Shown here piece after piece: positions 1 to 64,000 of a DNA stretch of 64,000 bases. How positions within the stretch are numbered: the first letter of the stretch is position 1; the number at the start of each line of letters is the position of its first letter. Source of the DNA: Treponema rectale (GTDB taxonomy: Bacteria > Spirochaetota > Spirochaetia > Treponematales > Treponemataceae); contig NZ_JACHFR010000003.1 in the NCBI RefSeq assembly GCF_014202035.1, forward strand, positions 311,223 through 375,222. Reading direction: 5' to 3'. Made by a program: the position numbers and the translations under genes. Below the pieces are notes generated by a model. That model was not told the DNA's origin. It searched no databases and saw only the letters and a list, made by a program, of their open reading frames with translations.

Positions 1-255
1 ATGAAGGATATTAAGTAAAACTGTTACCGGAAAAAAGTAAACGGGATAAAGGTTGAATATCATATAAAATTAAGTAAAACTGTTACCACTTTATTCACCT
101 GCAGAATGAAAGATATTAAGTAAAACTGTTACCGGAAAAAAAAGTAAACGGAATAAGGGTTGAATATCATATAAAATTAAGTAAAACTGTTACCGCTTTA
201 ATCAGCTTAAGCAGGATGAAAGATATTAAGTAAAACTGTTACCGGAAAAAAAGTC
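1..255. repeat. Tandem repeat, ~108-bp unit x ~2.4 copies, reaching the window edge; each unit holds two copies of the imperfect palindrome GTAAAACTGTTAC
   Basis: Units start near 1, 107 and 216. TTAAGTAAAACTGTTACC recurs at 11, 71, 117, 177 and 226. The third unit is truncated where the 38-bp hairpin repeat begins. Confidence 0.7.
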
Positions 256-293
256 CTGGCCGACCTTCCGAAAACGGAAGGTGATACAACTAG
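256..293 (+). repeat. 38-bp hairpin-containing direct repeat, copy 1 (GTCCTGGCCGACCTTCCGAAAACGGAAGGTGATACAAC)
   Basis: A near-identical second copy lies at 583-620. It has a central stem-loop CTTCCG-AAAA-CGGAAG. It sits directly 3' of the small minus-strand ORF. Confidence 0.6.
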
Positions 294-319
294 TTTTATT
301 ATATTGATGAATAAACAGT

Positions 320-568
320 TTAGTCAAACTCTATTGACGGTTCTATTTCATCAAATAATTCGACTATTGATTTTCCTTCAACAAACTTATAAGTGAATAC
401 GTTATTAAATCCATAAACACTTCCCACTTTCTCCTCGTTTTTAAAAAAAATCCAATATTTTGCATCTTCTCCGCCAGATACAGTATAGTTGTTTCCCTTG
501 TAATTAAACTCTATAAGTAAACTTTTTTTTGCTTCTTCTTTTACTTCTTCTATTGTCATTTTTTCCAT
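320..568 (-). CDS. Small hypothetical protein, 82 aa (MEKMTIEEVKEE...); the first in-frame Met, at 745, would read through the hairpin repeat
   Basis: Open frame with ATG at 568, which is the first Met downstream of the hairpin-repeat copy at 583-620; no recognisable domain. Confidence 0.4.
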   Translation of the reverse strand: MEKMTIEEVKEEAKKSLLIEFNYKGNNYTVSGGEDAKYWIFFKNEEKVGSVYGFNNVFTYKFVEGKSIVELFDEIEPSIEFD

Positions 569-582
569 ATAGCCATTCCTTT

Positions 583-620
583 TTCCTGGTCGATCTTCCG
601 GAAACGGAATGTGATACACC
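583..620 (+). repeat. 38-bp hairpin-containing direct repeat, copy 2 (TTCCTGGTCGATCTTCCGGAAACGGAATGTGATACACC)
   Basis: About 31/38 identical to copy 1 in the same orientation. It lies 15 bp upstream of the start codon of ORF 320..568. Confidence 0.6.
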
Positions 621-757
621 CTAATGCCTATTCTACTAATATTCAATTCGCTTTTCAAATCTGAACATACCTTCCGGGAACTAGCCGTCCTGTTCGTCTT
701 CTTCAAAATGATTATCGCGCATTCCGAATTCTTCCAGTGCACCATAATAAAGGAGAG

Positions 758-850
758 AAAAAAGTGTTTTTATTCCGCGAAAATGAAAAATATTAAAAAA
801 TGCGGAATAAAAATCAAATATTATTCCGCAAAATATATAATTTCTTGAAA
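758..850. promoter_or_regulatory. Four alternating half-sites TTATTCCGC(A/G) / TGCGGAATAA, forming two inverted-repeat pairs; operator-like
   Basis: Half-sites at 760-769, 790-799, 811-820 and 840-849 with 20-21-bp spacers. The stretch is AT-rich and intergenic. Confidence 0.35.
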
Positions 851-880
851 TTGCGGAATGGCTGATGGGATAGCGTTAGG

Positions 881-979
881 GATTGGAGCACCTGCGAAGC
901 AGTACCGCTTGCGGTATGGAGCGCGGTTAGCGCGGAAGTGCGGAAAGCCCGGCGACAGCGAAGCTGACGCAACGCCCAG
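881..979. repeat. GC-rich miniature repeat, family member in reverse orientation
   Basis: It contains GCGTTAGGG and GGAGCACCTGCGAAGCAG. These are the reverse complement of the CTGCTTCGCA..GCTCCAT..CCCTAACGC motif seen at 17426-17455 and 24888-24920. GC content is far above the flanking DNA. Confidence 0.5.
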
Positions 980-1009
980 AAAAAGAAGGAAATAAATGAA
1001 AACAGTTTT

Positions 1010-1103
1010 ATATATTCACGGAAAGGGCGGAAACGCTTCTGAGGGTACCCATTATGAATAAATGAGTTTTCGCCGGGAGCAAAGCCGGTAATTGCTTCAA
1101 CCG
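1010..1103 (-). pseudogene. Degraded fragment of a ybaK-like (Cys-tRNA(Pro) deacylase) gene
   Basis: 1043-1103 matches intact ybaK at 15237-15250 joined to 15336-15380 (about 48/50 identities), with a ~90-bp internal deletion between TCCGCC direct repeats. Confidence 0.5.
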
Positions 1104-1105
1104 GG

Positions 1106-1705
1106 TCAATGAAAAGTATTTTTCGTGATTCTTAAAATCAGCCGGTAAACTGCATAGCAGATTACGGCACTGATGATTTTATCAACAAGATTTGTTAGAG
1201 TTCCGCCGATGTATGCTGCGACATTCAGATTGCGGATAACCACATAAATTCCCTGAACTGCGTTATCAACCTGAGGAATTGAGGTGTTTGCTTTATAAAA
1301 AAGTGCGCTTATTGTGTCTCCCAGAATTGAGTTTGAAAGAGATGCAAAGAAGCCCGCCCACATAAAGCTGGAAGAGGAAAGCAGTCTTACATTAGGAGGA
1401 TTGTTTCTTTCTGCACGGAAAACAAAATATGCAATTACGGCTGTAGAAATGTGGCACGTCATAAAAAGGATTCCTGTGTTTGCAAAAATGTATAAAAGCA
1501 GGTTTGAAAAGAAGGCGCAGATAAGCCCAGGCACAAGCCCGCACAAGGCAGTTACTGCAATGGTCATCACGGAATCAAGATAGAGGGGAAATGCAATCAG
1601 GCCTGCAAGAACTGAACCCAAATAATTTATTCCGATTGAAGAGACAGTAAAGAGGACGATGAAAATTATTTGGGAAACAGAAGAACAGGATTTTTTATTT
1701 GTCAT
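1106..1705 (-). CDS. Polytopic membrane protein (~6 TM, 199 aa), paralog A of a TCS-associated family
   Basis: Hydrophobic helices throughout. Paralogous to 13759..14349 and 21123..21743 (shared PLYLDSVMTIAV / DKIISAVICYAVY-type motifs). Overlaps the response-regulator gene by 11 nt. Confidence 0.6.
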   Translation of the reverse strand: MTNKKSCSSVSQIIFIVLFTVSSIGINYLGSVLAGLIAFPLYLDSVMTIAVTALCGLVPGLICAFFSNLLLYIFANTGILFMTCHISTAVIAYFVFRAERNNPPNVRLLSSSSFMWAGFFASLSNSILGDTISALFYKANTSIPQVDNAVQGIYVVIRNLNVAAYIGGTLTNLVDKIISAVICYAVYRLILRITKNTFH

Positions 1706-2408
1706 AGATTAGTCCCAGAAGCTTTGCTTTTTCCAGTAAATCGTGCCGGTCTTTTATATCCAGCTTTGAGTAAACCGCCGTCCGCTGATTGATTACAGTT
1801 TTCTCTGACTTACCGAGTTTTCTTGCAATGTCGATGATTTCCATATTTTGAGACAGCAGGATGAAAATTTCCCGCTCCTTGGCAGAGAGTTCTTTGTAAT
1901 TGTCAAAAAGATAGCTCAAATCATTGGTAATGTCGTGGGCACGGCCTTTGTTTGTCAGGAGCGACTGCATTATTTCTGTTGCCGCCTTGTTGTAATAGGA
2001 ATTGCCTTTTGAAATCGTGGTGATTGCGAGCGCAACTTCATCAATTGTGGCATCTTTTGTAACGTAGCCTTGAACACCGTTAAGCAGGACATTTTGAACA
2101 TGAAGCACGTCATTAAACATCGTATAAATCATGATGGAAATAGAGGAGTTAATTTTTTTGATTTCAGGAATTATTTCCAGTCCGCTTTTTCCGTCAAGAT
2201 TCAAATCAAGAATTGCAATCAGAAAGTCAGGATTATTCTTTAATGCTTCAAGGGCAGTTTCGTAATCGCTTGCACAGACAAAATCAAAATCCGGATTTTT
2301 GCTTTTCAGCATCTCTTTCATTCCGTCCCGCAGTCCTACATGATCATCTACAAACAGAATCTTTAATTGTGATTGCAATTGTTGTTCCTCCTTCATGAAT
2401 AAAATCAA
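1695..2408 (-). CDS. Response regulator, NarL/LuxR family (REC + LuxR-type HTH)
   Basis: KILFVDDH and LDLNLDG receiver motifs; C-terminal LSAKEREIFILLSQNMEIIDIARKLGKSEKTVINQRTAVYSKL HTH. Confidence 0.8.
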   Translation of the reverse strand: MILFMKEEQQLQSQLKILFVDDHVGLRDGMKEMLKSKNPDFDFVCASDYETALEALKNNPDFLIAILDLNLDGKSGLEIIPEIKKINSSISIMIYTMFNDVLHVQNVLLNGVQGYVTKDATIDEVALAITTISKGNSYYNKAATEIMQSLLTNKGRAHDITNDLSYLFDNYKELSAKEREIFILLSQNMEIIDIARKLGKSEKTVINQRTAVYSKLDIKDRHDLLEKAKLLGLIYDK

Positions 2409-3420
2409 CCGTACCGCTCAAAAGTTCAACGCGTTCCTTAATGTTTGAAACTCCGTAATGCTGGCGTCCGCCCCTGGAATTTTTCTCTGTTACTTCTTCT
2501 TCGCTAAAGCCTTTTCCGTCATCTTTTATGATGAATTTAAAATCGTCGATGCCGTCTACAAAACGGATTTCCACATTGCTGGCATTTGCGTGGCGCGAAA
2601 TATTGGAAAGGGCCTCCTGCAAAATTCGTATCAGCTCAACCTGAATATTTTCGTTGAGATTCTGAATCTTTGTGGAGCCGACATAAACCTTTGTAGAAAT
2701 ATTATAGTTGGTTTCAAGAGTCGCCGCCATCTTTCTTACGATTTCTTCAAAACTCTGATTCAAATCCAGGTGCGTTGCTCCAATCATATAACGCACTTCG
2801 TTAAAAGCCTGCTGGGCGTAAAACTTTGATTTTGAAAGGTCTTCTTTTTCAAGATAGAGCTTTAAGGCGGCAAGATCCTGGGCAACTCCGTCGTGAAGGT
2901 TGCGGCTGATTTTAGACTGTTCCTCGTTCATCACCTTGAGCCGCTGAAAATCAATTTTGTTTTTAAAATATTTTTCTGCAATCAAATAGACTGCAATGAC
3001 AATCAGAATCAGAGAGCAGTATAGAAGGGAATCATAGCCAAAGTTAAGGCGGCTTTCTGTCTGGTGCATGTGATTCTGGAAAGTGACGATTGGTTCAATC
3101 ATGCTTTTGTTTTCGCCCAGAAGGGTAAGAATTTGAGAAAGTTCGGCCTTAAGTTCGTAATCAAAATAGGTGAAAGGCTTGTAATCATATTCCAGTTTTT
3201 GAATCAGATTCTGATGATTAAAAATGCCGCTGTTTTCTTCCAGCTGAATCTTAAGCATCTGGGAATTCAGATTGGCAATCTTTTTATTTGTGTAGGTTTT
3301 GCAGCCGATGGAAAATCCAAAGTTCAGAACTGCAATATAAATGAAAATAAACTCAATTTTAAAGAGGGCCTTTATTTTAAATCCAGAGCCTGCCGCTTGC
3401 TTTTTATCCATGTCTGTCAT
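2344..3420 (-). CDS. Sensor histidine kinase, HisKA_3 (NarX/LiaS-like); two TM helices flank a ~90-aa external loop
   Basis: LHDGVAQDL H-box; HATPase_c C-terminus. Start chosen at MTDMDKK; the ORF is open to 3555. The 3' end overlaps the response-regulator start. Confidence 0.7.
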   Translation of the reverse strand: MTDMDKKQAAGSGFKIKALFKIEFIFIYIAVLNFGFSIGCKTYTNKKIANLNSQMLKIQLEENSGIFNHQNLIQKLEYDYKPFTYFDYELKAELSQILTLLGENKSMIEPIVTFQNHMHQTESRLNFGYDSLLYCSLILIVIAVYLIAEKYFKNKIDFQRLKVMNEEQSKISRNLHDGVAQDLAALKLYLEKEDLSKSKFYAQQAFNEVRYMIGATHLDLNQSFEEIVRKMAATLETNYNISTKVYVGSTKIQNLNENIQVELIRILQEALSNISRHANASNVEIRFVDGIDDFKFIIKDDGKGFSEEEVTEKNSRGGRQHYGVSNIKERVELLSGTVDFIHEGGTTIAITIKDSVCR

Positions 3421-3573
3421 TATACAACAAATCGCAATTTTATCTTTGGGAAATTTTCCTAAAAATTTGCCATTTTTATTAGGAAGTTTTCTCAAAGGAA
3501 TTTTGAGGCCATGCGGTAGAATGAAGGCGTTCCGAAGGGAACGAAAAAAAATCAAAACATTGGAAGGTGAATT

Positions 3574-4005
3574 ATGGGTTTCTTAAACAAAGTGAAAACA
3601 TCTCAGACAGGAGATATTTATTGTGACTGGTGCGGCGCTTATATCAAAAATGATATGAACGGCGGTTTTATTGAACAGATGGGTTTTGGAATTGTAAAAC
3701 GCGCAGTCAGCCTTTCGACCAAACATTACTGCTCGGCAAAATGTAAGGCACTTGCAGAAGAAGCTGCAGCTGAAAAAAAAGAAGATTATGAAAACAGAAA
3801 AGCAAACGGGCAGCTCACTGCAACAGAACAGATTAAAGAAGACATTGCCGCTCCAATAAAAGATGCATTTTCAGAAATGGGCGGTATGGTGAAAGATACA
3901 ATGGCCGAACCGATGAATGAAATGAAAAATCAGCTTGCAGATCAGATGAAACATTCGTTTGCCGGAATTTCTAAAGGCTTTGGCATGTTTGGAAAGAAGA
4001 AGTAA
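3574..4005 (+). CDS. Hypothetical Cys-containing protein (CDWCGAY...CSAKC), Zn-ribbon-like
   Basis: GGAAGGTG RBS; first gene of a tightly spaced five-gene + strand operon. Confidence 0.55.
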   Translation: MGFLNKVKTSQTGDIYCDWCGAYIKNDMNGGFIEQMGFGIVKRAVSLSTKHYCSAKCKALAEEAAAEKKEDYENRKANGQLTATEQIKEDIAAPIKDAFSEMGGMVKDTMAEPMNEMKNQLADQMKHSFAGISKGFGMFGKKK

Positions 4006-4030
4006 TTTTTTTGAAAATTGAGGTGACAAT

Positions 4031-5017
4031 ATGAAGTTTTGTACAAACTGCGGTAAGCAGTTAAATGATGATGCAAAGTTTTGTGATACATGCGGAGCTC
4101 CGGTTTCTGGAACACAGACTCCTCCTCCAATTCCTGGAGCAAATGAGAATGTTGCAGATGACACAAAAAGAAAGGAAGTATTTGTAGGAGTTAAAAGAAA
4201 ATGTCCTGTCTGTGGAGAGGAAGTACCTGCCTTTGCACTGACATGCCCCAAAGGTCATGAATTATCAGGAATAAACGTAAGCAAAACCTCAAAAGATTTT
4301 CAGGAAGGACTTATAAAGTACGAGGGAAAAGAAGAGCGTGATTTTGTTGCTTCATTTCCAATTCCAAATGAAAGAGAAGAACTTGGAAACTTTATGCTTA
4401 TGGTTGCATCAATCTTAAAGCAGGACATGCAGAATGGTGCAGACCAAATGCGTGTAAGTTCTTTTTCAAGTAAGTTTGATGAAATTAAAAGTAAAGTTTA
4501 TATGATGTTTAAAAAAGATGATCCGATTTTTGAAGAAACTAAAAAGTGGGAAGCATCTATAAATGAATTGTATGACAATTATAAAAAGATCATTGAAGAA
4601 CGAGCCATTATAAACAGGAAGAAGCAGAAAGAACAGGAAAGAAAGAATAGAAAATGGGAAAGAAAACGAAACAGCTTTTGGTACAACGCAAGTAACCAAA
4701 CAAAAGCTGCCATTATAAGTGTATTTTTTTTATTTTTTATTTTTCCTGGTCTTTTATGTAGCATGTTTATCCCCAAATATATAAAAACAAAAAATGAAAC
4801 CAGACGGCTTGAAAATCTTTATACAGAAGTCACAACTCTAATTGAGAATAAGAATTATGAAGCAGCAGAACTTGCTTTACAAAATATGGTATGGAGCTAT
4901 GATCTTTCAGGTTGGGATAAAGATGAATATAGGAACGCAAGAGGTTTATGGGCTGGGAAGAAAAAGGAATTACAAAATTTAATTGATGAACGGCAAAGCA
5001 AAAAGAAATCAAAATAA
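4031..5017 (+). CDS. Zinc-ribbon membrane protein, YdjG-like (N-terminal double Zn ribbon, one TM, helical C-terminal domain)
   Basis: MKFCTNCGKQL..CDTCGAPV and CPVCGEEV..CPKGHE motifs; TM segment AAIISVFFLFFIFPGLLCSMFIP. Confidence 0.65.
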   Translation: MKFCTNCGKQLNDDAKFCDTCGAPVSGTQTPPPIPGANENVADDTKRKEVFVGVKRKCPVCGEEVPAFALTCPKGHELSGINVSKTSKDFQEGLIKYEGKEERDFVASFPIPNEREELGNFMLMVASILKQDMQNGADQMRVSSFSSKFDEIKSKVYMMFKKDDPIFEETKKWEASINELYDNYKKIIEERAIINRKKQKEQERKNRKWERKRNSFWYNASNQTKAAIISVFFLFFIFPGLLCSMFIPKYIKTKNETRRLENLYTEVTTLIENKNYEAAELALQNMVWSYDLSGWDKDEYRNARGLWAGKKKELQNLIDERQSKKKSK

Positions 5018-5053
5018 CAGTTTTGTATGATGTTCTAAAGAGGAGACAAACTA

Positions 5054-6415
5054 ATGGGCTTATTCAATAAAAAAAACGAAGGCGGATTGATGGATGTAAT
5101 CCGCTGTGATGAAAAAGAATACTTAATCTGGAAATGGCGTCCGGCTGGAGAAGATGTAAACACAACTAAAAAAGAAAATGCAATCCGCTATGGTTCAAGC
5201 CTTCGGGTAAAGGACGGCGAAGTTGCAGTTTTTGTTTATCCGGGTGAAAATGGAAATCAGGATTTTATAGAAGGACCGTTTGATCAGACAATAAAAACAG
5301 GAAACTTTCCGATTCTTTCAAGAATTGTAGGTGCGGCTTTTGGCGGTTCAAGTCCTTTTCAGGCAGAAATTTACTTTATAAATCTTGCAGGCCTGATTCA
5401 AACAGGATTTGCCGTTCCTTATTTTGACATTGCTGACCCAAGATTCTTAGATTTTACAGTTCCTGTGGCTGTTCGCGGCGACATACGTTTTAAAATCACA
5501 GATTACAAGGAGTTTATTAAACTTCATCGTCTGATACATTTTGACTTGGATGATTTTAAATCTCAGATACAATCAGCTGTAACAAAATATGTAAAAAGTG
5601 TAGTAGCAAATATTCCTTCAGAGAAAGGAATCCCGGTAATTCAGCTTGAGCGTAAACTTACAGAAATTAACGATGTAGTTGAAGAATCTCTGAAAAAACG
5701 TTTACAGAATGAGTTTGGTGTAACTGTAAGTTCAGTAGATATAGAAGATATCGATATTGATAAAACTTCTGATGGTTACAATCAGCTTAAAGCCGTTACC
5801 CAGGATGTAACGACACAGACAATACAGCGGCAGACAAATGCAAACCTTACAAACATGGAAGAAACCTTACGCATTCAGCGTGAGGGTATGGCTCAGGCTC
5901 AAAGACTTCAGAATGAAAGCGCAAATCTTTCTGCGTTCCAGCTTGAAAAGCAGGCAGAAGTCGGCGTTGAAGGGGCAAAGGCATTCGGACAAATGGGCGC
6001 AAATGGTGCCGGAAATCTTAATCTTGGCGGTGGGCTTGGAATGAATCCTGCGGGCATGATGGCTGGAATGGCAATGGGAAGCGCAATCGGACAGAACATG
6101 GCTGGTATGGTTGGCGGAATGATGAATGGAATGAATCAGCAGGTGCCGCCACAGGCTAATAATGTACCGCCGGTTCCTGGAAATGAAAGTTATCATGTAG
6201 CAGTTAATGGAACTGCAACTGGTCCTTATACTGTTTCGGTTTTATCAACAATGGCAGCAAACGGTCAGCTGACTTCTGAAAGTCTTGTCTGGAAGCAGGG
6301 TATGTCTAACTGGAAAAAGGCTGGCTCTGTTTCCTCGCTTGCAGGTTTATTTACATCAAGCGTTCCGCCAGTTCCCCCGGTTCCGCCAGTTCCACCAGTT
6401 CCACCACAGATGTAA
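5054..6415 (+). CDS. SPFH/band-7 family protein of the COG4260 'virion core-like' YdjI type, with DUF4339-like C-terminal domain and proline-rich tail
   Basis: N-terminal similarity to B. subtilis YdjI. Gly/Met-rich linker. SYHVAVNGTATGPYTVS...WKQGMSNWKK motif. PPVPPVPPVPPVPP tail. Confidence 0.8.
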   Translation: MGLFNKKNEGGLMDVIRCDEKEYLIWKWRPAGEDVNTTKKENAIRYGSSLRVKDGEVAVFVYPGENGNQDFIEGPFDQTIKTGNFPILSRIVGAAFGGSSPFQAEIYFINLAGLIQTGFAVPYFDIADPRFLDFTVPVAVRGDIRFKITDYKEFIKLHRLIHFDLDDFKSQIQSAVTKYVKSVVANIPSEKGIPVIQLERKLTEINDVVEESLKKRLQNEFGVTVSSVDIEDIDIDKTSDGYNQLKAVTQDVTTQTIQRQTNANLTNMEETLRIQREGMAQAQRLQNESANLSAFQLEKQAEVGVEGAKAFGQMGANGAGNLNLGGGLGMNPAGMMAGMAMGSAIGQNMAGMVGGMMNGMNQQVPPQANNVPPVPGNESYHVAVNGTATGPYTVSVLSTMAANGQLTSESLVWKQGMSNWKKAGSVSSLAGLFTSSVPPVPPVPPVPPVPPQM

Positions 6416-6436
6416 TCTAATTTTAGGAGAAAGAAA

Positions 6437-6784
6437 ATGAAATGTAATATTTTTTTGACTGTAGCTTCTGTACTTATTGCTGCATTAATCGGATATGGTT
6501 TTTATGCAGCAAATTCAACTGAGCATTTGGTCTGGGTTTTATGCAGTGGGGCTGGAATCACTTCTGCACTTACTCTGACAGGAATATTTGGAATTTCAAC
6601 CAAAGGAAGAACTGGAGGAATAAACATAAAGGCTTTGTCGTCAATCTTTTTTGTTCTTTTTTTAATCTGCAATCTCGTGTTTGCTTTTACGGCTGTAAAA
6701 CTTGCACCTTATGTGATTATTAATGGAATCCTTCTGATTATTTATACTATAGGAATTTATGGCATAGTAAAAAGTAAACAGTAA
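6437..6784 (+). CDS. Small membrane protein (3-4 TM, 115 aa)
   Basis: Hydrophobic ORF; GGAG RBS; sits within the same operon. Confidence 0.5.
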   Translation: MKCNIFLTVASVLIAALIGYGFYAANSTEHLVWVLCSGAGITSALTLTGIFGISTKGRTGGINIKALSSIFFVLFLICNLVFAFTAVKLAPYVIINGILLIIYTIGIYGIVKSKQ

Positions 6785-6856
6785 AAAATTTGCATTTTTT
6801 TTAAGATTTTTACTTAAAAAAACACCTTTTGTGTATTTTTTATATAGAGGTAAAGT

Positions 6857-7654
6857 ATGAAAGATACAGACAATAATCTGGCGGCTGCTGAGTTAGCTGC
6901 TAATAAATTAATAAATATTATGCTGAATATGATTCATCCTGTGGAAGACAGGCAGAAGAAAACCGGACAGTTTAAAGCGTTTCTTGCTGAAATCCTCAAA
7001 AGAACATTAAACTCTCCTGCGATAAAAAGCATCGGTAAGTTTTCTTTTGAAATTCTCGATGGAGTAAATATTACAGAAGAATTTGGAGGACTTGTTGACC
7101 ATGAAGGCCACTCTGGAAGAATCAGCAGCGAGGATAAAGTTTATTGTTCTCTACTGAATGGTGAAAAGCTTTTTTTGTTTACAAACAAGTGGTTTGATGA
7201 TTTGTTATTAATTAACCATGATGAACAGTATGATTTGGCTTATCTTCATGACCTTAAATACTTTGCTTTAGTTTTTGGGAATAGTTTTGAGAAGGCTTTT
7301 ATTAGAGAAAGCTGCAGTCAGAATCAGGATTATAGGAAAATGATTCTTTCAAATAAAAAAACTGTTTTTTTTACAGGTCAGAACCATGAATATCTAAAAT
7401 CCGACGACATGAATCAACTAGGATATTATGCAAGATTTAATATCCGTTCAAAAATAAGCCATTCGGACAATCCCTTTCAAATATGGATTTCAGGAAAGCT
7501 TATGGAACAAATCAATCTTGAGCCTTTGCAGACATTGAGACTGAATAATATGCCGGAAGAAATATTTGACATGACTCCAGAAGAATTTGAGCAGATGCAA
7601 AAAAAGATACCTGACCGGATAAAGGAAATAGAAAAAAAGCACTGGAAAGATTAA
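6857..7654 (+). CDS. Hypothetical protein (265 aa)
   Basis: ORF with RBS; no recognisable motif. Confidence 0.5.
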   Translation: MKDTDNNLAAAELAANKLINIMLNMIHPVEDRQKKTGQFKAFLAEILKRTLNSPAIKSIGKFSFEILDGVNITEEFGGLVDHEGHSGRISSEDKVYCSLLNGEKLFLFTNKWFDDLLLINHDEQYDLAYLHDLKYFALVFGNSFEKAFIRESCSQNQDYRKMILSNKKTVFFTGQNHEYLKSDDMNQLGYYARFNIRSKISHSDNPFQIWISGKLMEQINLEPLQTLRLNNMPEEIFDMTPEEFEQMQKKIPDRIKEIEKKHWKD

Positions 7655-7713
7655 GAAATGCTCGTCGGGGAAATTTACGCGATTATATCGAATCTTAAGA
7701 TTAGTAAAAGTAT

Positions 7714-7786
7714 GCAGGGCTTAGAGAAGCGCGGACTGTGGAGAATTTCAGCCTGTGTAAATTGGTATAAGCCCTGCTTTTTTGTA
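7714..7786 (+). terminator. Rho-independent terminator
   Basis: GCAGGGCTTA...TATAAGCCCTGC stem followed by TTTTTTG. Confidence 0.6.
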
Positions 7787-7809
7787 TTGGAAATATAAGA
7801 GGTGACATC

Positions 7810-8607
7810 ATGTCTAAAGAAGAATTTTCTGAATGGGTAGCCAGAAGAGGTGGTCATATTACGGAAACAGGAAAATGTTGCTTCTGTGGAAAAGAATACA
7901 CAGACTATGGTAAATCAACCTGGGGCGTTTGGACCGCTGAAGAAGAACACGAAGCATTTGGTGAAAATAAACGCTGCTGTGCGGAATGTAATGAAAAGAT
8001 TGTCAATGAAGCGCGAAGAGAAAAAGCGGATGCCGTAAAGCAAGGAAAAATCGAAAATTTTTCGCAAGATTTTTTTGAAGTCATTTATGAACGGCGGAGA
8101 AAGGGGTTAGTAGAAGGTGGAGAATCTATAATACGAGTCTATGACAATGGTCTATACCGAAAAATACTTCTTCCCAGAGAGAAATATAAAGGGAAAAAAT
8201 ATAAAGGGGAGCGGAAAGATATAGTCTACGGTAAGGAACTTTCTGTAGTACCTAAACTCCTTGAGTTCTATAGGGAAAATCAGGAAGAGATAGATTCCCT
8301 TTCAGACCGATTAAAAGATCCCTATGACGATCGTATATACAGTGAGGAAAGCATACGGTTTGGCAAAAAGCTTATTACCGGAAATAGTATTTTTGGTGCT
8401 CCGCCTGATGAATATTATGATGAAATTCTCGAAGTTAAACGGACTCCGGAAAAGGATGCAGTCGTACAACAGATAAAAAAACTCTGGAAGCTTGCTCAAA
8501 AAATTGAAAACGGGATTTTAGAAGACGAATTTCCTCTGTATAAAAAAGAAAAGGACGATCGTAGAAAAAGAGTTGCAAGAAACCTGGAACTTAATAGGAA
8601 AAAATAA
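7810..8607 (+). CDS. Hypothetical protein with Cys-rich N-terminus (CCFCGKEY...CCAEC)
   Basis: ORF with AGAGGTG RBS. Confidence 0.5.
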   Translation: MSKEEFSEWVARRGGHITETGKCCFCGKEYTDYGKSTWGVWTAEEEHEAFGENKRCCAECNEKIVNEARREKADAVKQGKIENFSQDFFEVIYERRRKGLVEGGESIIRVYDNGLYRKILLPREKYKGKKYKGERKDIVYGKELSVVPKLLEFYRENQEEIDSLSDRLKDPYDDRIYSEESIRFGKKLITGNSIFGAPPDEYYDEILEVKRTPEKDAVVQQIKKLWKLAQKIENGILEDEFPLYKKEKDDRRKRVARNLELNRKK

Positions 8608-8608
8608 A

Positions 8609-8800
8609 GGGTATGACTAATAAGTTTATTTTATGTCATTTTCGGCTTTAGCTGACGGATGGGATTTGAAGTATGACTAATAAGTTTATTTTATGTCATT
8701 TTCGGGCTCGACCCGAAAATCTATTTATTTATAATATAAGCATTTATAGATTGCCGTATCAAGTACGGCAATGACATTTCAAACTTATTAGTCATTCCCT
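8609..8800. mobile_element. MITE-like element with terminal inverted repeats GGGTATGACTAATAAGTT / AACTTATTAGTCATTCCC; copy 1 of 3
   Basis: The 35-bp terminus is duplicated in tandem (8611-8645 and 8673-8707). Internal palindromes TCGGGCTCGACCCGA and TTGCCGTATCAAGTACGGCAA. Homologous copies at 23292-23410 and 56693-56950. Confidence 0.65.
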
Positions 8801-8830
8801 CTGAACGCGGACTTTTATAAGGAGGATAAT

Positions 8831-9262
8831 TTGGCTATATTAACACAGCTAAGTCTTGCTGAAGAGTTTATGAAAACTATTTTTCCAGGAAATATGAATT
8901 ATAAATTGTTCAAGTCAGAAGCTGATCAAATAATCAAGGTTTGGGAAGGTTTTGGAAAAGCTCTTAAAAAGAACAAGCCGTTAAAATACAATCCAACTTT
9001 GTCACCTGAAGCAAAGAGATATCTTAAAAGATATTCAAAATCTGTTGCTTTTAGTTTAATGGATCTAAGAAAAAAAGCTCAAACACATACAATTATTCCG
9101 GTCAAAACAGAAGCAGAAAAGATAGAACTTGAAAGGTATAAGCTGCGAACTGAAGGTTTTATACTTTATTTTGAGAATACTGAAGACGAGCAGACAAAAG
9201 CTTTTATTAAACTTGTAAAAGATACTAAGAATATGATTTTAGGGGAAGAAGAGAACTCTTAA
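8831..9262 (+). CDS. Hypothetical protein (143 aa, TTG start)
   Basis: AAGGAGG RBS 8 nt upstream of TTG. Confidence 0.45.
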   Translation: MAILTQLSLAEEFMKTIFPGNMNYKLFKSEADQIIKVWEGFGKALKKNKPLKYNPTLSPEAKRYLKRYSKSVAFSLMDLRKKAQTHTIIPVKTEAEKIELERYKLRTEGFILYFENTEDEQTKAFIKLVKDTKNMILGEEENS

Positions 9263-9286
9263 AAGAGCAGACTCTCAATCCGTTTA

Positions 9287-9338
9287 GCAAAAGATCAAAT
9301 GCGGAAACTCCAAGTCCGAAACTATTCTTCCCAGCTCC
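9287..9338. repeat. 52-bp direct repeat, left copy; duplicates the 3' end plus downstream sequence of ybaK
   Basis: Identical to 15113-15164. It contains an in-frame remnant ..SWEE-stop of the ybaK C-terminus on the minus strand. Confidence 0.7.
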
Positions 9339-9449
9339 AACTTGCGAACTTTATTGTACACTATCAAAATGGGACGCGGTTTATTTGAGCTTGCAATTTC
9401 AGTTCCTCTTATTCTGGATTATTCGGAATCAATGCCAGATGGTCCTTTC

Positions 9450-9812
9450 TTACTTTTCTTCGCGGGCGTCTGTGTAAGCTCCGACTCTTTCAACATCTTC
9501 AGGATTTATTTGTACAAAATCATTTGCACAGGTTTCAGCAATATCAATATCTGCAATATAATTAAAAAGTTTTGCAAAGTTGTTTTGTTTTTTAGGCTCG
9601 GCATGAATGTCGTTTTCAAAATCTTCCAGGTTGTCGGTAAAGGTTTCCATGCCTTTTTCAATTTTTGGAGGGAGTTCTTTCTCAGCTTTTTCTACTTTTT
9701 TATCAAATAATTCGGTAAATCTCTTATACAAAGTTTTCTTTTTTTTCTCACAATTTACCAAAGCAGATACAAACATAATCAAAACTACAAAACTGAGAAG
9801 TTGCTTTTTCAT
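9450..9812 (-). CDS. Small secreted protein/lipoprotein (signal peptide ...VSALVNC)
   Basis: N-terminal signal peptide; preferred over the overlapping + ORF 9342..9710. Confidence 0.5.
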   Translation of the reverse strand: MKKQLLSFVVLIMFVSALVNCEKKKKTLYKRFTELFDKKVEKAEKELPPKIEKGMETFTDNLEDFENDIHAEPKKQNNFAKLFNYIADIDIAETCANDFVQINPEDVERVGAYTDAREEK

Positions 9813-9830
9813 TTCTACCTCCAGAATTTA

Positions 9831-9966
9831 GGGTGAGGGGGAAAGCCTTCCCCCTGCGTCGCACTCCGTTGCGCCGCACCCCCTTCGCCTAAGGGGCGAG
9901 CCCCTTAAAAACCCCAGCCTCCGCTTAATCGCGGTTAACCTGCCTTAGCGCAAGATAGTCTGGGGA
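9831..9966. repeat. GC-rich miniature repeat, family member
   Basis: GGGTGAGGGGGAAAGCCTTCCCCC hairpin, CCTTAGCGC motif; GC far above flanks. Confidence 0.45.
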
Positions 9967-9975
9967 AAATATTAA

Positions 9976-10755
9976 CTATGAGTTTTCTTCTTGGTGAGTT
10001 TTTGATTTATTGGTTATTCCACCTAACGGAATAATTCCTAAAACAGCTCCAGGGAAGATAATTCCAAGCCCAAGTCCTTTGAAAAAGGCTAAAAATGAAC
10101 CTGCATCTACAGCAATAAAGATTCCTGTCGCAATGGCACCAGCAACATCAAGGGCTCCGCCTACAATAAGCCTTTTTTTCAGTTTGTTTTTCATTTCGTT
10201 TTTTGCTTCTTCATACAGAGAACTGAGTTTTTCTGCAAAAGGCGAGTTAGAACTTTTTAATACTTTAATCTCATTTTCAATTCTTTGAGTGTATGCTTTT
10301 TTGTAATCATTATCAGCAAGTAAACCTGGGTGACAGGTCTTATAATCTTCAACAAAAAGGATTGCACTGCGGTTAAAACTATCATCATCACTTTCATCAA
10401 ACTGAAAATTTTTGATTGCAGAAATTGCAGCATCATGCCGTGCCTTTCTTTCTGCTGCACGAGCTTCTTCTTCTGCTCTTTTTGCATCATTTGCACTCTT
10501 ATTAGCAGCACTTCTTGCAGCTGCTGCACCTGCAATTCCGCCGGCTATACCACCAAGGAGACTTCCTCCTTTACTTCCAGAACCTTTTCCTGCGTTAGCT
10601 GCTTCACAACAGCCTTTTGAACAGTATTCTAAACCAGATTCATTACCTCCAAGCATTGTTACCCATGCCCATGCTCCGCATTCAGGGAAAAATTTTCCAC
10701 ATTGAGCACAGTAACCTGAGTGACTATAGATATTTTTTTGTGCTTTTCCGCCCAT
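9976..10755 (-). CDS. Hypothetical protein with Cys-rich N-terminus and Gly-zipper C-terminal membrane segment
   Basis: CAQCGKFFPECGAWAW...CSKGCC motifs; Gly/Ala-rich stretches; C-terminal GxxxG-rich hydrophobic region. Confidence 0.5.
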   Translation of the reverse strand: MGGKAQKNIYSHSGYCAQCGKFFPECGAWAWVTMLGGNESGLEYCSKGCCEAANAGKGSGSKGGSLLGGIAGGIAGAAAARSAANKSANDAKRAEEEARAAERKARHDAAISAIKNFQFDESDDDSFNRSAILFVEDYKTCHPGLLADNDYKKAYTQRIENEIKVLKSSNSPFAEKLSSLYEEAKNEMKNKLKKRLIVGGALDVAGAIATGIFIAVDAGSFLAFFKGLGLGIIFPGAVLGIIPLGGITNKSKTHQEENS

Positions 10756-10915
10756 TCTTTTTTCCTCCGCGTAATTCGTCCGCCGACTATAATTAATTTA
10801 TTTGGCTCATATTACATCGGAAATTTTTTTCTGTATTGGGGGGAAACTCTTAGGAAATGAAAGGAAATATTCCTGAATATTTTGGGAGTTAATACCTTAC
10901 GCACATAAGGCGAGT

Positions 10916-12316
10916 TTACTGATACAAATCTTCCAGCTTATAAAGAATCAACTGCTGTTTATGGGACTCGTCAATCTTTTTATACCCAGATTTAGAGAAA
11001 AATCCGTATTTGCTGCAAATTAAACCTGTGCTATTTACCTGCTGGATTTCGTTCCAAATGAGATTTTTGTCTAATTTACCTTCACGGAATTTTGCTTCGT
11101 AAAAGATATAGGAATTATCGTTTTCAGTGACTACATCAAATTCACCGTTTTTATGATTTACTGGATCGTCATACCGGTACTTTCCGATCTTTTCAAAAGA
11201 TTCAGGTAATTCTCCTGAGCGATTTTTACGGATTAAAAATTGTCGGCAAATCTGTTCGAAAGCCTGTGGGACATAATGTTCTTCAAAATCGGGTTCAATA
11301 AATTTATCATAGAAAGCTTCAGACTTCATCACTGCAAGTCTTGAAAGATTTCTGTAAATGTATTTGAAATAAAATAAAGTCAGCTGGTCTGAAATATAAT
11401 AGCCGGCTTTTTTCTTGTTATTTTCATCATTAACTGGAGATTCTTTTACAACGATATCCATATTTATTAATTTATCAAGAACATCTGCAAGTGTTGGTGA
11501 ACTTGAGACTTGTGATTGAGAGAGAATATCTTTAAATCGAACAAATCCTTTTGCCAGAACTTCAAAAACTTCATACGCATTCTGCATTTTGGAAATTTCA
11601 GATTTCAGGTGCATCTGAACTTCATTTTCAAAACGGCTGCCGGGACTGGCAATCAAATCAATTATATTCTGTTTAACTGTCTTTGATGAATCTATGCGTC
11701 TGTTGTAATAAGGGATTCCGCCAAAAACAGAATATAAGCGGACCTTATCTTCATCACTGAAATCTTTATAGAAGAGAGCTGATTCATAATAATCCATAGC
11801 TTTAAGATTCATAACTAAATCAAAACGACCAAAAAGCGGATTTTCTTCCGAGAGCAAAGACTTCATGGTTTCTACGTAAGAGCCACATAAAATCAGCTTT
11901 AATCTGGAAGTAGACTTATTATTGTCGATAAAAGACTGAATAATGCTGTCTAATCCCTCTACAACTTTACGGATATAAGGATATTCATCAATCACCAGGA
12001 TTAATTCTTTTTTTGCAGCTTGCTTAGAGAGAAAAGCAAGTGTTGATTCAAATGTATCAAAGGCTAAAGGCGGCAGACCAAAAGTTTCTGAAATGATTTC
12101 ACAAAGGGATTTGACATTATTCAGCTCAGAGGTTTCTTTACATTCATAATAAATGGAAGTTGTTTTTGTTTCTTTCAGGCAATGCTTAATCAGTTCTGTT
12201 TTGCCAACCCGCCGACGACCGTAAATCAGGGCTGCATCATTATTATCTGAATTGAAAAATCTTGAAATTGCTTTGATATTTTCTTTTCTTCCAAAGAAAA
12301 CTTCCCCTGTTGCCAT
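10916..12316 (-). CDS. AAA+ ATPase of the Arch_ATPase/DUF234 family
   Basis: Walker A (GRRRVGKT) and Walker B (LILVIDEYP); C-terminal DUF234-like region. Confidence 0.75.
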   Translation of the reverse strand: MATGEVFFGRKENIKAISRFFNSDNNDAALIYGRRRVGKTELIKHCLKETKTTSIYYECKETSELNNVKSLCEIISETFGLPPLAFDTFESTLAFLSKQAAKKELILVIDEYPYIRKVVEGLDSIIQSFIDNNKSTSRLKLILCGSYVETMKSLLSEENPLFGRFDLVMNLKAMDYYESALFYKDFSDEDKVRLYSVFGGIPYYNRRIDSSKTVKQNIIDLIASPGSRFENEVQMHLKSEISKMQNAYEVFEVLAKGFVRFKDILSQSQVSSSPTLADVLDKLINMDIVVKESPVNDENNKKKAGYYISDQLTLFYFKYIYRNLSRLAVMKSEAFYDKFIEPDFEEHYVPQAFEQICRQFLIRKNRSGELPESFEKIGKYRYDDPVNHKNGEFDVVTENDNSYIFYEAKFREGKLDKNLIWNEIQQVNSTGLICSKYGFFSKSGYKKIDESHKQQLILYKLEDLYQ

Positions 12317-12403
12317 ATGCTTCTCCTTTTTACTCGATTATTTCCGACTCGGTTTTATCCGAGTAAAATAATAATGCTGAAAAAAGAAATCGTCAAGAAG
12401 AGG

Positions 12404-12928
12404 CTAAGCTTCTCCCTTAATTTTCCTTTTCCAAAATTGCCAGATGGTAATAAGCTCGCCGGCAAGGTTCCATCGTTTTTGTTCCTGCATGTTTTCCCAG
12501 GCTTTAATGCCGTATTCGTAGAAGTTATCGTCATTTTTTATGGCGGCAGAAACGATTAAGTCTATGTCGCTTTTAGAAAGAAGACCGTCAAAGGCGGCGC
12601 ACCATTTCTGGTAGACACGGCAGGGGTTTGCGTTGTCAAAGGCGTAGAAGCCGGGCAGGCGGTAAATGGGGCACATTTTTGAAATGCCTAAGTTCGCCGC
12701 AAACTTTGTAAAGAGCTGCTGATACCACTTTACTCCGTAGCGGCCGCCAAAAAGCCCGTTATCCTTCTGTTTTTTTTCTATTTTTCTCTGTGTCTGGTAT
12801 ATTTTTTCTGCAAGCTGGCATTGATATTCATCTTCCGGGTCTGCGGAAATCGTGAAAAATTCTATTCGGGCGAGTAAGATACAATTTTTAAGGCTTTCCT
12901 CGTATTTCTTCGGGCGGTTCTTTTTCAT
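12404..12928 (-). CDS. Hypothetical protein (174 aa)
   Basis: ORF lying between the ATPase and the histidine kinase, co-oriented. Confidence 0.45.
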   Translation of the reverse strand: MKKNRPKKYEESLKNCILLARIEFFTISADPEDEYQCQLAEKIYQTQRKIEKKQKDNGLFGGRYGVKWYQQLFTKFAANLGISKMCPIYRLPGFYAFDNANPCRVYQKWCAAFDGLLSKSDIDLIVSAAIKNDDNFYEYGIKAWENMQEQKRWNLAGELITIWQFWKRKIKGEA

Positions 12929-12940
12929 TGACCCTCCGCT

Positions 12941-13762
12941 TTACTGCTGGGGAATCTCCAGCCGCACTTCCGTTCCTGTGTCAGGGGAGCTGTTTACGGT
13001 AAGAGTGCCGTCCAGAAGTTTCGCACGCATTTCCATACCGCTTATGCCAAAGTGAGATGAAGCGTCAGTCGGTGGTAGCTGGTTTGTAGAATCGAAGCCC
13101 TGACCGTCATCAAAAATCATAATGCGAATCACTCCGCTAGATTTCTGTTGCCCGCTTATCCGTCTGATTACAACACTAGTCTCTTCTGCCTTTGCGTGGG
13201 CCCGGACATTGTTCAAGGCTTCCTGAATAATGCGCAGAATATGGTGCTTTTGTTCGGTGGTGAAGGTGTCTAAAGAAAGGTCGGGTGCAACAAAAAATTT
13301 GCAAGGGATTTCGCTTTGGGCGTAAAACTGCTCGCATAAATCATTGATGACAGTCTTAAAGGGAATGCTTGCAAGAGCGGGAACTGCAAGATTCTGAATT
13401 ATTGCACGCAGCTCCTTCTGGTTTTTCTTTTCCAGGCTGATGATTTTTTCAAATTCAGAAAGCAGATTTGCGTCCGTGCAGCGGTCTTTGAGTTCCTTTT
13501 GGGAAAGCAGCAGGGCTTTTATGTTCTGGCTTACCGTATCGTGCAACTCCTGACTGATTCTGCGGCGTTCTTCTTCCTGTATGCCTATTGTTTCTTCAAT
13601 AAATTGCCGGTTGTCCTTAAGTTTTTTGCGGGATTTAATGTTGTGAATCAAAATCACCATAAGGATGATAAAGGCTGCAAAGGTAAGAACAACAAGAAAG
13701 ATAAAAAACGAGGTGTACAAACTGAGGGCGGATGTTAAATCCTGCAAATCAAGCTCGGTCAT
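12941..13762 (-). CDS. Sensor histidine kinase, HisKA_3 type, single N-terminal TM with no external sensor domain
   Basis: LHDTVSQNI H-box; HATPase_c C-terminus. Start ATG overlaps the stop of the upstream membrane-protein gene (ATGA). Confidence 0.75.
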   Translation of the reverse strand: MTELDLQDLTSALSLYTSFFIFLVVLTFAAFIILMVILIHNIKSRKKLKDNRQFIEETIGIQEEERRRISQELHDTVSQNIKALLLSQKELKDRCTDANLLSEFEKIISLEKKNQKELRAIIQNLAVPALASIPFKTVINDLCEQFYAQSEIPCKFFVAPDLSLDTFTTEQKHHILRIIQEALNNVRAHAKAEETSVVIRRISGQQKSSGVIRIMIFDDGQGFDSTNQLPPTDASSHFGISGMEMRAKLLDGTLTVNSSPDTGTEVRLEIPQQ

Positions 13763-14349
13763 TTGCGCAATCCCGAATAAATGCCGTAAGCGGCAAAAGT
13801 ACAGATAAAGCGGTCTAAAAGCGTGATGGGAATGCGGGGCAAAAGATAAGACAGAAATACGCTGAAATTCATTTTTTGAAATATTAAGGAAATGTCGTCG
13901 ATTGCCGAAAAGCCCGATGCTTTTTTAAAAAGCGGGCGGATAAAGGTGTCCAGTGCGCTTGCAGAAAATGAACTTAGAAAGGTTGAGAAGAAAACGATTA
14001 TCAGAAGGTAAAGAAGCGTAACGCGGCGGTTAAAATGAAACTCCTTTTTGTTGCGGCTGAAAAGCCAGCTGGCTATTACAATCAGGATTCCGCAGATTCC
14101 GTACAAAAAATCATACAGGAAGATTTCGCTGCCGGTCATTGCGCAGCGCAGGATTGTCATAATCGGGTTAAAAAGAGCGGCAACGATAATTCCTGGAATA
14201 AGGCCTGCATAAAAAGTAATTGCCACGGTAAAAATTGTGTCTAAAAAGGCCGGGAGTTTGAGGGCTGAGGCCAGCATTGCGCTTGCAATGTTCAATAGAA
14301 GGGCAAGGAGACATAAAAGTCCTGTGAATGCAATCTTTTTGGATTTCAT
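13759..14349 (-). CDS. Polytopic membrane protein (196 aa), paralog B of the TCS-associated family
   Basis: Paralogous to 1106..1705 and 21123..21743. Translationally coupled (ATGA overlaps) to both the response regulator and the kinase. Confidence 0.65.
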   Translation of the reverse strand: MKSKKIAFTGLLCLLALLLNIASAMLASALKLPAFLDTIFTVAITFYAGLIPGIIVAALFNPIMTILRCAMTGSEIFLYDFLYGICGILIVIASWLFSRNKKEFHFNRRVTLLYLLIIVFFSTFLSSFSASALDTFIRPLFKKASGFSAIDDISLIFQKMNFSVFLSYLLPRIPITLLDRFICTFAAYGIYSGLRK

Positions 14350-14996
14350 AATCTTCCCATTTTTTCAAGAAACTGGAGTTTATTTTCTACTCCTGCCTTA
14401 TCATATAAAATTGTCAGGTAATTTACGACAGTTTTTTCTGCAATTCCAAGGGCGGCGGCAACTTCGGCATTTGTGTTGTGGATGGTCAGTGTATCGGCAA
14501 CAAGCTTTTCCTTTTTAGTGAAGGTCTGGGTGATGTCGCGCACTTCCAGAAGCCCGGTTACAAGCTCAGCCTGAATATATGTTCCGCCATTTGCCACCGA
14601 GTTGATTGCCGCAAGCAGAATGGCTTCATCCGCTGTTTTTGAAACAAAGCCTTTTGCTCCCACAGCAGGACTTGTTGCGTGTTCAACAAAGCCGCCCGAA
14701 TCGTGGCTGGAATAGGCAATGCATGGAATCCCCAGAGCTGAAAATTCTTTGATGATGTCAAAACCGGAATTTTCCATCTGAGAATCTGCAGTCTTAAATG
14801 AAATATCAACGACCGCAAGAAATTCGTCAGCCTTAAGGCTTCCTTTTTCAAACTGATTCTGGATTTCCTTACAGTCTTTAACGTTACTTGCCTGAAATTC
14901 AACCTTATAATCCGAATGATTTTCTATCCAGTTTTTAATTCCGTTCAGTAGGAGTGCGTGATCATCAACAATAATTATGTTTTTTCTCATAAGCAT
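14346..14996 (-). CDS. Response regulator, NarL/LuxR family
   Basis: IIIVDDH receiver motif; C-terminal LuxR-type HTH (EKLVADTL...AEKTVVNYLTILYDK). Confidence 0.8.
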   Translation of the reverse strand: MLMRKNIIIVDDHALLLNGIKNWIENHSDYKVEFQASNVKDCKEIQNQFEKGSLKADEFLAVVDISFKTADSQMENSGFDIIKEFSALGIPCIAYSSHDSGGFVEHATSPAVGAKGFVSKTADEAILLAAINSVANGGTYIQAELVTGLLEVRDITQTFTKKEKLVADTLTIHNTNAEVAAALGIAEKTVVNYLTILYDKAGVENKLQFLEKMGRL

Positions 14997-15112
14997 AATT
15001 ATACTATGAAAAAGAAATGGTTTTGTAGGGGAATTACTCCCAGAAATTTTGGGAGTAGAAAATCATTCTGTTGAAAAATTAAAACTTGTAGCAGATACTC
15101 TTGCATTGATAA

Positions 15113-15164
15113 GTTAGCAAAAGATCAAATGCGGAAACTCCAAGTCCGAAACTATTCTTCCCAG
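15113..15164. repeat. 52-bp direct repeat, right copy; overlaps the native 3' end of ybaK
   Basis: Identical to 9287-9338. Confidence 0.7.
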
Positions 15165-15625
15165 CCCTTACAGACATCACACCAGCCGGTGGCGCCTGAT
15201 ACTTCTTCCAGTTCAGAAGGGGTGAGTTTTACCGAAGTAAATGAGTTTCCGCCTGCTGGATGAACGTATTCAAATCTCTTCATTGAAACATCGAGCCATA
15301 CTGGGATTTCTTTTGGAACATTGAAAGGGCAGACTCCGCCGGGAACAAAGCCGGTAATTGCTTCAACCTGGTCGCGGGCAATCATGCTGGGCTTTACGTG
15401 AAACTGTGCTTTGAACTTTGAGTAGTTTACACGGCCATCACCTGCCATTACCACGATAACAGGTTTTTCATCCACAATAAATGAAAGCGTCTTTGCAATC
15501 TCCGCCTCGGAACAGCCAATCTGCTGTGCTGCATGTTCTACGGTGTCGATTGTTTCTTTGTGTTCGGTGAGTCTGTCTGCATATCCCTTAGCTTTGAGGA
15601 AGTCTAAAACTTTATCATTTATCAT
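15152..15625 (-). CDS. ybaK: YbaK/ProX-family aminoacyl-tRNA deacylase (Cys-tRNA(Pro) deacylase-like)
   Basis: YbaK domain similarity (VMAGDGRVNYSKFKAQF...GGVCPF). Confidence 0.75.
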   Translation of the reverse strand: MINDKVLDFLKAKGYADRLTEHKETIDTVEHAAQQIGCSEAEIAKTLSFIVDEKPVIVVMAGDGRVNYSKFKAQFHVKPSMIARDQVEAITGFVPGGVCPFNVPKEIPVWLDVSMKRFEYVHPAGGNSFTSVKLTPSELEEVSGATGWCDVCKGWEE

Positions 15626-15643
15626 ATATCTAAATATCCTTGT

Positions 15644-16018
15644 TTACTCAACAACGGCTACTGCTTCAATTTCAACAAGTGCGCCTTTTGGTAAAGCTGC
15701 AACTTCAAAGCAGCTGCGGGCAGGTTTTGAAACAAAGTACTTTTCGTATACTGCATTAAATGCGGCGAAATCTGAAATGTGTGCGAGAAAGCAGGTTATT
15801 TTTACGACTTTAGAAAAGTCTGTGCCTGCGGCTTTTAGGATTTCTCCAAGATTCTTTATGGCCTGTTCAGCCTGAGCTTCAATGCCACTTCCCTCGATTG
15901 TGCCTGTTTCAGGATTCAAAGGAATCTGCCCTGAAGTGTATAAAAATCCGTTTGCAAGAATTGCCTGTGAGTAAGGGCCGATTGCTGCCGGTGCTGATTT
16001 AGTTTCGATAGTTTTCAT
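15644..16018 (-). CDS. ridA: RidA/YjgF-family reactive-intermediate deaminase
   Basis: GPYSQAI...NGFLYTSGQIP...AALPKGALVEIEAVA signature. Confidence 0.85.
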   Translation of the reverse strand: MKTIETKSAPAAIGPYSQAILANGFLYTSGQIPLNPETGTIEGSGIEAQAEQAIKNLGEILKAAGTDFSKVVKITCFLAHISDFAAFNAVYEKYFVSKPARSCFEVAALPKGALVEIEAVAVVE

Positions 16019-16122
16019 AGTAGGCCTCCAGATATTTACCTATAAAACAGATAGGAATATAATACAATTAAGGGGGCTGGCAGTCAATGAATACCGGGCA
16101 AATACGATGATAGGGCACTAGA

Positions 16123-16545
16123 TTATAGCTTTCCCATCAAATCCTTAATTGTTGTTTTTTTCAATTCTTTTTCCAAGGCCTTTTGGGCATTATCTAATGG
16201 CTGGTCTAAAACTGCATGGATTTTGCTTCCCACGGGACATTTTGGATTAGGATTTACATGAAAATTAAAAACAGAACGCTCGCTCTCCTTTTCTTCGCTT
16301 ACGGCTTTGTAAACATCCAAAAGTGAAATTTCTTCGGCTTTCTTTGAAAGGGTAGAGCCTCCGACCCCGGCTTTTGTTTCTACCATTCCAGCTGCCTGGA
16401 GTTTCCCCAAAATCTTTCTGATAATTACCGGGTTCATGCCAGTACTTCCTGCAATGAAGTCGGAAGTGACTTTGTTATCCTTTTCAAAATAAGCAATGCA
16501 GAGAATAGTGTGAATGGCAACCGTAAGGTTTGTGTTTAGTTTCAT
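16123..16545 (-). CDS. Rrf2-family transcriptional regulator
   Basis: N-terminal wHTH MKLNTNLTVAIHTILCIA...STGMNPVIIRKILGKLQAAGMV. Confidence 0.8.
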   Translation of the reverse strand: MKLNTNLTVAIHTILCIAYFEKDNKVTSDFIAGSTGMNPVIIRKILGKLQAAGMVETKAGVGGSTLSKKAEEISLLDVYKAVSEEKESERSVFNFHVNPNPKCPVGSKIHAVLDQPLDNAQKALEKELKKTTIKDLMGKL

Positions 16546-17075
16546 AATCCTGTCCTTGTTTCAGTATAGCAGAATTGTTGTAAAAAATAAAGAACAAGGA
16601 ATAAAGGTTTGGGCGTTACCGTCTGCCTGCCGGCAGCCGGTCGGGCTTTTCGCCATTCCGCTGCAATGGTATTTTGTGGAATATTTATAAAACCTGCGAT
16701 TTTTGAAGCAAGCTCACAGGCTGACTTTATTGCATCCTGTGCGTCATTCTTATTTATAAGATTTTGAATTTCATTTATTTTTGAATCAGAATCAATTTTT
16801 AATGTCTTTTTTAATTTTTCGATAAACTCATCTTTTTTAATTCTAAGTTTTGTAACTAAAGTCTGATTTTCTTTTTCAATCAAAGTAAGAAATTGAAGTG
16901 TTGGAATAGCGAAAATATTCTTTTTAAAAGAAGTATCTGAAAAAATGCCGGTTTTATTGAATATTTCTTCAAGCCGTTCTTGGACAAGGCTGTTTGTTAC
17001 ACAAAATTTCACCATCTTGTTTTCCATAACAGGATTTAAGACAGCGTGCTTTTCAAATAAAGCGTGAAAGTCCAT
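16542..17075 (-). CDS. Hypothetical protein (177 aa) whose 3' end reads through a GC-rich repeat
   Basis: The last ~30 codons (WRKARPAAGRQTVTP...) are encoded by GC-rich element 16611-16668. Confidence 0.4.
   Translation of the reverse strand: MDFHALFEKHAVLNPVMENKMVKFCVTNSLVQERLEEIFNKTGIFSDTSFKKNIFAIPTLQFLTLIEKENQTLVTKLRIKKDEFIEKLKKTLKIDSDSKINEIQNLINKNDAQDAIKSACELASKIAGFINIPQNTIAAEWRKARPAAGRQTVTPKPLFLVLYFLQQFCYTETRTGL
16611..16668. repeat. GC-rich miniature repeat lying inside the 3' end of the preceding gene
   Basis: GGGCGTTACCGTCTGCCTGCCGGCAGCCGGTCGGGC with palindromic core. Confidence 0.45.
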
Positions 17076-17113
17076 GTTTTTAACTTCTTTATAATCAAAG
17101 CGATAGCATTTTT

Positions 17114-17347
17114 TTACAAGAGAAGAACTTTTGAAAAATCAACTTGGAGCGTATCTGCAATGTTGTATAACTCATCTGCTGTCAGTTCTATTAGATTTTT
17201 GTTATTGTACAAAAACTTTGAAGTGCAGTAAAAATAGAGCTGCTCCCATTCTGCTTTCGTCATTATGCTTACATTTCGCTCTTTTACATAATCAACAAAG
17301 AAATGAACTGCATTTTTTGATTTTTTTCCTGACATTCTTTTCTCCAT
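17114..17347 (-). CDS. Hypothetical small protein (77 aa)
   Basis: ORF only. Confidence 0.35.
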   Translation of the reverse strand: MEKRMSGKKSKNAVHFFVDYVKERNVSIMTKAEWEQLYFYCTSKFLYNNKNLIELTADELYNIADTLQVDFSKVLLL

Positions 17348-17355
17348 AATTATTA

Positions 17356-17460
17356 GGGCGTTCCCCGCCGCGGGGCGGCGGGGCGGGCGTTACGCGGCTT
17401 GCCTGGCGGCCGGTCTGCTGACGCAGACTGCTTCGCACCGCTCCATGCCCTAACGCATTT
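17356..17460. repeat. GC-rich miniature repeat, well-preserved family member
   Basis: 5' end GGGCGTTCCCCGCCGCGGGGCGG; 3' end CTGCTTCGCACCGCTCCATGCCCTAACGCATTTT, shared with 34436-34548 and 24784-24980. Confidence 0.6.
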
Positions 17461-17469
17461 TACAGGAAT

Positions 17470-18132
17470 TTATTTAATTATGCCAAATGCAGGTAATAAC
17501 TGAGCAATAGTAGCAAGATTGCTTGCGGCACCCAAAATATTCTCAACAATTTCTAAAGGTGATGTCCCGTTTTTTGTAATCTCATCAATTTTTGCAGCAT
17601 CTTTTACATCTTTTTTGGCAGTTTTTATAAATTCATTCCGGGCTTGCTCATCATTTTTGTAAAGAACTGCACAGAATACGGAAATCGGCATTTCAACCTT
17701 ACGGCTGTTAAGATAGTTATCGGCAGGGTAGCCGGTTATGTCCTCCGCCGCATTAGCCAGATTCTTTTTTATATGCGGATAAGGCACACTCAGCAAAACA
17801 TTTTTATTATCTTTTTGAAGATAAATCTTTATGCTTCCGTTTGAAATTCTTGTTTTTAGTTCTGCTATAGATTCTTCCACAGATTGAGGCTTTTTTGCTC
17901 TGGCATTTGCCGCCAGTCTTAGTGCAGAAAGTTTTGTTTCTGTAATATGAAGTTCGTTTGCAATTTCGTTTTCCCTCATGGAGGAATCTATATAGCCCAA
18001 ATCTGTAATCAATGAAAAAACAAGAGTATCTATCTCTGATTTTGGAAGCACCCCAAAACCAAGTGACAGGTATTTTTCCAAAAACTGTTGAACAAATATT
18101 GAATCTCTTTTTTCGTTGACAGAATATTCCAT
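17470..18132 (-). CDS. Hypothetical protein (220 aa)
   Basis: ORF only. Confidence 0.45.
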   Translation of the reverse strand: MEYSVNEKRDSIFVQQFLEKYLSLGFGVLPKSEIDTLVFSLITDLGYIDSSMRENEIANELHITETKLSALRLAANARAKKPQSVEESIAELKTRISNGSIKIYLQKDNKNVLLSVPYPHIKKNLANAAEDITGYPADNYLNSRKVEMPISVFCAVLYKNDEQARNEFIKTAKKDVKDAAKIDEITKNGTSPLEIVENILGAASNLATIAQLLPAFGIIK

Positions 18133-18164
18133 AGTTTTTTCTCCATCTTTTTTGTCTTTGTTTT

Positions 18165-18225
18165 CCCCACCGTCGTCACTTTGTGCCGTCGGCGGGGCGG
18201 GACTACAGATACTGTAGCCCCTAAT
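18165..18225. repeat. GC-rich miniature repeat, short member
   Basis: CCCCACCGTCGTCAC...GGCGGGGCGGG...CCCCTAA. Confidence 0.4.
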
Positions 18226-18238
18226 TTAGTTTTATTAT

Positions 18239-19777
18239 TTAGTTAAAAACCCTGATACAACAAACGTTTCCTGGATAGTTACATACATAAAGCGGCAGCA
18301 AAGCATCTTTCATATTATCCTCTTTAAAGATGATATATTGTCCGTTATTAATACTACTTGGCGTTGATGATAAGTAAGCAGCTTCATATGTATCATCTAC
18401 TGCCATCGCATCATCTTCAAGACTTTTTCCAGTACATAATTTACAGGCTTCATTTACAGTAGACTTCTGTGTCCAAATATCATAAAGTTCTGCCAAAGAC
18501 GGTAAATACCATCCGTCTTCAAAATCTGTGTTTTTAACATGACTGCCTTCTTTATCTTTGTAATTAATTGCAAATTCAAATGCCGGATAGTGTGTTAAAT
18601 CGTCTGTGTCGTCCTCTGTTTTGTCATTTTCTTCAAGAAAAGCTTTAATTTCCGCAAGATTATCACTTCCATCAGTGTCACCAGTAAATGTTTCTGTTTT
18701 AGAATCAAAATCACACATTATAGATTCAACTTCATACTGTTCACCCATACCGGCCTTTATAACGATTTTCGATAAACGATTATACAATAGTAAACCATCC
18801 TTATTCTGCAAGATTCCAACACCGTACGCTTTAGAAACATCAGCCTTATAAATAATGGCAATTGAGTTTTCTTTCTGCTCGTCGGTAAGTGTAAGGCCCG
18901 AGGTATAAGGTGTGGCAGAGCCATCTGCAAATACAATGTCGCCAACTGCTTTTTGTGCATCCGGTTTTTTTGTTCCTGCAAACCATTTTGCAGTAATCTC
19001 TAAAGTTCCTGTAATTGGTGTTGTAAAGTCAAATTCAGTATCTCCGACAAACCAGCCTTTGAAAGCGCTTCCTTCTTTTGTCGGGTCAGCTGGTCTTTCA
19101 ACTTTATTTCCATGGTTGACAGTCTTGGTTTCTGCTGTGCTTCCGTTTTTTGAATCGAAAGTTACAGTATGAGTTACGACATTTGTTGCCCATTTTGCAT
19201 AAAGGGTAATGTCCTTTGTAATGGCTGTGTCAAAATCAAAGGCTGTATCAGAGAGTGTTGTGCCTTCGTCTTCTGAAGTGTACCAGTTTTCAAAGGTGTA
19301 AGTTTCTGTTTCTGTAGCCTGCTTTGTAGGGTCAGCGGGTTTTGTGACCTTTTTTCCGTGGACGATTGTCTGTTCCGCAGGAGACGTGCTTCCGCCTTTT
19401 GTGTCAAAAGTCACAGTGTGGGTAACTGCATTGACCGCCCATTTTGCATAAAGAGTAATGTCTTTTGTGATTGGAGTATTAAAGTCAAAGGCTGTATCAG
19501 AAAGTGTCGTGCCGTTGTCCGTTGATGTGTACCAGTTTTCAAAAGCGTATGTTTCAGTAGCGACAGCCTGTTTTGTTGGATTAGCCGGCTTTGTGGCCTT
19601 CTTTCCGCTTTCAACCTTCTGGCTTTTAACCTCTGTTCCGCCATTTGAATTGAAGCTTACGGTGTAATATACAGGTGGCTGTGATGTGTCATCATCATCA
19701 TCTGCCTTACATGAAGCAAAGGCAAATCCCAGCCCCATAGCCGCAAGCAAAAGAAGGTACCTCGCTAGTTTTTTCAT
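18239..19777 (-). CDS. Surface lipoprotein with three Listeria-Bacteroides-type (InlB B-repeat-like) ~80-aa repeats
   Basis: Lipobox LGFAFASC after a start at MKKLARYLL with GGAG RBS. Three ~250-bp tandem DNA repeats produce nested spurious ORFs on both strands. Paralog of 35651..37450. Confidence 0.7.
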   Translation of the reverse strand: MKKLARYLLLLAAMGLGFAFASCKADDDDDTSQPPVYYTVSFNSNGGTEVKSQKVESGKKATKPANPTKQAVATETYAFENWYTSTDNGTTLSDTAFDFNTPITKDITLYAKWAVNAVTHTVTFDTKGGSTSPAEQTIVHGKKVTKPADPTKQATETETYTFENWYTSEDEGTTLSDTAFDFDTAITKDITLYAKWATNVVTHTVTFDSKNGSTAETKTVNHGNKVERPADPTKEGSAFKGWFVGDTEFDFTTPITGTLEITAKWFAGTKKPDAQKAVGDIVFADGSATPYTSGLTLTDEQKENSIAIIYKADVSKAYGVGILQNKDGLLLYNRLSKIVIKAGMGEQYEVESIMCDFDSKTETFTGDTDGSDNLAEIKAFLEENDKTEDDTDDLTHYPAFEFAINYKDKEGSHVKNTDFEDGWYLPSLAELYDIWTQKSTVNEACKLCTGKSLEDDAMAVDDTYEAAYLSSTPSSINNGQYIIFKEDNMKDALLPLYVCNYPGNVCCIRVFN

Positions 19778-19930
19778 ATATGAATCTCCTTTAAAAATAA
19801 TAATAGTCTTATTATAAAAACCAGTTTTTTCCTGTAAACAGAGAAAACTCATCGAAATTCAGTGAGTTTTCTCACTTTTTTAGGTGATGAGGGGGTGGGT
19901 ATGTTGTTTGACCCCCTAATTAAAATTGAC

Positions 19931-19960
19931 AAAAAAGAGACAGTAATAGTACAATGTAGG
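19931..19960 (+). promoter_or_regulatory. Sigma70-like promoter TTGACA-N18-TACAAT upstream of the TA operon
   Basis: TTGACAaaaaagagacagtaatagTACAAT lies 15 bp upstream of the relB/dinJ start. Confidence 0.4.
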
Positions 19961-19974
19961 CGGAGGTAGTAAAA

Positions 19975-20238
19975 ATGACTACAATTTCTGCAAAAATCGA
20001 AAATGAAGACAAAAGTCTTTTTGAAAGCATCATAAACTCAATAGGATTGAATGTTACATCTGCAATTACAGCGTTCGTAAAGGCAACAATCCGAGAAAAT
20101 GGAATTCCTTTTGCATTAAAAGCTGCCGATGACCCCTATATCTATTCAGAAGAAAACATGAAATACCTTCGTCAAGGAATCGCTCAAATAGAATCAGGAA
20201 AAGGCCAGGTCCATGAATTAAAGGAGGAGCTTTTATGA
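19975..20238 (+). CDS. RelB/DinJ-family antitoxin
   Basis: DinJ-like RHH motif. Stop overlaps the toxin start (ATGA). Confidence 0.7.
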   Translation: MTTISAKIENEDKSLFESIINSIGLNVTSAITAFVKATIRENGIPFALKAADDPYIYSEENMKYLRQGIAQIESGKGQVHELKEELL

Positions 20239-20507
20239 TAAAAGTTTGGGCTGATGTTGCATGGGATGGTTACTGTCAACTCTTCGAACTCAATCAAAAA
20301 AAGTTGATAAAAATGGTGCATGAACTTATAAAAGACATAGAACGCAATGGTCTTGATAAAGGTCGTGGACAGCCAGAGCCGTTAAAATATGAGCTTACCG
20401 GTTATTGGAGTCGAAGAATCGATTCAGCAAATCGGCTAGTCTATAAAGTGGAGGGTGATAAATTGTACATAGTTCAGTGTGGTACTCATTATCACCAAGA
20501 AAAATAA
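20235..20507 (+). CDS. yoeB: YoeB/Txe-family toxin (RelE superfamily mRNA interferase)
   Basis: KVWADVAWDGY...GRGQPEPLKYELTGYWSRRID..NRLVYKVEGDKLYIVQCGTHY matches the YoeB consensus. Confidence 0.8.
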   Translation: MIKVWADVAWDGYCQLFELNQKKLIKMVHELIKDIERNGLDKGRGQPEPLKYELTGYWSRRIDSANRLVYKVEGDKLYIVQCGTHYHQEK

Positions 20508-20560
20508 AAGTGAGTTTTCTCTATGGTATTGACACCGGCAGATGAAGTAAAATAACTTTT

Positions 20561-21163
20561 ATGATTGAGATTATCAGTGTTGACGACCACGAAATGATTA
20601 GCCTGGGCCTGGAGCGGGTATTTTCACAGACAAAAGACATACGGGTCTGCCACTTCTGCAAGACAAAAGCAGAACTTGTGCCCTTTATCGAGTCAAAGTC
20701 TCCCGAAGAACTAAAAAACATGCTCGCCATGCTGGACATCAAGCTTGAAGAAGGAAGCGGCTTTGAGGTGGCCGATTTTCTGCTTGAAAAGGGCGTTAAG
20801 TGCCTTATGTACTCTTCTTTTTCAAATGCGGGCTATATCATAAAAACCATGGAGCACAAAATCACAGGCTTCATCACCAAAAATGCCCAGCAGCCGGAAA
20901 TCCTAGAGGCGGTTCATGCCGTTTTCTCAGGCGAAACCTACATTCAGAAAAATCTCCTTCCCGACATGATGTTCGTAAGCGGCATTCTTGTCACCCTCAC
21001 CAAAAAAGAGCGGGAACTGGTAGATTTAATGAGCGAGCACCTTTCCAACGAAGAACTGGCCCAGCGCCTGGCAGTCTCCAAGCGCACCATAGAAAACTAC
21101 GTCTCCCGCATTTTCGACAAGTTTAATGTAAAGAACCGCTACGAGCTGGAAAGATATTTGTAA
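20561..21163 (+). CDS. Response regulator, NarL/LuxR family (REC with atypical N-terminus + LuxR HTH)
   Basis: C-terminal LTKKERELVDLMSEHLSNEELAQRLAVSKRTIENYVSRIFDKF. Confidence 0.75.
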   Translation: MIEIISVDDHEMISLGLERVFSQTKDIRVCHFCKTKAELVPFIESKSPEELKNMLAMLDIKLEEGSGFEVADFLLEKGVKCLMYSSFSNAGYIIKTMEHKITGFITKNAQQPEILEAVHAVFSGETYIQKNLLPDMMFVSGILVTLTKKERELVDLMSEHLSNEELAQRLAVSKRTIENYVSRIFDKFNVKNRYELERYL

Positions 21164-21743
21164 GCAAAAATACTCCCCAGGCGGCAAAAACACAGATGAA
21201 GCGGTCGGCGATGTTCACGGGAATGCGCACGGCAATCTGCAAAAGGATCTTTGAGTGGAATTTGTTCTGCCACAAGAAGGTGAGGAAGTCGGTCTGGCTG
21301 CTGGCTTCGGTGTAGGCTTCGATATTGCTCAAAATGTAGCCGATGATTCCGCCAGATACGCTCATGACCAGCATCATTACAATGCTTAAGATTACAAGTT
21401 TTATAAAAGTTACGGCAGGCGTGTCGGTGTTTTTCATAAAATAGATTTTGTAGTAGCCGGCAGTCAGGGCCGCAAGAAAGTGACAGAGCATGAATATGTG
21501 CCCCAGTTCCAGCGTGCGGTTCAGGGCAAAATCAATCAGATGATAGAAAAATCCGGCCAGCACTCCCCACCAGGGGCCTACAAGAAAGCTGAGCGCCATA
21601 ATGAAAATCGTGTCGCAGAAAAGGGGCAGGTGGTTAGCCCAGGCCACAAGGTCGCAGATAATGTAATCCAAAAGGCCGCAGACAATGCTTAAGACAAAGA
21701 ATAAAAGCCTTTTCCGGCCCGCTGATTCAAAGTGAAGAGTCAT
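21123..21743 (-). CDS. Polytopic membrane protein (206 aa), paralog C of the TCS-associated family, inverted relative to its TCS
   Basis: Paralogous to 1106..1705 and 13759..14349 (LPLFCDTIFIMALSFLVG / DRFICVFAAWG). Its 3' end overlaps the convergent response-regulator 3' end by ~40 nt. Confidence 0.6.
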   Translation of the reverse strand: MTLHFESAGRKRLLFFVLSIVCGLLDYIICDLVAWANHLPLFCDTIFIMALSFLVGPWWGVLAGFFYHLIDFALNRTLELGHIFMLCHFLAALTAGYYKIYFMKNTDTPAVTFIKLVILSIVMMLVMSVSGGIIGYILSNIEAYTEASSQTDFLTFLWQNKFHSKILLQIAVRIPVNIADRFICVFAAWGVFLLTNIFPARSGSLH

Positions 21744-21828
21744 ACCCTAATTCTAGCATATTTCTTGAAATCCTGTCAGACCGGAGCGCAAAATTGAAAT
21801 TTTGGCATTTTCCAGCTATAGTAGACAG

Positions 21829-22893
21829 ATGAAACTTTTCGTAGTCCTCCTGTTCTCTCTTCTTTTTATTTTTCAGGCTTTTCCCCACGAGGCGAAAAAA
21901 CAGTCAGAAAATCTTACGCTTGAAGCCCTTACGCAAAAATGGCTTGAATATGAAGGCTCTGAGCAAGACAAGTCAGAAAAGCTTTTTGAAGAATTCTCTG
22001 TCGAAGTTGAAAAGGCAGCTCCCTCCGACACTATCGTTTACTATTTTCCGGAAGCGAAGGTCATCCACGAAAACATTCTTGAGGGAATAAAAGCCGGCGA
22101 CAGGGAGAAGATTTCCGACAATGTGCGAAGCTGGGAAATCCTTCAGAAAAATCTCGTGCGCTTTCAGCTCGACGAGGTTTATTATTCCTATAGAATCCTG
22201 ATTCTTGTAATCGTTCTTGCCCTGCTCATGTCGCTCATTTTCCTTGTCCTCTATCTTGTCACTTCCAAAAGCCGCAAGGAAAACCTTGCCTTTACAACCC
22301 GGATGATTCAGACTCAGGAAGCAGAGCGGGAGCGCATTTCCAACGAGCTTCACGACACGGTCTGCCAGGATTTGCGGGTCCTGCAGTTTCAGCTAAAAGA
22401 AGAAGAATCTATTACCCTCTGCCAGAAAATCGCTTCTGATGTGCGGAACTCCTGCTACGCCCTTACTCCATCCGACTTGAACGAAGGTCTTTACGAGGCC
22501 CTCGTCTCCCTCTGCGACATGCTGAAAAAACAGAGCGGGGTCGAAATCATCTTTTTTATTCAGGACGAAGTGAGAAAGAATCCGGACTTTATAAATTTCT
22601 CCAAGGACAAGAACCTGAACATTTACAGAATCGTGCAGGAAGTCCTCGGAAACGCCGTAAAGCACTCTGGAGCTGAAAGCGTGAGCCTGCTGGTCAGAAC
22701 GCTGGACGAAAAACATTTCAAGATTATCGTCTCCGATGACGGTGCGGGCTTTGACCTAAAAAGCGCCCTCAAAAAGAAAAAACATTTCGGCCTAAAAAAC
22801 ATCCAGAGCCGCACAAAAGGAATTGGCGGCAAGGTCGTTTTCAACTCTGCCCCCGGAGACGGCTGCCAGGTTACGGTGACTATTCCTTATTGA
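21829..22893 (+). CDS. Sensor histidine kinase, HisKA_3 type, with signal/TM segment, ~100-aa external domain and second TM
   Basis: LHDTVCQDL H-box; HATPase_c C-terminus. Start chosen at MKLFVV; the ORF is open from 21802 (TTG). Confidence 0.7.
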   Translation: MKLFVVLLFSLLFIFQAFPHEAKKQSENLTLEALTQKWLEYEGSEQDKSEKLFEEFSVEVEKAAPSDTIVYYFPEAKVIHENILEGIKAGDREKISDNVRSWEILQKNLVRFQLDEVYYSYRILILVIVLALLMSLIFLVLYLVTSKSRKENLAFTTRMIQTQEAERERISNELHDTVCQDLRVLQFQLKEEESITLCQKIASDVRNSCYALTPSDLNEGLYEALVSLCDMLKKQSGVEIIFFIQDEVRKNPDFINFSKDKNLNIYRIVQEVLGNAVKHSGAESVSLLVRTLDEKHFKIIVSDDGAGFDLKSALKKKKHFGLKNIQSRTKGIGGKVVFNSAPGDGCQVTVTIPY

Positions 22894-23247
22894 TTGCAGG
22901 AATCGGAGCCGGGGAAGAAGATTTTGCTTGCAAAAGAGAATGGGTATTTTATACGTTGTATCTATGTTCTTACCTGTAATCCAGATATAAATGTCTCGCG
23001 TGTTGAATCTCGTGCTGCAAATGGTGGACATTCTGTACCCGAAGATAAAATCCGTTCTCGCTATGGAAAAGCAATTGCTCTTATACCCGAACTTGTGAAA
23101 GTTTGCGATGTACTTCATATTTATGACAATTCTACTTTACCGTTCAGAATATTCAAAAAGCGAAAGACTGAGTGTTTTTATTGGCCGAACGATGACTGGA
23201 GTAAAGAGAAAATCCAGCAGCTTATAGGAATTGATTTATGTCTGTAA
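22894..23247 (+). pseudogene. C-terminal fragment of a zeta-toxin/AAA_33-like kinase; the N-terminal P-loop half is absent
   Basis: NPDINVSRVESRAANGGHSVPEDKIRSRYGKAI...VLHIYDNS matches the C-terminal half of the zeta-toxin family. The frame opens immediately after the kinase stop codon. Confidence 0.5.
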
Positions 23248-23291
23248 AAATCTAAAAGGCACATACGCCGCCCATCCAAATTTTTTATAGG

Positions 23292-23410
23292 GGATGACCA
23301 ATAAGTTCAAAAAGTGTCATTTTCGGGCTTGACACGAAAATCTATTTAATTACAACACAAGAGATTGCCGTGTCGAGCACGGCAATGACTCATACTTATT
23401 GGACAGCCCC
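23292..23410. mobile_element. MITE-like element, copy 2 of 3 (minimal ~119-bp form)
   Basis: TIRs GGGGATGACCAATAAGTT / ACTTATTGGACAGCCCC. Internal palindromes TTTTCGGGCTTGACACGAAAA and TTGCCGTGTCGAGCACGGCAA. Confidence 0.65.
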
Positions 23411-23588
23411 TTTTTGTCTTTCCTCACCATACTTGTTGTAAAAAATAAATAACATCATTTGACATTTATAAATTACAACGCTATATTATTCTTAGTTGTA
23501 AACAATAAATTACAACAGAAAAGCAAAACATATCTTTTAATCAGCCTGATCACCTGCTTTTAAGATAAAAACTTAACGAGGTAATTTT

Positions 23589-24392
23589 ATGGAAAAGACA
23601 CAGTTCACATCGGTTCAGCTTTCAAAGGGCGTTATGGAAATCTATGATTTTGGTTCAATCAAGCTTCACGCATTCAAGACTAATGACTTGATTTCGGATG
23701 AATGTTTTCTGGTGGAAAAAGCTGGCAGCTGCTTCATGATTGAATCCCCATGCTTTTTTGACAACATCAGGGAGCTGGAAAAATACATTTCCGACACAGG
23801 CTTGAAATATGAGGGTGCAGTCATTGCCTATCACGGAGCGGGAGCTTCTTTTATGAAAGGAAGCAAAGTCTATTCGACAAAGAATGCTGATGACTACAAT
23901 CACAATGGTGGCGGGGCAGGGCTTGTTTCAAACTTCGCGGGAGCATTTGGGGAAGCTTTCGATAAATCAATCTATACGACTACGGATTTTATTGAAGGTG
24001 ACAGCCTGACTCTTTGCGGTGTGGAAATGAAAATCACCCGCACTCAGGAAGCCTTTGACATCTTCATTCCTGAAATCAATGTGGTTTATACTCACATGCT
24101 GGGACACGATGTTCATTCAATTGTTGCAGGAAAAGCACACGCCGACGCACTTATTTCCGTACTGGAATCTTATATCCAGAAAAAGGTCGGACTCGTTTTG
24201 ACAAGCCATTATGTTGTGGAAAATCTGGACGATGTGAAAACCAAGATTGAATATCTTAAGAGTCTTAAAAACATCGCAATCAAAAATGTTGATGCTGCTG
24301 GCTTTAAGGCGGCAGTGCAGTCAGCATATCCAAAATATTCAGGCTTGAACTATCTTGATATGTCGGCCGGAATGTTCTTTCCTGGAAAATAA
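23589..24392 (+). CDS. Hypothetical protein (267 aa)
   Basis: ORF with RBS; no confident domain assignment. Confidence 0.5.
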   Translation: MEKTQFTSVQLSKGVMEIYDFGSIKLHAFKTNDLISDECFLVEKAGSCFMIESPCFFDNIRELEKYISDTGLKYEGAVIAYHGAGASFMKGSKVYSTKNADDYNHNGGGAGLVSNFAGAFGEAFDKSIYTTTDFIEGDSLTLCGVEMKITRTQEAFDIFIPEINVVYTHMLGHDVHSIVAGKAHADALISVLESYIQKKVGLVLTSHYVVENLDDVKTKIEYLKSLKNIAIKNVDAAGFKAAVQSAYPKYSGLNYLDMSAGMFFPGK

Positions 24393-24409
24393 TTTAAAAG
24401 GAGCTACGA

Positions 24410-24772
24410 ATGACAGTTACAGAAATTGCAGAATATCTTGATAAAGTAGGCTTACAGTATCTGGCAACAAATGGAGCTTTCTGCGAATCCTTATATTGAC
24501 CTTTGTGGCTCCCGTCTTATGGAGAATGAAATTGATACAGTCTGGATTCGCATGAGTGCAAGGGTTGTCTTTGAAGAAAATCTTACGGTTAAGAAAATGA
24601 TTATGGAAAAATCTTCCATAGTTCGCTAGTTGTACAAAAATGATGCAAATCAACCTCTGTTCAAGGTTTTCTATCTTTCTGAGATTTCCGGTAGTCTGAA
24701 CAATCTTGGTCATGTTAAGGGACTTGAAGAGAATAAAGATTTTTCTAAGCCGGTTGTTTTTAATTTTTAAAG
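24410..24772 (+). pseudogene. Frameshifted pyridoxamine 5'-phosphate oxidase-like (PNPOx/general stress protein 26-like) gene
   Basis: Three consecutive frames give MTVTEIAEYLDKVGLQYLATNG.. / ..VWIRMSARVVFEENLTVKKMIME.. / ..LFKVFYLSEISGSLNN.., together spanning a PNPOx-like fold. Confidence 0.45.
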
Positions 24773-24783
24773 GAAAATGAATT

Positions 24784-24980
24784 CGGGCGTTCCCGCCGGG
24801 ATGTTTTCGCTTACGCTCAATACAGCCCATCGGTCGGCTGTTCCGCGCTTCGCCTGTTCGGCTCATCCTCCTCGCTTCGCTGTGGTGGACTGCTTCGCAG
24901 GCGCTCCATAGCCTAACGCGAGCAAAGCGAGCGTAACGTCAATAATTTCCTATTAGCTAAACGGAGGGCTTGCCCCGACG
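24784..24980. repeat. GC-rich miniature repeat, long member
   Basis: Starts CGGGCGTTCCCGCCGGG. Contains CTGCTTCGCAGGCGCTCCATAGCCTAACGC. Confidence 0.55.
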
Positions 24981-25017
24981 TATATCCTGACGCATGGTCA
25001 AAATCAAGGAGGTTCTT

Positions 25018-25890
25018 ATGAAGGACATCAAATCAATCTTACAAAATGCAGACTCAGTTCTCATCGGTGCCGGGGCAGGGCTTTCAACGTCCAGCGGTTT
25101 TACTTACAGCGGGCCTCGCTTTCAAAAATATTTTGCTGATTTTGAAAGGAAGTACGGTTTTCATGATATGTATTCCGGTGGCTTTACGGCTTTTGAAAGT
25201 CTTGAAGAAAACTGGGCCTACTGGAGCCGGCAGATTTATCTGAATCGTTTTGTAAAAGCTCCTTTGCCTGTCTATGAAAAACTTTTTGAGCTTGTGAAGG
25301 AAAAAAACTATTTTGTCCTTACGACCAATGTTGACCACTGCTTTCAGAAGGCCGGTTTTGATAAATCAAGGCTCTTCTACACTCAGGGTGATTACGGACT
25401 CTGGCAGTGTTCTGAAGCATGTCACAAGAAAACTTACGACAATCAAGCTACGGTTGAAAATATGCTTTTGGCCCAGGGCTTTGTAATTCAAAGTGATGGC
25501 AGTCTTGAACTACCGGAAAATGGCTTTGAAGGAATCAAAATGACTGTTCCGTCAGAACTGGTTCCCCGCTGTCCTGCTTGCGGAAAGCCCATGACAATGA
25601 ACCTGCGCTGTGACGATACTTTTGTGGAAGATGATGGCTGGCACTCTGCGGCATTACGCTATGAGGATTTTCTGAATAAGAACAAAGACGGTCGTATTGT
25701 TTTTCTGGAGCTTGGTGTTGGCGGTAATACTCCTGGAATCATCAAATATCCTTTCTGGAAGATGACTTATGCTAATCCAAAAGCAAAATACATCTGCATA
25801 AACAAGGGTGAAGCAGTAGTTCCGAAAGAAATTGAAAATCAGAGTATTTGCGTGAATAATGATATTTATGAGGTTTTAAAAAGCTTATGA
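25018..25890 (+). CDS. SIR2-like protein (sirtuin fold: GAGAG NAD-binding loop, TTNVD motif, CxxxC...CxxC zinc knuckle; no obvious catalytic HG)
   Basis: LIGAGAGLSTSSGF, VLTTNVDHCFQKAGF, WQCSEACHK...PRCPACGKPM. Strong AAGGAGG RBS before the ATG at 25018. Its stop overlaps the next gene's start. Confidence 0.7.
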   Translation: MKDIKSILQNADSVLIGAGAGLSTSSGFTYSGPRFQKYFADFERKYGFHDMYSGGFTAFESLEENWAYWSRQIYLNRFVKAPLPVYEKLFELVKEKNYFVLTTNVDHCFQKAGFDKSRLFYTQGDYGLWQCSEACHKKTYDNQATVENMLLAQGFVIQSDGSLELPENGFEGIKMTVPSELVPRCPACGKPMTMNLRCDDTFVEDDGWHSAALRYEDFLNKNKDGRIVFLELGVGGNTPGIIKYPFWKMTYANPKAKYICINKGEAVVPKEIENQSICVNNDIYEVLKSL

Positions 25891-26792
25891 CACAGGCAGA
25901 ACGCAGATTATATTTGATAACAGAACTCCTAAAAGAAGATAAGGGAAGTGCAGGCTTTAATCTGGGTCTTGTGCCAGGAAATGAAGGCGGCTTTGTGATT
26001 CCTGATGATGAAAAAAGTCAGCGAGATATACTGAGGGCTTTGATGAATATTCGTGGTCCATATTCCATTAGCGAAGACTTTTTGAGAATACAGGATGAGT
26101 ACCTGCAGCAGGTTAATAAAGAGCGGGGGATTACGGATATTGAAGACTTGGAATGTGTAAAAGAGATTGTCGGGGCAAGCCCGACAATGACACAAGTTGC
26201 AAGTCCGTCAACGACAAAGGATGTCATTCCCGTGCTTGACACGGGAATCTCAAAGAAACTTTATCTCTGGCAGGGTGACATCACTACGCTAAAAGTTGAT
26301 GCAATTGTTAATGCTGCAAACTCTGCCCTGCTAGGCTGCTTTGCGCCGCTTCACATCTGTATAGACAACTGTATCCACACCTATGCAGGTATTCAGCTGC
26401 GGCTTGCCTGTAACGAGCTGATGCAAAAACAGGGACACGAAGAAGAAAACGGACTTTGTAAAATCACCCCGGCCTTTAATCTTCCAAGCCGTTATGTTTT
26501 GCACACTGTCGGCCCCATTATTTACACAAGTGCAGGGCCTCGCGAAAAGTTTCTGCTTGCAAACTGCTACAAAAACTGCCTTGAAACTGCGGCACAAAAT
26601 CAGCTTGAATCGGTTGCCTTCTGCTGTATTTCTACCGGAGTCTTCAGATTCCCTCAGGACCTTGCTGCTCAGATTGCAGTTGCGACGGTAGAAAAGTGGC
26701 TTTCAGAAAATCCAGATTCCAGCGTGAAGAAGATTGTCTTTAATGTCTTTGGAAATAAGGATCTGGAGATTTATCAGGGGCTTTTACTTTAG
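25887..26792 (+). CDS. Macro-domain protein (MacroD-type ADP-ribose hydrolase fold) with a ~120-aa unknown N-terminal extension
   Basis: LYLWQGDITTLKVDAIVNAANSALLG...ITPAFNLPSRYVLHTVGP matches the macro consensus. Cys/His-rich insertion CFAPLHICIDNCIH. Confidence 0.75.
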   Translation: MTQAERRLYLITELLKEDKGSAGFNLGLVPGNEGGFVIPDDEKSQRDILRALMNIRGPYSISEDFLRIQDEYLQQVNKERGITDIEDLECVKEIVGASPTMTQVASPSTTKDVIPVLDTGISKKLYLWQGDITTLKVDAIVNAANSALLGCFAPLHICIDNCIHTYAGIQLRLACNELMQKQGHEEENGLCKITPAFNLPSRYVLHTVGPIIYTSAGPREKFLLANCYKNCLETAAQNQLESVAFCCISTGVFRFPQDLAAQIAVATVEKWLSENPDSSVKKIVFNVFGNKDLEIYQGLLL

Positions 26793-26805
26793 GGCGGGAT
26801 GTCGT

Positions 26806-27096
26806 TTACAATTCATGATAATAAGGACAGATATTTTCAAAATGTCCGTCCTTCATTCTAAATCCTTTTGGAATTGTGCCCAGCTGTACAAAGCCCAGTC
26901 GCTCATACAAATGGCGGGCGTGAATATTGCTTTCTTTTTCTGCAACACAAGATAAGGTTTGTCCTGCAAAAAAAGCCTTGCCGCTTTCTGGAGTCAGCAG
27001 ATCTTCCTGCGGAAACGCAATTCCATCTTCTACAACTTCGTTCCAGATTTGAATCATTGCTGTAAGATCTTTTTCTTCGTATTTTCTGACTGTCAT
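26806..27096 (-). CDS. GNAT-family acetyltransferase, apparently internally truncated (~96 aa)
   Basis: N-terminal IRKYEEKDLTAMIQIWNE and C-terminal HARHLYERLGFVQLG motifs are present. The central acetyl-CoA binding motif is missing. Confidence 0.4.
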   Translation of the reverse strand: MTVRKYEEKDLTAMIQIWNEVVEDGIAFPQEDLLTPESGKAFFAGQTLSCVAEKESNIHARHLYERLGFVQLGTIPKGFRMKDGHFENICPYYHEL

Positions 27097-27319
27097 ATAA
27101 ACCCTTTTATTTAAATATAACAAAAAACTGACTCAGAGAAAATAACAAAAAAACACAGTTGAACGTTATAAAAATAATGAACTGGCTTGAACACGAGCGG
27201 AAATTTTCAGAGCAATGTAACGCGAAACTTATCAAATGGTAGAAAAGCGAAGAAATCAGTTATGATGCTCTCCGTGATGATTACATTTTGCTTCAATGTT
27301 TGGTTTGAGCTCATCTTTT

Positions 27320-27361
27320 GCAAAAAAAATATGGCGGGATGGCATGATGTCCGTTCCCGCC
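27320..27361 (-). terminator. Rho-independent terminator for the epimerase gene
   Basis: GGCGGGA...TCCCGCC stem with T-run on the minus strand. Confidence 0.5.
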
Positions 27362-27376
27362 GTTATCAATCACTTC

Positions 27377-28402
27377 TTAAGAAAGAATTTTTCCACTTGC
27401 CTTGAGCCATTCAATTTCATCATGCATAGTTTCGCGATAACTTCTTGTTGTGTAGCCCAGTTCCTTACGAGCCTTGCTTGAATCAAAATTGTTGTTGCGG
27501 GCAAGATTGTATACGGCAAAAGTTGTCATAAGAGGGCGTTTTCCTTTTTTCTTAGCCTGCTTTTCCATGATTTTTGCAATGAAGTTTGCAAGTTTTACGG
27601 GGATAAAGGTCTTCATTCTTTTGCAGCCGGACTCTTCGCTTAAAAGGCGGGCAAAATCGCGGAAAGAAACTTCATCATTTCCAAGAATGTAACACTGGCT
27701 CTTCTGACCTTTATCTGCTGCAAGAATTGCACCGTGAGCAAGATCGCGAACATCGCAAAGATTAAAGGAACCGTCAATTCCTGCAGGCATTTCGCCATTG
27801 ATTATTTGAATCAGAACCTTTGTTGTTTCACCAACTGCAAAATCTTCCGGGCCAAGAATTCCACTGGGATGAATTACACAGGCATTAAGGCCTTCTTCTG
27901 CTGCATCAAGAACCGCCTGAGTTGCAAGTGCCTTTGACTGACTGTAACAGCCCAAAACTTTGTCAGCATCAAAATGATTTACTTCGCCAATTTTATTTCC
28001 CTTTGGAAGTTCAGGAATTGCCCCTGTACTTGAGCAGTAAACAAGCTTCTTACATTCAGTATGTTTTTTGCAAAGCTCAATTATGTTTTTTGTTCCCCCA
28101 ACATTTACATCCATAACCTTCTGATTGTAATCAGGATTTACGGTAACAATACTTGCAATATGCATTGCAATACTTTCGTAACCTTCAGGAATAGTGAAGA
28201 ATTTTTCGAGGGAAGCTATATCAGTAAGGTCTCCACGTATAATTTCAGCTTCGCCTGGTACGAATTTTTCAGCCGGGTCGTTAGGAATAACAAAGGCTCT
28301 GACCATTTCTCCCCGTTCAATAAGCTGACGGCAGATTGTTCCGCCTAAAAAGCCTGTGGCTCCAGTTACCAGATAAATTGTTTTGTTCATTGTCTTTTCC
28401 AT
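27377..28402 (-). CDS. NAD-dependent epimerase/dehydratase (extended SDR family)
   Basis: TGATGFLG Rossmann motif and YxxxK (YSQSK). Start at MEKTMNKTIYLV with GGAG RBS; the ORF is open further upstream. Confidence 0.8.
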   Translation of the reverse strand: MEKTMNKTIYLVTGATGFLGGTICRQLIERGEMVRAFVIPNDPAEKFVPGEAEIIRGDLTDIASLEKFFTIPEGYESIAMHIASIVTVNPDYNQKVMDVNVGGTKNIIELCKKHTECKKLVYCSSTGAIPELPKGNKIGEVNHFDADKVLGCYSQSKALATQAVLDAAEEGLNACVIHPSGILGPEDFAVGETTKVLIQIINGEMPAGIDGSFNLCDVRDLAHGAILAADKGQKSQCYILGNDEVSFRDFARLLSEESGCKRMKTFIPVKLANFIAKIMEKQAKKKGKRPLMTTFAVYNLARNNNFDSSKARKELGYTTRSYRETMHDEIEWLKASGKILS

Positions 28403-28595
28403 ATTTTCTCCTTTGACAGGCCGCTTGTGGCCTGTGTTTTTAGTTAGGTTTTCATAGTTTATGACTTGAATATAAGCCTCCCATATTTTCAAAATGTTTA
28501 CTAAATGTTGCTGAAATATTAAAAATTTGAATTTTGAAAGAAATTCTCGTTCATTTTTGTGAAATTTCGGGGTGGGGCGTGTTATAATTTTTTTT

Positions 28596-29273
28596 ATGAT
28601 TAAGATTCTGGTTGTCGAAGATGATGCGGGGTTAAATATGACCGTTTGTGCTTTTTTAAGGAAAAACGGGTATGATGTCATCGGCTGCATGCATGCAAAT
28701 GATGCCTATAACGCAATGTACAACACTCTCTTTGATTTAATAATTTCGGATGTGATGATGCCTCAGATTGATGGCTTCGAATTTGCCGAAACTGTAAGAA
28801 AAATCAATCAGACAATTCCAATTATTTTTATGACTGCACGAGATGATTTTACTTCAAAGCAGAAAGGCTTTGCTGCCGGCATAGATGATTATCTTGTTAA
28901 GCCTGTTGATTTAGATGAACTTCTCCTCCGTATTTCAGCCATTTTAAGAAGGGCAAAAATATCTCAAAGCAAAAAAGTGACAGTCGGCTCGTTGACGCTG
29001 GATGCAGATGCAGTTTCAGCTATTTCTGATGGAAAAGAAATCCAGCTTACAACCCGAGAGTTTAATCTGATTTATAAACTTCTTTCTTACCCAAACAAAA
29101 CCTTTACCAGAGTTCAGCTTATGGATGAATTTTGGGATGCAGATTCCAATGCAACTCCCCGTGCAATAGATGTTTATATTACAAAAATCCGCGAAAAGCT
29201 TTCTGAAGCCGGCTGCTCTGGTTTTGAAATTGCCACAGTACATGGACTTGGTTATAAGGCGGTTGTAAGATGA
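28596..29273 (+). CDS. Response regulator, OmpR/PhoB family
   Basis: KILVVEDD receiver; C-terminal trans_reg_C. Confidence 0.85.
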   Translation: MIKILVVEDDAGLNMTVCAFLRKNGYDVIGCMHANDAYNAMYNTLFDLIISDVMMPQIDGFEFAETVRKINQTIPIIFMTARDDFTSKQKGFAAGIDDYLVKPVDLDELLLRISAILRRAKISQSKKVTVGSLTLDADAVSAISDGKEIQLTTREFNLIYKLLSYPNKTFTRVQLMDEFWDADSNATPRAIDVYITKIREKLSEAGCSGFEIATVHGLGYKAVVR

Positions 29274-30310
29274 TAGAAGAATCTGAAAGAAAAAGCCGTT
29301 TCCCAATAGGTCTTTATTGGATAGTTCTTGGAATGCTACTTGGAACGGCCGGTATAAATATTGCCATCATCCTTTTGGGACTTAAATACAACTGGCAGGC
29401 TATCATTTTTGTTCATTTAGTCATCTTCTATTGGCTTCTTGTTTCTGCTCTGATTGTTCTATATATAAAGCATAAAATTCACAAAACCTACGAGATTCCC
29501 CTTCAGAAAATTTCAGAAGCTACAGAAAAAGTTTCAAAGGGAGATTTTTCAGTTTCGGTTCCAACAGTAAATCCTCCCGAAAAATATGATTATCTTGATT
29601 ATATGATTTTAGATTTAAACAAGATGATTGAAGATTTAAATGGCATTGAAACCCTTCGTACAGATTTTATTTCTAACGTTTCGCATGAACTAAAAACTCC
29701 TCTCGCAGTAATGCAAAATTATGCAAGACTTCTTCAAACTCCTGATTTGACGGAAGAAAACCGCCAGGAATACGCCAGGGCAATTTTTCATAATTCCCGG
29801 CAGCTTACATTACTTATAACAAATATCCTAAAATTGAATAAACTTGAAAATCAACAGATTTATCCAAAAGTTCCTCCTTATGATTTAGGAGAAGAGCTTC
29901 GGGAATGCCTTCTCACTTTTGAAGATTCCTGGACCGCAAAAAATCTGGAGCTGGAAGTTGAAATTGAAGATGGAATAATGACCACTACCGACAGTCAGCT
30001 TTTAAGCCTCATCTGGAATAATTTTATTTCAAACGCAATTAAGTTTACTCCCGAAAATGGAAAAATAATCGTACGTCTTCGCAAAATCGGGGAAGTGATA
30101 CAGGTGAGCGTTCAGGATTCTGGCTGCGGTATGGATGAAAAAACACTCAGCCACATTTTTGAAAAATTCTACCAGGGCGACACGAGTCACGCTACAAAAG
30201 GAAACGGACTTGGGCTTGCCTTAGCAGCAAGAGTTGCAGATATTTGCAGGGGAAAAATCCGCGTAGAAAGCAGTCCTGATAAAGGTTCTGTTTTTTACTT
30301 TGAATTTTAG
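29270..30310 (+). CDS. Sensor histidine kinase (EnvZ-like; two TM, HisKA FISNVSHELKTPL, HATPase_c)
   Basis: H-box and N/G1/G2 boxes (DSGCGMD, GNGLGLAL). Confidence 0.85.
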   Translation: MIEESERKSRFPIGLYWIVLGMLLGTAGINIAIILLGLKYNWQAIIFVHLVIFYWLLVSALIVLYIKHKIHKTYEIPLQKISEATEKVSKGDFSVSVPTVNPPEKYDYLDYMILDLNKMIEDLNGIETLRTDFISNVSHELKTPLAVMQNYARLLQTPDLTEENRQEYARAIFHNSRQLTLLITNILKLNKLENQQIYPKVPPYDLGEELRECLLTFEDSWTAKNLELEVEIEDGIMTTTDSQLLSLIWNNFISNAIKFTPENGKIIVRLRKIGEVIQVSVQDSGCGMDEKTLSHIFEKFYQGDTSHATKGNGLGLALAARVADICRGKIRVESSPDKGSVFYFEF

Positions 30311-30484
30311 ATGAAGGTCGTTTCCACCTGCCTTAGTTTTCCTTACTTTCGTCCTTTTAAAAAATCACTGCAAAAACGAATGATATTACGTCGCTGATTA
30401 TAGAAGCCCAGAGCATGGTGACGATGTTGTGACTGGTCATTGCCAGAATAATTGAAGAAGGCACAAAGACGATTACATCTTTTA

Positions 30485-32071
30485 TTATTTATCCCATATT
30501 CTGTAGTTCATTTCAAAAGCTGTAATGCAGGTGTCTGAATATTTTGTTCCCTTGTATACTTCTTTTATTGTAAGTTTGATGTGTTTTGTTTCTTTTGGAA
30601 GTTCAATTTTGGTAAACTCTACAGCATCATTAAAAATCAGCTCTGTTGAAAAACCTGTATCTGTCTGGACTAAAAGTTTTTTAATACGGTTATTCTGTTT
30701 AAAAAGATAAGGCTTTAGCGGATCAACATAGCCGTTGAGAATCCTGAAATTTATTCCTTCAATAGCTTCCCAAGCTTCCCAGGTCTGAGGAATTATATCG
30801 AATTCAATTGTTTCTCCGATTCCGTCATCTTCCTGGCCTTCTACCCACGGGATATTATTTTTGCACCACTTGGTTTCAGATTCTAGTGGATTGAAAACCT
30901 GAAGTGTACCTTCAATTTTGTATTCATAATGTTTATCTTTGAGAGTAGAAGACGCTTTTGGATTTGCAAAATGGGAACCGTTGCTTGTACGCATATTTGG
31001 AAGGAATTCCATAGTCTCTACAAGATTGCTTTTATCTGTAAACTGATTTGCAATGGCATCTTTATCAGAGGTTAAGGAATTTCCTGTATATGCAAAAAGA
31101 GCATATATGTCTTCACCGTCAATCAAAAGAAATTTTTGAGTGCCATTTTCATCAATTAATTCAAGATGTTTCCACCCCATTTCATCCTGATACATTTTAT
31201 AGCATTCAAAAATCTTGAATACGTTATATTCCCAGTCACTTTTTTTTAGTAGAGATGCAGCTTTATCACTTAGATAAACTTTTTTTGAAGTGCCGTCATC
31301 ATTATAAAAGTACCAGCTTCTGTAAAAATCTACAGATTTTGAAATAAGGTTTTCTTCTTCAGTTTGCAATTCTTTAATAGGGAACTGGTGAGCTATGTAC
31401 TTGATTTCTTCTTCATATTCGTCGTGAGTCGGGTATGAAGAAGGAATATAAGGGTCTAAAATAAAAAGTCTTTTATTGTAAAATTCAGCACCGTAGTTAT
31501 TGCCCTGCAGGTAGTTGTTGTCTCGTAATAATAGTTCCTCTTTTTTATTTTCGATATTTTCTGATGCGGGGTATGTTACTTCAATAAGAAATTTTTCGCC
31601 TTTACGAGAAATAGAAAATATTCGCTGAGTGTTTGAATCTGTGTATGTACCACATATTCTTTCAAATCTGTTCAGGCATTTCTTTTTTATTTCGGGAATA
31701 AGTTCTTTTTCATTTTTTGCATCCAAACGGATGTATGTACCATCAAATTCCCTGATAGAAAGAAGCTTTCCATTTTTGATTTTGTAATCAAGTTTTATTT
31801 TTGGATAATTGTTTGGGAAGAAGCCGGTTCTTGATTCAATTGAAGTTTTTGTTGTTTTATTTATGAAATTTATTTCAAACTTAGTTTTGTTTAATGTGCT
31901 GCCGTCAAAATTGAAGTAGATGACACTACCTTCTTCTTCATTATAAAAATATCCGGAGTTTTTAGATAGAATTGATTTGAAATCTTCTATTTCGTCTGCA
32001 TATGAAAATACAGAAACTACAGCAAATAAAACTAAAACAGTAAACATTTTTTTGATAAAATATGACTTCAT
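30485..32071 (-). CDS. Hypothetical secreted protein (528 aa) with signal peptide
   Basis: MKSYFIKKMFTVLVLFAVVSVFSYA signal. Confidence 0.55.
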   Translation of the reverse strand: MKSYFIKKMFTVLVLFAVVSVFSYADEIEDFKSILSKNSGYFYNEEEGSVIYFNFDGSTLNKTKFEINFINKTTKTSIESRTGFFPNNYPKIKLDYKIKNGKLLSIREFDGTYIRLDAKNEKELIPEIKKKCLNRFERICGTYTDSNTQRIFSISRKGEKFLIEVTYPASENIENKKEELLLRDNNYLQGNNYGAEFYNKRLFILDPYIPSSYPTHDEYEEEIKYIAHQFPIKELQTEEENLISKSVDFYRSWYFYNDDGTSKKVYLSDKAASLLKKSDWEYNVFKIFECYKMYQDEMGWKHLELIDENGTQKFLLIDGEDIYALFAYTGNSLTSDKDAIANQFTDKSNLVETMEFLPNMRTSNGSHFANPKASSTLKDKHYEYKIEGTLQVFNPLESETKWCKNNIPWVEGQEDDGIGETIEFDIIPQTWEAWEAIEGINFRILNGYVDPLKPYLFKQNNRIKKLLVQTDTGFSTELIFNDAVEFTKIELPKETKHIKLTIKEVYKGTKYSDTCITAFEMNYRIWDK

Positions 32072-32216
32072 GAAATTATTATATCATTATTTTTACAGAT
32101 TGTTGAGGAAGATTTTTTATGCAGGTATGAATAATAGAATTCTAGATTGTATCTGCGGACTTTCACCTGTTACCAGGTTTGTTGTATCCGGGAAATAATT
32201 TTTTCAAAGGACGATT

Positions 32217-32715
32217 TTACTTCAACAAGCCTTCAAGATAATTTTTTACTTCTGCTTCACTTGTACGGGTAAAATCTTTTCCGCCCTTATAGTCACAGCC
32301 TTTTGCCAAGCCCGCTGCTTCCGCTTGTGCAGAGTGTGCCAAGTTTTTTACCCGACCAGTTTTGGTTTTCAACAAATGTGCAGACGATTTTTGGTGCGCG
32401 TCCCCACCAGATTGGATAGCAGAGCACAATAGTGTCATAGTCTGAAATGTCGATTTTATTTGCAATTGCAGGACGGTTTTCAGGATCGTTGCATTCCACT
32501 GTAGCCCGAGATTTTTTGTTACGCCAGTTAAGGTCGGCCTTTGTGTATTTTTGAACTGGCTGAATCTCAAAAATGTCGGCTTCCATCGCATGAGCGGCAT
32601 TCTTTGCCATGCGCTCGGTTGTTCCTGTTGCGCTGAAGTAAACAAATGCTGTTTTAGCAAAGGCTCCCGTCATAAGAAGCCCTCCGACTAAAAGGGTAAG
32701 AATAAGTTTTTTCAT
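32217..32715 (-). pseudogene. Secreted flavodoxin (Flavodoxin_4-like) with a frame change near its 3' end (frameshift, recombination junction or sequencing error)
   Basis: Frame A gives signal peptide + VYFSATGTTERMAK...TSGSSGLGK then a stop. Frame B continues ..GCDYKGGKDFTRTSEAEVKNYLEGLLK. The switch falls at the boundary of the 54-bp repeat 32237-32290. Confidence 0.45.
32237..32290. repeat. 54-bp direct repeat, copy 1 (3' end of flavodoxin)
   Basis: Identical to 35439-35492. Confidence 0.7.
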
Positions 32716-32729
32716 TTTGTTCCTCCTGT

Positions 32730-33209
32730 TTATTCTAATATTTCAAATACCGCAGTCACATCACCCTTGCCCAGAATCTTTTTGAGTTCAGCTTGTGTTA
32801 TTTCGTTTACTTTTCCAAGGCGGGTAAAGTTCCAGCTGTTAGTGTCATAGTAAATTGTAATCTGATTTCCCTGATACAAAATGATGTCGCCGGCAGTGGT
32901 TGTAATCTGGGTGTCGTTTCGAGGAAGTGATGTACCAAGCGAACCAACTTTTTCAAAGCTGCCGTAATCGTGCATATCAACTGTAAGCGGACCCTTTTTC
33001 AAAAGCTCGTAAAAAGCTGTGGCAGAAGAATTGTCGGCCAGGGTAGCGGTAAGTTTATGGTTGCCACTGTCGCTTGTAATTTGAATTGAAATTTTCATAT
33101 CAGAAAGTTCTCCTTTATCTGATGATTTTGTCTCCTTACTGTTTCTGTTTGCGCAGGCTGTAGAAGCAAGAAGAAAAACAGAAATTAGAAACGCAAATAA
33201 TCTTTTCAT
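32730..33209 (-). CDS. Lipoprotein, cyclophilin-like fold family (tentative)
   Basis: Signal + lipobox LLASTAC; no stronger motif. Confidence 0.4.
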   Translation of the reverse strand: MKRLFAFLISVFLLASTACANRNSKETKSSDKGELSDMKISIQITSDSGNHKLTATLADNSSATAFYELLKKGPLTVDMHDYGSFEKVGSLGTSLPRNDTQITTTAGDIILYQGNQITIYYDTNSWNFTRLGKVNEITQAELKKILGKGDVTAVFEILE

Positions 33210-33238
33210 GTTCAGATACTCCTTTTGTTTATGCTTTT

Positions 33239-33360
33239 GCGTTAGGGATTGTAGGGGCGGCGAAGCCGTTCGGCAGCAATGGGATTGTCGGGGCTAGCCC
33301 GACAATGACAGTGCGGACGAATGGAGCCGAAAGGCGGAATCCCGAAAAGCCCGGCCAATT
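33239..33360. repeat. GC-rich miniature repeat (reverse orientation)
   Basis: TGCGTTAGGGATTGTAGGGGCGG...GAATGGAGC, i.e. the reverse complement of the family 3' motif. Confidence 0.5.
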
Positions 33361-33393
33361 GCCATGCTGGCAACTGGGAACGCCCAAAATCAC

Positions 33394-34416
33394 TTACTTC
33401 AAATACTTTGCAAAAAACTCTGCAAGTTTATTAAAAGGAATGGCATTGTTTTTTCCGCCGTCGTACAAATCTGTGTGGCTTGCGCCTGGAATAATTACCA
33501 GCTCCTTGTTGTCGCCTGTGAGCCGCTTAAAGGCATCTTCGCCGAAATAACGAGAGTGAGCTTTTTCGCCATGAAGAACCATAACGGCACTCTGGATTTC
33601 TTCGGCATAGGCAAGAAGTTTTGTGTTCAAAAGGGAAGTTGCAGCGGTAACATTCCAGCCTCCGTTAGAATTGAGACTTCTCTCGTGATAGCCGCGTGGA
33701 GTTTTGTAGTAGTCGTAATAATCCTTTACAAAATATGGGGCATCTTCCGGCAGAGGATCTACAACTCCGCCACCAAGCTTGTAAGTACCGCCAGCCTGTA
33801 CTGCCTTAAAATCTTCGATGCGTTGTGTCATAAGAGCCTTGCGGGCCTGGTGTCTTGCTTCTGCATTATTTGCGCTGTCAAAATATCCGTTGGCGGTGAC
33901 ACGACTCATATCGTACATTGTGCTTGCAACAGTTGCCTTAATTCGTGTGTCAATTGCTGCTGTGTTAAGAGCCATTCCACCCCAGCCGCAGATTCCTATG
34001 ATGCCGATTTTTTCAGGATCAATATTTTCCCGGATTGAAAGAAAATCTACTGCCGCCATAAAATCTTCGGTGTTGATGTCGGGACTGTTCATGTAGCGGG
34101 GCTCTCCGCCTGATTCTCCTGTGTAGCTTGGGTCAAAGGCCAGGGCGATGTATCCGCGGGAAGCCATCTGGTTTGCATAAAAACCGGAAGACTGTTCTTT
34201 TACGGCTCCAAAAGGTCCTGAGATTGCAAGGGCCGGACTTTTGCATAAACTGTCATTCTCGCGCTTGACGCGGGAATCTTCCGGTGTATACAAGTCTGCT
34301 GCAAGTTCAATTCCAAAATGATTACGGAAGGTTACGGTTGTTCGTTTTACTCCCCGGGCCAATTCAAAAGTGTAATGCTCGTTTGTTCTATCAATTTTTG
34401 CGAGATTTGAATTCAT
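33394..34416 (-). CDS. Alpha/beta hydrolase (dienelactone hydrolase/peptidase S9-like)
   Basis: GICGWGG nucleophile elbow; catalytic HTD near the C-terminus. Confidence 0.75.
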   Translation of the reverse strand: MNSNLAKIDRTNEHYTFELARGVKRTTVTFRNHFGIELAADLYTPEDSRVKRENDSLCKSPALAISGPFGAVKEQSSGFYANQMASRGYIALAFDPSYTGESGGEPRYMNSPDINTEDFMAAVDFLSIRENIDPEKIGIIGICGWGGMALNTAAIDTRIKATVASTMYDMSRVTANGYFDSANNAEARHQARKALMTQRIEDFKAVQAGGTYKLGGGVVDPLPEDAPYFVKDYYDYYKTPRGYHERSLNSNGGWNVTAATSLLNTKLLAYAEEIQSAVMVLHGEKAHSRYFGEDAFKRLTGDNKELVIIPGASHTDLYDGGKNNAIPFNKLAEFFAKYLK

Positions 34417-34435
34417 CTTTTCCTCCTGTCTGAAT

Positions 34436-34548
34436 GGGCGTTCCCCTTCGGGTCGCTATGTCCGCTCTTCGCTAACGCTCACCGTTCTCGGCTGAAACAA
34501 GTTCAGCCTGCGGTCGGCAAGGAGCTCCCAGCGCTAACGCATTTTTTT
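34436..34548. repeat. GC-rich miniature repeat, well-preserved member
   Basis: GGGCGTTCCCCTTCGGG ... GCGCTAACGCATTTTTTTT. Confidence 0.6.
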
Positions 34549-34677
34549 TCTTTAGTAACGTAGTGTCACTTAACTAAAGTGTATGGTATAATCAGTGACT
34601 TGTCAACACTAAAATGCGATATTAGTGACAAAAAGTTGCTTATTGTAAAAAATCTTTTACTGTGTTATTCTCCAGGT

Positions 34678-35334
34678 ATGGCAGACTTAAACAGCAAAGC
34701 AGTTTTCATCCGCGCAAGAAGCGATGAACACAAAGAAGAAAGACTTTCTCAAATAAAAGAGGCAACGGCAGAACTTTTTGCAAACTGTCCTTATTCTGAA
34801 ATTACCCTTACCACGATTGCAGAAAAACTGGGCTGGTCTCGCGCCAATCTCTATAAATACGTAACGACCAAAGAAGAAATCTTTCTGGAAATCTCTGCCG
34901 AAAAAATGGCGGCTTACTATGGCTCTCTGCTTTCGGCTTTTCCGGAAGGCAACAATTTTACGCCGGACGTGATTACCGAAGTATGGGCCGGAATCGTCAA
35001 CGCAAATCAGGATTATATGCGTTATGTTTCCTATCTTAATCCGGTGATAGAAACAAATGTAACGGTAGAACGTCTTGCTATTTTTAAAAAGAAATATTAT
35101 GACCTGGCCTATACCTTCCGCGACAGACTTGCACAGATGTTAGGTACATCTCAGGATACAGCTTACAAAATCCAGCTTGATGTATTATTTTATGCTTCAT
35201 CAAATGCTGTCTGCTGCTATAAGAATCCTCTTGTCCAGGAAGCTCTTAAGCAGATTAACATCACACCGCCGCCAATGGACTTTTACAAGAACATGAAGGA
35301 CTTTATTAAAATGCGGCTGGCGTGGAAAGAGTAA
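34678..35334 (+). CDS. TetR/AcrR-family transcriptional regulator
   Basis: N-terminal HTH ITLTTIAEKLGWSRANLYKYV; divergent from the hydrolase gene. Confidence 0.75.
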   Translation: MADLNSKAVFIRARSDEHKEERLSQIKEATAELFANCPYSEITLTTIAEKLGWSRANLYKYVTTKEEIFLEISAEKMAAYYGSLLSAFPEGNNFTPDVITEVWAGIVNANQDYMRYVSYLNPVIETNVTVERLAIFKKKYYDLAYTFRDRLAQMLGTSQDTAYKIQLDVLFYASSNAVCCYKNPLVQEALKQINITPPPMDFYKNMKDFIKMRLAWKE

Positions 35335-35438
35335 GAGCTGAAGAAGGAAACGCGATTATGCCAAAGAAAATTGTAGTAGTGAATGCAGGCCCAGAAAATG
35401 GGTAAAATCGCTTAAGAACTGCACGACACTTCTGCTTC

Positions 35439-35492
35439 ACTTGTACGGGTAAAATCTTTTCCGCCCTTATAGTCACAGCCGCTCCAATCCCT
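35439..35492. repeat. 54-bp direct repeat, copy 2 (orphan remnant of flavodoxin 3' end)
   Basis: Identical to 32237-32290. A short remnant MPKKIVVVNAGPENG-stop of a flavoprotein N-terminus lies just upstream at 35357-35404. Confidence 0.65.
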
Positions 35493-35650
35493 GGCCCGAA
35501 ATTCTGGTATATTATTTTCCATATAATTGTATAAATCTTTAAAGATTATTAAAATATTCTTATAATCTTTGGAGAGAGAACACGACAATGCTGCTTACGG
35601 CATTTTTCGGGCTTTATGTTTTTAAATATCAACAAAAAGGAGTTTTTCGT

Positions 35651-37450
35651 ATGAAAAAGTATGGAAAAATTACCGCACTCATTGCTGGTGTGGTACTGGC
35701 ACTCGGTTTTGCTTCCTGCAAGGCTGATACAGATGATGGCAGCACCTTTTACACTGTCACATTTAATTCAATGGGCGGCACAGAAGTTTCAAGTCAGAGC
35801 ATTGAAAGCGGAAATAAGGCCACAAAACCTGTCGATCCTACAAAAACGGAAACCGCAACGGAAGGATTTGTTTTTGCTGGCTGGTACACTTCCACAGACA
35901 GAGGAACAACTCTTTCAGAAACAGCATTTGATTTTAACACAGCGATTAAAGGAGACATTACGCTTTATGCTAAGTGGACAGTAAATGCAGTTACACACAC
36001 AGTGACTTTTGACACAAAAGGCGGAAGCACGTCTCCTGCGGAACAGACAATCGTCCACGGAAAAAAGGCCACAAAACCCGCTGACCCTACAAAAGCGGAA
36101 ACCGAAACGGAAGCATTTGTTTTTGCTGGCTGGTACACTTCCACAGACAGGGGAACAACTCTTTCTGATACCGCTTTTGATTTTGACACAGCGATTGAAG
36201 AAGACATTACGCTTTACGCAAAGTGGACAGAAAATGCAGTTACACACACAGTGACTTTTGACACAAAAGGCGGAAGCATGTCTCCTGCGGAACAGACAAT
36301 CGTCCACGGAAAAAAGGCCACAAAACCCGCTGACCCTACAAAGCAGGCTACAGAAACAGAAACTTATATCTTTGACAACTGGTACACTTCCACAGACGGA
36401 GGAGCAACCCTTTCAGAAACAGCATTTGATTTTGACACAGCGATTAGTGATAACATTACGCTTTATGCAAAGTGGACAGTAAATGTAGTTACACACACAG
36501 TGACTTTTGACACAAAAGGCGGAAGCACATCTCCTGCGGAACAGACAATCGTCCACGGAAATAAGGCCACAAAACCCGCCGATCCTGCAAAAACGGAAAC
36601 CGAAACGGAAGCATTTGTTTTTGCTGGCTGGTACACTTCCACAGACGGAGGAACAACTCTTTCTGATACCGCTTTTGATTTTGACACAGCGATTACTGAT
36701 AACATTAGCCTTTACGCCAAATGGAATGTATACACAATTGAGTATATTGAATTAAAAGATTGTTCTGCAATACGCACAATGTTTGAAACTCTGTGTGAAT
36801 TTAGTGGTAGTGTTTTTGATTACAAATTCAAAAAAACTATTACCAGCTTTGCAAAGGCAGATGCAAGGCCTGAAGCTGCAGAAAACTATATTGATGCGGC
36901 AGGAAATCAAATTCCTTTGTGGTATGATGAAGGAAAAACAACTCTCTATTATTACCTTGAGCCCGGAAAAAAAATGAGCCTCAGGACATCAGATGGTAAA
37001 AACTCCCTTTTCAAATATATGGTTGATGCTGTTTCCATAGAAACAGGTGATTTTGACACCAGCAATGTTACTGATATGAGTTCGATGTTCAGCAACTGCC
37101 GTGCATTGACATCACTGGATGTGAGCAAGTTTGACACCAGCAAGGTTACTGATATGAGCTATATGTTCAGCAACTGCCGTGCATTGACATCACTGGATGT
37201 GAGCAGCTTTGACACCAGCAAGGTTACTGATATGAGCGATATGTTCTTCAATTGCCAGGCATTGATAACAATCATTGCTTCTGAAAAGTTTGTTACAGAT
37301 AAAGTGACGGAATCTAGCGACATGTTTAAAAACTGCGCCAGTCTTAAGGGCGGTGCAGGAACAGTGTTTGACGAATATCATATTGACAAGAAATATGCCC
37401 GCATAGACGGCGGCACGAAAAAACCTGGCTACTTTACTAAAAAGCAATAA
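35651..37450 (+). CDS. Surface lipoprotein with four Listeria-Bacteroides-type repeats and C-terminal DUF285/BspA-like repeats
   Basis: Lipobox LGFASC. Four ~250-bp tandem DNA repeats. FDTSNVTDMSSMFSNCRALTSLDVSKFDTSKVTDMSYMF repeats. Confidence 0.75.
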   Translation: MKKYGKITALIAGVVLALGFASCKADTDDGSTFYTVTFNSMGGTEVSSQSIESGNKATKPVDPTKTETATEGFVFAGWYTSTDRGTTLSETAFDFNTAIKGDITLYAKWTVNAVTHTVTFDTKGGSTSPAEQTIVHGKKATKPADPTKAETETEAFVFAGWYTSTDRGTTLSDTAFDFDTAIEEDITLYAKWTENAVTHTVTFDTKGGSMSPAEQTIVHGKKATKPADPTKQATETETYIFDNWYTSTDGGATLSETAFDFDTAISDNITLYAKWTVNVVTHTVTFDTKGGSTSPAEQTIVHGNKATKPADPAKTETETEAFVFAGWYTSTDGGTTLSDTAFDFDTAITDNISLYAKWNVYTIEYIELKDCSAIRTMFETLCEFSGSVFDYKFKKTITSFAKADARPEAAENYIDAAGNQIPLWYDEGKTTLYYYLEPGKKMSLRTSDGKNSLFKYMVDAVSIETGDFDTSNVTDMSSMFSNCRALTSLDVSKFDTSKVTDMSYMFSNCRALTSLDVSSFDTSKVTDMSDMFFNCQALITIIASEKFVTDKVTESSDMFKNCASLKGGAGTVFDEYHIDKKYARIDGGTKKPGYFTKKQ

Positions 37451-37512
37451 GGCAGGAAATTGTAGGGGCAGCCCGTAAGGGCTCTCCGACCAGTTCCTGC
37501 CGCTTTTTTTTG
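37451..37512 (+). terminator. Rho-independent terminator
   Basis: GGCAGGAA...TTCCTGCC stem + TTTTTTTT. Confidence 0.65.
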
Positions 37513-37592
37513 TGCTTGTACTATTCTATTACAGATAAGAATCTGTTTTAGCTCGGCTTGCGTCGCTCCGTCAACTTTTCCCAATATCGCGC

Positions 37593-38069
37593 CTACGATT
37601 CATTCACCAGCTTACCGGTCATGTGCTCAATTTCAAGTTCAAGGCACTGAACGCGGGGGAGGGCGTTTGCCAGTTCCTTTTCAAGATAATCCTGGTCATC
37701 TGTGAATTTCTGAACCAGCTTTGTACAGATTTTGCGGGTAAGGTCTGGGTCAGTTACCAGACGAATTTTTCCAAAGACGATTACACTGTTGATGTTCAGT
37801 GCCCATTCGCCTTCCTTGCGGTAGCCCGAATCGTAAACGCAGAAACTTGCCTTGTCGTAGTTTTTGATGGCATCAATTTTGTGGCCTTCTTTTGCGCCGT
37901 GAAAATAAATCTTATTGTCTTCTTCGCTGTAGAAGTGGGAGAGAGGAAGTCCGTAAGGGTAGCCGTCATCACCGAGCAGAGAAAGAACTCCGCGTTTTTC
38001 ATTTTTCAAAATCTCTTTACATTCAGCGTCTGTAATCTGCTGCTTGAATCTTCTCATTGGTCGGAACAT
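37593..38069 (-). CDS. Pyridoxamine 5'-phosphate oxidase-family FMN-binding protein
   Basis: PNPOx-like split-barrel motifs (GVLSLLGDDGYPYGLPLSHFY). Confidence 0.7.
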   Translation of the reverse strand: MFRPMRRFKQQITDAECKEILKNEKRGVLSLLGDDGYPYGLPLSHFYSEEDNKIYFHGAKEGHKIDAIKNYDKASFCVYDSGYRKEGEWALNINSVIVFGKIRLVTDPDLTRKICTKLVQKFTDDQDYLEKELANALPRVQCLELEIEHMTGKLVNES

Positions 38070-38252
38070 ATATTTACTCCTATTTCTTATTTATAAAATA
38101 CAGCCCTGCAAGGCAGATTGCAACTCCTAAAACCTTGCTCCAGCTGATGCATATAGGGAATAGAAAAATACCAGGAGTTCAGTTTCCAGAATTTACAAAC
38201 AATTTACACATATTAACTGTAATATTTTAGTTCATAAAGTTATAGTAAAAAT

Positions 38253-40226
38253 ATGATAACTGTAATAAGCCAGATTTTAGGATTTATTGGTTCTCTCTGC
38301 CTGCTGCTTTTTGGAATGGAGATGCTTTCGAACGGTATTCAAAAGGGAGCTGGAAACAACTTGCAGTCTTTGCTTCATAAGATTTCCGGGAACAGATTTA
38401 CAGCTGTGTTAACAGGGCTTGCGGTTACAGCAATAATTCAGTCTTCCGGCGCAACTACTGTAATGGTTGTCAGTTTTGTAAATGCCGAGATTATAAGCCT
38501 TACACAGGCCATTGGAATTATTTTTGGTGCAAATATCGGAACGACAGTTACGGCCTGGATTGTTTCTTTTTTTGGCTTTTCTTTCAGTATTGAGGCAGCG
38601 GCAATTCCTTTATTTGGTTTTGGATTCATTCTTAAATATTTTAAAAAGTTTAAGATACATAATTTTGCTGACTGTTTCATGGGCTTTGCGCTTTTATTCA
38701 TGGCGCTGGGCCTTCTTAAAAACTCAATGAATTTAAAACCTGATTCCGTAAGCTTTTTACAGAAATTTCAGGATTTGAATTTTGCGGGTCTTCTGCTTGG
38801 AGTTTTAATCGGAACTGTTTTTACTGCCCTGATTCATTCTTCTTCTGCTACTACAGCGATAGTACTTACAATGTCTGCAAACGGTTCTCTTCCATGGGAG
38901 CTTGGAGCTGCTATGGTGTTAGGAAGCAACATCGGATCTACAGTGGATGCAGTTATGTCATCTTTGGGTGCAAGCGTTAATGCTAAACGTACTGCCGCTG
39001 TTCATGTGGCCTTTAATGTTACGGGAACTTTAATAGCCCTGCTTTTCTTCCAGCCATTCTTAAATCTGATTGATTTAATTGTTCCGGGCACTCCAATTCA
39101 GAATATTACAATTCATATTGCCATGCTTCATACTGTCTTTAATATTTTGGCTGCACTGCTCTTCCTGCCTTTTGTAAAACAGATTGCTTCTATAACAGAA
39201 AAAGTGATTCATGAAAGCCAGAAAGAAAAAGATGCTCATTATAAAATCCCTATCATCCTTCCAAAAAATCATGTCAGTAAGGACTTGTATACTTTTCAGG
39301 TTCAGAAAGAAATTACAAAAATGGCCGGCCGTGTAATGGACATGATGGGTTATCTGAATCAGGGGCTTAATCAACAAAGGGATATGGCTATTTTAATTGA
39401 CGAAATTAATGCTCAGGAAGAATATGTTGATGAAATGAATCATGAAATTTCCTGGTTCCTGCAGAAGTGTTCCCGACTTCCAACTGCAAATCATAGTGAC
39501 CGGAATAATTATTCCAGTATGATTTCTGTAATTCAGAATCTTGAAGATTTAAGTGATGAATGCTGTTCAATAATGCATTCACTTTGTAAGTTCAAAAAAA
39601 ATGCAGAGTCAGAATCTTTTAAAAATCATACAGAGGAACTTATTGAATATTTTAATCAGGTATATATTTTTTATGAACAGACCTGTACTTATATAGCGCT
39701 TGGTCTTTCTGAAATTGATAAAGTACTTTTATCTGATGTGGAAGATAGAATCGACAGTACAAAGCGGGAACTTAAGAAAGCAAGTCGTAAGCGAATTGAA
39801 AACGGCAGTAATGTAAAAGCTGAACTTAATTACATGGATTTAGTCCGCAAAATTGAAAAAGCCGGAGACTGCATTTTTGGAGTAATTCAGGCTATTCAGC
39901 CTAATGTTGAAGACTCTGTTCTGGCAGATGGTTCTGAAAAAAATCTTATTAGCGCGCAGAATGTAATTATCAATACAAAAAGCAGAAAGGCTTTTGTATC
40001 AGGAAAAGAGGTTCTGCTTGCAGTAAAAGAATATGAACTGCTCGCTCTTCTTATGAAAAATAAAGGACAGGTTCTTACCCGTAAGCAGCTTTTGGAATCT
40101 GTATGGAATTATGATAAAGAAATAGAAAGCCGTACTCTGGATGTACATATCGGACTTTTGCGCCAGAAATTAAATAATCAGAAGTTGATTGAGACAGTAC
40201 GTGGAGTGGGGTATAGAATCTCTTAG
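38253..40226 (+). CDS. Fusion protein: Na/Pi-cotransporter-like membrane domain (NptA/YjbB type) + PhoU-like region + C-terminal OmpR/PhoB-type winged-helix DNA-binding domain
   Basis: Duplicated IQSSGATT / IHSSSATT Na_Pi_cotrans motifs. C-terminal TRKQLLESVWNYDKEIESRTLDVHIGLLRQKL...ETVRGVGYRIS matches trans_reg_C. Confidence 0.7.
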   Translation: MITVISQILGFIGSLCLLLFGMEMLSNGIQKGAGNNLQSLLHKISGNRFTAVLTGLAVTAIIQSSGATTVMVVSFVNAEIISLTQAIGIIFGANIGTTVTAWIVSFFGFSFSIEAAAIPLFGFGFILKYFKKFKIHNFADCFMGFALLFMALGLLKNSMNLKPDSVSFLQKFQDLNFAGLLLGVLIGTVFTALIHSSSATTAIVLTMSANGSLPWELGAAMVLGSNIGSTVDAVMSSLGASVNAKRTAAVHVAFNVTGTLIALLFFQPFLNLIDLIVPGTPIQNITIHIAMLHTVFNILAALLFLPFVKQIASITEKVIHESQKEKDAHYKIPIILPKNHVSKDLYTFQVQKEITKMAGRVMDMMGYLNQGLNQQRDMAILIDEINAQEEYVDEMNHEISWFLQKCSRLPTANHSDRNNYSSMISVIQNLEDLSDECCSIMHSLCKFKKNAESESFKNHTEELIEYFNQVYIFYEQTCTYIALGLSEIDKVLLSDVEDRIDSTKRELKKASRKRIENGSNVKAELNYMDLVRKIEKAGDCIFGVIQAIQPNVEDSVLADGSEKNLISAQNVIINTKSRKAFVSGKEVLLAVKEYELLALLMKNKGQVLTRKQLLESVWNYDKEIESRTLDVHIGLLRQKLNNQKLIETVRGVGYRIS

Positions 40227-40269
40227 ACGGTAATTATATTTACTTTCTATTGATATAATATAATCCAGC

Positions 40270-40745
40270 ATGTCAGATTGTGATACATCAGAGAAAAAGA
40301 AATTGCGAGAGACGCAGCAATTTCCCCTGATGCCTGACCGCCCCTGCAGTCAGGAGTTTGATAATGCAGTAAATTTTTTTACATGTGTTACTCTTGACAC
40401 ATCAGGGAAAAAGAAATTGCGAGAGACGCAGCAATTTCCCCTGATGCCTGACTGCCCCTGCAGTCAGGAGACCGGATAATCATAAGAATCTTTTTTTATA
40501 TATGTTTCTCTTGACACATCAGGGAAAAAGAAATTGCGAGAAACGCAGCAATTTCCCCTGATGCCTGACTGCCCCTGCAGTCAGGAGTTTGATAATAAAG
40601 TAAATTTTTTTATATGTTACTATTGACACATCAGGGAAAAAGAAATTGCGAGAGACGCAGCAATTTCCCCTGATGCCTGACTGCCCCCGCAGTCAGGTGT
40701 TTGAAAATATAGTAAAACTTTTTTATGTGTTACTATTGACAGTAA
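40270..40745. repeat. Tandem array, ~117-bp unit x 4 copies plus a partial fifth, each with two strong hairpins
   Basis: TTGACACATCAGGGAAAAAGAAATTGCGAGAGACGCAGCAATTTCCCCTGATGCCTGACTGCCCCTGCAGTCAGGAG plus a ~40-bp variable tail. Unit starts at ~40277, 40394, 40511 and 40623. Confidence 0.8.
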
Positions 40746-40763
40746 CACATTTCTCTCTTATAC
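40735..40763 (+). promoter_or_regulatory. Candidate sigma70 promoter TTGACA-N17-TATACT in the final partial repeat unit, upstream of trpGD
   Basis: TTGACAgtaacacatttctctctTATACT lies ~60 bp upstream of the trpGD ATG. TGTTACTATTGACAGTAACA is a perfect palindrome overlapping the -35. Confidence 0.4.
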
Positions 40764-40824
40764 TGTTTCTATAAAAAGAAACAATACCTGGCGAAATTTC
40801 CGCCTGTGGTTATGGAGGAATAAT

Positions 40825-42447
40825 ATGATTGCATTTATCGACAATAAGGATAGTTTCAGTTTTAATATCGTTCAGTCTCTTGAGCGCGTTTCCGGAGATA
40901 AAGTTATGGTTTTCCGTTCAGAAGAAGCCAGCGTCGAAGAAATTGCAGCGGCATCTCCAACTCATATTGTTGTAGGACCTGGTCCCGGTACTCCGGCAGA
41001 AGCAGGAATTTCTATTGAAGCAATCAGATATTTTGCAGGTAAAGTACCACTGCTTGGAATCTGTCTTGGACATCAGGCAATAGGTGCAGCCTTTGGTGCA
41101 GAAATTGTCGGCGCCAAATACATTCGTCATGGAATCGTAGAAGAAATAAAAACTGACGGCCGCGGTATTTTCAGAATAATCGGATTAAAAGGAAACTTTA
41201 CCCGATATCATTCCCTTGTAATTGACGAAAAAACTTTGCCATCAGATTTTGAAGTTACGGCAAGAGCAAAAGACGGAGACATAATGGGGATTCGCCATAA
41301 GTCCTTTGTTCTTGAAGGAATTCAGTTTCATCCGGAAAGTATTGCCAGTGAAAAAGGTGATGCTCTCTTTAAAGCCTTTCTTAATTACAGCAGGGAAAAT
41401 ATTTCTCATGTACTTATTTTGAATCAGCTTATTGATCAGAAAAAGCCTTTGTCCCGTGAACAGACTTCAAGTTTTATTGGTGAACTTACAGACGGAACTA
41501 TGGACGAAAAAATAGCTTCTTCCATACTTACGGCAATGGCAGCCAGAGGACTTCCGACTGCAGATGAAATGGGTGGTGCTGCACAGGTAATGTTAAAAAA
41601 GAAAAAGGTCTTTCCTCTTGAAAATCACGGGCTTGCAGAAATTGTAGGTACTGGTGGAGACGGAAAAGGCAGTTTTAATATTTCATCAATGTCTGCACTT
41701 GTTGCTTCAAGCTGCGGTCAGGTTATGGCTAAACACGGTAACCGGGCTGTTTCTTCTAAGTCAGGAGCTGCGGATTTTTTTGAAGCTCTTGGAATCAACA
41801 TCATGGCAGCACCTGAAAAAACTGCAGAACTTGTAAAGAAAACAGGATTCGGATTTTTAATGGCACCGGTTTATCATTCAGCCATGCGCTTTGCTGCACC
41901 TATAAGAAAGGCACTTGGAATAAAAACAATTTTTAACGTGCTCGGTCCTCTTTTAAATCCGGCAAATGCTGAATATGAAGTTCTCGGAGTTTATTCAAAA
42001 GAACTGCTGAAAGATTATGCCCGTGCCGCAAAGTCTCTTGGAGCAAAGAGGGTAATGGTCGTAAACTCTGATGACGGTTATGATGAGATTTCTCCATGTG
42101 CATTGACCCGTGTCTTCCAGATTGATGAAAATGGAAATGAAAACCAGTACATAATTGATCCTGCAAATTTTGGAATTACTGATGCAGATGAAAACGAACT
42201 GTACGGCGGAAACGGAAGCGACAATGCAGCTCTTGCAATGGAAATATTACAGGGAAAAGGCCGCAGGACAATCCGTTATGCTGTAGGCCTTAATGCGGGA
42301 GCCGTTCTGTATCTTTGTGGAAAAGCCCGGACCTTAAAAGACGGATACGCAATGGCTCTGGATGCAATTGATTCCGGAAAGACTCTGGCAAAACTTGAAG
42401 AGATTCAGAAAGTAAGTCACGAACTGAATGGAGAGGATGTCGCTTAA
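40825..42447 (+). CDS. trpGD: Bifunctional anthranilate synthase component II (glutamine amidotransferase) / anthranilate phosphoribosyltransferase
   Basis: GATase class I (GICLGHQ, catalytic triad) followed by a TrpD domain (GTGGDG). Confidence 0.9.
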   Translation: MIAFIDNKDSFSFNIVQSLERVSGDKVMVFRSEEASVEEIAAASPTHIVVGPGPGTPAEAGISIEAIRYFAGKVPLLGICLGHQAIGAAFGAEIVGAKYIRHGIVEEIKTDGRGIFRIIGLKGNFTRYHSLVIDEKTLPSDFEVTARAKDGDIMGIRHKSFVLEGIQFHPESIASEKGDALFKAFLNYSRENISHVLILNQLIDQKKPLSREQTSSFIGELTDGTMDEKIASSILTAMAARGLPTADEMGGAAQVMLKKKKVFPLENHGLAEIVGTGGDGKGSFNISSMSALVASSCGQVMAKHGNRAVSSKSGAADFFEALGINIMAAPEKTAELVKKTGFGFLMAPVYHSAMRFAAPIRKALGIKTIFNVLGPLLNPANAEYEVLGVYSKELLKDYARAAKSLGAKRVMVVNSDDGYDEISPCALTRVFQIDENGNENQYIIDPANFGITDADENELYGGNGSDNAALAMEILQGKGRRTIRYAVGLNAGAVLYLCGKARTLKDGYAMALDAIDSGKTLAKLEEIQKVSHELNGEDVA

Positions 42448-42460
42448 ACGGGGATGGGAC

Positions 42461-43987
42461 ATGTCTGATATTCTTTCTAAAATTGTTGAGTTGCGAAGGG
42501 AAAACATAAAGCAGAACGGTTTTACTATGGGCGTAGATATTCCTTCAGAAAGACTGCGCCCTGTTCATCCTTTTTTACAGGATAAGGGAGTTATACTTGA
42601 GGTAAAGCGGGCTTCACCTTCTAAAGGAGATATTGCACCAGAACTTGATTCCTATAACACAGCTCTGTCTTATGCTGAATCAGGAGCCGGAGCAATAAGC
42701 TGTCTGACAGAGAAGAATTTTTTTAAGGGAGACCTCAGCGACTTGATGAAAGTTTGTGCTGCTGTGGATGAATATGAAAGGCAAACCGGTAAAACAGGTC
42801 CTGCTGTTTTGCGCAAGGATTTTTTAATCACCGAAGAAGACATTGATGTTGCCTGGAGGGCCGGCGCTGATGCAGTACTTCTTATCTGCAGAATTCTTTC
42901 AAAAGAGAAAATTGTTTCCATGGCAAGACGTGCAGCTTCCTGTGGAATGACTTCGCTGGTGGAAGTCCGTCTTGAGGAGGATGTAGAAAAACTTAAGCTG
43001 GTATGCGGCAGTGTTGATCCTTCTTATATTGTGTGCGGAGTTAACAGCCGGGATCTTTCTGATTTTACCATAGATTTGCTGAAACCCTGTTTCATGCTGG
43101 AAAAGATAAAAAAAGTTTTGGGACAAAATGCCCGGGTAATTTTTGAAAGCGGGATCCGTACTCCCGAAAGTGCTGCTTTTGTTTCTTCCCTTGGCTTTAA
43201 GGGACTTCTTCTTGGAGAAGCTGCGGCAAAAAATCCGTCTATACGAAAAGAACTTGTCCAGTCTTTTAAGACGTCTCTTTCTGATGCTGATGCACGTTTC
43301 TGGCTTAATTATTCTTCTTCATTCGAAGAAAGGGCAGCAAAGAAACTTCCGCTGGTAAAAATATGCGGACTTACAAATTCTAATGATGCTCAAATGGCAG
43401 TAAAAAACGGAGCTGATTTTTTAGGATTCATTTTTTATGATAAAAGTCCCCGGCATGTAAACTCTGACGAAGCAGAAAAACTTCTTGATGAATTAAAAGA
43501 AGTAAAAGCTGTTAAAGCAGGCGTTATAGTTAATCCTGATGATAAGGAAGCGCGGGTTGCCATTGATTTGTGCAGAAGGGGTAAACTTGATGTGCTTCAG
43601 CTTCATACGTTTGAATGTGCAGAGAAATTTATTTCGGATAAAAATTTAAGAGTGCTTCCTCATTATGCAGCTATAAACATTTCTTCACAGGAAGATGTAA
43701 AGAAACTGGACTTTCTTTTTGATATGGGAGAGCCGAGAGTGCTTGCAGATGCTGCTGTAAAGGGAACTGCAGTCGGCGGAACAGGAAACTGTATTGATGA
43801 AAATTTAGTTAAGGCTGTTCAGAAAAAGTATCCTTTATGGATTGCAGGCGGTCTTACTCCCGATAATGTCAGGTCTGTCGTTTCTAGTTTCAATCCTGAG
43901 CTGATTGACTGTGCAGGGGGAGTTGAAGAAGTTCCCGGTAAAAAAAGTTCAATTAAACTCGAAAGTTTTTTTTCTGAATTGAAATAA
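42461..43987 (+). CDS. trpCF: Bifunctional indole-3-glycerol-phosphate synthase / phosphoribosylanthranilate isomerase
   Basis: TrpC N-terminal half (ILEVKRASPSKG), TrpF C-terminal half (VKICGLT). ORF open from 42428. Confidence 0.9.
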   Translation: MSDILSKIVELRRENIKQNGFTMGVDIPSERLRPVHPFLQDKGVILEVKRASPSKGDIAPELDSYNTALSYAESGAGAISCLTEKNFFKGDLSDLMKVCAAVDEYERQTGKTGPAVLRKDFLITEEDIDVAWRAGADAVLLICRILSKEKIVSMARRAASCGMTSLVEVRLEEDVEKLKLVCGSVDPSYIVCGVNSRDLSDFTIDLLKPCFMLEKIKKVLGQNARVIFESGIRTPESAAFVSSLGFKGLLLGEAAAKNPSIRKELVQSFKTSLSDADARFWLNYSSSFEERAAKKLPLVKICGLTNSNDAQMAVKNGADFLGFIFYDKSPRHVNSDEAEKLLDELKEVKAVKAGVIVNPDDKEARVAIDLCRRGKLDVLQLHTFECAEKFISDKNLRVLPHYAAINISSQEDVKKLDFLFDMGEPRVLADAAVKGTAVGGTGNCIDENLVKAVQKKYPLWIAGGLTPDNVRSVVSSFNPELIDCAGGVEEVPGKKSSIKLESFFSELK

Positions 43988-44046
43988 AAAATAAGGTGTA
44001 CATCAAATATTTTTTTTAGAATTTGATGTACACCTTATTTTTTTTA
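43986..44046. terminator. Bidirectional rho-independent terminator between convergent genes
   Basis: AAGGTGTACATCAAAT...ATTTGATGTACACCTT perfect 16-bp stem flanked by A- and T-runs. Confidence 0.75.
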
Positions 44047-44062
44047 TTACTGTCTTTTAATT

Positions 44063-44652
44063 TCAGTTGTACTTTGGAACTGTTTCGTTTCCGTCATAAT
44101 CATAGAAGGTTATGTTTTTAATATAGACCTGCGTTCCTTTATCGTTAAGATCCCTTACACCGCCGATCATAAAAAGATAATCGGTTTTTGATTTCATGTG
44201 GTTAAGGTCAATGCTGTACTCCTTGAAGTTTGGAGTTACATCTATTTCGTTTTTCTGATTATTGTCAAAGTTCATGTAGAAAGTTCCGTAAGAACTTGCC
44301 TTTGCCTCGAAAGTAACTTTTGCGATGTCAGAAAGATTAAGGGTTGCTCCGTTAGGAATGCCGTTGTCGTAGCATCCGAAGGATCCTCCCCACCATCCCA
44401 CGTTTCCTACAGTAATGCATCCGCCTGTGTAGTCAATGTCAAAAGTCATTTCGTGTGCACCCCATTCATTCTGCCAGATCTGAACTCCGCATCCTGGAAA
44501 TGTTTTAAACAGAACGCTTTTTTCTCCGCTTCCTGTATTTGAGTATACCGGAGGATTGTTGGCATAAGAAACAGATTCCTGTTTTGAAGATGCACAGCTG
44601 CCTAAAAAGAGAGCAGCCATTGCTGTTACTGCAATAATTGTTTTTTTCATGA
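44063..44652 (-). CDS. Lipoprotein, putative carbohydrate-binding (CBM-like beta-sandwich)
   Basis: Lipobox LFLGSC; start at MKKTIIAV with GGAG RBS. Confidence 0.5.
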
Positions 44653-44687
44653 TAAACTCCTGTAAATATTTTATTGTAGATTTATGA

Positions 44688-46037
44688 CTATTCAATTGTA
44701 AACCAGTAGAATTTTGCTGTCCGGGCATTTCCCAGAGTTTTAATCTGAAGTTCCCGGATGCCTTCACTCAGTTCAGCTTCAAGTGTTACAGTCTTCCATT
44801 TTCCTTTTGTTGAAGGAATTTCTTTCTGTACTATTTCTTTTCCGTCTGCACTTATTATGTAAAGTTCCTCCCTGTCAGTCATGATGCGCAGGCTTACTGT
44901 ATATTTTTTTGAAGAAGGAATATTAACTTTATAGTTGGCAAATCTTTTATTAGAAAAGTTTCCCAGCTCAAGAGGAATTTTCTTGTACAGTTTTTTATCT
45001 CCCCTGTCTGTTGCCGGAGCGATTCCTACAGGTGTGTTGAACCGGATTCCGTCGTCACATTTTTCTCCTACAGTTGTGTTGTAGTTGCTTGATGATGAAT
45101 ATTCATATGCAGGAATTACTTCTCCTGCTGTAAAAGTTTTGCTTCTGCTTACATCTGTCATGTAGAGATAGACTTTTCCTAAATCCGTAAGACTTCCGTC
45201 AGAACCTTTTTTTGTAAATACAGAATTGTATGGAATTTTTTCTGCTTCTGCGTGGGACATGAACCAGGCGTAACCTTCTACGATTTCTTCCGTATCCATT
45301 GCTTCTACTTTCTGTGTCATTGCAGTAATCTGTTCATTCTTATCCTGATGAGGAATCTGGTTAGGATCCTGATCCCATGCACAGAATTCCGTAAGGAGAA
45401 CTTTTTTATTGTATCTGTTTCCGTAGGTGCTGCAGAACCACATTACGGCAGAAGGGTAATCCATGTAGCTGTGGAGTACGAGATAATCATATCTCGGTTC
45501 TTTGTTTTTATTAAGTTTTTTGTATTCTGAGATGAATTCATCCATCCATGCTTCCGGTGCGCCATATATTTTTCCGTCAGAAAGAGGTTCGAATCCCCAG
45601 GTCAGTGCAGGACCTGCAAGTTCTACTTTGTATTCTTCCGCAATCTGTTCAAGTACAGGCCATTTTTCTGCGGCTTCCTTCGGTGTCAGGGCACATCCTC
45701 CGTACTGAGCTTTCATCATTGGTTCATTAAACCCCAGAAGGCATTTTACGTTTTTGTTTGCGGCAAGATATTCCTTTGTGCGGGTAACCATTTCATCAAA
45801 ATCTTCTCCGGCACCCCATATCATAGGCATGAATTCAATCTTATGGTCAGGACCTATTTTATCTTTTCCCGGATTCTGATACCAGTTGTAGGCCCATGTA
45901 ACATTACTTTCTTCCAGTGTTTTTATTTCGCTCTCCGTAAAACTGTTGTAGCACATTCCCCGCTTTGCAGGTGAAGGCAGGCTGAATGAGAGAAAGGTTC
46001 CTGATAATAAAAGTGCAGCCGTTAAAATTTTTTTCAT
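44688..46037 (-). CDS. Secreted glycoside hydrolase, 'glycosyl hydrolase catalytic core' (PF11790-like) with C-terminal CBM-like domain
   Basis: KRGMCYNS...LLGFNEP...VLLTEFC motifs; paralog of 55020..56663. Confidence 0.7.
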   Translation of the reverse strand: MKKILTAALLLSGTFLSFSLPSPAKRGMCYNSFTESEIKTLEESNVTWAYNWYQNPGKDKIGPDHKIEFMPMIWGAGEDFDEMVTRTKEYLAANKNVKCLLGFNEPMMKAQYGGCALTPKEAAEKWPVLEQIAEEYKVELAGPALTWGFEPLSDGKIYGAPEAWMDEFISEYKKLNKNKEPRYDYLVLHSYMDYPSAVMWFCSTYGNRYNKKVLLTEFCAWDQDPNQIPHQDKNEQITAMTQKVEAMDTEEIVEGYAWFMSHAEAEKIPYNSVFTKKGSDGSLTDLGKVYLYMTDVSRSKTFTAGEVIPAYEYSSSSNYNTTVGEKCDDGIRFNTPVGIAPATDRGDKKLYKKIPLELGNFSNKRFANYKVNIPSSKKYTVSLRIMTDREELYIISADGKEIVQKEIPSTKGKWKTVTLEAELSEGIRELQIKTLGNARTAKFYWFTIE

Positions 46038-46244
46038 TTTTTCTCCATCGTATTAATTTTAATTTTACAGCTGAAATTATTGCACTGTTTTTTTCTGCAG
46101 AGTAGAGGAGAAATTTTCTAAAAGGTGTAAAATATTTGCCGTGTGCAAGCTGTTTAAAATCTAAAAATATTACACTTTTTATATGCATTGATGGCTTTTA
46201 TGTCTTAAAATATGAATATAAACTAACCTAAGGCGGATTTTTTT

Positions 46245-47540
46245 ATGAAGCTTAACAGAATTTTTGGTGGAATAATTTTATTTACATTAACTTTTGTCTC
46301 TGTTGTATTCACCGGTTGTTCCGGTAAAGAAAAAAAGCATTCGGTTGAACTGACTTTCTTTTCCAATCTACCGGACAGGAATTTCGGCCAGGGGCTTGTA
46401 GAACAGCTCATAATTGATGAATTTATGGAAGAAAATCCTGATATTATAATTAAGCTTGAGACTCTTGATGAAACTGCATATAAAACTAAATTTCATGTTT
46501 ATTGTCATGAAAGGCTTCCGGATATTGTAAGTGTTTGGGGGCAGAGGGCTTTTCTTGAAGAGGCAGTCCTTGCAGGAAAATTAGAACCTCTTGATTCTGC
46601 TGATTTTAAAAACTTCGGATTTAAGGAAGGGACACTGGACGGTTTTACTTATGAGGGAGAACTGTACGGTCTTCCACGGAATACGGACGTAGCTCTCTTC
46701 TATTATAATGAAAGAATGTTCCGTGATTTCGGCTGGAAAGTTCCCCAGTCTTTTGATGAGCTGTTTGATGTTGCGGAAGAAATTCAGAATCACGATTTTG
46801 TTCCTGTCGGGATGGATGGAAGTGACGGCTGGCCGCTCATGATTTTCTTTTCTGATATTCTTTATGATATTTCAGGAAAAGATTACAGATATATAGTAGA
46901 TCATGCCATTGAAACCCATAATTTTTCTGATGAACGGATTCTTAAGGCGTTGAATCTTTTCTGTAAGGCCTGTTCGGGAAATCTTTTTCAGAAAAACTTT
47001 ACTCAGGATGATTATGGTGCTGCACAGAATTTCTTTCTGTCTGGAAAATCAGCCATGTATTACATGGGAAGCTGGGAAACTTCAATGGCAGTTAATACCA
47101 CTTACTGGAATGAAATTACACCATATATACGTGTGATAAAATTTCCTTCTATTAATAAGGATTCTCCTGGAAAATCCGGAGTACTTGCCTGGTATGGCGG
47201 CGGTTATGCAGTTTCTGCTGATTCCCTTCATAAAAAGGAAGCCGTAAAATTTTTAAAGTTTATGTTTGCTCCGGAACGACTGTCCCGTTTAGGATTAAAA
47301 AATGCGGTTGGAATTTCTGCACAGAATGAAAGTGACTTTCTTTACGAAACGGATGTACCTTGTCTCACGGAACTTGTAAGGATTGCCGAATCTGCAGATG
47401 ATTATTCAGGTTCTCCTCTTAATGACAGAGGTAATCTTGATTTTAAATATTTGTGTGAGGCAAACATTCTGCGTCTTGCTTCAGGACAGATAACGCCCGA
47501 AGAGTTTATAAAGCTTCTGGAACGAGAAGGGGCATACTGA
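46245..47540 (+). CDS. ABC transporter substrate-binding lipoprotein (sugar-binding, family 1)
   Basis: Lipobox FTGCSG; SBP_bac_1-like. No adjacent permease or ATPase genes. Confidence 0.75.
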   Translation: MKLNRIFGGIILFTLTFVSVVFTGCSGKEKKHSVELTFFSNLPDRNFGQGLVEQLIIDEFMEENPDIIIKLETLDETAYKTKFHVYCHERLPDIVSVWGQRAFLEEAVLAGKLEPLDSADFKNFGFKEGTLDGFTYEGELYGLPRNTDVALFYYNERMFRDFGWKVPQSFDELFDVAEEIQNHDFVPVGMDGSDGWPLMIFFSDILYDISGKDYRYIVDHAIETHNFSDERILKALNLFCKACSGNLFQKNFTQDDYGAAQNFFLSGKSAMYYMGSWETSMAVNTTYWNEITPYIRVIKFPSINKDSPGKSGVLAWYGGGYAVSADSLHKKEAVKFLKFMFAPERLSRLGLKNAVGISAQNESDFLYETDVPCLTELVRIAESADDYSGSPLNDRGNLDFKYLCEANILRLASGQITPEEFIKLLEREGAY

Positions 47541-47542
47541 TT

Positions 47543-49375
47543 ATGAAAGGCAAATCATCAAGAAGAAGTATACGTAAAAAGTATGTCATTTACGGTTTCA
47601 GAATTTTTTCTCCATTATTTCTGTTTATCGTTCTTTTTTTATTTTTTCATTCTTTCAGGGCGAAGGTCAGCGACATAAAGGAAAAGTCATATACAAGTTC
47701 CAGAAGTGTTGCAGTTAATATTCAGCTTGTTCAGGATGATATAAAAAAACTTTCAACTTTTGTCGGTGTAGACAACGATATAAAAAAAATTCTCTGTTCT
47801 TCTGATGTTGAAGAGTTAAATAAAAATTCCAGAATGTGGTTTGATGAAGCTCATTTTAATACCCTTCAGAACCTGATTGCCCTTAACGGCGGTATAAGAA
47901 GTTTTGCTATTTATCCTGAAAATGGAGTTCAGCCTTTTTTACGGGGAATGGATGGAAGCGTAAATCATCCGACTATAGCAAAAGTCAGGAATACAAAAGA
48001 ATATAGTTTTACAATGAACAGGCAGTACTCCATGTACTGGTGTTCTGTTCCTAAAAGTACCCGGGGAACTTTTGAAGTAAACAGGCAGGATAAAATTGTT
48101 TTTTACCGGGAACTTTTTGATCTTAAAGACAGAAAGCCTTTGTGTTTTATTGCCATCGGTCTTGATAAATCTACTTTTGAAAATATCTGTCATGGTGCTT
48201 TGAATAGTGCAGGAGAAAGTCTTCTGGTATTTAATGCGGACGGTGAGGAGTTGTGTTCCGTAGAAGATGTTGATACGGATATAAAACTTTATATTCAGCG
48301 GAATATTCTCGGGCAGTTTTCAGAAGATAAAACGACGATTCAGTCTTTTTATGACGGCAATTACATAACCTGTACTAAGCTTGAATCAGGTAGTTCCATA
48401 GTCTGCGATATTGTTTCTCTGACTGCCTACAGAGGATTCTTTCTTCAGCAGATCTGCATATATCTTTTTGCTCTGTTTCTTATCCTTATTGCTTTGTATG
48501 TGCTTCTCAGGATTATGTCTAAATATATTACAAAACCGCTTTTTAATCTTTCTTCGGGAATTAAAAAATTTGCCGAGGGAGATTTTACTCAGCATGTAGA
48601 AGTTTATGATGATGATGAAATAGGTGATGTAGCCCGTGCGTTTAATAAAATGGTCTCTGATATTGATTCCCTTATTAATGAGAATTATGTAATAAAGATG
48701 AAGGAAAAGGAAAATGAACTTGCAAGCCTTCAGTCTCAGATAAATCCTCACTTTCTGTATAATACCCTTAATTCATTGTACTGGCAGGCGATTGACCAGA
48801 ATAACGAAGCTCTTGCGGATAATATTTTTTCACTTTCAAGATTGTTCCAGCTTGTGTTGAGCCGGGGTAAACAGGAAATACTTGTAGAAAACGAATTTGA
48901 ACTCATAGAGCATTATCTTGAAGTTCAGAAAATGCGGTTCAATTCAAAACTGCAGTATTCAATACTTCTTGATGAACGTATACGCCATCAGAAATTTTCA
49001 AAGCTTCTTCTTCAGCCGTTTGTAGAAAATTCCATCGAGCATGGTTTTTCAAATAAGACTTCTGAATGCAATCTGCTCATAAGCGGAAAGTATGATAACG
49101 GAAAAATGATTTTTGAAATAAAAGATTCCGGTGTGGGAATGACTCAGGCCGAAATTAATTCGCTGTTTTCCGGAGAAAAGAAAGTCGGTCATGATCGGGT
49201 CGGTGGTTATGCAATAAAAAACATCATAGACAGAATTCATCTTCTTTATGGAGAAGAGGGAGTTGTTGATATCGGAAGTATTCCCGGAGAGGGAACTTGT
49301 GTCCGCATAACAGTACCTTTTGATGAGAATGGTACTGAAGGAGAGGAAAATGTCAAAGAAAGTGCTGATAGCTGA
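47543..49375 (+). CDS. Sensor histidine kinase, YesM/LytS-like (two TM, HAMP, His_kinase, HATPase_c)
   Basis: LQSQINPHFLYNTLNSL H-region; HAMP with AEGDFTQHVEV. Confidence 0.8.
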   Translation: MKGKSSRRSIRKKYVIYGFRIFSPLFLFIVLFLFFHSFRAKVSDIKEKSYTSSRSVAVNIQLVQDDIKKLSTFVGVDNDIKKILCSSDVEELNKNSRMWFDEAHFNTLQNLIALNGGIRSFAIYPENGVQPFLRGMDGSVNHPTIAKVRNTKEYSFTMNRQYSMYWCSVPKSTRGTFEVNRQDKIVFYRELFDLKDRKPLCFIAIGLDKSTFENICHGALNSAGESLLVFNADGEELCSVEDVDTDIKLYIQRNILGQFSEDKTTIQSFYDGNYITCTKLESGSSIVCDIVSLTAYRGFFLQQICIYLFALFLILIALYVLLRIMSKYITKPLFNLSSGIKKFAEGDFTQHVEVYDDDEIGDVARAFNKMVSDIDSLINENYVIKMKEKENELASLQSQINPHFLYNTLNSLYWQAIDQNNEALADNIFSLSRLFQLVLSRGKQEILVENEFELIEHYLEVQKMRFNSKLQYSILLDERIRHQKFSKLLLQPFVENSIEHGFSNKTSECNLLISGKYDNGKMIFEIKDSGVGMTQAEINSLFSGEKKVGHDRVGGYAIKNIIDRIHLLYGEEGVVDIGSIPGEGTCVRITVPFDENGTEGEENVKESADS

Positions 49376-50075
49376 TGATGAAGAGCTGGTGCGTTCCAGT
49401 TTATCAAGGTATATTAAGAATCACTGTTCTTCCGTTGATCAGATTTTTGAAGCGGGGGACGGAGGTACGGCGCTTGAATTAATGATAAAGAATGTGCCGG
49501 ATATTGTAATTCTTGATGTACAGATGCCGGTATATACAGGTATTGATGTTATGCGCCTTTCTAAAGAATCCGGTCTTGCTCCTGTTTTTATTATTCTCAG
49601 CGGTTTTAATGAATTTGAATATGCCCAGCAGGCAATGCATTATGGTGCCCGGGAATATATAATGAAGCCTGTAAGGGCTGCTGAACTTGCTGCCCTTGTA
49701 AATACTTTTGCTGATGGAGAAGAATCTCAGAAGCCTGAATCTTCAGAGGACAATCTTTCTGCAATTTCAAGGTCGGCTGCAAAATTTATTGATGATCATT
49801 ATTCTGAAAATATTTCATTGTCTGTTGTTGCAAATAAACTTGGACTTTCTTCCAGTTATCTTTCCACAAAATTTTCTCAGGATATGGGCATGGGGTTTGT
49901 TGACTATGTAAACAAGGTCAGAATTGAAAAAGCCTGTCTTTATCTTAAGCAGGGATATTATAAAGTTTATGAAATTTCAGAAAAAGTCGGTTTTAATGAT
50001 ACAAAATATTTTACAAAGCTTTTTAAAAAAATAACCGGATATACTCCTAAAAAATTCATGCAGGGAGAAGAGTGA
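49350..50075 (+). CDS. Response regulator, YesN-like (REC + AraC-type HTH)
   Basis: VLIADDEELVR receiver; C-terminal AraC HTH (KFSQDMGMGFVDYVNKVRIEKA). Confidence 0.85.
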   Translation: MSKKVLIADDEELVRSSLSRYIKNHCSSVDQIFEAGDGGTALELMIKNVPDIVILDVQMPVYTGIDVMRLSKESGLAPVFIILSGFNEFEYAQQAMHYGAREYIMKPVRAAELAALVNTFADGEESQKPESSEDNLSAISRSAAKFIDDHYSENISLSVVANKLGLSSSYLSTKFSQDMGMGFVDYVNKVRIEKACLYLKQGYYKVYEISEKVGFNDTKYFTKLFKKITGYTPKKFMQGEE

Positions 50076-50083
50076 TTTTATTT

Positions 50084-50118
50084 AACTGCCGTTTGAATTA
50101 AAACGGCAGTTTTTTTTA
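50084..50118 (+). terminator. Rho-independent terminator
   Basis: AACTGCCGTTT...AAACGGCAGTT stem + TTTTTTTT. Confidence 0.7.
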
Positions 50119-50219
50119 TATAAAAAAATTACACCATTTATAAAATTCTGTTTCTGTTTTTATCTTAAGGCTGCCTTTACACTTTTTCAGGAAAACAAAA
50201 AAATGTGGAGGCAGGATTT

Positions 50220-53200
50220 ATGAAAAAATCTCTGATAGTTTTTGCAGCCCTGTTTGCGTTTCTGACGGGGTTTGCATCTGCAAAAGTTACCGTTAGAAAA
50301 GATGCCGGCGGATGGCGTATGTTTGACGGCAACAGGGAAGTTGAAATAAAGGGTATTACCTGGAGTAATACTCCGATTGGAATGGATTATAATTACAGTC
50401 TGTGGCGCATGGATGATGACTTCATTATGGCCACTCTTAATACTGACATGCCTATGCTTCAGGCAATGGGTGTTAACGTTATCCGAAGCTTTGATGACGT
50501 TCCTCCGAAGTGGGTTGAATATATTTACGAAAACTACGGAATATATACTCTTATTAATAACCTCATGGGACGTTACGGAGTTACTGTAAAAGGAAAGTGG
50601 GTTTTCCCGACGGATTATCAGGATAAAGATACCCGCGAAACTCTTGTAGAAATGGCCCGCAATACAGCAGAAAAGTATAAGAACGTACGCGGACTTCTTT
50701 TTTACATGCTTGGAAATGAAAGCAATTACGGTCTTGAATGGTCAAGTACAGAAATTGAAAATCTTCCTGTAGGTGAGCAGCACCGTGCAAAGGCTGTTTA
50801 TCTTTACAGCATGTTTGAAGAAGCAATTAAGGCAATGCATGAAGTTGATCCTGATCATCCTGTAGGAATCGTTAACGGTGACGTTCAGTATATCGATCTT
50901 ATCGCAGAACTTTGTCCGAGTCTTGACATATTCGGAAGTAACGTTTACCGCGGATGGAAATTCTATGAAGGTTTTTATGAAGATGTAGCATCTAAACTTG
51001 ATAAGCCTGCCGTGTTCACGGAGTGTGGTGCGGATGCATTCAATGCGGTTACCGGTAAGGAAGATCAGTGGGCTCAGCTTCAGTATTTTAAGACACAGTG
51101 GGAAGAAGTTTATCAGGAAGGCTACGGTAAGGGCCGTCACCAGAATGTACTCGGTGCTTTTCTTTTTGAATGGATTGACGAATGGTGGAAAATCTATCAG
51201 TGGAAAGATCTTACCATTCATAATGATAAGGGAACCTGGGCAAACTCAGGATATTCCCTTGACTTCAAGGAAGGCGTCAACAACATGGACGAGGAATGGT
51301 TCGGTCTGTGCGGTCAGAGTACTGTTACAGTTAACGGTGTAAATAAGCGTCTTCCCCGCGCTGCATATTATTTCTTCTGTGATCTGTGGAAACATTCCCT
51401 TTATAATTCTACAAATGCAGAAATGGAACGTTTTTTTGCTACTCTCCCTGAAGATATTTATCTTTCAAGAGGAAACAGTGAAACAATCCGTGAAGACATA
51501 AAGCAGTCAAAACTTTTCAGTATTTCTTCAATGAATGTTTCGGCTCAGTTTACTACTCCTGTATTCTTAAATTATCTCCTGGATGATATAAAAGACGGAC
51601 ATAACTGGCGTGATGCATTCCGTTATGTAAATAATGAATATAAGTCTGACGGATATAATTCAGATAAAATGGAAAATAAACCTTCTCTTCAGGCAGAGGC
51701 AAGCGTAACTCTTGCAATGAATCCTGTAGAAAATGTTAATGGAAGTGCAACCTTCAAGGCTTTTACCGGAGAACCGTTCAGCCGTCTCCGTGATCATTAT
51801 TCTTCATACTATGATGATGTTCCATACGGTGAAAACATTTATGACTATGAAAAGAATTTTGATTTCTATGCAGCAAATCTTTCTTACGAAAATAAAAACT
51901 TCGATTTGAATGGATATTATCATACCGGTCATGCAGGTTATGCTGGAAACGGTGATGTATTTAACATTACTCAGGATGCATTTGATATTGTCGGATATGA
52001 TACTTACGGTTCAAAAGCTCCTGTTGCTGTTGAATTTACCGGTAAGGGAAAACTTTCTGGTCTCAGTGTAATTGGAGGTCCGGAGATTTACGGAGGCGCC
52101 GCACCTCAGATTGTTGCAAATTATTATAAGGGATTCTGGCCTGGCGTTAAAGGTTTAAGCTGGATCAATTACGGTTTCCTTTTCTGTGAGGAATTCGGTC
52201 AGAGTGAAAACATGGCACTTGCACCGTTCAATGCTTACGGTTCAGGAAGAAAGGCTTCCGTATACGGAGAATTTTATTTTAATGATATCGCTTCTGTAAA
52301 ACTCGGTATCCTTCATTCAGGTTCAGAAAAGGTTGGAGCTAAATACACTACGAAGAACGGCAGTGAAAAAGAAATCTCTGACTTTGACACACTGGGTGCT
52401 TATGCTCAGATCGGAACAAAAATGATTCCGTATTCCTTTGTTTATGCAAATGCAATTTACCGCGGTCTTGTTGCAGATACAAACGGAGCTCCTGTTAACG
52501 GCGGATTCTTTTCCGGAGATTCAGGAAGCGGTAACCGTCTTGAATTACAGGCTGGTGTAGATTTTGGTTATGGTCCTCTTTCAATAAAACCTGTTGTTCG
52601 TGTACGTACACCTCTTGAAGCAGCAAACGGAACCCGCAGTATTGTTGATGGCTCTCCTTTCTATGTAGGACAGGGAAACCGTCAGAGTTTTGAAATTGAA
52701 ACTGTTATTACTTATGATCCTGAAGGCGGAACCTGGTTCCATAACTGGGATAATAATGAAACAGAAAATGCAAAACTTGCTTTCTCTATAAGCGGTCTTT
52801 ATCAGCTTTATGCTGGAGAAACTGACCTTCTTCCTTACAAGGATAATAACGGCGGAACTGTAGACAGAAATGACGGTACTATTGCAAGCGGTGATTTCTG
52901 GAGGGCTTATAATTCACTTCCTCTTCAGCATAACCTGTGGCAGTTCGGAGCAAGAGTTGTTGCAAATCCTTCAAACTCTCTCCGTCTTATTGCAGGTGTA
53001 AATGTAGGACATCAGTCTCCGTCTGTTGCATATTATGGCGATCCTGATGACATCACATTTATCGGTGCAAATTTTGCAGCCCGCTATAAGAGATGGATTA
53101 TGAGGGCAGATGCAACTGTAAACGGATGGGGAAGTGCAGGCTGGATGCGTGACCAGAACTATACATTCCCTCTTCAGTACAGCATTGATATTGCCTGTGG

Positions 53201-53375
53201 ATTTAAGAAACCTTCATTCATTGATTCAAACAACAGAATCGGTGTAAGGGTTCAGGGGGCAAATTTTGGAAAATACAGCCAGGATTCTTATCATGCACTT
53301 CCTTATGCATATCGTGATAATCCTGATGGTGCCAGGTATCTTGAGTTTACGACTTACGTCAGCGTTGGTCTGTAA
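50220..53375 (+). CDS. Large secreted protein: N-terminal clan GH-A TIM-barrel glycoside hydrolase (GH2/GH5-like) fused to a ~700-aa Gly/Tyr/Asn-rich beta-rich C-terminal region
   Basis: Signal peptide. FYMLGNESNYGLEW acid/base motif and FTECGAD nucleophile motif. Confidence 0.6.
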   Translation: MKKSLIVFAALFAFLTGFASAKVTVRKDAGGWRMFDGNREVEIKGITWSNTPIGMDYNYSLWRMDDDFIMATLNTDMPMLQAMGVNVIRSFDDVPPKWVEYIYENYGIYTLINNLMGRYGVTVKGKWVFPTDYQDKDTRETLVEMARNTAEKYKNVRGLLFYMLGNESNYGLEWSSTEIENLPVGEQHRAKAVYLYSMFEEAIKAMHEVDPDHPVGIVNGDVQYIDLIAELCPSLDIFGSNVYRGWKFYEGFYEDVASKLDKPAVFTECGADAFNAVTGKEDQWAQLQYFKTQWEEVYQEGYGKGRHQNVLGAFLFEWIDEWWKIYQWKDLTIHNDKGTWANSGYSLDFKEGVNNMDEEWFGLCGQSTVTVNGVNKRLPRAAYYFFCDLWKHSLYNSTNAEMERFFATLPEDIYLSRGNSETIREDIKQSKLFSISSMNVSAQFTTPVFLNYLLDDIKDGHNWRDAFRYVNNEYKSDGYNSDKMENKPSLQAEASVTLAMNPVENVNGSATFKAFTGEPFSRLRDHYSSYYDDVPYGENIYDYEKNFDFYAANLSYENKNFDLNGYYHTGHAGYAGNGDVFNITQDAFDIVGYDTYGSKAPVAVEFTGKGKLSGLSVIGGPEIYGGAAPQIVANYYKGFWPGVKGLSWINYGFLFCEEFGQSENMALAPFNAYGSGRKASVYGEFYFNDIASVKLGILHSGSEKVGAKYTTKNGSEKEISDFDTLGAYAQIGTKMIPYSFVYANAIYRGLVADTNGAPVNGGFFSGDSGSGNRLELQAGVDFGYGPLSIKPVVRVRTPLEAANGTRSIVDGSPFYVGQGNRQSFEIETVITYDPEGGTWFHNWDNNETENAKLAFSISGLYQLYAGETDLLPYKDNNGGTVDRNDGTIASGDFWRAYNSLPLQHNLWQFGARVVANPSNSLRLIAGVNVGHQSPSVAYYGDPDDITFIGANFAARYKRWIMRADATVNGWGSAGWMRDQNYTFPLQYSIDIACGFKKPSFIDSNNRIGVRVQGANFGKYSQDSYHALPYAYRDNPDGARYLEFTTYVSVGL

Positions 53376-53401
53376 AAACATGTTACGACAAGGAGTATTA
53401 T

Positions 53402-54097
53402 ATGAAACTTGATATGAAAAAGATTTTTACATTGACTGTATCAGCTGCTTTTGCATTCATACTTTCAGCCTGCAATATGGATGCATTTTCAAATGACGGT
53501 TCTTCTGCATCAGCCCGCAGGGAAAAAGGATATAAACCAAAGCCTCGCCCTGCAGTCAGTAATGGTCTTTATAAGCATGCAGAAGGCTATGAAATGGGAC
53601 CATGGCAGTGCTGGGACAATGATGGTGCTGTAGCCACAACTGAGGACGGAGCTGATGGAGGAATGAGGATTACTCAGGCAATACGTCCCTGCGGCGGTAC
53701 TTACTGGGGTGTAAACCTTGCAGCCGGAACTAATTCTGGTGCAAATAAAGATCTTGACGGAAAAGGTTATACAAAGATTGTAATGAAAATCCGCGGTACT
53801 ACACCTGCAAATACTATTTATTTCTTTGGGAATAATGAAACGGAAGGTATAGGTGACTGGGACGGTGTTACTCAGGATGGTAACGGAAAAGTCTGGTATC
53901 GTCTTGATCATTATACTTCTGAGTATAATGAAACTACGTGGACTGAAATTACTGTTCCTGTTACATATGGAGAAGTTACATCCACAATGTCTTCCTGCCT
54001 TACAATCGGTGGAGACGGCGGATGGGTAGAAGTTAAGGAAATTGACTGGCAGGATGATGAAGGTAACTTCGTCGTACCTGCATATGCCGGAACATGA
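53402..54097 (+). CDS. Lipoprotein, CBM-like (paralog pair with 54146..54796)
   Basis: Lipobox ILSACN; shared ACN.D.AFNDGSSA.ARR.KGY N-terminal motif. Confidence 0.5.
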   Translation: MKLDMKKIFTLTVSAAFAFILSACNMDAFSNDGSSASARREKGYKPKPRPAVSNGLYKHAEGYEMGPWQCWDNDGAVATTEDGADGGMRITQAIRPCGGTYWGVNLAAGTNSGANKDLDGKGYTKIVMKIRGTTPANTIYFFGNNETEGIGDWDGVTQDGNGKVWYRLDHYTSEYNETTWTEITVPVTYGEVTSTMSSCLTIGGDGGWVEVKEIDWQDDEGNFVVPAYAGT

Positions 54098-54145
54098 TTT
54101 TTTTCTTCGGGAAGATGTATGTCTTCCCGTTAAGGAGGAACTGCT

Positions 54146-54796
54146 ATGAAAAAAATCTGTAAACTTATGCTGCTTTTAGTTTCAGTTTTGTTTTTGGCCT
54201 GTAATCCTGACGGTGCTTTTAATGACGGATCTTCTGCAAAGGCAAGGAGAAACAAAGGATACAGGCAGCCTGAAAATGATCCTTTTGGAGGCGAAGAAAC
54301 AACTGCAAAATTCTGGAAAGGTTATGCTCCTTTTTCCGGCATACAGTGCTGGGGTATGGGAGAAAATGAAAGCTGGGGAAGAAACCCGGAAATTGATCTT
54401 GATGCCGGAACTTTCAGGAGTTCCGGAGATGAAGGCGGCTCCTATATGCCTGTATTCGGTGCATACGGTATAGGCGGAACCGGTATTGACGGAGAATATG
54501 ATGTTTCTTCTGTAAGCAGCTTTGAGTGTGATGTATGGAGCGAAGGTTCTTCCGGTAAGGAACTTGAGATTTCTGTCTATCATTCACCACTTAATCAGAA
54601 AAATGTAATTCTTTCTGAAACACCGCAGCATGTTGAGATTAATCTTACTATCCAGAATACTACGCATATTCTGTTTCTTCTCGGGTGGAGCAATACTCCT
54701 TCCGGAGACATCATTCATATAGAAAATGTTGCCTTCTATGATGATGAAGGAAAACAGGTTACTTACATTCCTTTTAAGCTGAACGAAAGTGAATGA
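54146..54796 (+). CDS. Lipoprotein, CBM-like
   Basis: Lipobox LFLACN; paralog of 53402..54097. Confidence 0.5.
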   Translation: MKKICKLMLLLVSVLFLACNPDGAFNDGSSAKARRNKGYRQPENDPFGGEETTAKFWKGYAPFSGIQCWGMGENESWGRNPEIDLDAGTFRSSGDEGGSYMPVFGAYGIGGTGIDGEYDVSSVSSFECDVWSEGSSGKELEISVYHSPLNQKNVILSETPQHVEINLTIQNTTHILFLLGWSNTPSGDIIHIENVAFYDDEGKQVTYIPFKLNESE

Positions 54797-54802
54797 TTAT
54801 TG

Positions 54803-54838
54803 ATAAGGATGTCTCTAAGCGGGCATCCTTATTTTATT
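54803..54838 (+). terminator. Probable rho-independent terminator
   Basis: TAAGGATG...CATCCTTA stem + TTTTATT. Confidence 0.45.
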
Positions 54839-54840
54839 GA

Positions 54841-54908
54841 GGGGGAGTACAACCCTCAAAACGGCGAAGTCAAGGCTTTAAGCGTTAGCGTGCCTTGACT
54901 CGACGTAT
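54841..54908. repeat. GC-rich miniature repeat (short member)
   Basis: GTCAAGGC...GCCTTGAC hairpin around AGCGTTAGCG. Confidence 0.4.
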
Positions 54909-55019
54909 TGGCTGGTTATAAAAAAGACGTCAAATTAAAAAATAATACTCTTAATAGTTAAAAACTCTGCTTTTTTTTAAGCTGGAGTTTATTATAGTTT
55001 AATGTGAGGAGTATTTTTT

Positions 55020-56663
55020 ATGAAACGGTTTAGTTCTGTATTATTTTTTTCATTATTAGTTATTGTTTCATCATGTCAGTTTTTTGCCCCTTCTGAATCA
55101 AATGAAATAGAAAATCCTGTTCCCGTTCCAGGGCCTAAACCAGGGCCGGATCCTGAACCTGATCCAGGTCCGAATACAAGTGACAAGAGAGGTGTGTGCT
55201 ATAACAGTCTTAATGAAGATGAAGTTAGGGTACTTTCAAATTCAAACGTAAAGTGGGTTTACAACTGGGGAACTCATCCTTCAGCTAAAGAAGATGAACT
55301 TTTTTCCAGATATGGAATACTTTACATTCCGATGCAGTGGGGAAGAACAACAACTCAGTCCCTTGCCGAGTTAAGGACTTATTATTCAAGTCATCCTGAC
55401 TGTAAATATCTGCTTGGCTTTAATGAACCTAATCTCGGAGCAGGAGTAGGTGGCTCCGGAATTACCCCTTCGGCTGCAGCAGCTGACTGGGAAAAACTTG
55501 AGGAGCTTGCTGAAGAGTTTGATCTGGAACTTGTAGGTCCTGCATTGCAGTATTCTGGAGAACGGCTCAGTGATGGTGTTGTATATGATACTCCAAAAAA
55601 ATGGATGGATGCTTTTATAAATGCTTACAAAAATACTCATGGCGGCAGAAGTCCCCGTTATGATTATTTCTGCCTTCACTGTTACATGAACTGGCCTCAG
55701 GCTCAGTCCGGTTACATAAAGGAATATGTAAAAGAATACGGAAAAAAAGTATGGCTTACAGAATTCTGTGCCTGGGAATATAATAACGGAGGACAGAACG
55801 AAAGTGCAGCTGCACAGAAATCTTCCATGATACAGAAAGTGGATTTTCTTGACAGTTATGCCGGTGCCGATAAATATGCATGGTTTATGTCATCCCAGCA
55901 TACATCTGACATTCCGTTTAATTCTCTTTTTACAAAAGTAGGTTCAGACGGAAGCCTTACTATTGTCGGCGAGGAGTATCTGTATCGCGGAATGGATTCT
56001 TCCGTTCTTCTGGCAAAAAACCTTGAGCAGGCTCAGGCTCTTCTTGAAACTTCGGTCGCAGGAAGTGAACCGGGAATGTATCCTTCAGATAAGTATTCTG
56101 AATTGGAAAATGCTGTAAGTCAGGCAGAAGCCGTAAAAGACTCCGGCAATAAAACGGCAGTTGATAATGCTTTAAAGAACTTGACTTCTGCCGTAAAAGC
56201 GTTTGAAGAATCCAGGGTTCCGTATTTTACTAAATCAACCAGAGAACTTACGGCAGAGGATTTTGCAGGCTCGCTTACAAAAAATCTTTCAGCCTCAGCA
56301 TTTACGGTTTCAAGTGCCCAGGGTGCAAATACTGCTGCTGCGGCATTTGACGGCAAGCTTGATACCCGCTGGGAATCTGCTCATGAAGACAATCAGTGGC
56401 TTAAAATTGATTTTGGTGAAAAAGTAGAGTTTAACTGCATCTGCATAAAATGGGAGGCAGCTTTTTCTACCAGTTTTATCATGGAAGTTTCTGACGACGG
56501 CGAAAGCTGGAGAACAGCATTTGAAGAAAAAGACTGTACCGGAAACAGTGAAACTTATAATCTTACGGTCACACAGAATGCCCGCTATCTCCGTTTTTAC
56601 GGAAAAACACGGTCAACAAATTATGGCCATTCCTTCTACGAAATGGGCGTAAGTAAAAAATAA
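55020..56663 (+). CDS. Secreted glycoside hydrolase (PF11790-like catalytic core) with C-terminal F5/8-type C (discoidin) domain
   Basis: KRGVCYNS...LLGFNEPN...VWLTEFC motifs; the C-terminal region reads as an F5/8-type C (discoidin) domain. Confidence 0.75.
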   Translation: MKRFSSVLFFSLLVIVSSCQFFAPSESNEIENPVPVPGPKPGPDPEPDPGPNTSDKRGVCYNSLNEDEVRVLSNSNVKWVYNWGTHPSAKEDELFSRYGILYIPMQWGRTTTQSLAELRTYYSSHPDCKYLLGFNEPNLGAGVGGSGITPSAAAADWEKLEELAEEFDLELVGPALQYSGERLSDGVVYDTPKKWMDAFINAYKNTHGGRSPRYDYFCLHCYMNWPQAQSGYIKEYVKEYGKKVWLTEFCAWEYNNGGQNESAAAQKSSMIQKVDFLDSYAGADKYAWFMSSQHTSDIPFNSLFTKVGSDGSLTIVGEEYLYRGMDSSVLLAKNLEQAQALLETSVAGSEPGMYPSDKYSELENAVSQAEAVKDSGNKTAVDNALKNLTSAVKAFEESRVPYFTKSTRELTAEDFAGSLTKNLSASAFTVSSAQGANTAAAAFDGKLDTRWESAHEDNQWLKIDFGEKVEFNCICIKWEAAFSTSFIMEVSDDGESWRTAFEEKDCTGNSETYNLTVTQNARYLRFYGKTRSTNYGHSFYEMGVSKK

Positions 56664-56692
56664 TCTGCTGCTTTTTATTAAAGATATTAGAC

Positions 56693-56950
56693 GGGGATGC
56701 CCAATAAGTTTACACCCTATTGTCATTCCGAACTTGATTCGGAATCTATAGAACTAGATGTGGTGTAGATGCTGAAACACATATTCGTAGCAGGTGCGTG
56801 CGAATATGGCGTAGCAGGTGCGTGCGAATGTGGCGTAGCGTTCAGTATGAGTCATTGCCGTGCTCGACACGGCAATCTCATGTATTGTAATTAAATTGAT
56901 TTTCGGGTCGTGCCCGAAAATGACATTTTTTGAACTTTTTGGTCATCCCC
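56693..56950. mobile_element. MITE-like element, copy 3 of 3 (inverted relative to copy 2, with internal tandem duplication)
   Basis: TIRs GGGGATGCCCAATAAGTT / AACTTTTTGGTCATCCCC. Internal CGTAGCAGGTGCGTGCGAAT(A/G)TGG x2. Palindromes TCATTGCCGTGCTCGACACGGCAATCTC and TTTTCGGGTCGTGCCCGAAAA. Confidence 0.65.
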
Positions 56951-57087
56951 GTCTTTTTTTTTTATTATTTATAAATAATCTACTTTTTAGAAAATTCATC
57001 TTATTTTTTTATTGAAAATTCAATGTGACAATATTCCTAGTAAAATGTTTTTGCGTTCCTGGCTTTTCATCTTACAAGGGGGAAATT

Positions 57088-60000
57088 ATGAAAAAAAGTA
57101 TTGCTGCATTTATGCGTAATGTATTTTTGCTTCTGTCCGGTGCACTTGCAGCGGGCTCTTGTTTTGTGTCCTGTTCTGAGGAAAACAGCGGTCCGTTAAA
57201 GGTAAGTGTTTCTCAGATTATTCTGACAGACATCGACGGAAACAATGAACAGACAGACGTGGAATACGGAGATTTTCTGCAGCTTCAGGCAACAGTACTT
57301 CCTGAAAATGCGACTGACAAATCTATCGTATGGTCAAGTGATAATGAAGATCTGGTTTCTGTAGACGAAACCGGAAAAGTTACTGTTGCAGATTTTTCTG
57401 AAGATGATGAACTTCCGGAAGAGACAAGTTCCGTAATTACTGCAACTGCTGCAGACGGTTCTGAAGTTTTTGCCGCAATAACCGTAAATGCTGTTGAAAA
57501 AGTAAAACATGTAGAATCCGTAAAAATTACCAGTAAGTACGGAGACTGTATTTTAAAGGATGAGGACTCTGTGCTGACAGTAACGGTTCTTCCTGAAGAT
57601 GCTGACATTAAAGATTTTGATATTGTATCTTCAGACGAAAGCGTTCTTTCTGTAGTTGAAACTGAAACAGATGGAAAAACTGTTTATAGTGTTCTTGGAA
57701 AAGGAAAGGGGAATGCTTCTGTAAAAGTTACTGCAAGGGACCGCTTCAGAAGTGAACATAAAGCTGCTGAGTATCCGTTTACTGTTCTCGGAGAAAAAAT
57801 TGACGTTGAATCCGTAAGCTTAAAGTCAGATGATCTCGTGGTTTCTGAAGAATCAGAAGAGGGGACTGTTAATGTAGTTTTCACAGAATCGGCTGCAGCT
57901 CTTACCCTTGTAAAGGTTCCGTCTGATGCAACTCTTGCCCGGGAAAACGGAACAGTTTATTCAATTGTTTCTGGTGAAGACCTTGCTTCCATCGATGAAG
58001 ACGGTGTTGTAACTTTCGGAGAAAATGCAGGAGAGGTAACGGTAAAAGTTGTTGCTTCTGATCGTTCAGATAATTCTGTAGAAGCTCTTTATACCTTTAC
58101 CGTAAGAAAACCTGTTGAAGAAATAATTCTTTCAGCTCCAGAAAGCGCTTCCTTTGATGAAGATGTTCTTCTCCTTGCAAGAGATGATGATCCGGAAACA
58201 GAAAGTGATGAAAGTAAAATCCTGCTGTCAGCTTTAGTTAATCCGGAAGATGCAACTGTAAAAAATATCATCTGGACTTCTTCTGATGAAGAAACTGCTG
58301 AAGTTGCTTCTGACGGTACTGTAACTGCAAAAAAGGCTGGTGAAGTCGTAATTACTGCAAATGCTACTGACGGAAGTAAAGTAACTGCTGCTCAGAATAT
58401 TAAGATATTTATTCCTGTAACAGCTGTCAGTGTCAGTGCTGATAAAACCGAAAGTGATGTAAATACAGTCATTACTCTTACTTCTGCCGTTGAACCTTTT
58501 GATGCTGATCCAAAAGTATTGTGGGAAGTTGTTTCAGGTCCTGCAGAAATTGACCAGAACGGTAAAGTACAGCTTGGTGATGTATCAGGTGATGTAATCG
58601 TAAAGATTACTTCTGTTTACAATGAAGCAAAGACTGCACAGATAACTCTCCGTGCCATGCCTGATAAAACTGAACTTAAAGCAGAAATCGAAGAAGCAGA
58701 AAAAATCATAAAGAGATCTGTTTACTCGAATGAAGCAAAAACTGTCTTCAGAGCAGCAATTGATACTTCTATTGAAGAAGTTGAAGACAAATATGACAGT
58801 GAGGCCGATGTTGAGAATGCCCGTTCAGCTCTTGCTGCTGCAAAAAAAGAAATCGTAGAAAACGGAATTGAAAAGTGGGATGTTTCCGTTGCAAAAGGTT
58901 TTGAAGGCGGAGACCAGAGTGAAGTAAGAATTTTCTGGAGTGATGACAACTGGGCATTGACTCCTGAAAGTATTGTTGCTGAAGGAACAAACAAGTATAC
59001 AAGTTTTGTAATTACAACAGGTGAGGTTTCCGTAACTGCAGGCAACTGGTGGCCGTCACAGCCTTCTGTAAACGGAAAGACTTTGATTACACAGCCTGCT
59101 TTTGACAGGGATACATCCCTTACAGTCGGCACTCATGTCCTTACATTCACTCTTGCAAAGGGTGAGGATGATTACTTTGTAACCGTTCCATTCACTCTTG
59201 CTGTTGATGAACCGGATGCTGCCGCAGAAACAGGTGAAATTGAAATAGCTCTTATCGATCCGCGCATTAAAGCCCGTGCTCAGGTACAGAAGATTATTGA
59301 TGCAGCTGCAGTTGTTGCAGATAATGCTAAACCGTCTAAGTATGAAGAAGGTGCAATTGATGAGTTTAAGGCTGCCATAAAAACCGCTGAAGATTCTCTT
59401 GCCCTTCTTGCAGGTGATGACGCTACACTGGAAGCAATAAAAACTGTAGGAGAAAATCTTGCTGAAGCTGAAGCAGAATTCAATGCAAAGAAAGTAATAG
59501 GACAGTGGGATGTAGAAATCCTTCGCCGTACCAATGACCAGACTACAGTTACTGTAAAATGGGTTGATGATGCATGGAAGCTTCATGCCAGCCGTGATGG
59601 AGATGTAATCAATACTTCTTTCGTTCATGAAGAAGGAACAAATGCATGTACGGCATTTGTAATTGACGAAACTGTTTCTCATGTATTCTGGCCGGATGCA
59701 GCAGCTGACTTTGTTACCGGAGATAAATATGTTTCTGTAAAACCTGCATTCCGTGAACCAGCGCTCTTTAACGCAAATCATACTCTTACATTCACAGTAC
59801 TTGCAGATGACGGAAATGAATATGACGTTACAGTAACCTTTGCCTTTGCCGGTAAAAGCAATACTGATGAAAGCCAGGCTATCGTAGATGATGTTGTTAT
59901 CAGAAAGGCAGATAAGACAGAAAAACTCAAGGCTAAACTTGCAAAAGAAATTTCTGCTGCTCAGACTCTTTATGAAGACTCAGATGCCGCAGATTTTGCA

Positions 60001-60513
60001 GATGGAGCTTACGGGGAATTTGCAGCAGCAATCGCAGATGCTTCATCTGTTTTGGAAAATGCCACGACAGAAGATGAAGTGAAGACTGCAATGGAAGTGC
60101 TTTCTGCCGCAGTTGCAGCTTTCCGCAGTTCAGAAAAAATTGACAACTGGAAGTTTGAATACCGCCAGCATGATAATGACCAGTATACCCTTATTGTTTC
60201 ATGGGCAAGTGCTGAATGGGCAATTGATCTTAATTCAGTATCAAATGGTAATGCAACCTTTGTTACGGACGGAGATAAAGCAAGTCATACTTACTGGCCT
60301 GCAGATCAGAACAAGGTAGAATCAAACCGGGTAATCTTCAATCCTGCCAATAATCAGGTTGCAGGCGAAAATGCCCTTGGTGAGCATACCCTGACTTTTG
60401 ATCTTAAACCTCTTGGAAGCGACACTATTTATGACGTTACACTCAGGTACAGACTTGATGCTAATAATTCCTATGTTACGATTCTTGAAAAGAGTGTAAC
60501 TGCAAGAGAATAG
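57088..60513 (+). CDS. Large acidic surface protein with multiple Big_2 (bacterial Ig-like) domains
   Basis: Signal/lipobox GALAAGSCFVSC. Repeated Big_2 signatures (ATV.P..AT...I.W.S.D..VA.VD..G.VT). Confidence 0.7.
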   Translation: MKKSIAAFMRNVFLLLSGALAAGSCFVSCSEENSGPLKVSVSQIILTDIDGNNEQTDVEYGDFLQLQATVLPENATDKSIVWSSDNEDLVSVDETGKVTVADFSEDDELPEETSSVITATAADGSEVFAAITVNAVEKVKHVESVKITSKYGDCILKDEDSVLTVTVLPEDADIKDFDIVSSDESVLSVVETETDGKTVYSVLGKGKGNASVKVTARDRFRSEHKAAEYPFTVLGEKIDVESVSLKSDDLVVSEESEEGTVNVVFTESAAALTLVKVPSDATLARENGTVYSIVSGEDLASIDEDGVVTFGENAGEVTVKVVASDRSDNSVEALYTFTVRKPVEEIILSAPESASFDEDVLLLARDDDPETESDESKILLSALVNPEDATVKNIIWTSSDEETAEVASDGTVTAKKAGEVVITANATDGSKVTAAQNIKIFIPVTAVSVSADKTESDVNTVITLTSAVEPFDADPKVLWEVVSGPAEIDQNGKVQLGDVSGDVIVKITSVYNEAKTAQITLRAMPDKTELKAEIEEAEKIIKRSVYSNEAKTVFRAAIDTSIEEVEDKYDSEADVENARSALAAAKKEIVENGIEKWDVSVAKGFEGGDQSEVRIFWSDDNWALTPESIVAEGTNKYTSFVITTGEVSVTAGNWWPSQPSVNGKTLITQPAFDRDTSLTVGTHVLTFTLAKGEDDYFVTVPFTLAVDEPDAAAETGEIEIALIDPRIKARAQVQKIIDAAAVVADNAKPSKYEEGAIDEFKAAIKTAEDSLALLAGDDATLEAIKTVGENLAEAEAEFNAKKVIGQWDVEILRRTNDQTTVTVKWVDDAWKLHASRDGDVINTSFVHEEGTNACTAFVIDETVSHVFWPDAAADFVTGDKYVSVKPAFREPALFNANHTLTFTVLADDGNEYDVTVTFAFAGKSNTDESQAIVDDVVIRKADKTEKLKAKLAKEISAAQTLYEDSDAADFADGAYGEFAAAIADASSVLENATTEDEVKTAMEVLSAAVAAFRSSEKIDNWKFEYRQHDNDQYTLIVSWASAEWAIDLNSVSNGNATFVTDGDKASHTYWPADQNKVESNRVIFNPANNQVAGENALGEHTLTFDLKPLGSDTIYDVTLRYRLDANNSYVTILEKSVTARE

Positions 60514-60546
60514 AAAAATTGATTTAATAATATTTTTTACCATAGT

Positions 60547-60620
60547 GCCTGAATATCCGTAATGCTGATGCCACACCTCCAGTTTCAGTTTTGCGGTAAT
60601 GTTCAGGCATTTTTTTTTTA
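60547..60620 (+). terminator. Rho-independent terminator
   Basis: TGCCTGAA...TTCAGGCA stem + TTTTTTTTTT. Confidence 0.65.
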
Positions 60621-60680
60621 ATCAGAGATTGACAGGTTCATGATAATAATGTTACTATAAATAGAAACATAGGAGAGTAT

Positions 60681-61946
60681 ATGTCTTTTTCTGATAATGG
60701 ATTTTTCGGACAGTTCGGTGGAAAGTATGTTGCTGAAGTACTCAGACGGCCGCTTGATGAACTTGAAATTGCTTTTAAGGAAGCCATGGCAGATCCTTCA
60801 TTTCTTGAGGAACTGCAGCAGATTCAACGTGATTATATAGGAAGGGAAACCCCTCTTTTACATGCAGAGACGGCTTCAAAAATTTTAGGCGGTGCCCAGA
60901 TTTACATAAAGCTGGAGGGACTTGCAAATACCGGAGCACATAAAATTAACAATGCCATAGGTCAGTGTCTTCTTGCAAAACGCATGGGAAAGAAACGCAT
61001 TATTGCAGAGACTGGTGCCGGGCAGCATGGAGTTGCTACAGCCGCAGCCTGTGCTAAACTGGGGCTGGATTGCACGGTCTACATGGGAGAAGTTGATGTC
61101 AGGCGTCAGCAGCCTAATGTTGCGGCAATGGAACTGTACGGAGCAAAAGTTCATTCTGTTACTTCCGGCAGCAGGACATTAAAAGATGCTGTAAACGAAG
61201 CGATGCGTGATTGGGCTGCAAATCCTGATACTACCCATTATGTTCTTGGAAGCGCCCTTGGACCTGCACCGTTTCCGGATATCGTCAGGGAATTCCAGAG
61301 TGTAATCGGAAAAGAAGTTAAGAGGCAGGCGGAAGAACGGCATCTTGATGTAGAAGCACTTATTGCCTGTGTGGGCGGCGGATCCAATTCAATAGGTTTT
61401 TTCTCACCGTTTATAGATGAACCTGGTCCCCGCCTTATAGGTGTAGAAGCCGGAGGAATTGGTCCCGGTATCGGTGAAAATGCAAGCCGCATGACAGGAA
61501 ATGCAAGCCGGGATGGAATTCTTCAGGGATATAAAAGCCGTTTTCTTATTGATGAAGACGGACAGGCACTTTCAACCCGTTCCATAAGTGCAGGTCTTGA
61601 TTATTGCGGTATTGGTCCGCAGCTTGCTGCCCTCGGAAAATCAGGACGGGTTGAATTTACATCTGCTCTGGATAAAGAAGCACTGGAAGCTGTAAAGTTT
61701 TTTGCAAAAAATGAGGGAGTTCTTTTTGCCCTCGAAAGCGCTCATGCAGGAGCAGAAGCTATTAAGCTTGCACCAACCCTTTCTCCTGAAAAAGCAATAA
61801 TTGTAAATATGAGCGGAAGGGGAGATAAGGATGTCTTTATTACCAGTCCCGTATTCAGGCCTGAAAAGTGGCTGGATTTCCTTCATGCAGAAATAGAACG
61901 GCTTGAATCAGATAAAGACATTCATGAAGCAAAAATAATGGAATAG
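60681..61946 (+). CDS. trpB: Tryptophan synthase beta chain
   Basis: FGQFGGKYV, HTGAHKINNA and GGGSNSIG PLP-binding motifs. Confidence 0.9.
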   Translation: MSFSDNGFFGQFGGKYVAEVLRRPLDELEIAFKEAMADPSFLEELQQIQRDYIGRETPLLHAETASKILGGAQIYIKLEGLANTGAHKINNAIGQCLLAKRMGKKRIIAETGAGQHGVATAAACAKLGLDCTVYMGEVDVRRQQPNVAAMELYGAKVHSVTSGSRTLKDAVNEAMRDWAANPDTTHYVLGSALGPAPFPDIVREFQSVIGKEVKRQAEERHLDVEALIACVGGGSNSIGFFSPFIDEPGPRLIGVEAGGIGPGIGENASRMTGNASRDGILQGYKSRFLIDEDGQALSTRSISAGLDYCGIGPQLAALGKSGRVEFTSALDKEALEAVKFFAKNEGVLFALESAHAGAEAIKLAPTLSPEKAIIVNMSGRGDKDVFITSPVFRPEKWLDFLHAEIERLESDKDIHEAKIME

Positions 61947-61955
61947 GGGAATAAA

Positions 61956-62717
61956 ATGGAACAGAAAATAAATCTTATGAGTCATCTTGTTGCAGGTTAT
62001 CCGACTGATGAACTTGCATTTACAGCTGCAAAGGCTCTTGTTGACGGAGGTGCTGCAATTTTAGAGATACAGCTTCCGTTTTCAGATCCAAGTGCTGACG
62101 GTCCTGCAATTCAGGGTGCCTGTAATGAAGTGTTAAAGCGCGGTTACCGTACTAAGGACGGTCTGGCATTTATAAAAAGAATTCATGAAGCTTTTCCTCA
62201 GGTTTCCATATATCTCATGAGTTACGGCAGTCTGGTTTATACTCCAGGAATAAAAAATTTCTGTTCAAGAGCAGCGAGTTCCGGTGTAAACGGCATGATT
62301 ATACCTGATCTTCCTTTTGATTATGATGAAGGGCTTACAGCTGCCTGTAAAGAAAACGGAATGGTGAATATTCCTGTAGCAGCGCCTTCAATGTCCCCTC
62401 AGCGTCTGGAAAAACTTGCGGGGGCCGGTTTTCCTTATGTATATGCAGCCCTGCGTACTGGAATTACAGGAACAGATACCAGAATCAGTGAAGAAACTAT
62501 TTCTTTTATAGAAAAACTGCGGAAGGGTGGAAGCAGAATTTACGGAGGGTTTGGTATTTCCAGCGGAAAACAGTCTGCTGCACTTTCAGGTCATGTAGAA
62601 GCTGTTGTTGCCGGAAGTGTTTTTGTAAGGCTCATAACGGAAAATGCCTCCAGTGAAGAAGCTCTGTATCAGGCTGTAAAGAATAAAGCACTGGAACTTA
62701 CTGGATGCAATAAATAA
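61956..62717 (+). CDS. trpA: Tryptophan synthase alpha chain
   Basis: LVAGYP and LEIQLPFSDPSADGP motifs. Confidence 0.9.
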   Translation: MEQKINLMSHLVAGYPTDELAFTAAKALVDGGAAILEIQLPFSDPSADGPAIQGACNEVLKRGYRTKDGLAFIKRIHEAFPQVSIYLMSYGSLVYTPGIKNFCSRAASSGVNGMIIPDLPFDYDEGLTAACKENGMVNIPVAAPSMSPQRLEKLAGAGFPYVYAALRTGITGTDTRISEETISFIEKLRKGGSRIYGGFGISSGKQSAALSGHVEAVVAGSVFVRLITENASSEEALYQAVKNKALELTGCNK

Positions 62718-62734
62718 AAACAAAAGAAGGGTAT

Positions 62735-62781
62735 AAAAAAAACTGCCTTACGGAATGTTCTTCTGTAAGGCAGTTTTTTTG
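62735..62781. terminator. Bidirectional rho-independent terminator between convergent trpA and rny
   Basis: CTGCCTTACGG...CTGTAAGGCAG stem flanked by AAAAAAAA and TTTTTTT. Confidence 0.7.
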
Positions 62782-62782
62782 T

Positions 62783-64000
62783 TTAGCGTGCGTATTCAAT
62801 AATACGGGTTTCACGAATCATCGTAATTCTTATTCTTCCAGGATAGCGCAGGTCTGTTTCAATCTGTTTTGCAATCTGTTTTGCAAGATCTTTAACCTGA
62901 TTATCAGGAATTTTTTCATTATTGACGAGAATGCGGAGTTCACGTCCGGCCTGAATGGCATAAGCCTGTTCAACACCTTCAAATTTCTTTGCCGTTTCTT
63001 CCAGATTCTCAAGTCTCTTTACGTAATTATCAACGGTTTCACGTCGTGCACCCGGGCGAGCCGCACTGATAGCATCTGCAATCTGAACGATTACGGCTTC
63101 TATCGTCTGTGCTTCAACGTCATTGTGGTGTGCTGCGATTGCATTAACAACCTTAGGATCTTCACCCATTTTGCGGGCCATTTCTGCACCGACTTCGGCA
63201 TGGTTCTGGTCACTGTCGTTTTCAGCTCCCTTACCGATATCGTGAAGAAGTGCTGCCCTTTTTGCAAGTTCCCTGTTTGCACCTACTTCAGCAGCAAGGA
63301 GGCTGGCCAGTTCTGCAACTTCCTTTGAATGGGTAAGTACGTTCTGTCCATAACTTGTCCTGAAGTAAAGGCGTCCGATAGCTTTCAGACCGTCCTGGTT
63401 CATGTTGTGGATGCCAAGGTCAAAGAGGGCTTTTTCACCTTCTTCGTAAATCTTCTGCTGTATCTCTCTTGTTACCTTCTGTACGATTTCTTCGATGCGT
63501 GCAGGGTGGATGCGTCCGTCGGTAATGAGGCGTTCCAGTGCAACTCTGGCGATTTCCTTGCGTACAGGATCAAAACAGCTGATTACGACAGCTTCCGGAG
63601 TATCGTCAATTATGATGTCTACGCCTGTAAGTGTTTCAAGAGTCCTGATGTTGCGTCCTTCACGTCCGATAATGCGGCCTTTCATTTCGTCGCTTGGAAG
63701 TGAAACTGTAGTAACTGTAAGGTCTCCCGTAGTTTCAGTGGCAATACGCTGAATGGCTGTTATAAGGATCTCCTGAGCCTTTTTTTCTGCCGTAAGCTGG
63801 GCTTCCTGATCAATTTTGTTAAGAAGTGCCTGTGCATCATGGCGGGCATCATTTTCAAGGTTCTTGATGATGAGAGCCTTTGCTTCTTCTGCGGTAAGTC
63901 CTGAAATGCGTTCAAGTTCCGAGCGGAGTTTTTCTTCCTCTGCCTTCATTACTGCTTCACGCTTGTCCATTTCTGCAGCGCGCTGGGCAGCCTCACGGTC
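62783..64000 (-). CDS. rny: Ribonuclease Y (KH + HD domains), 5'-truncated by the window edge
   Basis: KH domain (GRIIGREGRNIR) and HD domain (LLHDIGK). The protein continues beyond position 64000. Confidence 0.85.
   Translation of the reverse strand, partial: DREAAQRAAEMDKREAVMKAEEEKLRSELERISGLTAEEAKALIIKNLENDARHDAQALLNKIDQEAQLTAEKKAQEILITAIQRIATETTGDLTVTTVSLPSDEMKGRIIGREGRNIRTLETLTGVDIIIDDTPEAVVISCFDPVRKEIARVALERLITDGRIHPARIEEIVQKVTREIQQKIYEEGEKALFDLGIHNMNQDGLKAIGRLYFRTSYGQNVLTHSKEVAELASLLAAEVGANRELAKRAALLHDIGKGAENDSDQNHAEVGAEMARKMGEDPKVVNAIAAHHNDVEAQTIEAVIVQIADAISAARPGARRETVDNYVKRLENLEETAKKFEGVEQAYAIQAGRELRILVNNEKIPDNQVKDLAKQIAKQIETDLRYPGRIRITMIRETRIIEYAR

What the first reader, a model, noticed from the sequence alone, without database searches (positions are those of the whole stretch)
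9287..15164. 5.8-kb segment bracketed by perfect 52-bp direct repeats that duplicate the 3' end of ybaK (att-like)
TTAGCAAAAGATCAAATGCGGAAACTCCAAGTCCGAAACTATTCTTCCCAGC occurs at 9287-9338 and 15113-15164. The right copy is the real 3' end of ybaK (..GWEE-stop) plus ~40 bp downstream. The left copy carries an orphan in-frame ..SWEE-stop remnant. That is the signature of site-specific integration into a gene's 3' end with target reconstitution. The bracketed segment carries a lipoprotein, a Cys-rich/Gly-zipper protein, a DUF234 AAA ATPase, a 174-aa unknown protein and TCS module 2, all on one strand. A GC-rich repeat lies inside. No integrase is present, so it may be a decayed or mobilisable island.
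Basis: seen in the sequence. Interest (0 to 1): 0.55.

Follow-up and report, generated by a model that had tools for sequence, protein, structure and literature searches.

The report
Integrase-less gene islet at ybaK end
A 5.8-kb block of accessory genes in Treponema rectale is a real, recent, strain-specific insertion at the end of the ybaK gene. It is the newest layer of a stack of recombinase-less gene blocks that have piled up at this spot, which is an ordinary kind of genome hot spot at a previously undescribed site.

Summary
It occurs only twice in the window and is not a generic REP. Close relatives carry the empty site: ybaK, one copy of the 52-mer, then the 143-aa gene. So the 5.8-kb block (islet B) is an insertion polymorphism.

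B is the youngest layer of a stack. An older 8.2-kb islet A (1108-9283) lies distal to it and ends in a decayed copy of the last 221 nt of ybaK. After that copy, relatives continue with the ancestral ybaK downstream sequence.

Only 14 of the 52 repeat bases come from ybaK. The other 38 are the end of islet A. The two copies are flanked by different alleles of the 143-aa gene tail.

I found no recombinase in A, B or the 64-kb window, and none next to ybaK in about 100 related loci. The orphan ybaK tails differ in length between events (14, 36, 81 and 221 nt).

Best reading: hot-spot accretion by host homologous plus illegitimate recombination. The rival is a decayed, trans-mobilised (CIME-like) element. 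This is a new member of a known kind, of moderate-to-low interest.

The parts
15114..15165 (.). ybaK-proximal copy of the 52-bp direct repeat. It holds the last 14 nt of ybaK including the stop (15152-15165) plus 38 nt downstream (15114-15151).
9284..9335 (.). Distal copy of the 52-bp repeat. It carries an orphan 14-nt ybaK tail (9322-9335, ..SWEE*). It lies 21 nt after the stop of the 143-aa gene.
15152..15625 (-). ybaK (Cys-tRNA(Pro) deacylase family, 157 aa), intact. Its 3' end is the insertion hot spot.
   Evidence: Pfam tRNA_edit 7e-25; TIGR00011; 92-98% aa identity across rumen and gut Treponema
9336..15113 (-). Islet B, the bracketed 5.8-kb accessory block. It is absent from L010, L009 and L102-L106, and present at least in part in L022, L083 and L097.
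15080..15113 (+). 'P-tail': a 34-nt remnant of the 3' end of a T. porcinum-type allele of the 143-aa gene (..KLVADTLALIS*). It sits inside B, directly beside the right repeat copy.
   Evidence: L083 keeps 62 nt of the same tail
14346..14996 (-). LuxR/NarL-type response regulator (216 aa), first gene of B.
   Evidence: Response_reg + GerE; 96% identical in L022 and 91% in L083
15036..15056 (.). Perfect 7-7-7 palindrome ACTCCCA-N7-TGGGAGT upstream of the regulator gene. A degenerate second copy lies at 10869-10889, upstream of the Cys-rich gene. Inferred to be the regulator's operator.
   Evidence: (family D2). Inference only: 3 matches against about 1 expected, which is not significant on its own.
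13759..14349 (-). 196-aa polytopic membrane protein resembling an ECF-transporter S component. Likely the sensor partner of the kinase.
   Evidence: NCBIfam ECF_S_CD3073 4e-7, below cutoff; same gene type in modules 1 and 3
12941..13762 (-). HisKA_3 histidine kinase (273 aa) with one N-terminal TM segment and no sensor domain.
12404..12928 (-). 174-aa protein of unknown function. Small Treponema-restricted family; one homologue sits in a phage-like contig.
   Evidence: AlphaFold model pLDDT 56, unusable
10916..12316 (-). ATPase_2 + DUF234 ATPase (466 aa). Matches the candidate anti-phage gene PDC-S27.
   Evidence: Pfam; PADLOC PDC-S27 4e-47
9976..10755 (-). Cys-rich / Gly-zipper 259-aa protein. 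It occupies a variable cassette slot bounded at about 10809 and 9967. Other genomes hold PDDEXK_4 + radical SAM genes, or a Zn-ribbon/SPFH/GYF gene set, in this slot.
9450..9812 (-). 120-aa lipoprotein-like protein, last gene of B.
9826..9926 (.). GC-rich REP-like repeat inside B. The adjoining 9902-9971 stretch is the conserved right boundary of the cassette slot.
8831..9262 (+). 143-aa gene ('W-type' allele), last gene of islet A and convergent with ybaK in empty-site genomes. 100% identical to T. rectale HNP77_002062.
1108..9283 (.). Islet A, the older layer. It holds TCS module 1 (1106-3555, - strand) and a divergent operon (3574-9262: Zn-ribbon, SPFH+GYF, unknowns). Shared with L009, L010 and L102.
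1071..1107 (.). Decayed orphan copy of ybaK nt 15337-15373 (35 of 37 identical). It starts right after the stop codon of the last gene of islet A. It is what remains of the displaced last 221 nt of ybaK.
16597..23432 (.). Islet C on the other side of the Rrf2-ybaK core. It holds TCS module 3 and surface-repeat proteins, and is bracketed by a 22-27-bp imperfect direct repeat (16575-16596 and 23433-23454). This is context, not part of B.

Best explanation
What it is. The block 9336-15113 (islet B) is a recently acquired, dispensable accessory block of Treponema rectale. It lies in an insertion hot spot at the 3' end of ybaK.

Order on the chromosome, read in the ybaK sense:
1. Intact ybaK.
2. 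The 52-mer.
3. B (5.8 kb).
4. The 52-mer again.
5. Islet A (8.2 kb, older).
6. A decayed copy of the last 221 nt of ybaK.
7. The ancestral ybaK downstream region.

Each layer arrived together with a replacement end for ybaK. The gene therefore stays intact and the previous end is pushed outward.

How B got there (inferred). B encodes no recombinase. I think DNA carrying ybaK-38 nt-P-tail-B, from a T. porcinum-type background, was taken up. It was joined by host functions in two steps:
- A homologous crossover in ybaK or in the shared 52 bp on one side.
- On the other side, a joint between the end of B and position -14 of ybaK. This joint was either illegitimate (homology-facilitated illegitimate recombination) or made earlier in a donor and then carried across by flanking homology or a Campbell-type single crossover.

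What the 52 bp is. It is the stretch of identity shared by incoming and resident DNA. One end is set by the -14 joint. The other end is the point where the P and W alleles of the 143-aa gene tail diverge. The same repeats can delete B again by recombination.

Cargo (inferred from domains). A three-gene sensory module (LuxR-type regulator, ECF-S-like membrane protein, sensor-less HisKA_3 kinase). It probably autoregulates, and probably controls the downstream small membrane and lipoprotein genes, through the ACTCCCA-N7-TGGGAGT box. B also carries a PDC-S27-like ATPase, a candidate anti-phage gene.

Shown versus inferred. Shown: the repeat, the empty sites, the stacked structure with ybaK remnants, the allelic flanks and the absence of recombinase genes. 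Inferred: the recombination pathway, the direction and vehicle of transfer, and the cargo function.
For: - Empty sites with one 52-mer: L010, L009, L102 (plus 9 similar places) and L104-L106.
- Occupied sites: L022 and L083.
- The stack: the distal end of islet A carries a ybaK remnant that starts at -221. L010 keeps 92 nt of it. L009 keeps 24 nt plus the last ~38 nt of ybaK and 65 nt downstream. The window keeps 37 nt. The DNA after L010's remnant is 91-98% identical to the DNA immediately downstream of ybaK in T. ruminis, L006, L017, L008, L023, L007 and L028.
- 38 of the 52 nt occur only in genomes carrying islet A.
- The flanks of the two copies are different alleles.
- Orphan tail lengths differ between events: 14 nt (B), 36 nt (L083, L084), 81 nt (Butyrivibrio L061) and 221 nt (A).
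- The distal joint of islet A abuts a stop codon and leaves no room for an arm region.
- No recombinase or transposase domain in any ORF of at least 110 aa in the window.
- Motif and XerD-seeded searches over 3357 ORFs in 1.5 Mb of related loci found none adjacent to ybaK. They did find a genuine Phage_integrase 8.7 kb away in L052, which serves as a positive control.
- B is mosaic, with a cassette slot exchanged between conserved flanks.
- ybaK and Rrf2 are 93-96% identical at the DNA level across species, which offers a recombination anchor.
- The definition of homology-facilitated illegitimate recombination is taken from PMC3240628.
Against: - All events target the same gene end and rebuild it, and all the repeats share the last 14 nt of ybaK. 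This is what a site-specific recombinase with its crossover point there would produce.
- Tandem accretion is typical of integrase-driven elements (PMC5704250).
- Only 64 kb of this genome was available, so a recombinase encoded elsewhere cannot be excluded.
- No microhomology is visible at the -14 joint, because the donor sequence beyond it is unknown.
- I have no evidence that these treponemes are naturally transformable.
- The left junction (B end | 52-mer) is seen only in this assembly.
Confidence: 0.5

Rival explanations
1. B, and islet A before it, are decayed or satellite integrative elements (CIME-like). They were integrated by site-specific recombination at an att site covering the end of ybaK, and they are still mobilisable by a tyrosine or serine recombinase supplied in trans by a related element elsewhere in the genome.
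For: [quoted passage not shown]
- A tandem stack, as described for CIME/IME accretion (PMC5704250).
- All the repeats overlap in the last 14 nt of ybaK.
- A similar ybaK-tail duplication around a 2.1-kb insert in Butyrivibrio.
- Precedent for an integrase-less island moved in trans: the MccH47 island (PMC3191183).
Against: - No integrase in A, B or the 64-kb window, and none adjacent to ybaK in about 100 related loci.
- The ybaK tail is absent from viral contigs, and B is absent from the phage and plasmid collections.
- 38 of the 52 nt plus the adjoining P-tail are sequence from an earlier islet, not from the conserved gene.
- The repeat boundaries differ in every event.
- The distal joint of islet A abuts a stop codon.
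Confidence: 0.3
2. B is ancestral at this position, and the 'empty' relatives are secondary deletions by recombination between the two 52-bp copies. Nothing was recently inserted in T. rectale.
For: - A 52-bp perfect repeat is a good substrate for deletion.
- L010 and L102 have exactly the product expected from such a deletion.
Against: - The empty state is the common one: 13 or more contigs, two allelic types and several species.
- The P-type empty sites (L009, L084) cannot be derived from the window's arrangement by deletion between the repeats.
- The two copies are still 52/52 identical, although the same 52-mer differs by 1-2 nt in the relatives L010 and L009.
- The origin of the repeat would still need an insertion.
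Confidence: 0.08
3. The repeat is a generic intergenic repeat, a transposon target duplication, or an assembly artefact. Under this reading it has no connection with how the segment arose.
For: The region is rich in small repeats: GC-rich REP-like elements and a 125-nt palindromic element.
Against: - Only two copies in 64 kb, and all outside matches are in the same context.
- No terminal inverted repeats and no transposase. Fifty-two bp is far longer than typical transposon target duplications (established knowledge).
- The 52-mer does not fold better than shuffled sequence (z about 0 to 1).
- The right junction is reproduced in an independent unitig assembly (L001, L002) and in L022 and L083.
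Confidence: 0.03

Closest known systems
CIMEs (cis-mobilizable elements) in tandem accretion with ICEs/IMEs in streptococci, as defined in Guedon et al. 2017 (PMC5704250)
   Same: - No integration or transfer genes.
- Bracketed by direct repeats that include the 3' end of the target gene.
- Stacked in tandem with an older element at the same gene end, with the target gene kept intact.
   Different: - No cognate integrase-bearing element was found at this site in any related genome examined.
- The repeat is mostly sequence of the previous islet, not of the target gene.
- Repeat boundaries differ from event to event.
- The target, ybaK, was not found as an att site in my two literature searches.
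Microcin H47 genomic island of E. coli (PMC3191183)
   Same: A small (13 kb) island without its own recombinase, flanked by long direct repeats. Recombination can occur in several identity segments within those repeats.
   Different: - There, recA-independent excision and integration were shown experimentally. Here nothing is known about excision.
- Unrelated cargo and host.
- The repeats here are perfect and shorter.
Homology-facilitated illegitimate recombination, and insertion hot spots between conserved core genes (PMC3240628 for the mechanism)
   Same: - A conserved anchor on one side (ybaK/Rrf2, 93-96% DNA identity across species).
- Variable joints on the other side.
- No mobility genes.
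- Cargo typical of variable islands: candidate defence ATPase, type III R-M, SUKH immunity protein, sensory modules.
   Different: - A duplication of the anchor's end, rather than a deletion, is not the textbook outcome.
- Competence of these treponemes is unknown.
- No microhomology could be documented.
Phages and islands that integrate into the 3' end of a protein gene and carry a substitute 3' end (for example e14 and phage 21 in icd, SGI1 in trmE; from my own knowledge, plus PMC8409611 for trmE and dusA)
   Same: The gene end is replaced by an incoming copy, and the displaced end remains as an orphan at the far side.
   Different: Those elements encode their own integrase next to the att site. 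None is present here.

Membership tests
Self-mobile integrative element (prophage, ICE, IME or genomic island with its own integrase) | Encodes a tyrosine or serine recombinase within the element | tested here: not met
   No recombinase domain in any of the 7 ORFs of B, in islet A, or in any ORF of at least 110 aa in the 64-kb window.
Self-mobile integrative element (prophage, ICE, IME or genomic island with its own integrase) | Flanked by direct repeats (attL/attR) with an empty site (attB) in relatives | tested here: met
   52/52 repeat. Single-copy sites in L010, L009 and L102-L106.
Self-mobile integrative element (prophage, ICE, IME or genomic island with its own integrase) | Excises as a circle carrying attP | not testable with these tools
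   No read data. No attP-like junction was found in the viral, plasmid or metagenome scans.
CIME (cis-mobilizable element; PMC5704250) | [quoted passage not shown] | tested here: met
   No such genes are present and the repeats are intact.
CIME (cis-mobilizable element; PMC5704250) | Its att sites are those of a related integrase-bearing element that uses the same target | tested here: not met
   In about 100 loci (1.5 Mb) around ybaK homologues, no recombinase gene lies next to the ybaK 3' end. The only Phage_integrase (L052) is 8.7 kb away, beyond a core gene and an IS21. Limitation: only 10-kb flanks were examined, and only 64 kb of this genome.
CIME (cis-mobilizable element; PMC5704250) | Found in tandem with other elements at the same gene end | tested here: met
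   B lies next to islet A, which ends in a ybaK remnant. In L083 a further block precedes B.
Hot-spot islet acquired by homologous plus illegitimate recombination (HFIR-type) | A conserved anchor sequence on one side, shared by donor and recipient | tested here: met
   ybaK and Rrf2 are 93-96% identical in DNA across T. zioleckii, T. ruminis, T. bryantii, T. porcinum and many MAGs.
Hot-spot islet acquired by homologous plus illegitimate recombination (HFIR-type) | The joint on the other side falls at different positions in independent events | tested here: met
   Orphan ybaK tails of 14, 36, 81 and 221 nt.
Hot-spot islet acquired by homologous plus illegitimate recombination (HFIR-type) | Short microhomology at the illegitimate joint | tested here: inconclusive
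   The joint of islet A shares 'GA'. For the -14 joint of B no donor sequence is available, and no similarity extends beyond the repeat (local alignment no better than shuffled sequence).
Generic intergenic repeat (REP) | Many copies at unrelated loci | tested here: not met
   Two copies in the window. Outside it, the 52-mer occurs only next to ybaK or the 143-aa gene.
Transposon with target-site duplication | Terminal inverted repeats and a transposase, with a short duplication | tested here: not met
   No inverted repeats at the ends of B, no transposase, and a 52-bp duplication.

The most novel reading that the evidence does not exclude
The last ~14 nt of ybaK might be the crossover site of an undescribed, trans-acting recombination system shared by rumen and gut Treponema and Butyrivibrio. 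That system would stack recombinase-free cargo cassettes (sensory modules, candidate defence genes, immunity proteins, acetyltransferases) behind ybaK and rebuild the gene each time. A parallel process might operate at the second hot spot upstream of Rrf2. There, a type III R-M system in L010 and a sensory module in T. rectale sit between the same ~25-bp repeats.
Probability: 0.12. Interest if true: 0.65.

Novelty: new member of a known kind. Interest (0 to 1): 0.33.

Why it matters
It adds a clearly documented example of how accessory genes pile up at one gene end without carrying their own recombinase. The site (ybaK 3' end) and the organisms (rumen and gut treponemes) are ones where mobile DNA is poorly described. 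The example has empty sites, a stacked history and datable layers.

It also shows that a perfect 'att-like' repeat can simply be the identity segment between two alleles of an earlier islet. That is a caution for automated island and att callers.

The practical consequence is modest. B is a dispensable block carrying a candidate anti-phage ATPase and a sensory module, and it can probably be lost by recombination between the repeats.

Tried and rejected
- Phage or plasmid origin: no match for B in the phage collection. Only one irrelevant 64% match in plasmids. The ybaK tail and the 24-mer core are absent from viral contigs.
- tRNA or tmRNA target, or a known RNA family: none in the window.
- Integron or attC idea: the 52-mer has no significant secondary structure, and B is a 7-gene block, not a cassette. 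Dropped.
- Xer/dif-type site: no dyad-symmetric 11-6-11 architecture seen in the 52-mer by eye, and no inverted repeat reported there. Not pursued further.
- Decayed ybaK homology beyond the left repeat copy (9336-9452): local alignment no better than shuffles.
- Tandem duplication as the origin of modules 1 and 2: their proteins are only about 25-30% identical. Rejected.
- Function of the 174-aa protein: the AlphaFold model from 13 sequences had pLDDT 56, so no fold search was run.
- Exact-protein look-ups of the 143-aa and 120-aa proteins found nothing on record. The upstream end of the L097 contig, a close relative carrying B's right half, could not be fetched.
- Donor identity of the blocks preceding the orphan tails in L083 and L084: no match anywhere.

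Full report
OBSERVATION
The 52-mer is present exactly twice, at 9284-9335 and 15114-15165, on the same strand and with 0 mismatches. There is no third copy at up to 3 mismatches, and none is expected by chance. ybaK is the - strand ORF 15152-15625 (tRNA_edit; YbaK_EbsC). The right copy therefore holds the last 14 nt of ybaK with its stop codon plus 38 nt downstream. The left copy lies 21 nt after the stop of the 143-aa ORF 8831-9262 and ends in an orphan ..SWEE*. Between the copies (9336-15113) lie seven - strand genes:
- a LuxR-type response regulator;
- a 196-aa ECF-S-like membrane protein;
- a HisKA_3 kinase;
- a 174-aa unknown protein;
- an ATPase_2+DUF234 ATPase;
- a Cys/Gly-rich 259-aa protein;
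- a 120-aa lipoprotein-like protein.
The organism is Treponema rectale: the 143-aa protein is 100% identical to HNP77_002062.

IT IS AN INSERTION POLYMORPHISM
A scan of one genome per species with YbaK returned 80 loci.
- In MAG L010, ybaK is followed by one copy of the 52-mer (1 mismatch) and then directly by the sequence that follows the left copy in the window.
- The same empty arrangement, with a 52-mer identical to the window's, occurs in L102 (with 9 similar places not shown) and in L104-L106.
- T. porcinum (L009) is also empty, but it carries another allele of the 143-aa gene. I call this allele 'P-type'. Its last codons..KLVADTFALIS*, run into the 52-mer.
- Occupied sites exist in L022 (regulator 96% identical, next to ybaK) and in L083.
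- A 24-nt core of the repeat found only two metagenome contigs, both in this context, and no viral contig.
The 'generic REP' refutation therefore fails, and the 'empty site' prediction is met.

THE REPEAT IS NOT A SIMPLE att SITE IN ybaK
Three observations show this.
(i) In species without the neighbouring genes, similarity to the window stops at the ybaK stop codon. Only the 11-14 nt ybaK tail of the 52-mer is found there. The other 38 nt therefore belong to the adjacent older block, islet A.
(ii) Inside B, directly beside the right copy, 15080-15113 encodes ..KLVADTLALIS*. This is the 3' end of a P-type 143-aa gene. The left copy is flanked by the complete 'W-type' gene. The duplicated unit is thus [143-aa gene tail + 38 nt + ybaK tail]. 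The two copies come from different alleles. The perfect 52 bp is exactly the stretch between B's joint at ybaK -14 and the point where the two alleles diverge. L083 keeps 62 nt of the P-type tail.
(iii) Other events at this gene end left orphan tails of other lengths. L083 and L084 have 36 nt, preceded by unrelated genes, one of them a SUKH-3 immunity protein. Butyrivibrio VCD2006 has 81 nt, around a 2.1-kb Rce1-like + GNAT insert. Islet A left 221 nt.

A STACK OF LAYERS
Islet A (1108-9283) consists of sensory module 1 plus a divergent operon with Zn-ribbon and SPFH/GYF proteins. It is shared with L009, L010 and L102. Its far end is a ybaK fragment that starts at position -221, immediately after the stop codon of the last gene. 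The fragment is 37 nt long in the window (1071-1107, equal to 15337-15373). It is 92 nt long in L010. In L009 it is 24 nt plus the last ~38 nt of ybaK and its downstream sequence. The DNA after L010's remnant is 91-98% identical to the DNA directly downstream of ybaK in T. ruminis and six other genomes. The ancestral arrangement was therefore ybaK followed by that region. Islet A arrived with a new ybaK end, and B arrived later between ybaK and A. B's repeats are still perfect, whereas A's have decayed. In L083 a further block lies between ybaK and B.

NO RECOMBINASE
No integrase, resolvase or transposase domain was found in any ORF of at least 110 aa of the window. I ran motif searches and a phmmer search seeded with E. 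coli XerD. These searches covered 3357 ORFs from 1.5 Mb of related loci. They found one tyrosine recombinase, confirmed by Pfam (L052). It lies 8.7 kb from ybaK, beyond a core gene and an IS21. They also found two resolvases that are not adjacent to ybaK. B has no relative in the phage or plasmid collections.

B IS MOSAIC
GC content is 34-38% in the left half and 42-46% in the right half. Between about 10809 and 9967 there is a cassette slot with different contents in different genomes:
- the Cys-rich gene in the window;
- PDDEXK_4 plus radical-SAM genes in L094 and L096;
- a Zn-ribbon/SPFH/GYF set in L097 and L098.
Sensory module 2 also occurs in another context in L093, where homology ends at window position 15061. 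Homologues of four B genes are linked in Hadza-gut treponemes in a different order. The DUF234 ATPase matches the candidate defence gene PDC-S27 at 4e-47.

MECHANISM
I favour hot-spot accretion by host recombination (0.5). Under this reading, incoming DNA from a P-type background recombined homologously in ybaK or in the 52 bp. The other joint, at -14, was illegitimate or pre-formed (HFIR as defined in PMC3240628, or a Campbell-type crossover of a circle). Five observations support this: the allelic flanks, the varying joints, a joint that abuts a stop codon, the absence of recombinases, and cassette exchange between conserved flanks.

The main rival (0.3) is a decayed, trans-mobilised element of the CIME type (PMC5704250). 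The integrase-less MccH47 island is a precedent (PMC3191183). This rival is attractive because every event rebuilds the same gene end, and all the repeats overlap in the last 14 nt of ybaK. With only 64 kb of this genome available, I cannot exclude a recombinase encoded elsewhere.

VERDICT
This is a new member of a known kind, an integrase-less islet in a gene-end hot spot. It is well documented but not surprising to a specialist.

Noticed in passing
window 16575-16596 and 23433-23454, bracketing 16597-23432; L010:2878-9192: A second hot spot lies upstream of Rrf2. A 6.8-kb block (sensory module 3, Flg_new-repeat protein, unknowns) is bracketed by a 22-27-bp imperfect direct repeat, TGTT(A/C)TTTATTTTTTACAACAA. 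T. ruminis, T. bryantii and L005 have one copy and no insert. L010 has a type III restriction-modification system between the same repeats.
   Followed up: partly
window 8673-8800, 23294-23411, 56851-56946 (reverse); partial extra copy 8611-8645: A ~125-nt palindromic, MITE-like element with terminal inverted repeats GGGTATGACTAATAAGTTT.../...AAACTTATTAGTCATTCCC and two inner hairpins. It folds far better than shuffles (z -8.0 and -6.8). The hairpin stem bases differ between copies (GTATC/GTAC versus GTGTC/GCAC, by eye). The 8612-8815 stretch is absent from L010. There is no Rfam match.
   Followed up: partly
window 884-982, 9826-9926, 16597-16672, 17336-17458, 24813-24933, 33244-33356, 34435-34492: A family of GC-rich (at least 64% GC) intergenic REP-like elements in a ~39% GC genome, with shared motifs such as CTGCTTCGCA..GCTCCAT.CCTAACGC. 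The stretch 873-954 is 98.8% identical to an insert in T. ruminis (L004:6887-6968), where it sits at a different locus. Several copies lie at or near islet boundaries.
   Followed up: partly
window 1106-3555, 12941-14996, 20561-22893: Three paralogous 'three-component' modules: a LuxR-type regulator, an ECF-S-like membrane protein and a HisKA_3 kinase without a sensor domain. They are 25-30% identical to one another. Each sits in a different variable islet around the Rrf2-ybaK core. Several more such modules occur in Hadza-gut Treponema contigs.
   Followed up: partly
window 15644-16018: The RidA gene between Rrf2 and ybaK is present in some species (L003, L006, L020, L029) and absent from that position in others (L004, L005, L007, L010, L012). 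In T. ruminis a copy lies 5.8 kb away.
   Followed up: no
window 27364-30311 versus L012 and L014: In T. bryantii and L014 the genes homologous to 27377-28690 and 29270-30310 lie directly downstream of ybaK. The block ybaK-Rrf2-23433..26887 is therefore circularly permuted relative to T. rectale.
   Followed up: no
L102:10433-10583 (also L104-L106): A ~150-nt structured insertion lies between the 143-aa gene and the 52-mer in otherwise empty sites. It is flanked by a short duplication, GAGAAC.TTTAA / AAGAACTCTTAA, and may be another small non-autonomous element.
   Followed up: no
L096:6037-6068: In L096 the homologue of the lipoprotein gene is followed at once by a 32-nt ybaK fragment (equal to window 15312-15281) and then by the end of the 265-aa gene of islet A. 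The breakpoint at 15282 is the same as in L010's remnant.
   Followed up: partly
window 1-252: Tandem repeats of about 106 nt (92% identical) containing AAGTAAAACTGTTACC motifs at the very start of the window.
   Followed up: no
window 40305-40354 and 40648-40697: Two nearly identical 50-nt GC-rich stretches 343 nt apart, upstream of the trp genes.
   Followed up: no
window 18239-19852 and 35588-37450: Paralogous Flg_new (Listeria-Bacteroides repeat) surface proteins, 70-81% identical in DNA over several internal repeats. One of them lies inside islet C.
   Followed up: no
L015-L082: YbaK of rumen Lachnospiraceae and Butyrivibrio is 77-83% identical in protein to the Treponema one, which is unusually close for different phyla. 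Two contigs binned as Lachnospiraceae (L008 and L030, the latter from isolate AD3010) carry Treponema-like (96%) or intermediate (83%) copies. This suggests gene transfer or binning errors.
   Followed up: no

What the first reader, a model, noticed from the sequence alone, without database searches (positions are those of the whole stretch)
12941..14996. Three paralogous three-gene modules: LuxR-type regulator + HisKA_3 kinase + a paralogous ~200-aa six-TM membrane protein
The same gene triplet occurs three times within 22 kb, at 1106-3420, 12941-14996 and 20561-22893. The membrane proteins (199, 196 and 206 aa) are clear paralogs of one another but match no partner family I recognise. They do not look like LiaF/VraT, which carry a C-terminal soluble domain. 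In the compact copy (RR-membrane-HK) all three genes are translationally coupled through ATGA overlaps. The kinase there has only one N-terminal TM and no sensor domain, so the membrane protein is the likely signal-perceiving or transporting partner. The helices read like a small transporter fold, possibly ECF S-component-like, but that is my speculation. A dedicated accessory membrane sensor for an intramembrane-sensing kinase, triplicated and diverged, would be an undescribed signalling cassette.
Basis: partly seen in the sequence, partly recalled or inferred. Interest (0 to 1): 0.7.

Follow-up and report, generated by a model that had tools for sequence, protein, structure and literature searches.

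The report
Transporter-fold membrane partner of Treponema kinases
A gut Treponema genome carries three diverged copies of a signalling cassette in which a histidine kinase and its regulator are always encoded with a small membrane protein that has the fold of a vitamin-transporter subunit. This protein probably serves as a detachable sensor for the kinase, an arrangement not described before.

Summary
Three triplets lie within 22 kb, each with a LuxR/GerE response regulator, a HisKA_3 kinase and a ~200-aa membrane protein (M). In the middle copy the genes are joined by ATGA overlaps. The three M proteins are distant paralogs (25-29% identity).

The family has about 950 clusters at 50% identity, and every named member is from Treponema or Spirochaetaceae. 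About 40 of 46 dereplicated M genes sit next to a HisKA_3 kinase and/or GerE regulator, in at least five gene orders. One natural M-kinase fusion exists. The kinases paired with the middle subfamily always have one transmembrane helix and no sensor domain.

Best reading (about 0.55): M binds a ligand and signals to the kinase within the membrane, like a split version of the 5TMR/LytS-type kinases. The main rival is a transporter regulated by the two-component system. I found no paper describing this. It is a new variant of a known kind, and the function is untested.

The parts
14346..14996 (-). RR_B: NarL/LuxR-type response regulator, first gene of the compact module
   Evidence: Pfam Response_reg 8.6e-9 and GerE 1.5e-8. 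Its stop overlaps the M_B start in ATGA.
13759..14349 (-). M_B: 196-aa membrane protein with the ECF S-component fold and no soluble domain
12941..13762 (-). HK_B: 273-aa HisKA_3 kinase with one transmembrane helix, a short acidic outside tail and no sensor domain
   Evidence: Pfam HisKA_3 1.2e-9 and HATPase_c 3.6e-10. There is a single hydrophobic segment at 21-39. The start overlaps the M_B stop in ATGA. The same architecture is seen in all partners of this subfamily.
12404..12928 (-). 174-aa ORF 12 nt downstream of HK_B on the same strand; possibly a fourth operon gene in this lineage only
   Evidence: No Pfam hit. Homologs are found in only 5 closely related loci. Not part of the conserved core.
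2344..3420 (-). HK_A: HisKA_3 kinase with two hydrophobic segments flanking a ~100-aa extracytoplasmic domain (ORF extends to 3555; likely ATG at 3420)
   Evidence: Pfam HATPase_c 6.4e-12 and HisKA_3 1.4e-4. Hydrophobic segments at 59-77 and 175-193 of the long ORF. Its N-terminal domain is homologous to the N-terminus of the M-fusion protein P0228 (29% identity, E 3e-11).
1695..2408 (-). RR_A: NarL/LuxR-type response regulator
   Evidence: Pfam Response_reg 9.7e-17 and GerE 2.9e-8. It overlaps both neighbouring genes.
1106..1705 (-). M_A: 199-aa paralog of M_B, last gene of module A
   Evidence: 25% identity to M_B, E 2e-11. PF12822 scores 23.7 bits (cut-off 30.7) and NF045596 has E 2.5e-10, below its cut-off.
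20561..21163 (+). RR_C: NarL/LuxR-type response regulator
   Evidence: Pfam GerE 4.6e-13 and Response_reg 3.5e-10. Its 3' end overlaps the 3' end of M_C by 41 nt.
21123..21743 (-). M_C: 206-aa paralog, encoded antisense between RR_C and HK_C
   Evidence: 26% identity to M_B, E 1e-13. PF12822 scores 29.9 bits against a cut-off of 30.7, and 5TMR_LYT has E 2.2e-4. Orthologs are annotated 'ECF transporter S component' and keep the same antisense position.
21802..22893 (+). HK_C: HisKA_3 kinase with a signal-like N-terminal helix, a ~100-aa extracytoplasmic domain and a second transmembrane helix (likely ATG at 21829)
   Evidence: Pfam HATPase_c 5.2e-11 and HisKA_3 3.9e-5. Hydrophobic segments at 10-28 and 132-150. 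Orthologs start MKKITVF....

Best explanation
Each module is a three-component signalling system. M is a six-helix membrane protein with the ECF S-component fold. It has lost, or never had, the motif needed to dock an ECF ATPase motor. It works instead as a separate ligand-binding sensor subunit.

Proposed mechanism:
- A small molecule binds in the cavity that opens to the outside. The cavity is lined by the invariant D37/T38 (loop 1 and start of helix 2) and P174/D179/R180 (start of helix 6).
- The resulting conformational change passes within the membrane to the partner HisKA_3 kinase. In module B that kinase is only a single transmembrane anchor with a conserved juxtamembrane motif.
- This sets the kinase/phosphatase balance and hence phosphorylation of the LuxR/GerE regulator.

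In effect this is a split version of the 5TMR (LytS/BtsS/YpdA-type) kinases, where the same fold is fused to the kinase. It is also analogous to transporter co-sensors such as BceAB-BceS or DctA-DctB.

Shown here: the fold, the gene linkage, the kinase architecture and one fusion protein.

Inferred: physical contact, ligand binding, and the direction of signalling. The ligand and the regulon are unknown.

For: 2. Not a motor-docking S-component. There is no conserved AxxxA motif in helix 1 in any of 31 family members. The motif's role is described in PMC11109136.

3. Linkage. Of 46 M gene clusters (at 90% identity), about 40 lie within 1.5 kb of a HisKA_3 kinase and/or GerE regulator. The gene orders seen are RR-M-HK, M-HK-RR, HK-RR-M, HK(-)M(+)RR(-) and M<->HK-RR. 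The linkage also holds in three distant subfamilies, each under 30% identical to the three window proteins: L075 (next to an HK-RR hybrid), L076 (T. pectinovorum) and L077 (HK-M-MM).

4. Translational coupling by ATGA overlaps on both sides of M_B.

5. A natural fusion. P0131 (540 aa) is M + 2 transmembrane helices + HisKA_3 + HATPase_c. It occurs on a contig found in 2 samples.

6. All about 45 kinases paired with the M_B subfamily have one transmembrane helix, no sensor domain, and a conserved L..[YH].[ST]FF motif at the outer end of that helix.

7. Domain swap. The periplasmic sensor module of HK_A is found fused to an M_A-like domain in P0195 and P0228.

8. Precedent. The same fold serves as the sensor in 5TMR kinases (PMC11109136).
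Against: - No direct evidence of M-kinase contact.
- Four clear orphan M genes exist: L018, L031, L037 and L058.
- M_A orthologs in a very abundant pig-gut Treponema stay intact although the kinase is gone and the regulator is truncated.
- P0228 has no two-component system nearby. So M can be kept without a kinase.
- Kinases A and C have their own periplasmic domains, so M need not be the only sensor there.
- M_C is on the opposite strand, which fits a regulated target as well as a partner.
- The fusion P0131 is a single cluster on a 2.4-kb contig and could be a lost stop codon.
- The positions of the conserved residues in the pocket are inferred from topology, not measured on coordinates.
Confidence: 0.55

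Rival explanations
1. M is a solitary S-component-type transporter, like BtuM or some BioY proteins that work without an ECF module. The adjacent two-component system merely regulates it, or senses flux through it. On this view M is the target or a 'trigger transporter', not a dedicated sensor.
For: The S-component fold. Intact M genes without any kinase in L018, L031, L037, L058, L063 and L067-69. M_C is transcribed from its own strand, with an 85-bp region shared with the kinase start. Solitary S-components are known (PMC11109136).
Against: M_B sits between the regulator and the kinase with 4-nt overlaps, which implies stoichiometric co-expression. The kinase of that module has nothing else to sense with. 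A covalent M-kinase fusion exists. Regulated targets rarely stay adjacent through five different gene orders.
Confidence: 0.25
2. M is a ligand-independent modulator or scaffold of the kinase, in the manner of LiaF/VraT (inhibitor/activator) or of MreD (an S-component-fold scaffold). It would respond to envelope or membrane state rather than binding a small molecule.
Against: The invariant charged or polar residues (D37, T38, N61, D179, R180) lie in membrane-embedded or outer-leaflet positions typical of a binding pocket (the placement is inferred). S-components score twice as high as MreD. The family has diversified into hundreds of clusters, with three or more paralogs per genome. That pattern suggests different ligands rather than one membrane-state signal.
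Confidence: 0.12
3. M is an ordinary group-II ECF S-component that docks onto an EcfAA'T module encoded elsewhere in the genome. Its position beside a two-component system is only regulatory.
For: NCBI annotates M_C orthologs as 'ECF transporter S component', with precomputed PF12822 hits. There are sub-threshold PF12822 and NF045596 hits. Group-II S-component genes are normally unlinked to ecfAA'T (established knowledge).
Against: No AxxxA docking motif. No EcfA/EcfT-type gene among the window ORFs scanned or in any gene table of the fetched loci. All three window proteins score below every curated cut-off. A riboflavin-transporter survey found RfuABCD but not RibU in Spirochaetes (PMC4418817).
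Confidence: 0.06

Closest known systems
5TMR-LYT sensor kinases (LytS, BtsS, YpdA, KinB; PF07694), as analysed by Partipilo & Slotboom 2024 (PMC11109136)
   Same: An S-component-fold membrane domain without the AxxxA docking motif is used for sensing and coupled to a histidine kinase. M_C gives a weak 5TMR_LYT hit (E 2.2e-4).
   Different: In the window the fold is a separate ~200-aa polypeptide, not fused. There is no N-terminal H0 helix on M. An LPxFLDT motif takes the place of NxR between helices 1 and 2. The kinase is HisKA_3 with a NarL/GerE regulator, not His_kinase (PF06580) with LytTR. The family is confined to Treponema and Spirochaetaceae as far as members are named.
ECF transporter S-components (RibU, ThiT, FolT, BioY, PanT, CbiM; PF12822 and relatives)
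   Different: No AxxxA motif. Below the Pfam and NCBIfam cut-offs. No ECF module seen nearby. The genes are embedded in two-component operons. 8-17% identity to solved S-components.
LiaFSR / VraTSR three-component systems
   Same: A HisKA_3 kinase with little or no sensor domain, a NarL/GerE regulator, and an accessory membrane protein encoded in the same operon.
   Different: LiaF and VraT have a C-terminal soluble domain and a different fold. M is all-membrane with the S-component fold. Those systems are found in Firmicutes.
Transporter co-sensor systems (BceAB-BceS, DctA-DctB, DcuB-DcuS)
   Same: A kinase that cannot sense on its own relies on a transporter-type membrane protein encoded next to it.
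   Different: The partners there are ABC or secondary transporters with proven transport activity. Here the partner is an S-component-fold protein with no known motor and no shown transport.
Solitary S-components (BtuM, some BioY)
   Different: Those are vitamin importers with no link to kinases. M is linked to a two-component system in about 87% of dereplicated loci.

Membership tests
ECF transporter S-component (functional class) | Six-helix S-component fold | tested here: met
ECF transporter S-component (functional class) | Sequence membership: PF12822 ECF_trnsprt at or above the gathering score (30.7 bits) | tested here: not met
   M_B has no hit. M_A scores 23.7 bits and M_C 29.9 bits. 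M_C is borderline, and many M_C and some M_A orthologs carry a precomputed PF12822 hit.
ECF transporter S-component (functional class) | AxxxA motif in helix 1 that docks the S-component on EcfT | tested here: not met
   None of the three window proteins has it. In 31 aligned members only sporadic, non-aligned occurrences are seen. The role of the motif is taken from PMC11109136.
ECF transporter S-component (functional class) | An EcfA/EcfA'/EcfT module in the genome that associates with the protein | not testable with these tools
   No such gene among the scanned window ORFs or in the gene tables of the fetched loci.
CD3073 family putative ECF S component (NCBIfam NF045596) | Score at or above the curated cut-off of 180 bits | tested here: not met
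   Scores are 29.7, 40.3 and 20.6 bits for M_B, M_A and M_C.
5TMR-LYT sensor kinases (PF07694) | S-component-like membrane domain covalently fused to cytoplasmic signalling domains | tested here: not met
   M and the kinase are separate ORFs in all three window modules. One relative, P0131, is fused.
5TMR-LYT sensor kinases (PF07694) | Extra N-terminal helix H0 and an NxR motif between helices 1 and 2; PF07694 at or above 24.6 bits | tested here: not met
   The model has no H0. The loop-1 motif is LPxFLDT. The best PF07694 score is 21.3 bits, for M_C.
LiaFSR/VraTSR-type three-component system | HisKA_3 kinase plus NarL/GerE regulator, with an accessory membrane protein gene in the operon | tested here: met
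   Pfam domains. Overlapping genes. Conserved linkage.
LiaFSR/VraTSR-type three-component system | Accessory protein of the LiaF/VraT family (transmembrane helices plus a C-terminal soluble domain) | tested here: not met
   M is helical membrane protein from end to end, with no soluble domain. Pfam and NCBIfam give no LiaF-type hit.
Bce-type transporter/kinase sensory complexes | ABC transporter (BceAB-like permease with a large extracellular loop) next to an intramembrane-sensing kinase | tested here: not met
   No ABC genes flank the modules in the window or in the related loci. The partner is an S-component-fold protein.
MreD | Closest structural match to MreD, and an mreBCD gene context | tested here: not met

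The most novel reading that the evidence does not exclude
The M family is a Treponema-specific radiation of detachable 'transceptor' subunits: S-component-fold proteins that have given up transport and serve as interchangeable ligand-binding sensor modules for minimal HisKA_3 kinases. This would be the free-standing intermediate between ECF S-components and 5TMR kinases that Partipilo & Slotboom postulated. It would also be the first case of an S-component-fold protein signalling to a kinase in trans.
Probability: 0.5. Interest if true: 0.75.

Novelty: new variant of a known kind. Interest (0 to 1): 0.6.

Why it matters
Two-component systems with helper membrane proteins are known. The S-component fold has recently been recognised as the hidden sensor domain of LytS/BtsS-type kinases. 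No case is described in which that fold is a separate protein paired with a kinase.

If M signals in trans, three things follow.

- It offers a natural split system for studying how an S-component-type conformational change (toppling or gating) becomes a kinase signal. That is hard to study in the fused 5TMR kinases, for which no experimentally determined structure existed as of that 2024 paper.
- It provides a plausible evolutionary intermediate between transporters and receptors.
- It is a large, wholly uncharacterised sensory repertoire in gut, rumen, oral and termite Treponema: about 950 clusters at 50% identity, with three or more paralogs per genome. The ligands could reveal what these hard-to-grow spirochaetes monitor in their hosts.

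It also flags an annotation problem. Some members are currently named 'ECF transporter S component' without the docking motif.

Tried and rejected
- **Sequence search of the M family profile against all PDB sequences.** It gave only noise (SMG9, E 0.8). The fold had to be found by structure comparison.
- **AFDB50 fold search.** The library was not available.
- **Complex prediction.** I built 26 paired M + (G4S)6 linker + kinase N-terminus sequences from the fetched loci. The tool returns neither coordinates nor PAE, so an interface could not have been read anyway. I therefore did not spend the last structure job on the natural fusion P0131.
- **Statistical coupling or mirror-tree analysis on about 45 pairs.** Rejected as uninformative, because co-located genes share phylogeny.
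- **LiaF/VraT, MreD, CD3073 and 5TMR-LYT membership.** Each was tested and not met (see membership test).
- **P0090 (M joined to the end of an ATPase domain) and P0118 (regulator joined to mid-M).** I dismissed these as internally deleted or chimeric sequences from short contigs, not real fusions.
- **Search for a conserved regulon.** Clustering all neighbours gave only LRR_5 surface-protein genes (15 of 78 loci) and DUF4143-type ATPases (9 loci). Both are probably just abundant in Treponema, so no target gene can be named.
- **Promoter and terminator scan around module B.** It found no more sites than in shuffled sequence.
- **Peptide or bacteriocin genes near the modules.** None were seen.
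- **Whether Treponema has an ECF module.** The literature only shows RfuABCD rather than RibU in Spirochaetes.
Full report
**What is in the window**

The three triplets exist as described.
- Module B is on the minus strand: regulator 14346-14996, membrane protein M_B 13759-14349, kinase 12941-13762.
- Module A is on the minus strand: kinase 2344-3420 (ORF to 3555), regulator 1695-2408, M_A 1106-1705.
- Module C: regulator 20561-21163 (+), M_C 21123-21743 (-), kinase 21802-22893 (+).

Pfam assigns Response_reg+GerE to the three regulators and HisKA_3+HATPase_c to the three kinases. The two ATGA overlaps in module B are read directly from the sequence.

The three M proteins are real but distant paralogs. 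They share 25-29% identity, with BLASTP E 2e-11, 1e-13 and 3e-8.

Kinase B has one hydrophobic segment and its H-box begins near residue 64, so it has no sensor domain. Kinases A and C each have two hydrophobic segments around a ~100-aa extracytoplasmic stretch.

Module B DNA is 89-94% identical to Treponema porcinum, T. zioleckii and related metagenome-assembled genomes. The window therefore comes from a gut or rumen Treponema of that group.

**What the membrane protein is**

By sequence it is nearly invisible.
- M_B has no Pfam hit.
- M_A and M_C give sub-threshold hits to PF12822 (ECF transporter S component): 23.7 and 29.9 bits against a cut-off of 30.7.
- M_C gives a weak hit to the 5TMR-LYT sensor domain (E 2.2e-4).
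- NCBIfam gives only far-sub-threshold hits to the CD3073 putative S-component family.
- A family profile finds nothing among PDB sequences.

**Is it a working ECF S-component?**

According to Partipilo & Slotboom 2024 (PMC11109136), three groups share this fold: S-components, MreD, and the membrane domains of 5TMR (LytS/BtsS/YpdA) kinases. What separates transporters from the others is an AxxxA motif in helix 1 that docks on EcfT. None of the three window proteins has that motif. In 31 aligned relatives it appears only sporadically and out of register.

No EcfA- or EcfT-type gene was found among the window ORFs I scanned or in any gene table of the related loci. I could not search whole genomes, so an ECF module elsewhere is not excluded.

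The family instead conserves two motifs. The first is an LPxFLDTIFTVAxTFYxGLxPG block running from loop 1 into helices 2 and 3. The second is PRIPxTxLDR at the outer start of helix 6. D37 and D179 are invariant, and T38, N61 and R180 nearly so. By topology these residues lie where S-components bind their substrates. This placement is inferred, since I had no coordinates.

**Is the link to the two-component system real?**

Yes, and it is the strongest result.

A scan of one genome per species found 55 loci of the M_B subfamily, all in Treponema, Spirochaetaceae or Spirochaetia. Searching all fetched loci with kinase, regulator and M queries gave 46 M clusters after dereplication at 90% identity. 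About 40 of these lie within 1.5 kb of a HisKA_3 kinase and/or GerE regulator. Four are clear orphans with at least 2.5 kb of flank on both sides.

The gene order changes with divergence:
- RR-M-HK in relatives at least 49% identical to M_B.
- M-HK-RR in relatives 37-45% identical.
- M divergent from HK-RR in termite-gut Treponema.
- HK-RR-M in module A.
- An antisense 'sandwich', HK(-) M(+) RR(-), in module C. T. succinifaciens and other species keep this order exactly.

An exhaustive HMMER search found about 950 family clusters at 50% identity (271 at E<=1e-10). Almost all are stand-alone ~200-aa proteins. I sampled three of these subfamilies, each less than about 30% identical to any window copy. 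Each again sits by a kinase: next to an HK-RR hybrid (L075), convergent with HK and RR in T. pectinovorum (L076), and as HK-M-(M-M) in L077. Linkage that survives this much rearrangement indicates a functional unit.

**Evidence that M is a partner rather than a target**

- In module B, M is translationally coupled on both sides, between the regulator and the kinase.
- All about 45 kinases paired with the M_B subfamily have the same minimal build. They have a short acidic outside tail, one transmembrane helix and then the catalytic core. A conserved L..[YH].[ST]FF motif sits at the outer end of the helix. These kinases have nothing of their own to sense with.
- A natural fusion exists. P0131 (540 aa) is an M domain (31% identical to M_B, E 1.6e-22), followed by two further transmembrane helices, then HisKA_3 and HATPase_c. 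It lies on a contig seen in two samples. The two extra helices make the topology consistent.
- The periplasmic two-helix sensor module of kinase A (residues 62-200) is homologous to the N-terminus of P0195 and P0228 (29% identity, E 3e-11). There it is fused to an M_A-like domain (42% identical to M_A) instead of a kinase. The same sensor module can thus be attached to either protein.

**Evidence that keeps the transporter reading alive**

- Four orphan M genes exist. Two of them lie beside fatty-acid synthesis genes, a gene identity I judged by reading the ORF translations.
- P0228 has no two-component system nearby and lies next to GDT1 and SulP transporter genes.
- In a very abundant pig-gut Treponema, the M_A ortholog is intact. 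The kinase has been replaced and the regulator truncated by an EcoRI-methylase/GmrSD island.
- Kinases A and C have their own periplasmic domains.
- M_C is transcribed from the opposite strand.
- The fusion is a single cluster on a short contig.
- I could not test physical contact.

**Most likely mechanism**

M binds a small ligand from outside and modulates the kinase through intramembrane contact with its single helix. This makes it a split analogue of the 5TMR kinases and a functional analogue of BceAB-BceS or DctA-DctB co-sensing (confidence about 0.55).

Rivals:
- A solitary S-component-type transporter regulated by the two-component system, possibly flux-sensing (0.25).
- A ligand-independent LiaF- or MreD-like modulator of envelope or membrane state (0.12).
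- A canonical group-II S-component using a distant ECF module (0.06).

The ligand and the regulon are unknown. Neighbour clustering gave only LRR_5 surface-protein genes (15 of 78 loci) and DUF4143-type ATPases. Both are probably just common in these genomes.

**Comparison with what is known**

It works like a LiaFSR/VraTSR-type three-component system: a HisKA_3 kinase, a NarL-type regulator and an accessory membrane protein. The accessory protein is not LiaF-like, however.

It shares its fold and the loss of AxxxA with 5TMR kinases. But it is a separate polypeptide, lacks H0 and the NxR motif, and is paired with a different kinase and regulator class. It has the fold of ECF S-components but fails the sequence cut-offs and the docking motif.

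Four full-text searches found no description of a free-standing S-component-fold protein paired with a kinase. The Partipilo & Slotboom paper discusses only fused receptors, and names solitary S-components as hypothetical intermediates. Public annotation is either 'hypothetical protein' or, for M_C orthologs, 'ECF transporter S component'.

**Verdict**

I rate it a new variant of a known kind with interest 0.6. It is a specialist-level surprise, confined as far as named members go to Treponema and Spirochaetaceae. It offers a directly testable route to how the S-component fold signals.

Noticed in passing
window 38253-40226 (+): A single 657-aa ORF combines a Na/Pi cotransporter (PF02690, E 3.9e-55), PhoU domains and a C-terminal OmpR-type winged-helix DNA-binding domain (Trans_reg_C, E 1.8e-26). 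This is a membrane transporter fused directly to a transcription-factor output.
   Followed up: no
P0195, P0228; loci L063-L065: In these ~365-aa proteins the two-helix periplasmic sensor module of kinase A is fused to an M_A-like domain instead of a kinase. They have no two-component system nearby and lie next to GDT1 and SulP transporter genes.
   Followed up: partly
L067-L069 (orthologs of window 1106-1705): In a very abundant pig-gut Treponema (protein P0310, listed in 510 index blocks), the module-A kinase is gone and the regulator is cut down to its GerE end by an EcoRI-methylase + GmrSD island. The M gene stays intact.
   Followed up: partly
P0133, P0515; locus L077: Tandem M-M fusion proteins (~430 aa) exist. 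In L077 a kinase is followed by a single M and then an M-M fusion, giving three M domains behind one kinase.
   Followed up: partly
L037 and L058: Two of the four clear orphan M genes sit next to fatty-acid synthesis genes: FabF/FabG-like in L037 and FabV/FabZ/FabF-like in L058, judged by reading the translations. This is a possible hint toward a lipid-related ligand, or it may be coincidence.
   Followed up: no
window 20561-22893; L070-L073: Module C keeps M antisense between the regulator and the kinase. The M and regulator 3' ends overlap by 41 nt, and only about 60-85 bp separate the M and kinase starts. Reading from the regulator gene through to the kinase gene would run antisense across M. 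The arrangement is conserved in T. succinifaciens.
   Followed up: partly
window 19975-20507 (+): A RelB/YoeB toxin-antitoxin pair lies directly upstream of RR_C. RelB/YafQ-type pairs also lie near module-C orthologs in L070 and L073.
   Followed up: no
window 18239-19852 (-), 35588-37450 (+); L001, L003, L070-L073: Genes for surface-repeat proteins (Flg_new in the window, LRR_5 in related loci) recur beside the modules. LRR_5 genes are in 15 of 78 loci. They could be regulon members or simply abundant in Treponema.
   Followed up: partly
window 24994-26792 (+): A weak SIR2-like ORF (E 9e-4) overlaps by 4 nt a Macro-domain ORF (E 4e-35). This resembles known sirtuin-macrodomain operons.
   Followed up: no
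window 28572-30310 and 46245-50075: There are two further two-component systems: an OmpR/HisKA pair, and a solute-binding protein + HAMP/His_kinase (YesM-like) + AraC-type regulator set beside glycoside hydrolases. That makes five systems in 50 kb.
   Followed up: no
window 12404-12928 (-): A 174-aa ORF with no family match lies 12 nt downstream of kinase B on the same strand. It is conserved only in the closest relatives (5 loci), so it may be a lineage-specific fourth gene of the operon.
   Followed up: partly

What the first reader, a model, noticed from the sequence alone, without database searches (positions are those of the whole stretch)
25018..26792. Overlapping SIR2-like + macro-domain gene pair (SirTM/macro-type ADP-ribosylation writer-eraser?) without the usual GcvH-L/LplA2 partners
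The SIR2-like protein has the GAGAG NAD loop, the TTNVD motif and a Cys4 zinc knuckle, but no evident catalytic His-Gly. Its stop overlaps the start of a macro-domain protein that carries an internal Cys/His-rich insert and a ~120-aa unknown N-terminal domain. Macrodomain-linked sirtuins (SirTM) are protein mono-ADP-ribosyltransferases, and their partner macro domain, which binds Zn, reverses the mark. In the described cases they sit in an operon with GcvH-L and LplA2. Here neither is nearby, so the target is unknown. SIR2 and macro domains also recur in anti-phage NAD-depletion systems. Either role makes this a candidate for an uncharacterised system.
Basis: partly seen in the sequence, partly recalled or inferred. 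Interest (0 to 1): 0.65.

Follow-up and report, generated by a model that had tools for sequence, protein, structure and literature searches.

The report
Lone SirTM / zinc-macrodomain ADP-ribosylation pair
This is a Treponema rectale copy of an already described two-gene switch: a sirtuin-like enzyme attaches ADP-ribose to a protein and a zinc macrodomain removes it. The stand-alone form without the lipoyl-carrier genes is already in the literature; its protein target is still unknown.

Summary

- **SirTM:** it matches the S. pyogenes SirTM structure 5A3A at E 1.8e-65. It has QG in place of the catalytic HG, plus the Asn/Gln/Arg trio and a Cys4 zinc site.
- **Zn-Macro:** it passes NCBIfam's protein-ADP-ribose hydrolase equivalog (337 bits, cutoff 272). 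It has the Cx4HxC zinc loop, NAAN and the N-terminal three-helix bundle. Its best structural match is the "minimal operon" M. oralis enzyme.
- **Missing partners:** no GcvH, LplA, LLM or OYE gene lies anywhere in the 64-kb window.

That "lone pair" arrangement is not new. Rack 2015 and Ariza 2024 describe it and list Treponema examples, and they state that its targets are unknown. No defence-system model matched.

**What I add:**
- In relatives the pair lies in HxlR- or Rrf2-flanked clusters with PNPOx-like flavoproteins, nitroreductases and an unnamed MBL-fold protein.
- In T. rectale the PNPOx-like gene is a pseudogene.
- The Rrf2 gene has been moved about 7 kb away.
- A palindromic repeat is inserted in frame in the macro linker.

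Verdict: a new member of a known kind, of modest interest.

The parts
25018..25890 (+). SirTM (class-M, macrodomain-linked sirtuin), 290 aa. Predicted NAD+-dependent protein mono-ADP-ribosyltransferase.
   Evidence: PDB 5A3A (S. pyogenes SirTM) E 1.8e-65 over aa 11-295 of the 298-aa reading; the fungal fusion Foc1Mfs1 (8RSN) E 1.2e-21; no other PDB chain at E<=1. Pfam SIR2 scores 19.6 bits, below the cutoff of 24. 100% identical to a Treponema rectale protein.
25384..25389 (+). QG motif (Q123-G124) replacing the sirtuin catalytic HG. With N104 (25327-25329) and R197 (25606-25608) it forms the SirTM catalytic trio.
   Evidence: The alignment to 5A3A maps Spy N118/Q137/R192 onto N104/Q123/R197 (290-aa numbering). 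The trio is defined in PMC4518038.
25408..25581 (+). Small zinc-binding subdomain of SirTM: CSEAC (aa 131-135) and CPAC (aa 185-188).
   Evidence: The cysteines align with CSQHC and CPEC of 5A3A.
25887..25890 (+). ATGA overlap of the SirTM stop and the Zn-Macro start, which implies translational coupling.
   Evidence: The same overlap occurs in relative L002.
25887..26792 (+). Zn-Macro (zinc-dependent MacroD-type protein-ADP-ribose hydrolase), 301 aa.
   Evidence: NCBIfam NF003163 protein-ADP-ribose hydrolase, 337 bits against a cutoff of 272. PDB 8RSI MorMacro E 2.4e-72, 5KIV SauMacro E 1.3e-65, 8RSM SpyMacro E 1.3e-57.
25992..26162 (+). N-terminal three-helix bundle region of the Zn-Macro (aa ~36-92), including R50 and N54, which are equivalent to SauMacro Arg42 and Asn46.
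   Evidence: Aligned to residues 25-77 of 8RSI and 34-89 of 5KIV. The role of the bundle is described in PMC11490716.
26143..26255 (+). In-frame insertion of palindromic REP/MITE-like hairpins in the linker between the helix bundle and the macro domain (aa ~89-122, ...EIVGASPTMTQVASPSTTKDVIPVLDTGIS).
   Evidence: One member of repeat family D6, whose other four copies (8744, 23358, 33278, 56893) lie outside the called ORFs. Absent from relatives L003, L004 and L058. The linker length varies among homologues.
26310..26378 (+). Zn-Macro active site: NAAN (aa 142-145), zinc loop C151-x4-H156-x-C158, and D160/N161/H164.
   Evidence: with alignments. The motif definitions come from PMC11490716.
25006..25012 (+). 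Shine-Dalgarno sequence AAGGAGG, 5 nt before the SirTM ATG.
24774..25005 (.). About 230-250 bp of repeat-derived DNA between the pseudogene and SirTM. The closest relative has only a 9-bp gap here.
   Evidence: L002 9994->10008 corresponds to window 24773->25025. It shares short segments with 873-908 and 33239-33274. No Rfam match, and its fold is unexceptional at z -0.17.
24410..24770 (+). Pseudogene of a PNPOx-like split-barrel flavoprotein that is intact (152 aa) in relatives L002 and L003.
   Evidence: a 100-bp deletion at 24470/24473 causes a frameshift, and there is an in-frame TAG near 24627. An independent Logan assembly, L001, shows the same 29-aa stub. The intact orthologue matches Pfam PNPOx_N at E 8.7e-12.
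23589..24392 (+). First gene of the cluster ('c29'): a 267-aa protein with a metallo-beta-lactamase fold that belongs to no Pfam family.
   Evidence: No Pfam or PDB sequence match. AlphaFold2 model pLDDT 89.4. Foldseek matches MBL-superfamily structures at E 1e-9, TM ~0.6. Conserved upstream of the pair in L002 and L003 and next to Macro-SirTM in L085. dN/dS 0.04.
23459..23487 (+). Best promoter-like site (TTGACA-17-TATATT, 11 of 12 matches) upstream of c29. It is the candidate promoter for c29-psiPNPOx-SirTM-Macro.
   Evidence: This is a consensus match only.
16123..16545 (-). Rrf2-family regulator. It abuts c29 divergently in relative L002 but lies about 7 kb away here.
   Evidence: Pfam Rrf2 E 1.7e-31; synteny.
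16597..23427 (.). About 6.8 kb present in T. rectale but absent from L002, lying between the Rrf2 gene and c29. It carries a RelB/YoeB pair, a LuxR-type response regulator, a histidine kinase and a surface repeat protein.
   Evidence: L002 8577->8551 joins window 16596 and 23428; Pfam.

Best explanation
**What the genes are.** They form a SirTM/Zn-Macro reversible protein mono-ADP-ribosylation module of the already described 'lone pair' (minimal operon) type, in Treponema rectale.

**Identity, shown by sequence.**
- Gene 1 is a class-M sirtuin. Gln123 replaces the catalytic His, and Asn104 and Arg197 complete the trio.
- Gene 2 is a MacroD-type hydrolase. Its glycine-rich catalytic loop is replaced by a Cx4HxC zinc loop that is buttressed by an N-terminal three-helix bundle.

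**Mechanism, inferred from characterised orthologues (PMC4518038, PMC11490716).**
- SirTM uses NAD+ to put a single ADP-ribose on an acidic side chain of a specific protein.
- It has no deacylase activity.
- The zinc macrodomain hydrolyses that ester and releases ADP-ribose.
- The 4-nt overlap couples translation of writer and eraser.

**Target and regulation, inferred from gene neighbourhood.**
- The target is probably not a GcvH-L lipoyl carrier. None is encoded nearby, and the basic residues that dock GcvH-L on the S. pyogenes and S. aureus enzymes are I211, T214, E220 and Y213 here.
- The module ancestrally belonged to a cluster under a redox- or electrophile-sensing regulator: Rrf2 in this Treponema clade and HxlR in many gut Clostridia. 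That cluster also encoded an MBL-fold protein and PNPOx-like, nitroreductase or NmrA-like oxidoreductases. I therefore expect the pair to modulate an oxidant or electrophile stress response.
- In T. rectale the PNPOx-like partner has decayed and the regulator gene has been displaced. The pair itself is intact and under purifying selection.
For: **Identity**
- SirTM: 5A3A at E 1.8e-65; only class-M structures hit; motifs.
- Zn-Macro: NF003163, 337 > 272; 8RSI, 5KIV, 8RSM; zinc loop, NAAN, helix bundle.
- Organism.

**Lone-pair status**
- No GcvH, LplA, LLM or OYE Pfam domain in any selected window ORF.
- None appeared among the recurrent neighbour clusters I annotated in the 80 related loci.
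- A tblastn lead with E. coli GcvH and LplA sequences recalled from memory gave only chance-level hits.
- The literature already describes lone pairs, including in Treponema.
- Minimal-operon Zn-Macros do not demodify GcvH-L in vitro.
- The basic docking patch is absent (mapping).

**Neighbourhood**
- 70 of 82 loci carry both genes.
- Of 52 loci with at least 4 kb upstream, 30 have a PNPOx-like, PNPOx-ferredoxin, nitroreductase or NmrA-like gene, and 26 have HxlR or Rrf2, within about 7 genes.
- L002 and L003 read c29 - PNPOx - SirTM - Macro, preceded in L002 by a divergent Rrf2 gene. L085 reads HxlR<- c29 - Macro - SirTM.
- c29 homologues sat next to HxlR or Rrf2 in all four other contexts examined.

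**Integrity**
- dN/dS against L002 is 0.11 for SirTM, 0.19 for Macro and 0.04 for c29.
Against: - No activity, target or expression data exist for this organism. The enzymology is transferred from S. aureus, S. pyogenes, M. oralis and fungal orthologues.
- I could not search the rest of the T. rectale genome, so a distal GcvH or other lipoyl protein as target is not excluded.
- The neighbourhood statistic comes from the 80 best tblastn hits to this protein, which is one SirTM subclade. It uses my own ORF calling and clustering and has no background-frequency control. About 40% of the loci show none of the redox genes.
- In T. rectale the cluster is eroded: a pseudogene, a 6.8-kb insertion, and about 250 bp of repeat DNA in front of SirTM. 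Regulation here may therefore differ from the ancestral state.
- The dN/dS values average over both lineages and do not prove constraint after the pseudogenisation.
- Mapping of the S. pyogenes basic patch relies on a numbering offset that I inferred from the alignment.
Confidence: 0.8

Rival explanations
1. The pair has the same enzymology as described, but the target is a lipoylated GcvH or another lipoyl-domain protein encoded elsewhere in the T. rectale genome. The pair would then work exactly like the Staphylococcus/Streptococcus system with its partners unlinked.
For: GcvH-L is the only known SirTM substrate, and modification depends on lipoylation (PMC4518038). Only 64 kb of the genome could be inspected. 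SirTM is 60-66% identical across phyla, so a widely conserved housekeeping target is plausible.
Against: - No GcvH or LplA was found in the window or among the recurrent neighbours in 80 related loci.
- Zn-Macros from minimal operons and fusions fail to demodify GcvH-L in vitro. AF3 models of the T. pedis Zn-Macro with GcvH-L are of low confidence (PMC11490716).
- The basic docking residues are replaced by I, T, E and Y.
Confidence: 0.15
2. The pair is a decaying remnant in T. rectale. It would be no longer expressed, or no longer useful, after loss of the PNPOx-like partner and separation from its regulator.
For: The adjacent PNPOx-like gene is a pseudogene. About 250 bp of repeat DNA lie between it and SirTM, and 6.8 kb lie between the Rrf2 gene and c29. 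A repeat has been inserted inside the macro ORF. No promoter-like site lies directly upstream of SirTM.
Against: - Both ORFs are full length with every catalytic and metal-binding residue intact.
- A strong ribosome-binding site and the start/stop overlap are kept.
- dN/dS is 0.11 and 0.19.
- The linker insertion keeps the reading frame, and it sits where relatives also tolerate insertions.
Confidence: 0.07
3. The pair is an anti-phage defence module in which the SIR2 domain depletes NAD+ on infection and the macro domain plays an accessory or antitoxin-like role.
For: SIR2 and macro domains both recur in defence systems (general knowledge). A RelB/YoeB toxin-antitoxin pair and an AAA/DUF234 ATPase lie within 15 kb.
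Against: - PADLOC gave nothing for the macro protein and only E 0.022 over 40 residues for the SIR2 protein.
- The protein is a full-length orthologue of a biochemically characterised ADP-ribosyltransferase.
- It has no sensor or effector partner domain.
- The conserved neighbours are redox enzymes and HxlR or Rrf2 regulators, not defence genes.
Confidence: 0.03
4. The two genes are an ordinary CobB-type deacetylase and a stand-alone YmdB-type O-acetyl-ADP-ribose deacetylase that happen to be adjacent.
For: Source databases name the proteins 'NAD-dependent SIR2 family protein deacetylase' and 'O-acetyl-ADP-ribose deacetylase'.
Against: - There is no catalytic His; the motif is QG.
- CobB models score 14-29 bits against cutoffs of 221-395.
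- YmdB-type equivalogs score at most 153 bits against cutoffs of 200 or more, whereas the SirTM-linked hydrolase model passes.
- The two genes are linked in 70 of 82 loci.
Confidence: 0.01

Closest known systems
Lone (minimal-operon) SirTM/Zn-Macro pairs. Examples: Methanobrevibacter oralis MorMacro (PDB 8RSI-K), and the Enterococcus faecalis, Treponema pedis and T. denticola pairs (Rack 2015; Ariza 2024).
   Same: Two adjacent genes with no GcvH-L or LplA2. The same QG sirtuin and Cx4HxC macrodomain. MorMacro is the best structural match (E 2.4e-72). The same genus is already listed in the literature. The target is unknown in all of them.
   Different: - Gene order is SirTM then Macro with a 4-nt overlap. 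This order occurs in 9 of 70 loci; the other 61 have the usual Macro then SirTM.
- The macro linker carries a 33-aa repeat-derived insertion.
- The locus retains traces of a larger cluster with an MBL-fold gene, a PNPOx-like gene and an Rrf2 regulator. I did not find that association described in the papers searched.
[quoted passage not shown]
   Same: Orthologous writer and eraser (5A3A E 1.8e-65; 5KIV E 1.3e-65; 8RSM E 1.3e-57). Both are associated with flavin-dependent oxidoreductases and, by inference, with oxidative stress.
   Different: - There is no GcvH-L, LplA2, LLM or OYE here.
- The oxidoreductase neighbours belong to other families: PNPOx-like, nitroreductase and NmrA-like.
- The basic GcvH-L docking patch of the macrodomain is absent.
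- Gene order is reversed.
Fungal Mfs1 macrodomain-SirTM fusion (Fusarium oxysporum Foc1Mfs1, PDB 8RSN).
   Same: It has the same two catalytic modules, and both halves match (E 1.2e-21 and 7.9e-45). It lacks a GcvH-L partner and its target is unknown.
   Different: In the fungal protein the modules are fused into a single polypeptide in the order macro then SirTM. Here they are two genes in the opposite order.

Membership tests
SirTM (class-M, macrodomain-linked sirtuins) | The catalytic HG motif is replaced by QG | tested here: met
   QGDYG at aa 123-127. Q123 aligns with Spy Q137.
SirTM (class-M, macrodomain-linked sirtuins) | Catalytic trio equivalent to Asn118, Gln137 and Arg192 of SpySirTM | tested here: met
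   N104, Q123 and R197 align with it in the phmmer alignment to 5A3A.
SirTM (class-M, macrodomain-linked sirtuins) | Full-length sequence relationship to a characterised SirTM and not to other sirtuin classes | tested here: met
   5A3A matches at E 1.8e-65 over nearly the whole length. The only other PDB hit at E<=1 is the Mfs1 fusion. CobB models score far below their cutoffs.
SirTM (class-M, macrodomain-linked sirtuins) | Genetic linkage to a Zn-Macro gene | tested here: met
   The genes overlap by 4 nt here. Both genes are present in 70 of 82 related loci.
SirTM (class-M, macrodomain-linked sirtuins) | Robust protein mono-ADP-ribosyltransferase activity with no deacylase activity | not testable with these tools
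   This needs an enzyme assay.
Zn-Macro (zinc-dependent MacroD-type hydrolases) | Cx(4)HxC zinc loop in place of the glycine-rich catalytic loop | tested here: met
   C151-FAPL-H156-I-C158 aligns with the loops of 8RSI, 5KIV and 8RSM.
Zn-Macro (zinc-dependent MacroD-type hydrolases) | NAAN motif and the Asp/His dyad of MacroD-type enzymes | tested here: met
   N142-A-A-N145, D160 and H164.
Zn-Macro (zinc-dependent MacroD-type hydrolases) | N-terminal three-helix bundle that stabilises the zinc loop | tested here: met
   aa 36-92 align with the bundle region of 8RSI and 5KIV. R50 and N54 correspond to SauMacro Arg42 and Asn46. This was tested by sequence only; I did not model the structure.
Zn-Macro (zinc-dependent MacroD-type hydrolases) | Passes the curated family model | tested here: met
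   NCBIfam NF003163 scores 337 bits against a cutoff of 272.
Zn-Macro (zinc-dependent MacroD-type hydrolases) | Zinc-dependent hydrolysis of protein-linked ADP-ribose | not testable with these tools
   This needs an enzyme assay and metal analysis.
Extended SirTM operon (GcvH-L / LplA2 type) | GcvH-L and LplA2 genes flank the pair | tested here: not met
   No GCV_H or lipoate-ligase domain occurs in any selected ORF of the 64-kb window. None appears among the recurrent neighbours of 80 related loci.
Extended SirTM operon (GcvH-L / LplA2 type) | Associated LLM (PF00296) and OYE (PF00724) oxidoreductases | tested here: not met
   Neither domain occurs in the window (the same Pfam calls).
Extended SirTM operon (GcvH-L / LplA2 type) | Basic surface patch on the macrodomain that docks GcvH-L (Spy R172/K175/R183; Sau R175/R176) | tested here: not met
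   The aligned residues are I211, T214 and E220, and Y213 and T214. The S. pyogenes numbering offset is my inference.
Anti-phage SIR2 systems (Thoeris ThsA, DSR, SIR2-HerA, SIR2-pAgo) | Match to a defence-family SIR2 model and presence of the system's partner domain or gene | tested here: not met
   The best PADLOC hit is E 0.022 over 40 residues, and the macro protein gave none. No SLOG, HerA or pAgo partner lies in the neighbourhood.
Canonical deacylase sirtuin (CobB) with YmdB-type macrodomain | Catalytic His in an HG motif; passes the CobB and YmdB equivalog models | tested here: not met
   The motif is QG, not HG. CobB models score 14-29 bits against cutoffs of at least 221. O-acetyl-ADP-ribose deacetylase models score at most 153 bits against cutoffs of at least 200.

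The most novel reading that the evidence does not exclude
Lone SirTM/Zn-Macro pairs of gut anaerobes (Treponema and many Clostridia) may be the distal genes of HxlR- or Rrf2-controlled oxidant/electrophile stress operons. Their ADP-ribosylation target may be a co-encoded redox protein rather than a lipoyl carrier. Candidates are the PNPOx-like (ferredoxin-fused) flavoprotein and the unnamed MBL-fold protein. That would give a concrete, testable candidate list for the open question of what lone SirTMs modify.
Probability: 0.25. Interest if true: 0.6.

Novelty: new member of a known kind. Interest (0 to 1): 0.3.

Why it matters
The pair itself adds little. It is one more member of a family whose enzymology and structures are published, and its stand-alone arrangement has been noted before, including in Treponema.

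The useful part is the context. The literature says the substrates of lone SirTM/Zn-Macro pairs are unknown. In this SirTM subclade the pair is repeatedly preceded by the same small set of genes:
- an HxlR or Rrf2 regulator;
- PNPOx-like flavoproteins;
- nitroreductase or NmrA-like enzymes;
- an MBL-fold protein with no family name.

That points to a thiol, quinone or oxidant stress role and gives a short list of candidate substrates to test. The loci recovered are mostly gut and rumen metagenome-assembled genomes, so the family is not confined to the pathogens emphasised in the papers.

Tried and rejected
- **Exact-sequence contig look-up, 298-aa reading from 24994:** found nothing. The 290-aa reading from 25018 is the annotated protein.
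- **Locus search with a 24-sequence SirTM alignment:** too diverse to run. I repeated it with 9 closer sequences. The neighbourhood sample is therefore one subclade.
- **Rfam:** no gathering-score hits in the whole window. The SirTM upstream region gave only a chance-level snoRNA hit.
- **Fold of the ~250-nt insert upstream of SirTM:** no better than shuffled sequence, z -0.17. It aligns only in short patches with other intergenic repeats. I treat it as repeat debris, not a regulatory RNA.
- **tblastn with E. coli GcvH and LplA:** the query sequences were recalled from memory, so this is only a lead. It gave chance-level hits, E >= 0.1.
- **The other PNPOx-family gene in the window (37593-38069):** not a paralogue of the decayed one, E 1.6, so there is no evidence of compensation.
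- **The NADase_transloc-domain protein 3.7 kb away:** I considered it as a possible NAD-related partner and dropped it. It is not conserved next to the pair in relatives.
- **Loci with a SirTM but no macro hit:** I did not pursue these 12, because some of the contigs end immediately after SirTM.
Full report
**1. What is in the sequence**

Two same-strand ORFs occupy the finding.

- The first runs to a TGA at 25888-25890. Its real start is the ATG at 25018. That ATG is preceded by AAGGAGG at 25006-25012. It gives the 290-aa protein that is 100% identical to a protein named from Treponema rectale. The same protein was found on an independent assembly. The upstream in-frame ATG at 24994 has no ribosome-binding site, and the 298-aa product is not on record.
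- The second ORF, 25887-26792 (301 aa), starts inside the first one's stop codon (ATGA).

**2. Identity of the two proteins**

*The sirtuin-like protein.*
- At E <= 1 it matches only two solved structures. One is S. pyogenes SirTM (5A3A-C, E 1.8e-65, nearly full length). The other is the SirTM half of the Fusarium macro-SirTM fusion 8RSN (E 1.2e-21).
- Pfam's general SIR2 model falls below its threshold (19.6 against 24).
- CobB-type NCBIfam models score 14-29 bits against cutoffs above 220.
- The alignment to 5A3A places N104, Q123 and R197 on SpySirTM Asn118, Gln137 and Arg192. Mutation of any of these three residues dramatically decreases ADP-ribosyltransferase activity (PMC4518038). The QG-for-HG replacement defines class M.

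*The macro protein.*
- It passes NCBIfam NF003163, 'protein-ADP-ribose hydrolase' (337 bits, cutoff 272). It fails the YmdB/O-acetyl-ADP-ribose deacetylase equivalogs.
- Its best structural relatives are the four zinc macrodomains of Ariza et al. 2024: MorMacro 8RSI (E 2.4e-72), SauMacro 5KIV/8RSL (E ~1e-65) and SpyMacro 8RSM (E 1.3e-57).
- It carries the family's Cx4HxC zinc loop (C151, H156, C158), NAAN (142-145), D160 and H164.
- Residues 36-92 align with the three-helix bundle, including the conserved Arg and Asn that pack against the zinc loop (R50, N54).

The 'unknown N-terminal domain' is the known helix bundle plus a linker insertion (section 5).

**3. Are the usual partners absent, and is that new?**

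I scanned all 61 ORFs of at least 80 aa that I selected (overlaps removed) in the window against Pfam. None has a GCV_H, lipoate-ligase, luciferase-like monooxygenase or Old Yellow Enzyme domain. The pair is therefore 'lone' within 64 kb.

That is not a new situation.
- Rack et al. [quoted passage not shown]
- Ariza et al. 2024 distinguish extended operon, operon (lone pair) and fusion. They solved the structure of a lone-pair enzyme (M. oralis), modelled the T. pedis enzyme, and list T. denticola as 'operon' type.
- They showed that lone-pair and fusion Zn-Macros cannot demodify GcvH-L, and they state that the targets of these systems are unknown.

In line with that, the basic residues reported to dock GcvH-L are not basic here. 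Spy R172, K175 and R183 align with I211, T214 and E220. Sau R175 and R176 align with Y213 and T214. The S. pyogenes numbering offset is my inference from the alignment.

**4. Context in relatives**

A scan of one genome per GTDB species with a SirTM alignment returned 80 loci. Four are close Treponema relatives (83-89% identity), two are more distant Treponema, and the rest are mostly gut or rumen Clostridia (59-66%).

- Both genes are present in 70 of 82 loci. The order is Macro then SirTM in 61, and SirTM then Macro in 9, including the T. rectale clade.
- I called ORFs, clustered all 1301 neighbouring proteins and annotated cluster representatives. No GcvH-like or LplA-like cluster appeared among those I annotated.
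- The recurrent neighbours were these (locus counts from the first clustering):
  - a divergently transcribed HxlR-family regulator (29 loci);
  - a PNPOx-like domain fused to a 2x[4Fe-4S] ferredoxin, usually immediately upstream of Macro (23 loci);
  - a stand-alone PNPOx-like protein (10 loci);
  - a nitroreductase (11 loci);
  - an NAD(P)H-binding NmrA-like protein (11 loci);
  - a radical-SAM/SPASM protein (10 loci);
  - an Rrf2 regulator (10 loci).
- After re-searching with cluster HMMs, I looked at the 52 loci with at least 4 kb upstream. Of these, 30 have at least one of the four oxidoreductase types and 26 have HxlR or Rrf2 within about seven genes.
- The stand-alone PNPOx-like protein and the PNPOx-ferredoxin protein are homologous (E 8e-9).

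HxlR/DUF24 and Rrf2 regulators include thiol-based sensors of quinones, diamide, HOCl and NO. I base this on general knowledge and on the titles and abstracts listed. I found no paper that mentions SirTM together with these families, but the library searched is incomplete.

**5. The T. rectale locus is an eroded version of a four-gene cluster**

In the closest relatives the order is c29 - PNPOx-like - SirTM - Macro. In L002 a divergent Rrf2 gene directly abuts c29. Against L002, the window differs in four ways.

(a) The PNPOx-like gene (24410-24770) has a 100-bp deletion with frameshift and an in-frame stop. The same stub appears in an independent assembly.

(b) About 250 bp of repeat-derived DNA separates the pseudogene from SirTM, where L002 has 9 bp. 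This DNA has no Rfam match and no unusual fold.

(c) About 6.8 kb (16597-23427) now separates the Rrf2 gene (16123-16545) from c29. It carries a RelB/YoeB pair, a two-component system and a surface protein.

(d) A palindromic REP/MITE-like element is inserted in frame at 26143-26255. Its four other copies in the window lie outside the called ORFs. The insertion adds about 33 residues to the linker between the helix bundle and the macro domain. Relatives lack it or carry other insertions at the same spot.

Despite this erosion, SirTM, Macro and c29 are intact. Their dN/dS values against L002 are 0.11, 0.19 and 0.04.

**6. The upstream gene c29 (23589-24392)**

- It has no Pfam, NCBIfam or PDB sequence match, but it has more than 2000 homologues.
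- An AlphaFold2 model (pLDDT 89) matches metallo-beta-lactamase-superfamily structures (Foldseek E 1e-9, TM ~0.6). Invariant His and Asp residues (H82, H169, H173, D174, H176, H207) fit a metal site.
- In the four other contexts examined it sits beside an HxlR or Rrf2 gene. In an Oscillospiraceae genome it is followed directly by Macro and SirTM.

**7. Mechanism**

*Shown.* Both proteins have the sequence identity and every catalytic, NAD-binding and metal-binding residue of the two characterised enzyme families. Their reading frames overlap, and they are linked across many genomes.

*Inferred from characterised orthologues.* SirTM transfers one ADP-ribose from NAD+ to an acidic residue of a specific protein and does not deacylate. 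The Zn-Macro hydrolyses the ester with a catalytic zinc ion.

*Inferred from context.* The target is not a GcvH-L-type carrier. The module belongs to an oxidant or electrophile stress response governed ancestrally by Rrf2 or HxlR.

*Speculative.* The substrate may be one of the co-encoded proteins. The PNPOx-like pseudogene in T. rectale argues against that protein being the sole substrate. c29 remains possible.

**8. Rivals**

- A distal lipoylated GcvH as target cannot be excluded without the whole genome (confidence 0.15).
- Decay to non-function is possible but is opposed by the intact ORFs and low dN/dS (0.07).
- A defence role has no support (0.03): PADLOC gave no significant hit, and the conserved neighbours are redox genes.
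- The 'ordinary deacetylase plus YmdB' reading is refuted by the motif and model tests (0.01).

**9. Verdict**

This is a new member of a known kind, the lone SirTM/Zn-Macro pair, which is already reported in Treponema. Interest is modest at 0.3. The most useful output is the conserved redox-gene neighbourhood, which supplies candidates for the open question of what these pairs modify.

Noticed in passing
window 26143-26255 (inside the Zn-Macro ORF); other copies at 8744-8776, 23358-23390, 33278-33310 and 56893-56925: A palindromic REP/MITE-like hairpin element (consensus GATTGTCGGGnnnnGCCCGACAATGACA) is inserted in frame in a coding region, adding about 33 aa to the macro linker. Its other four copies lie outside the called ORFs. 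Relatives carry no insert or different inserts at the same linker position.
   Followed up: partly
window 24410-24770 (+): A pseudogene of a PNPOx-like flavoprotein lies directly upstream of SirTM. It has a 100-bp deletion with frameshift and an in-frame TAG. The gene is intact (152 aa) in the relatives L002 and L003.
   Followed up: yes
window 23589-24392 (+); homologues in L082, L085, L086 and L090: A widespread protein family of about 265 aa (more than 2000 homologues) has no Pfam or NCBIfam model. Its predicted fold is metallo-beta-lactamase-like with invariant His/Asp residues. It lay next to an HxlR or Rrf2 regulator in every context examined.
   Followed up: partly
window 16597-23427: About 6.8 kb is absent from the closest relative (L002). 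It carries a RelB/YoeB toxin-antitoxin pair (19975-20507), a LuxR-type response regulator, a histidine kinase, a truncated zeta-toxin-like ORF (my reading of the sequence, no database match) and a Listeria-Bacteroides-repeat surface protein. It looks like an accessory insertion that split the Rrf2 gene from its divergent cluster.
   Followed up: partly
window 40262-40716: Four tandem units of about 113 nt (80-93% identical) lie between a Na/Pi-cotransporter-PhoU-OmpR fusion gene and the trpG/D gene. Each unit contains two hairpins followed by a T run. There is no Rfam match, and by eye I saw no Trp-rich leader peptide. It could be a tandem small-RNA or terminator array.
   Followed up: no
window 9284-9335 with 15114-15165, and 32248-32300 with 35428-35480: Two pairs of perfectly identical 52-53-nt direct repeats bracket 5.8 kb and 3.2 kb of DNA. 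They could be att-like duplications flanking inserted elements. The first pair encloses an AAA/DUF234 ATPase and a two-component system. The second encloses a cyclophilin-like protein, a hydrolase and a TetR regulator.
   Followed up: no
window 30485-32071 (-): A 528-aa protein with a signal-peptide-like N-terminus (by eye) has a C-terminal 'NAD glycohydrolase translocation' F5/8 type C domain (PF25302, E 1.3e-16). It lies 3.7 kb from the pair, is not conserved beside it in relatives, and is probably unrelated.
   Followed up: partly
L004 713-5443: In one close Treponema relative, 4.7 kb of DNA is inserted exactly at the SirTM/Macro junction and separates writer from eraser.
   Followed up: no
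window 26806-27123 (-): A 105-aa ORF just downstream of the macro gene looks like a truncated GNAT acetyltransferase. It has only weak NCBIfam hits (ArsN1/RimI, E 0.003-0.07) and seems to lack the middle of the fold.
   Followed up: no
window 1-252: The left end of the window holds several copies of a 36-42-nt motif (ATGAAAGATATTAAGTAAAACTGTTACCGGAAAAAA) within ~107-nt repeats. Their nature is unknown.
   Followed up: no
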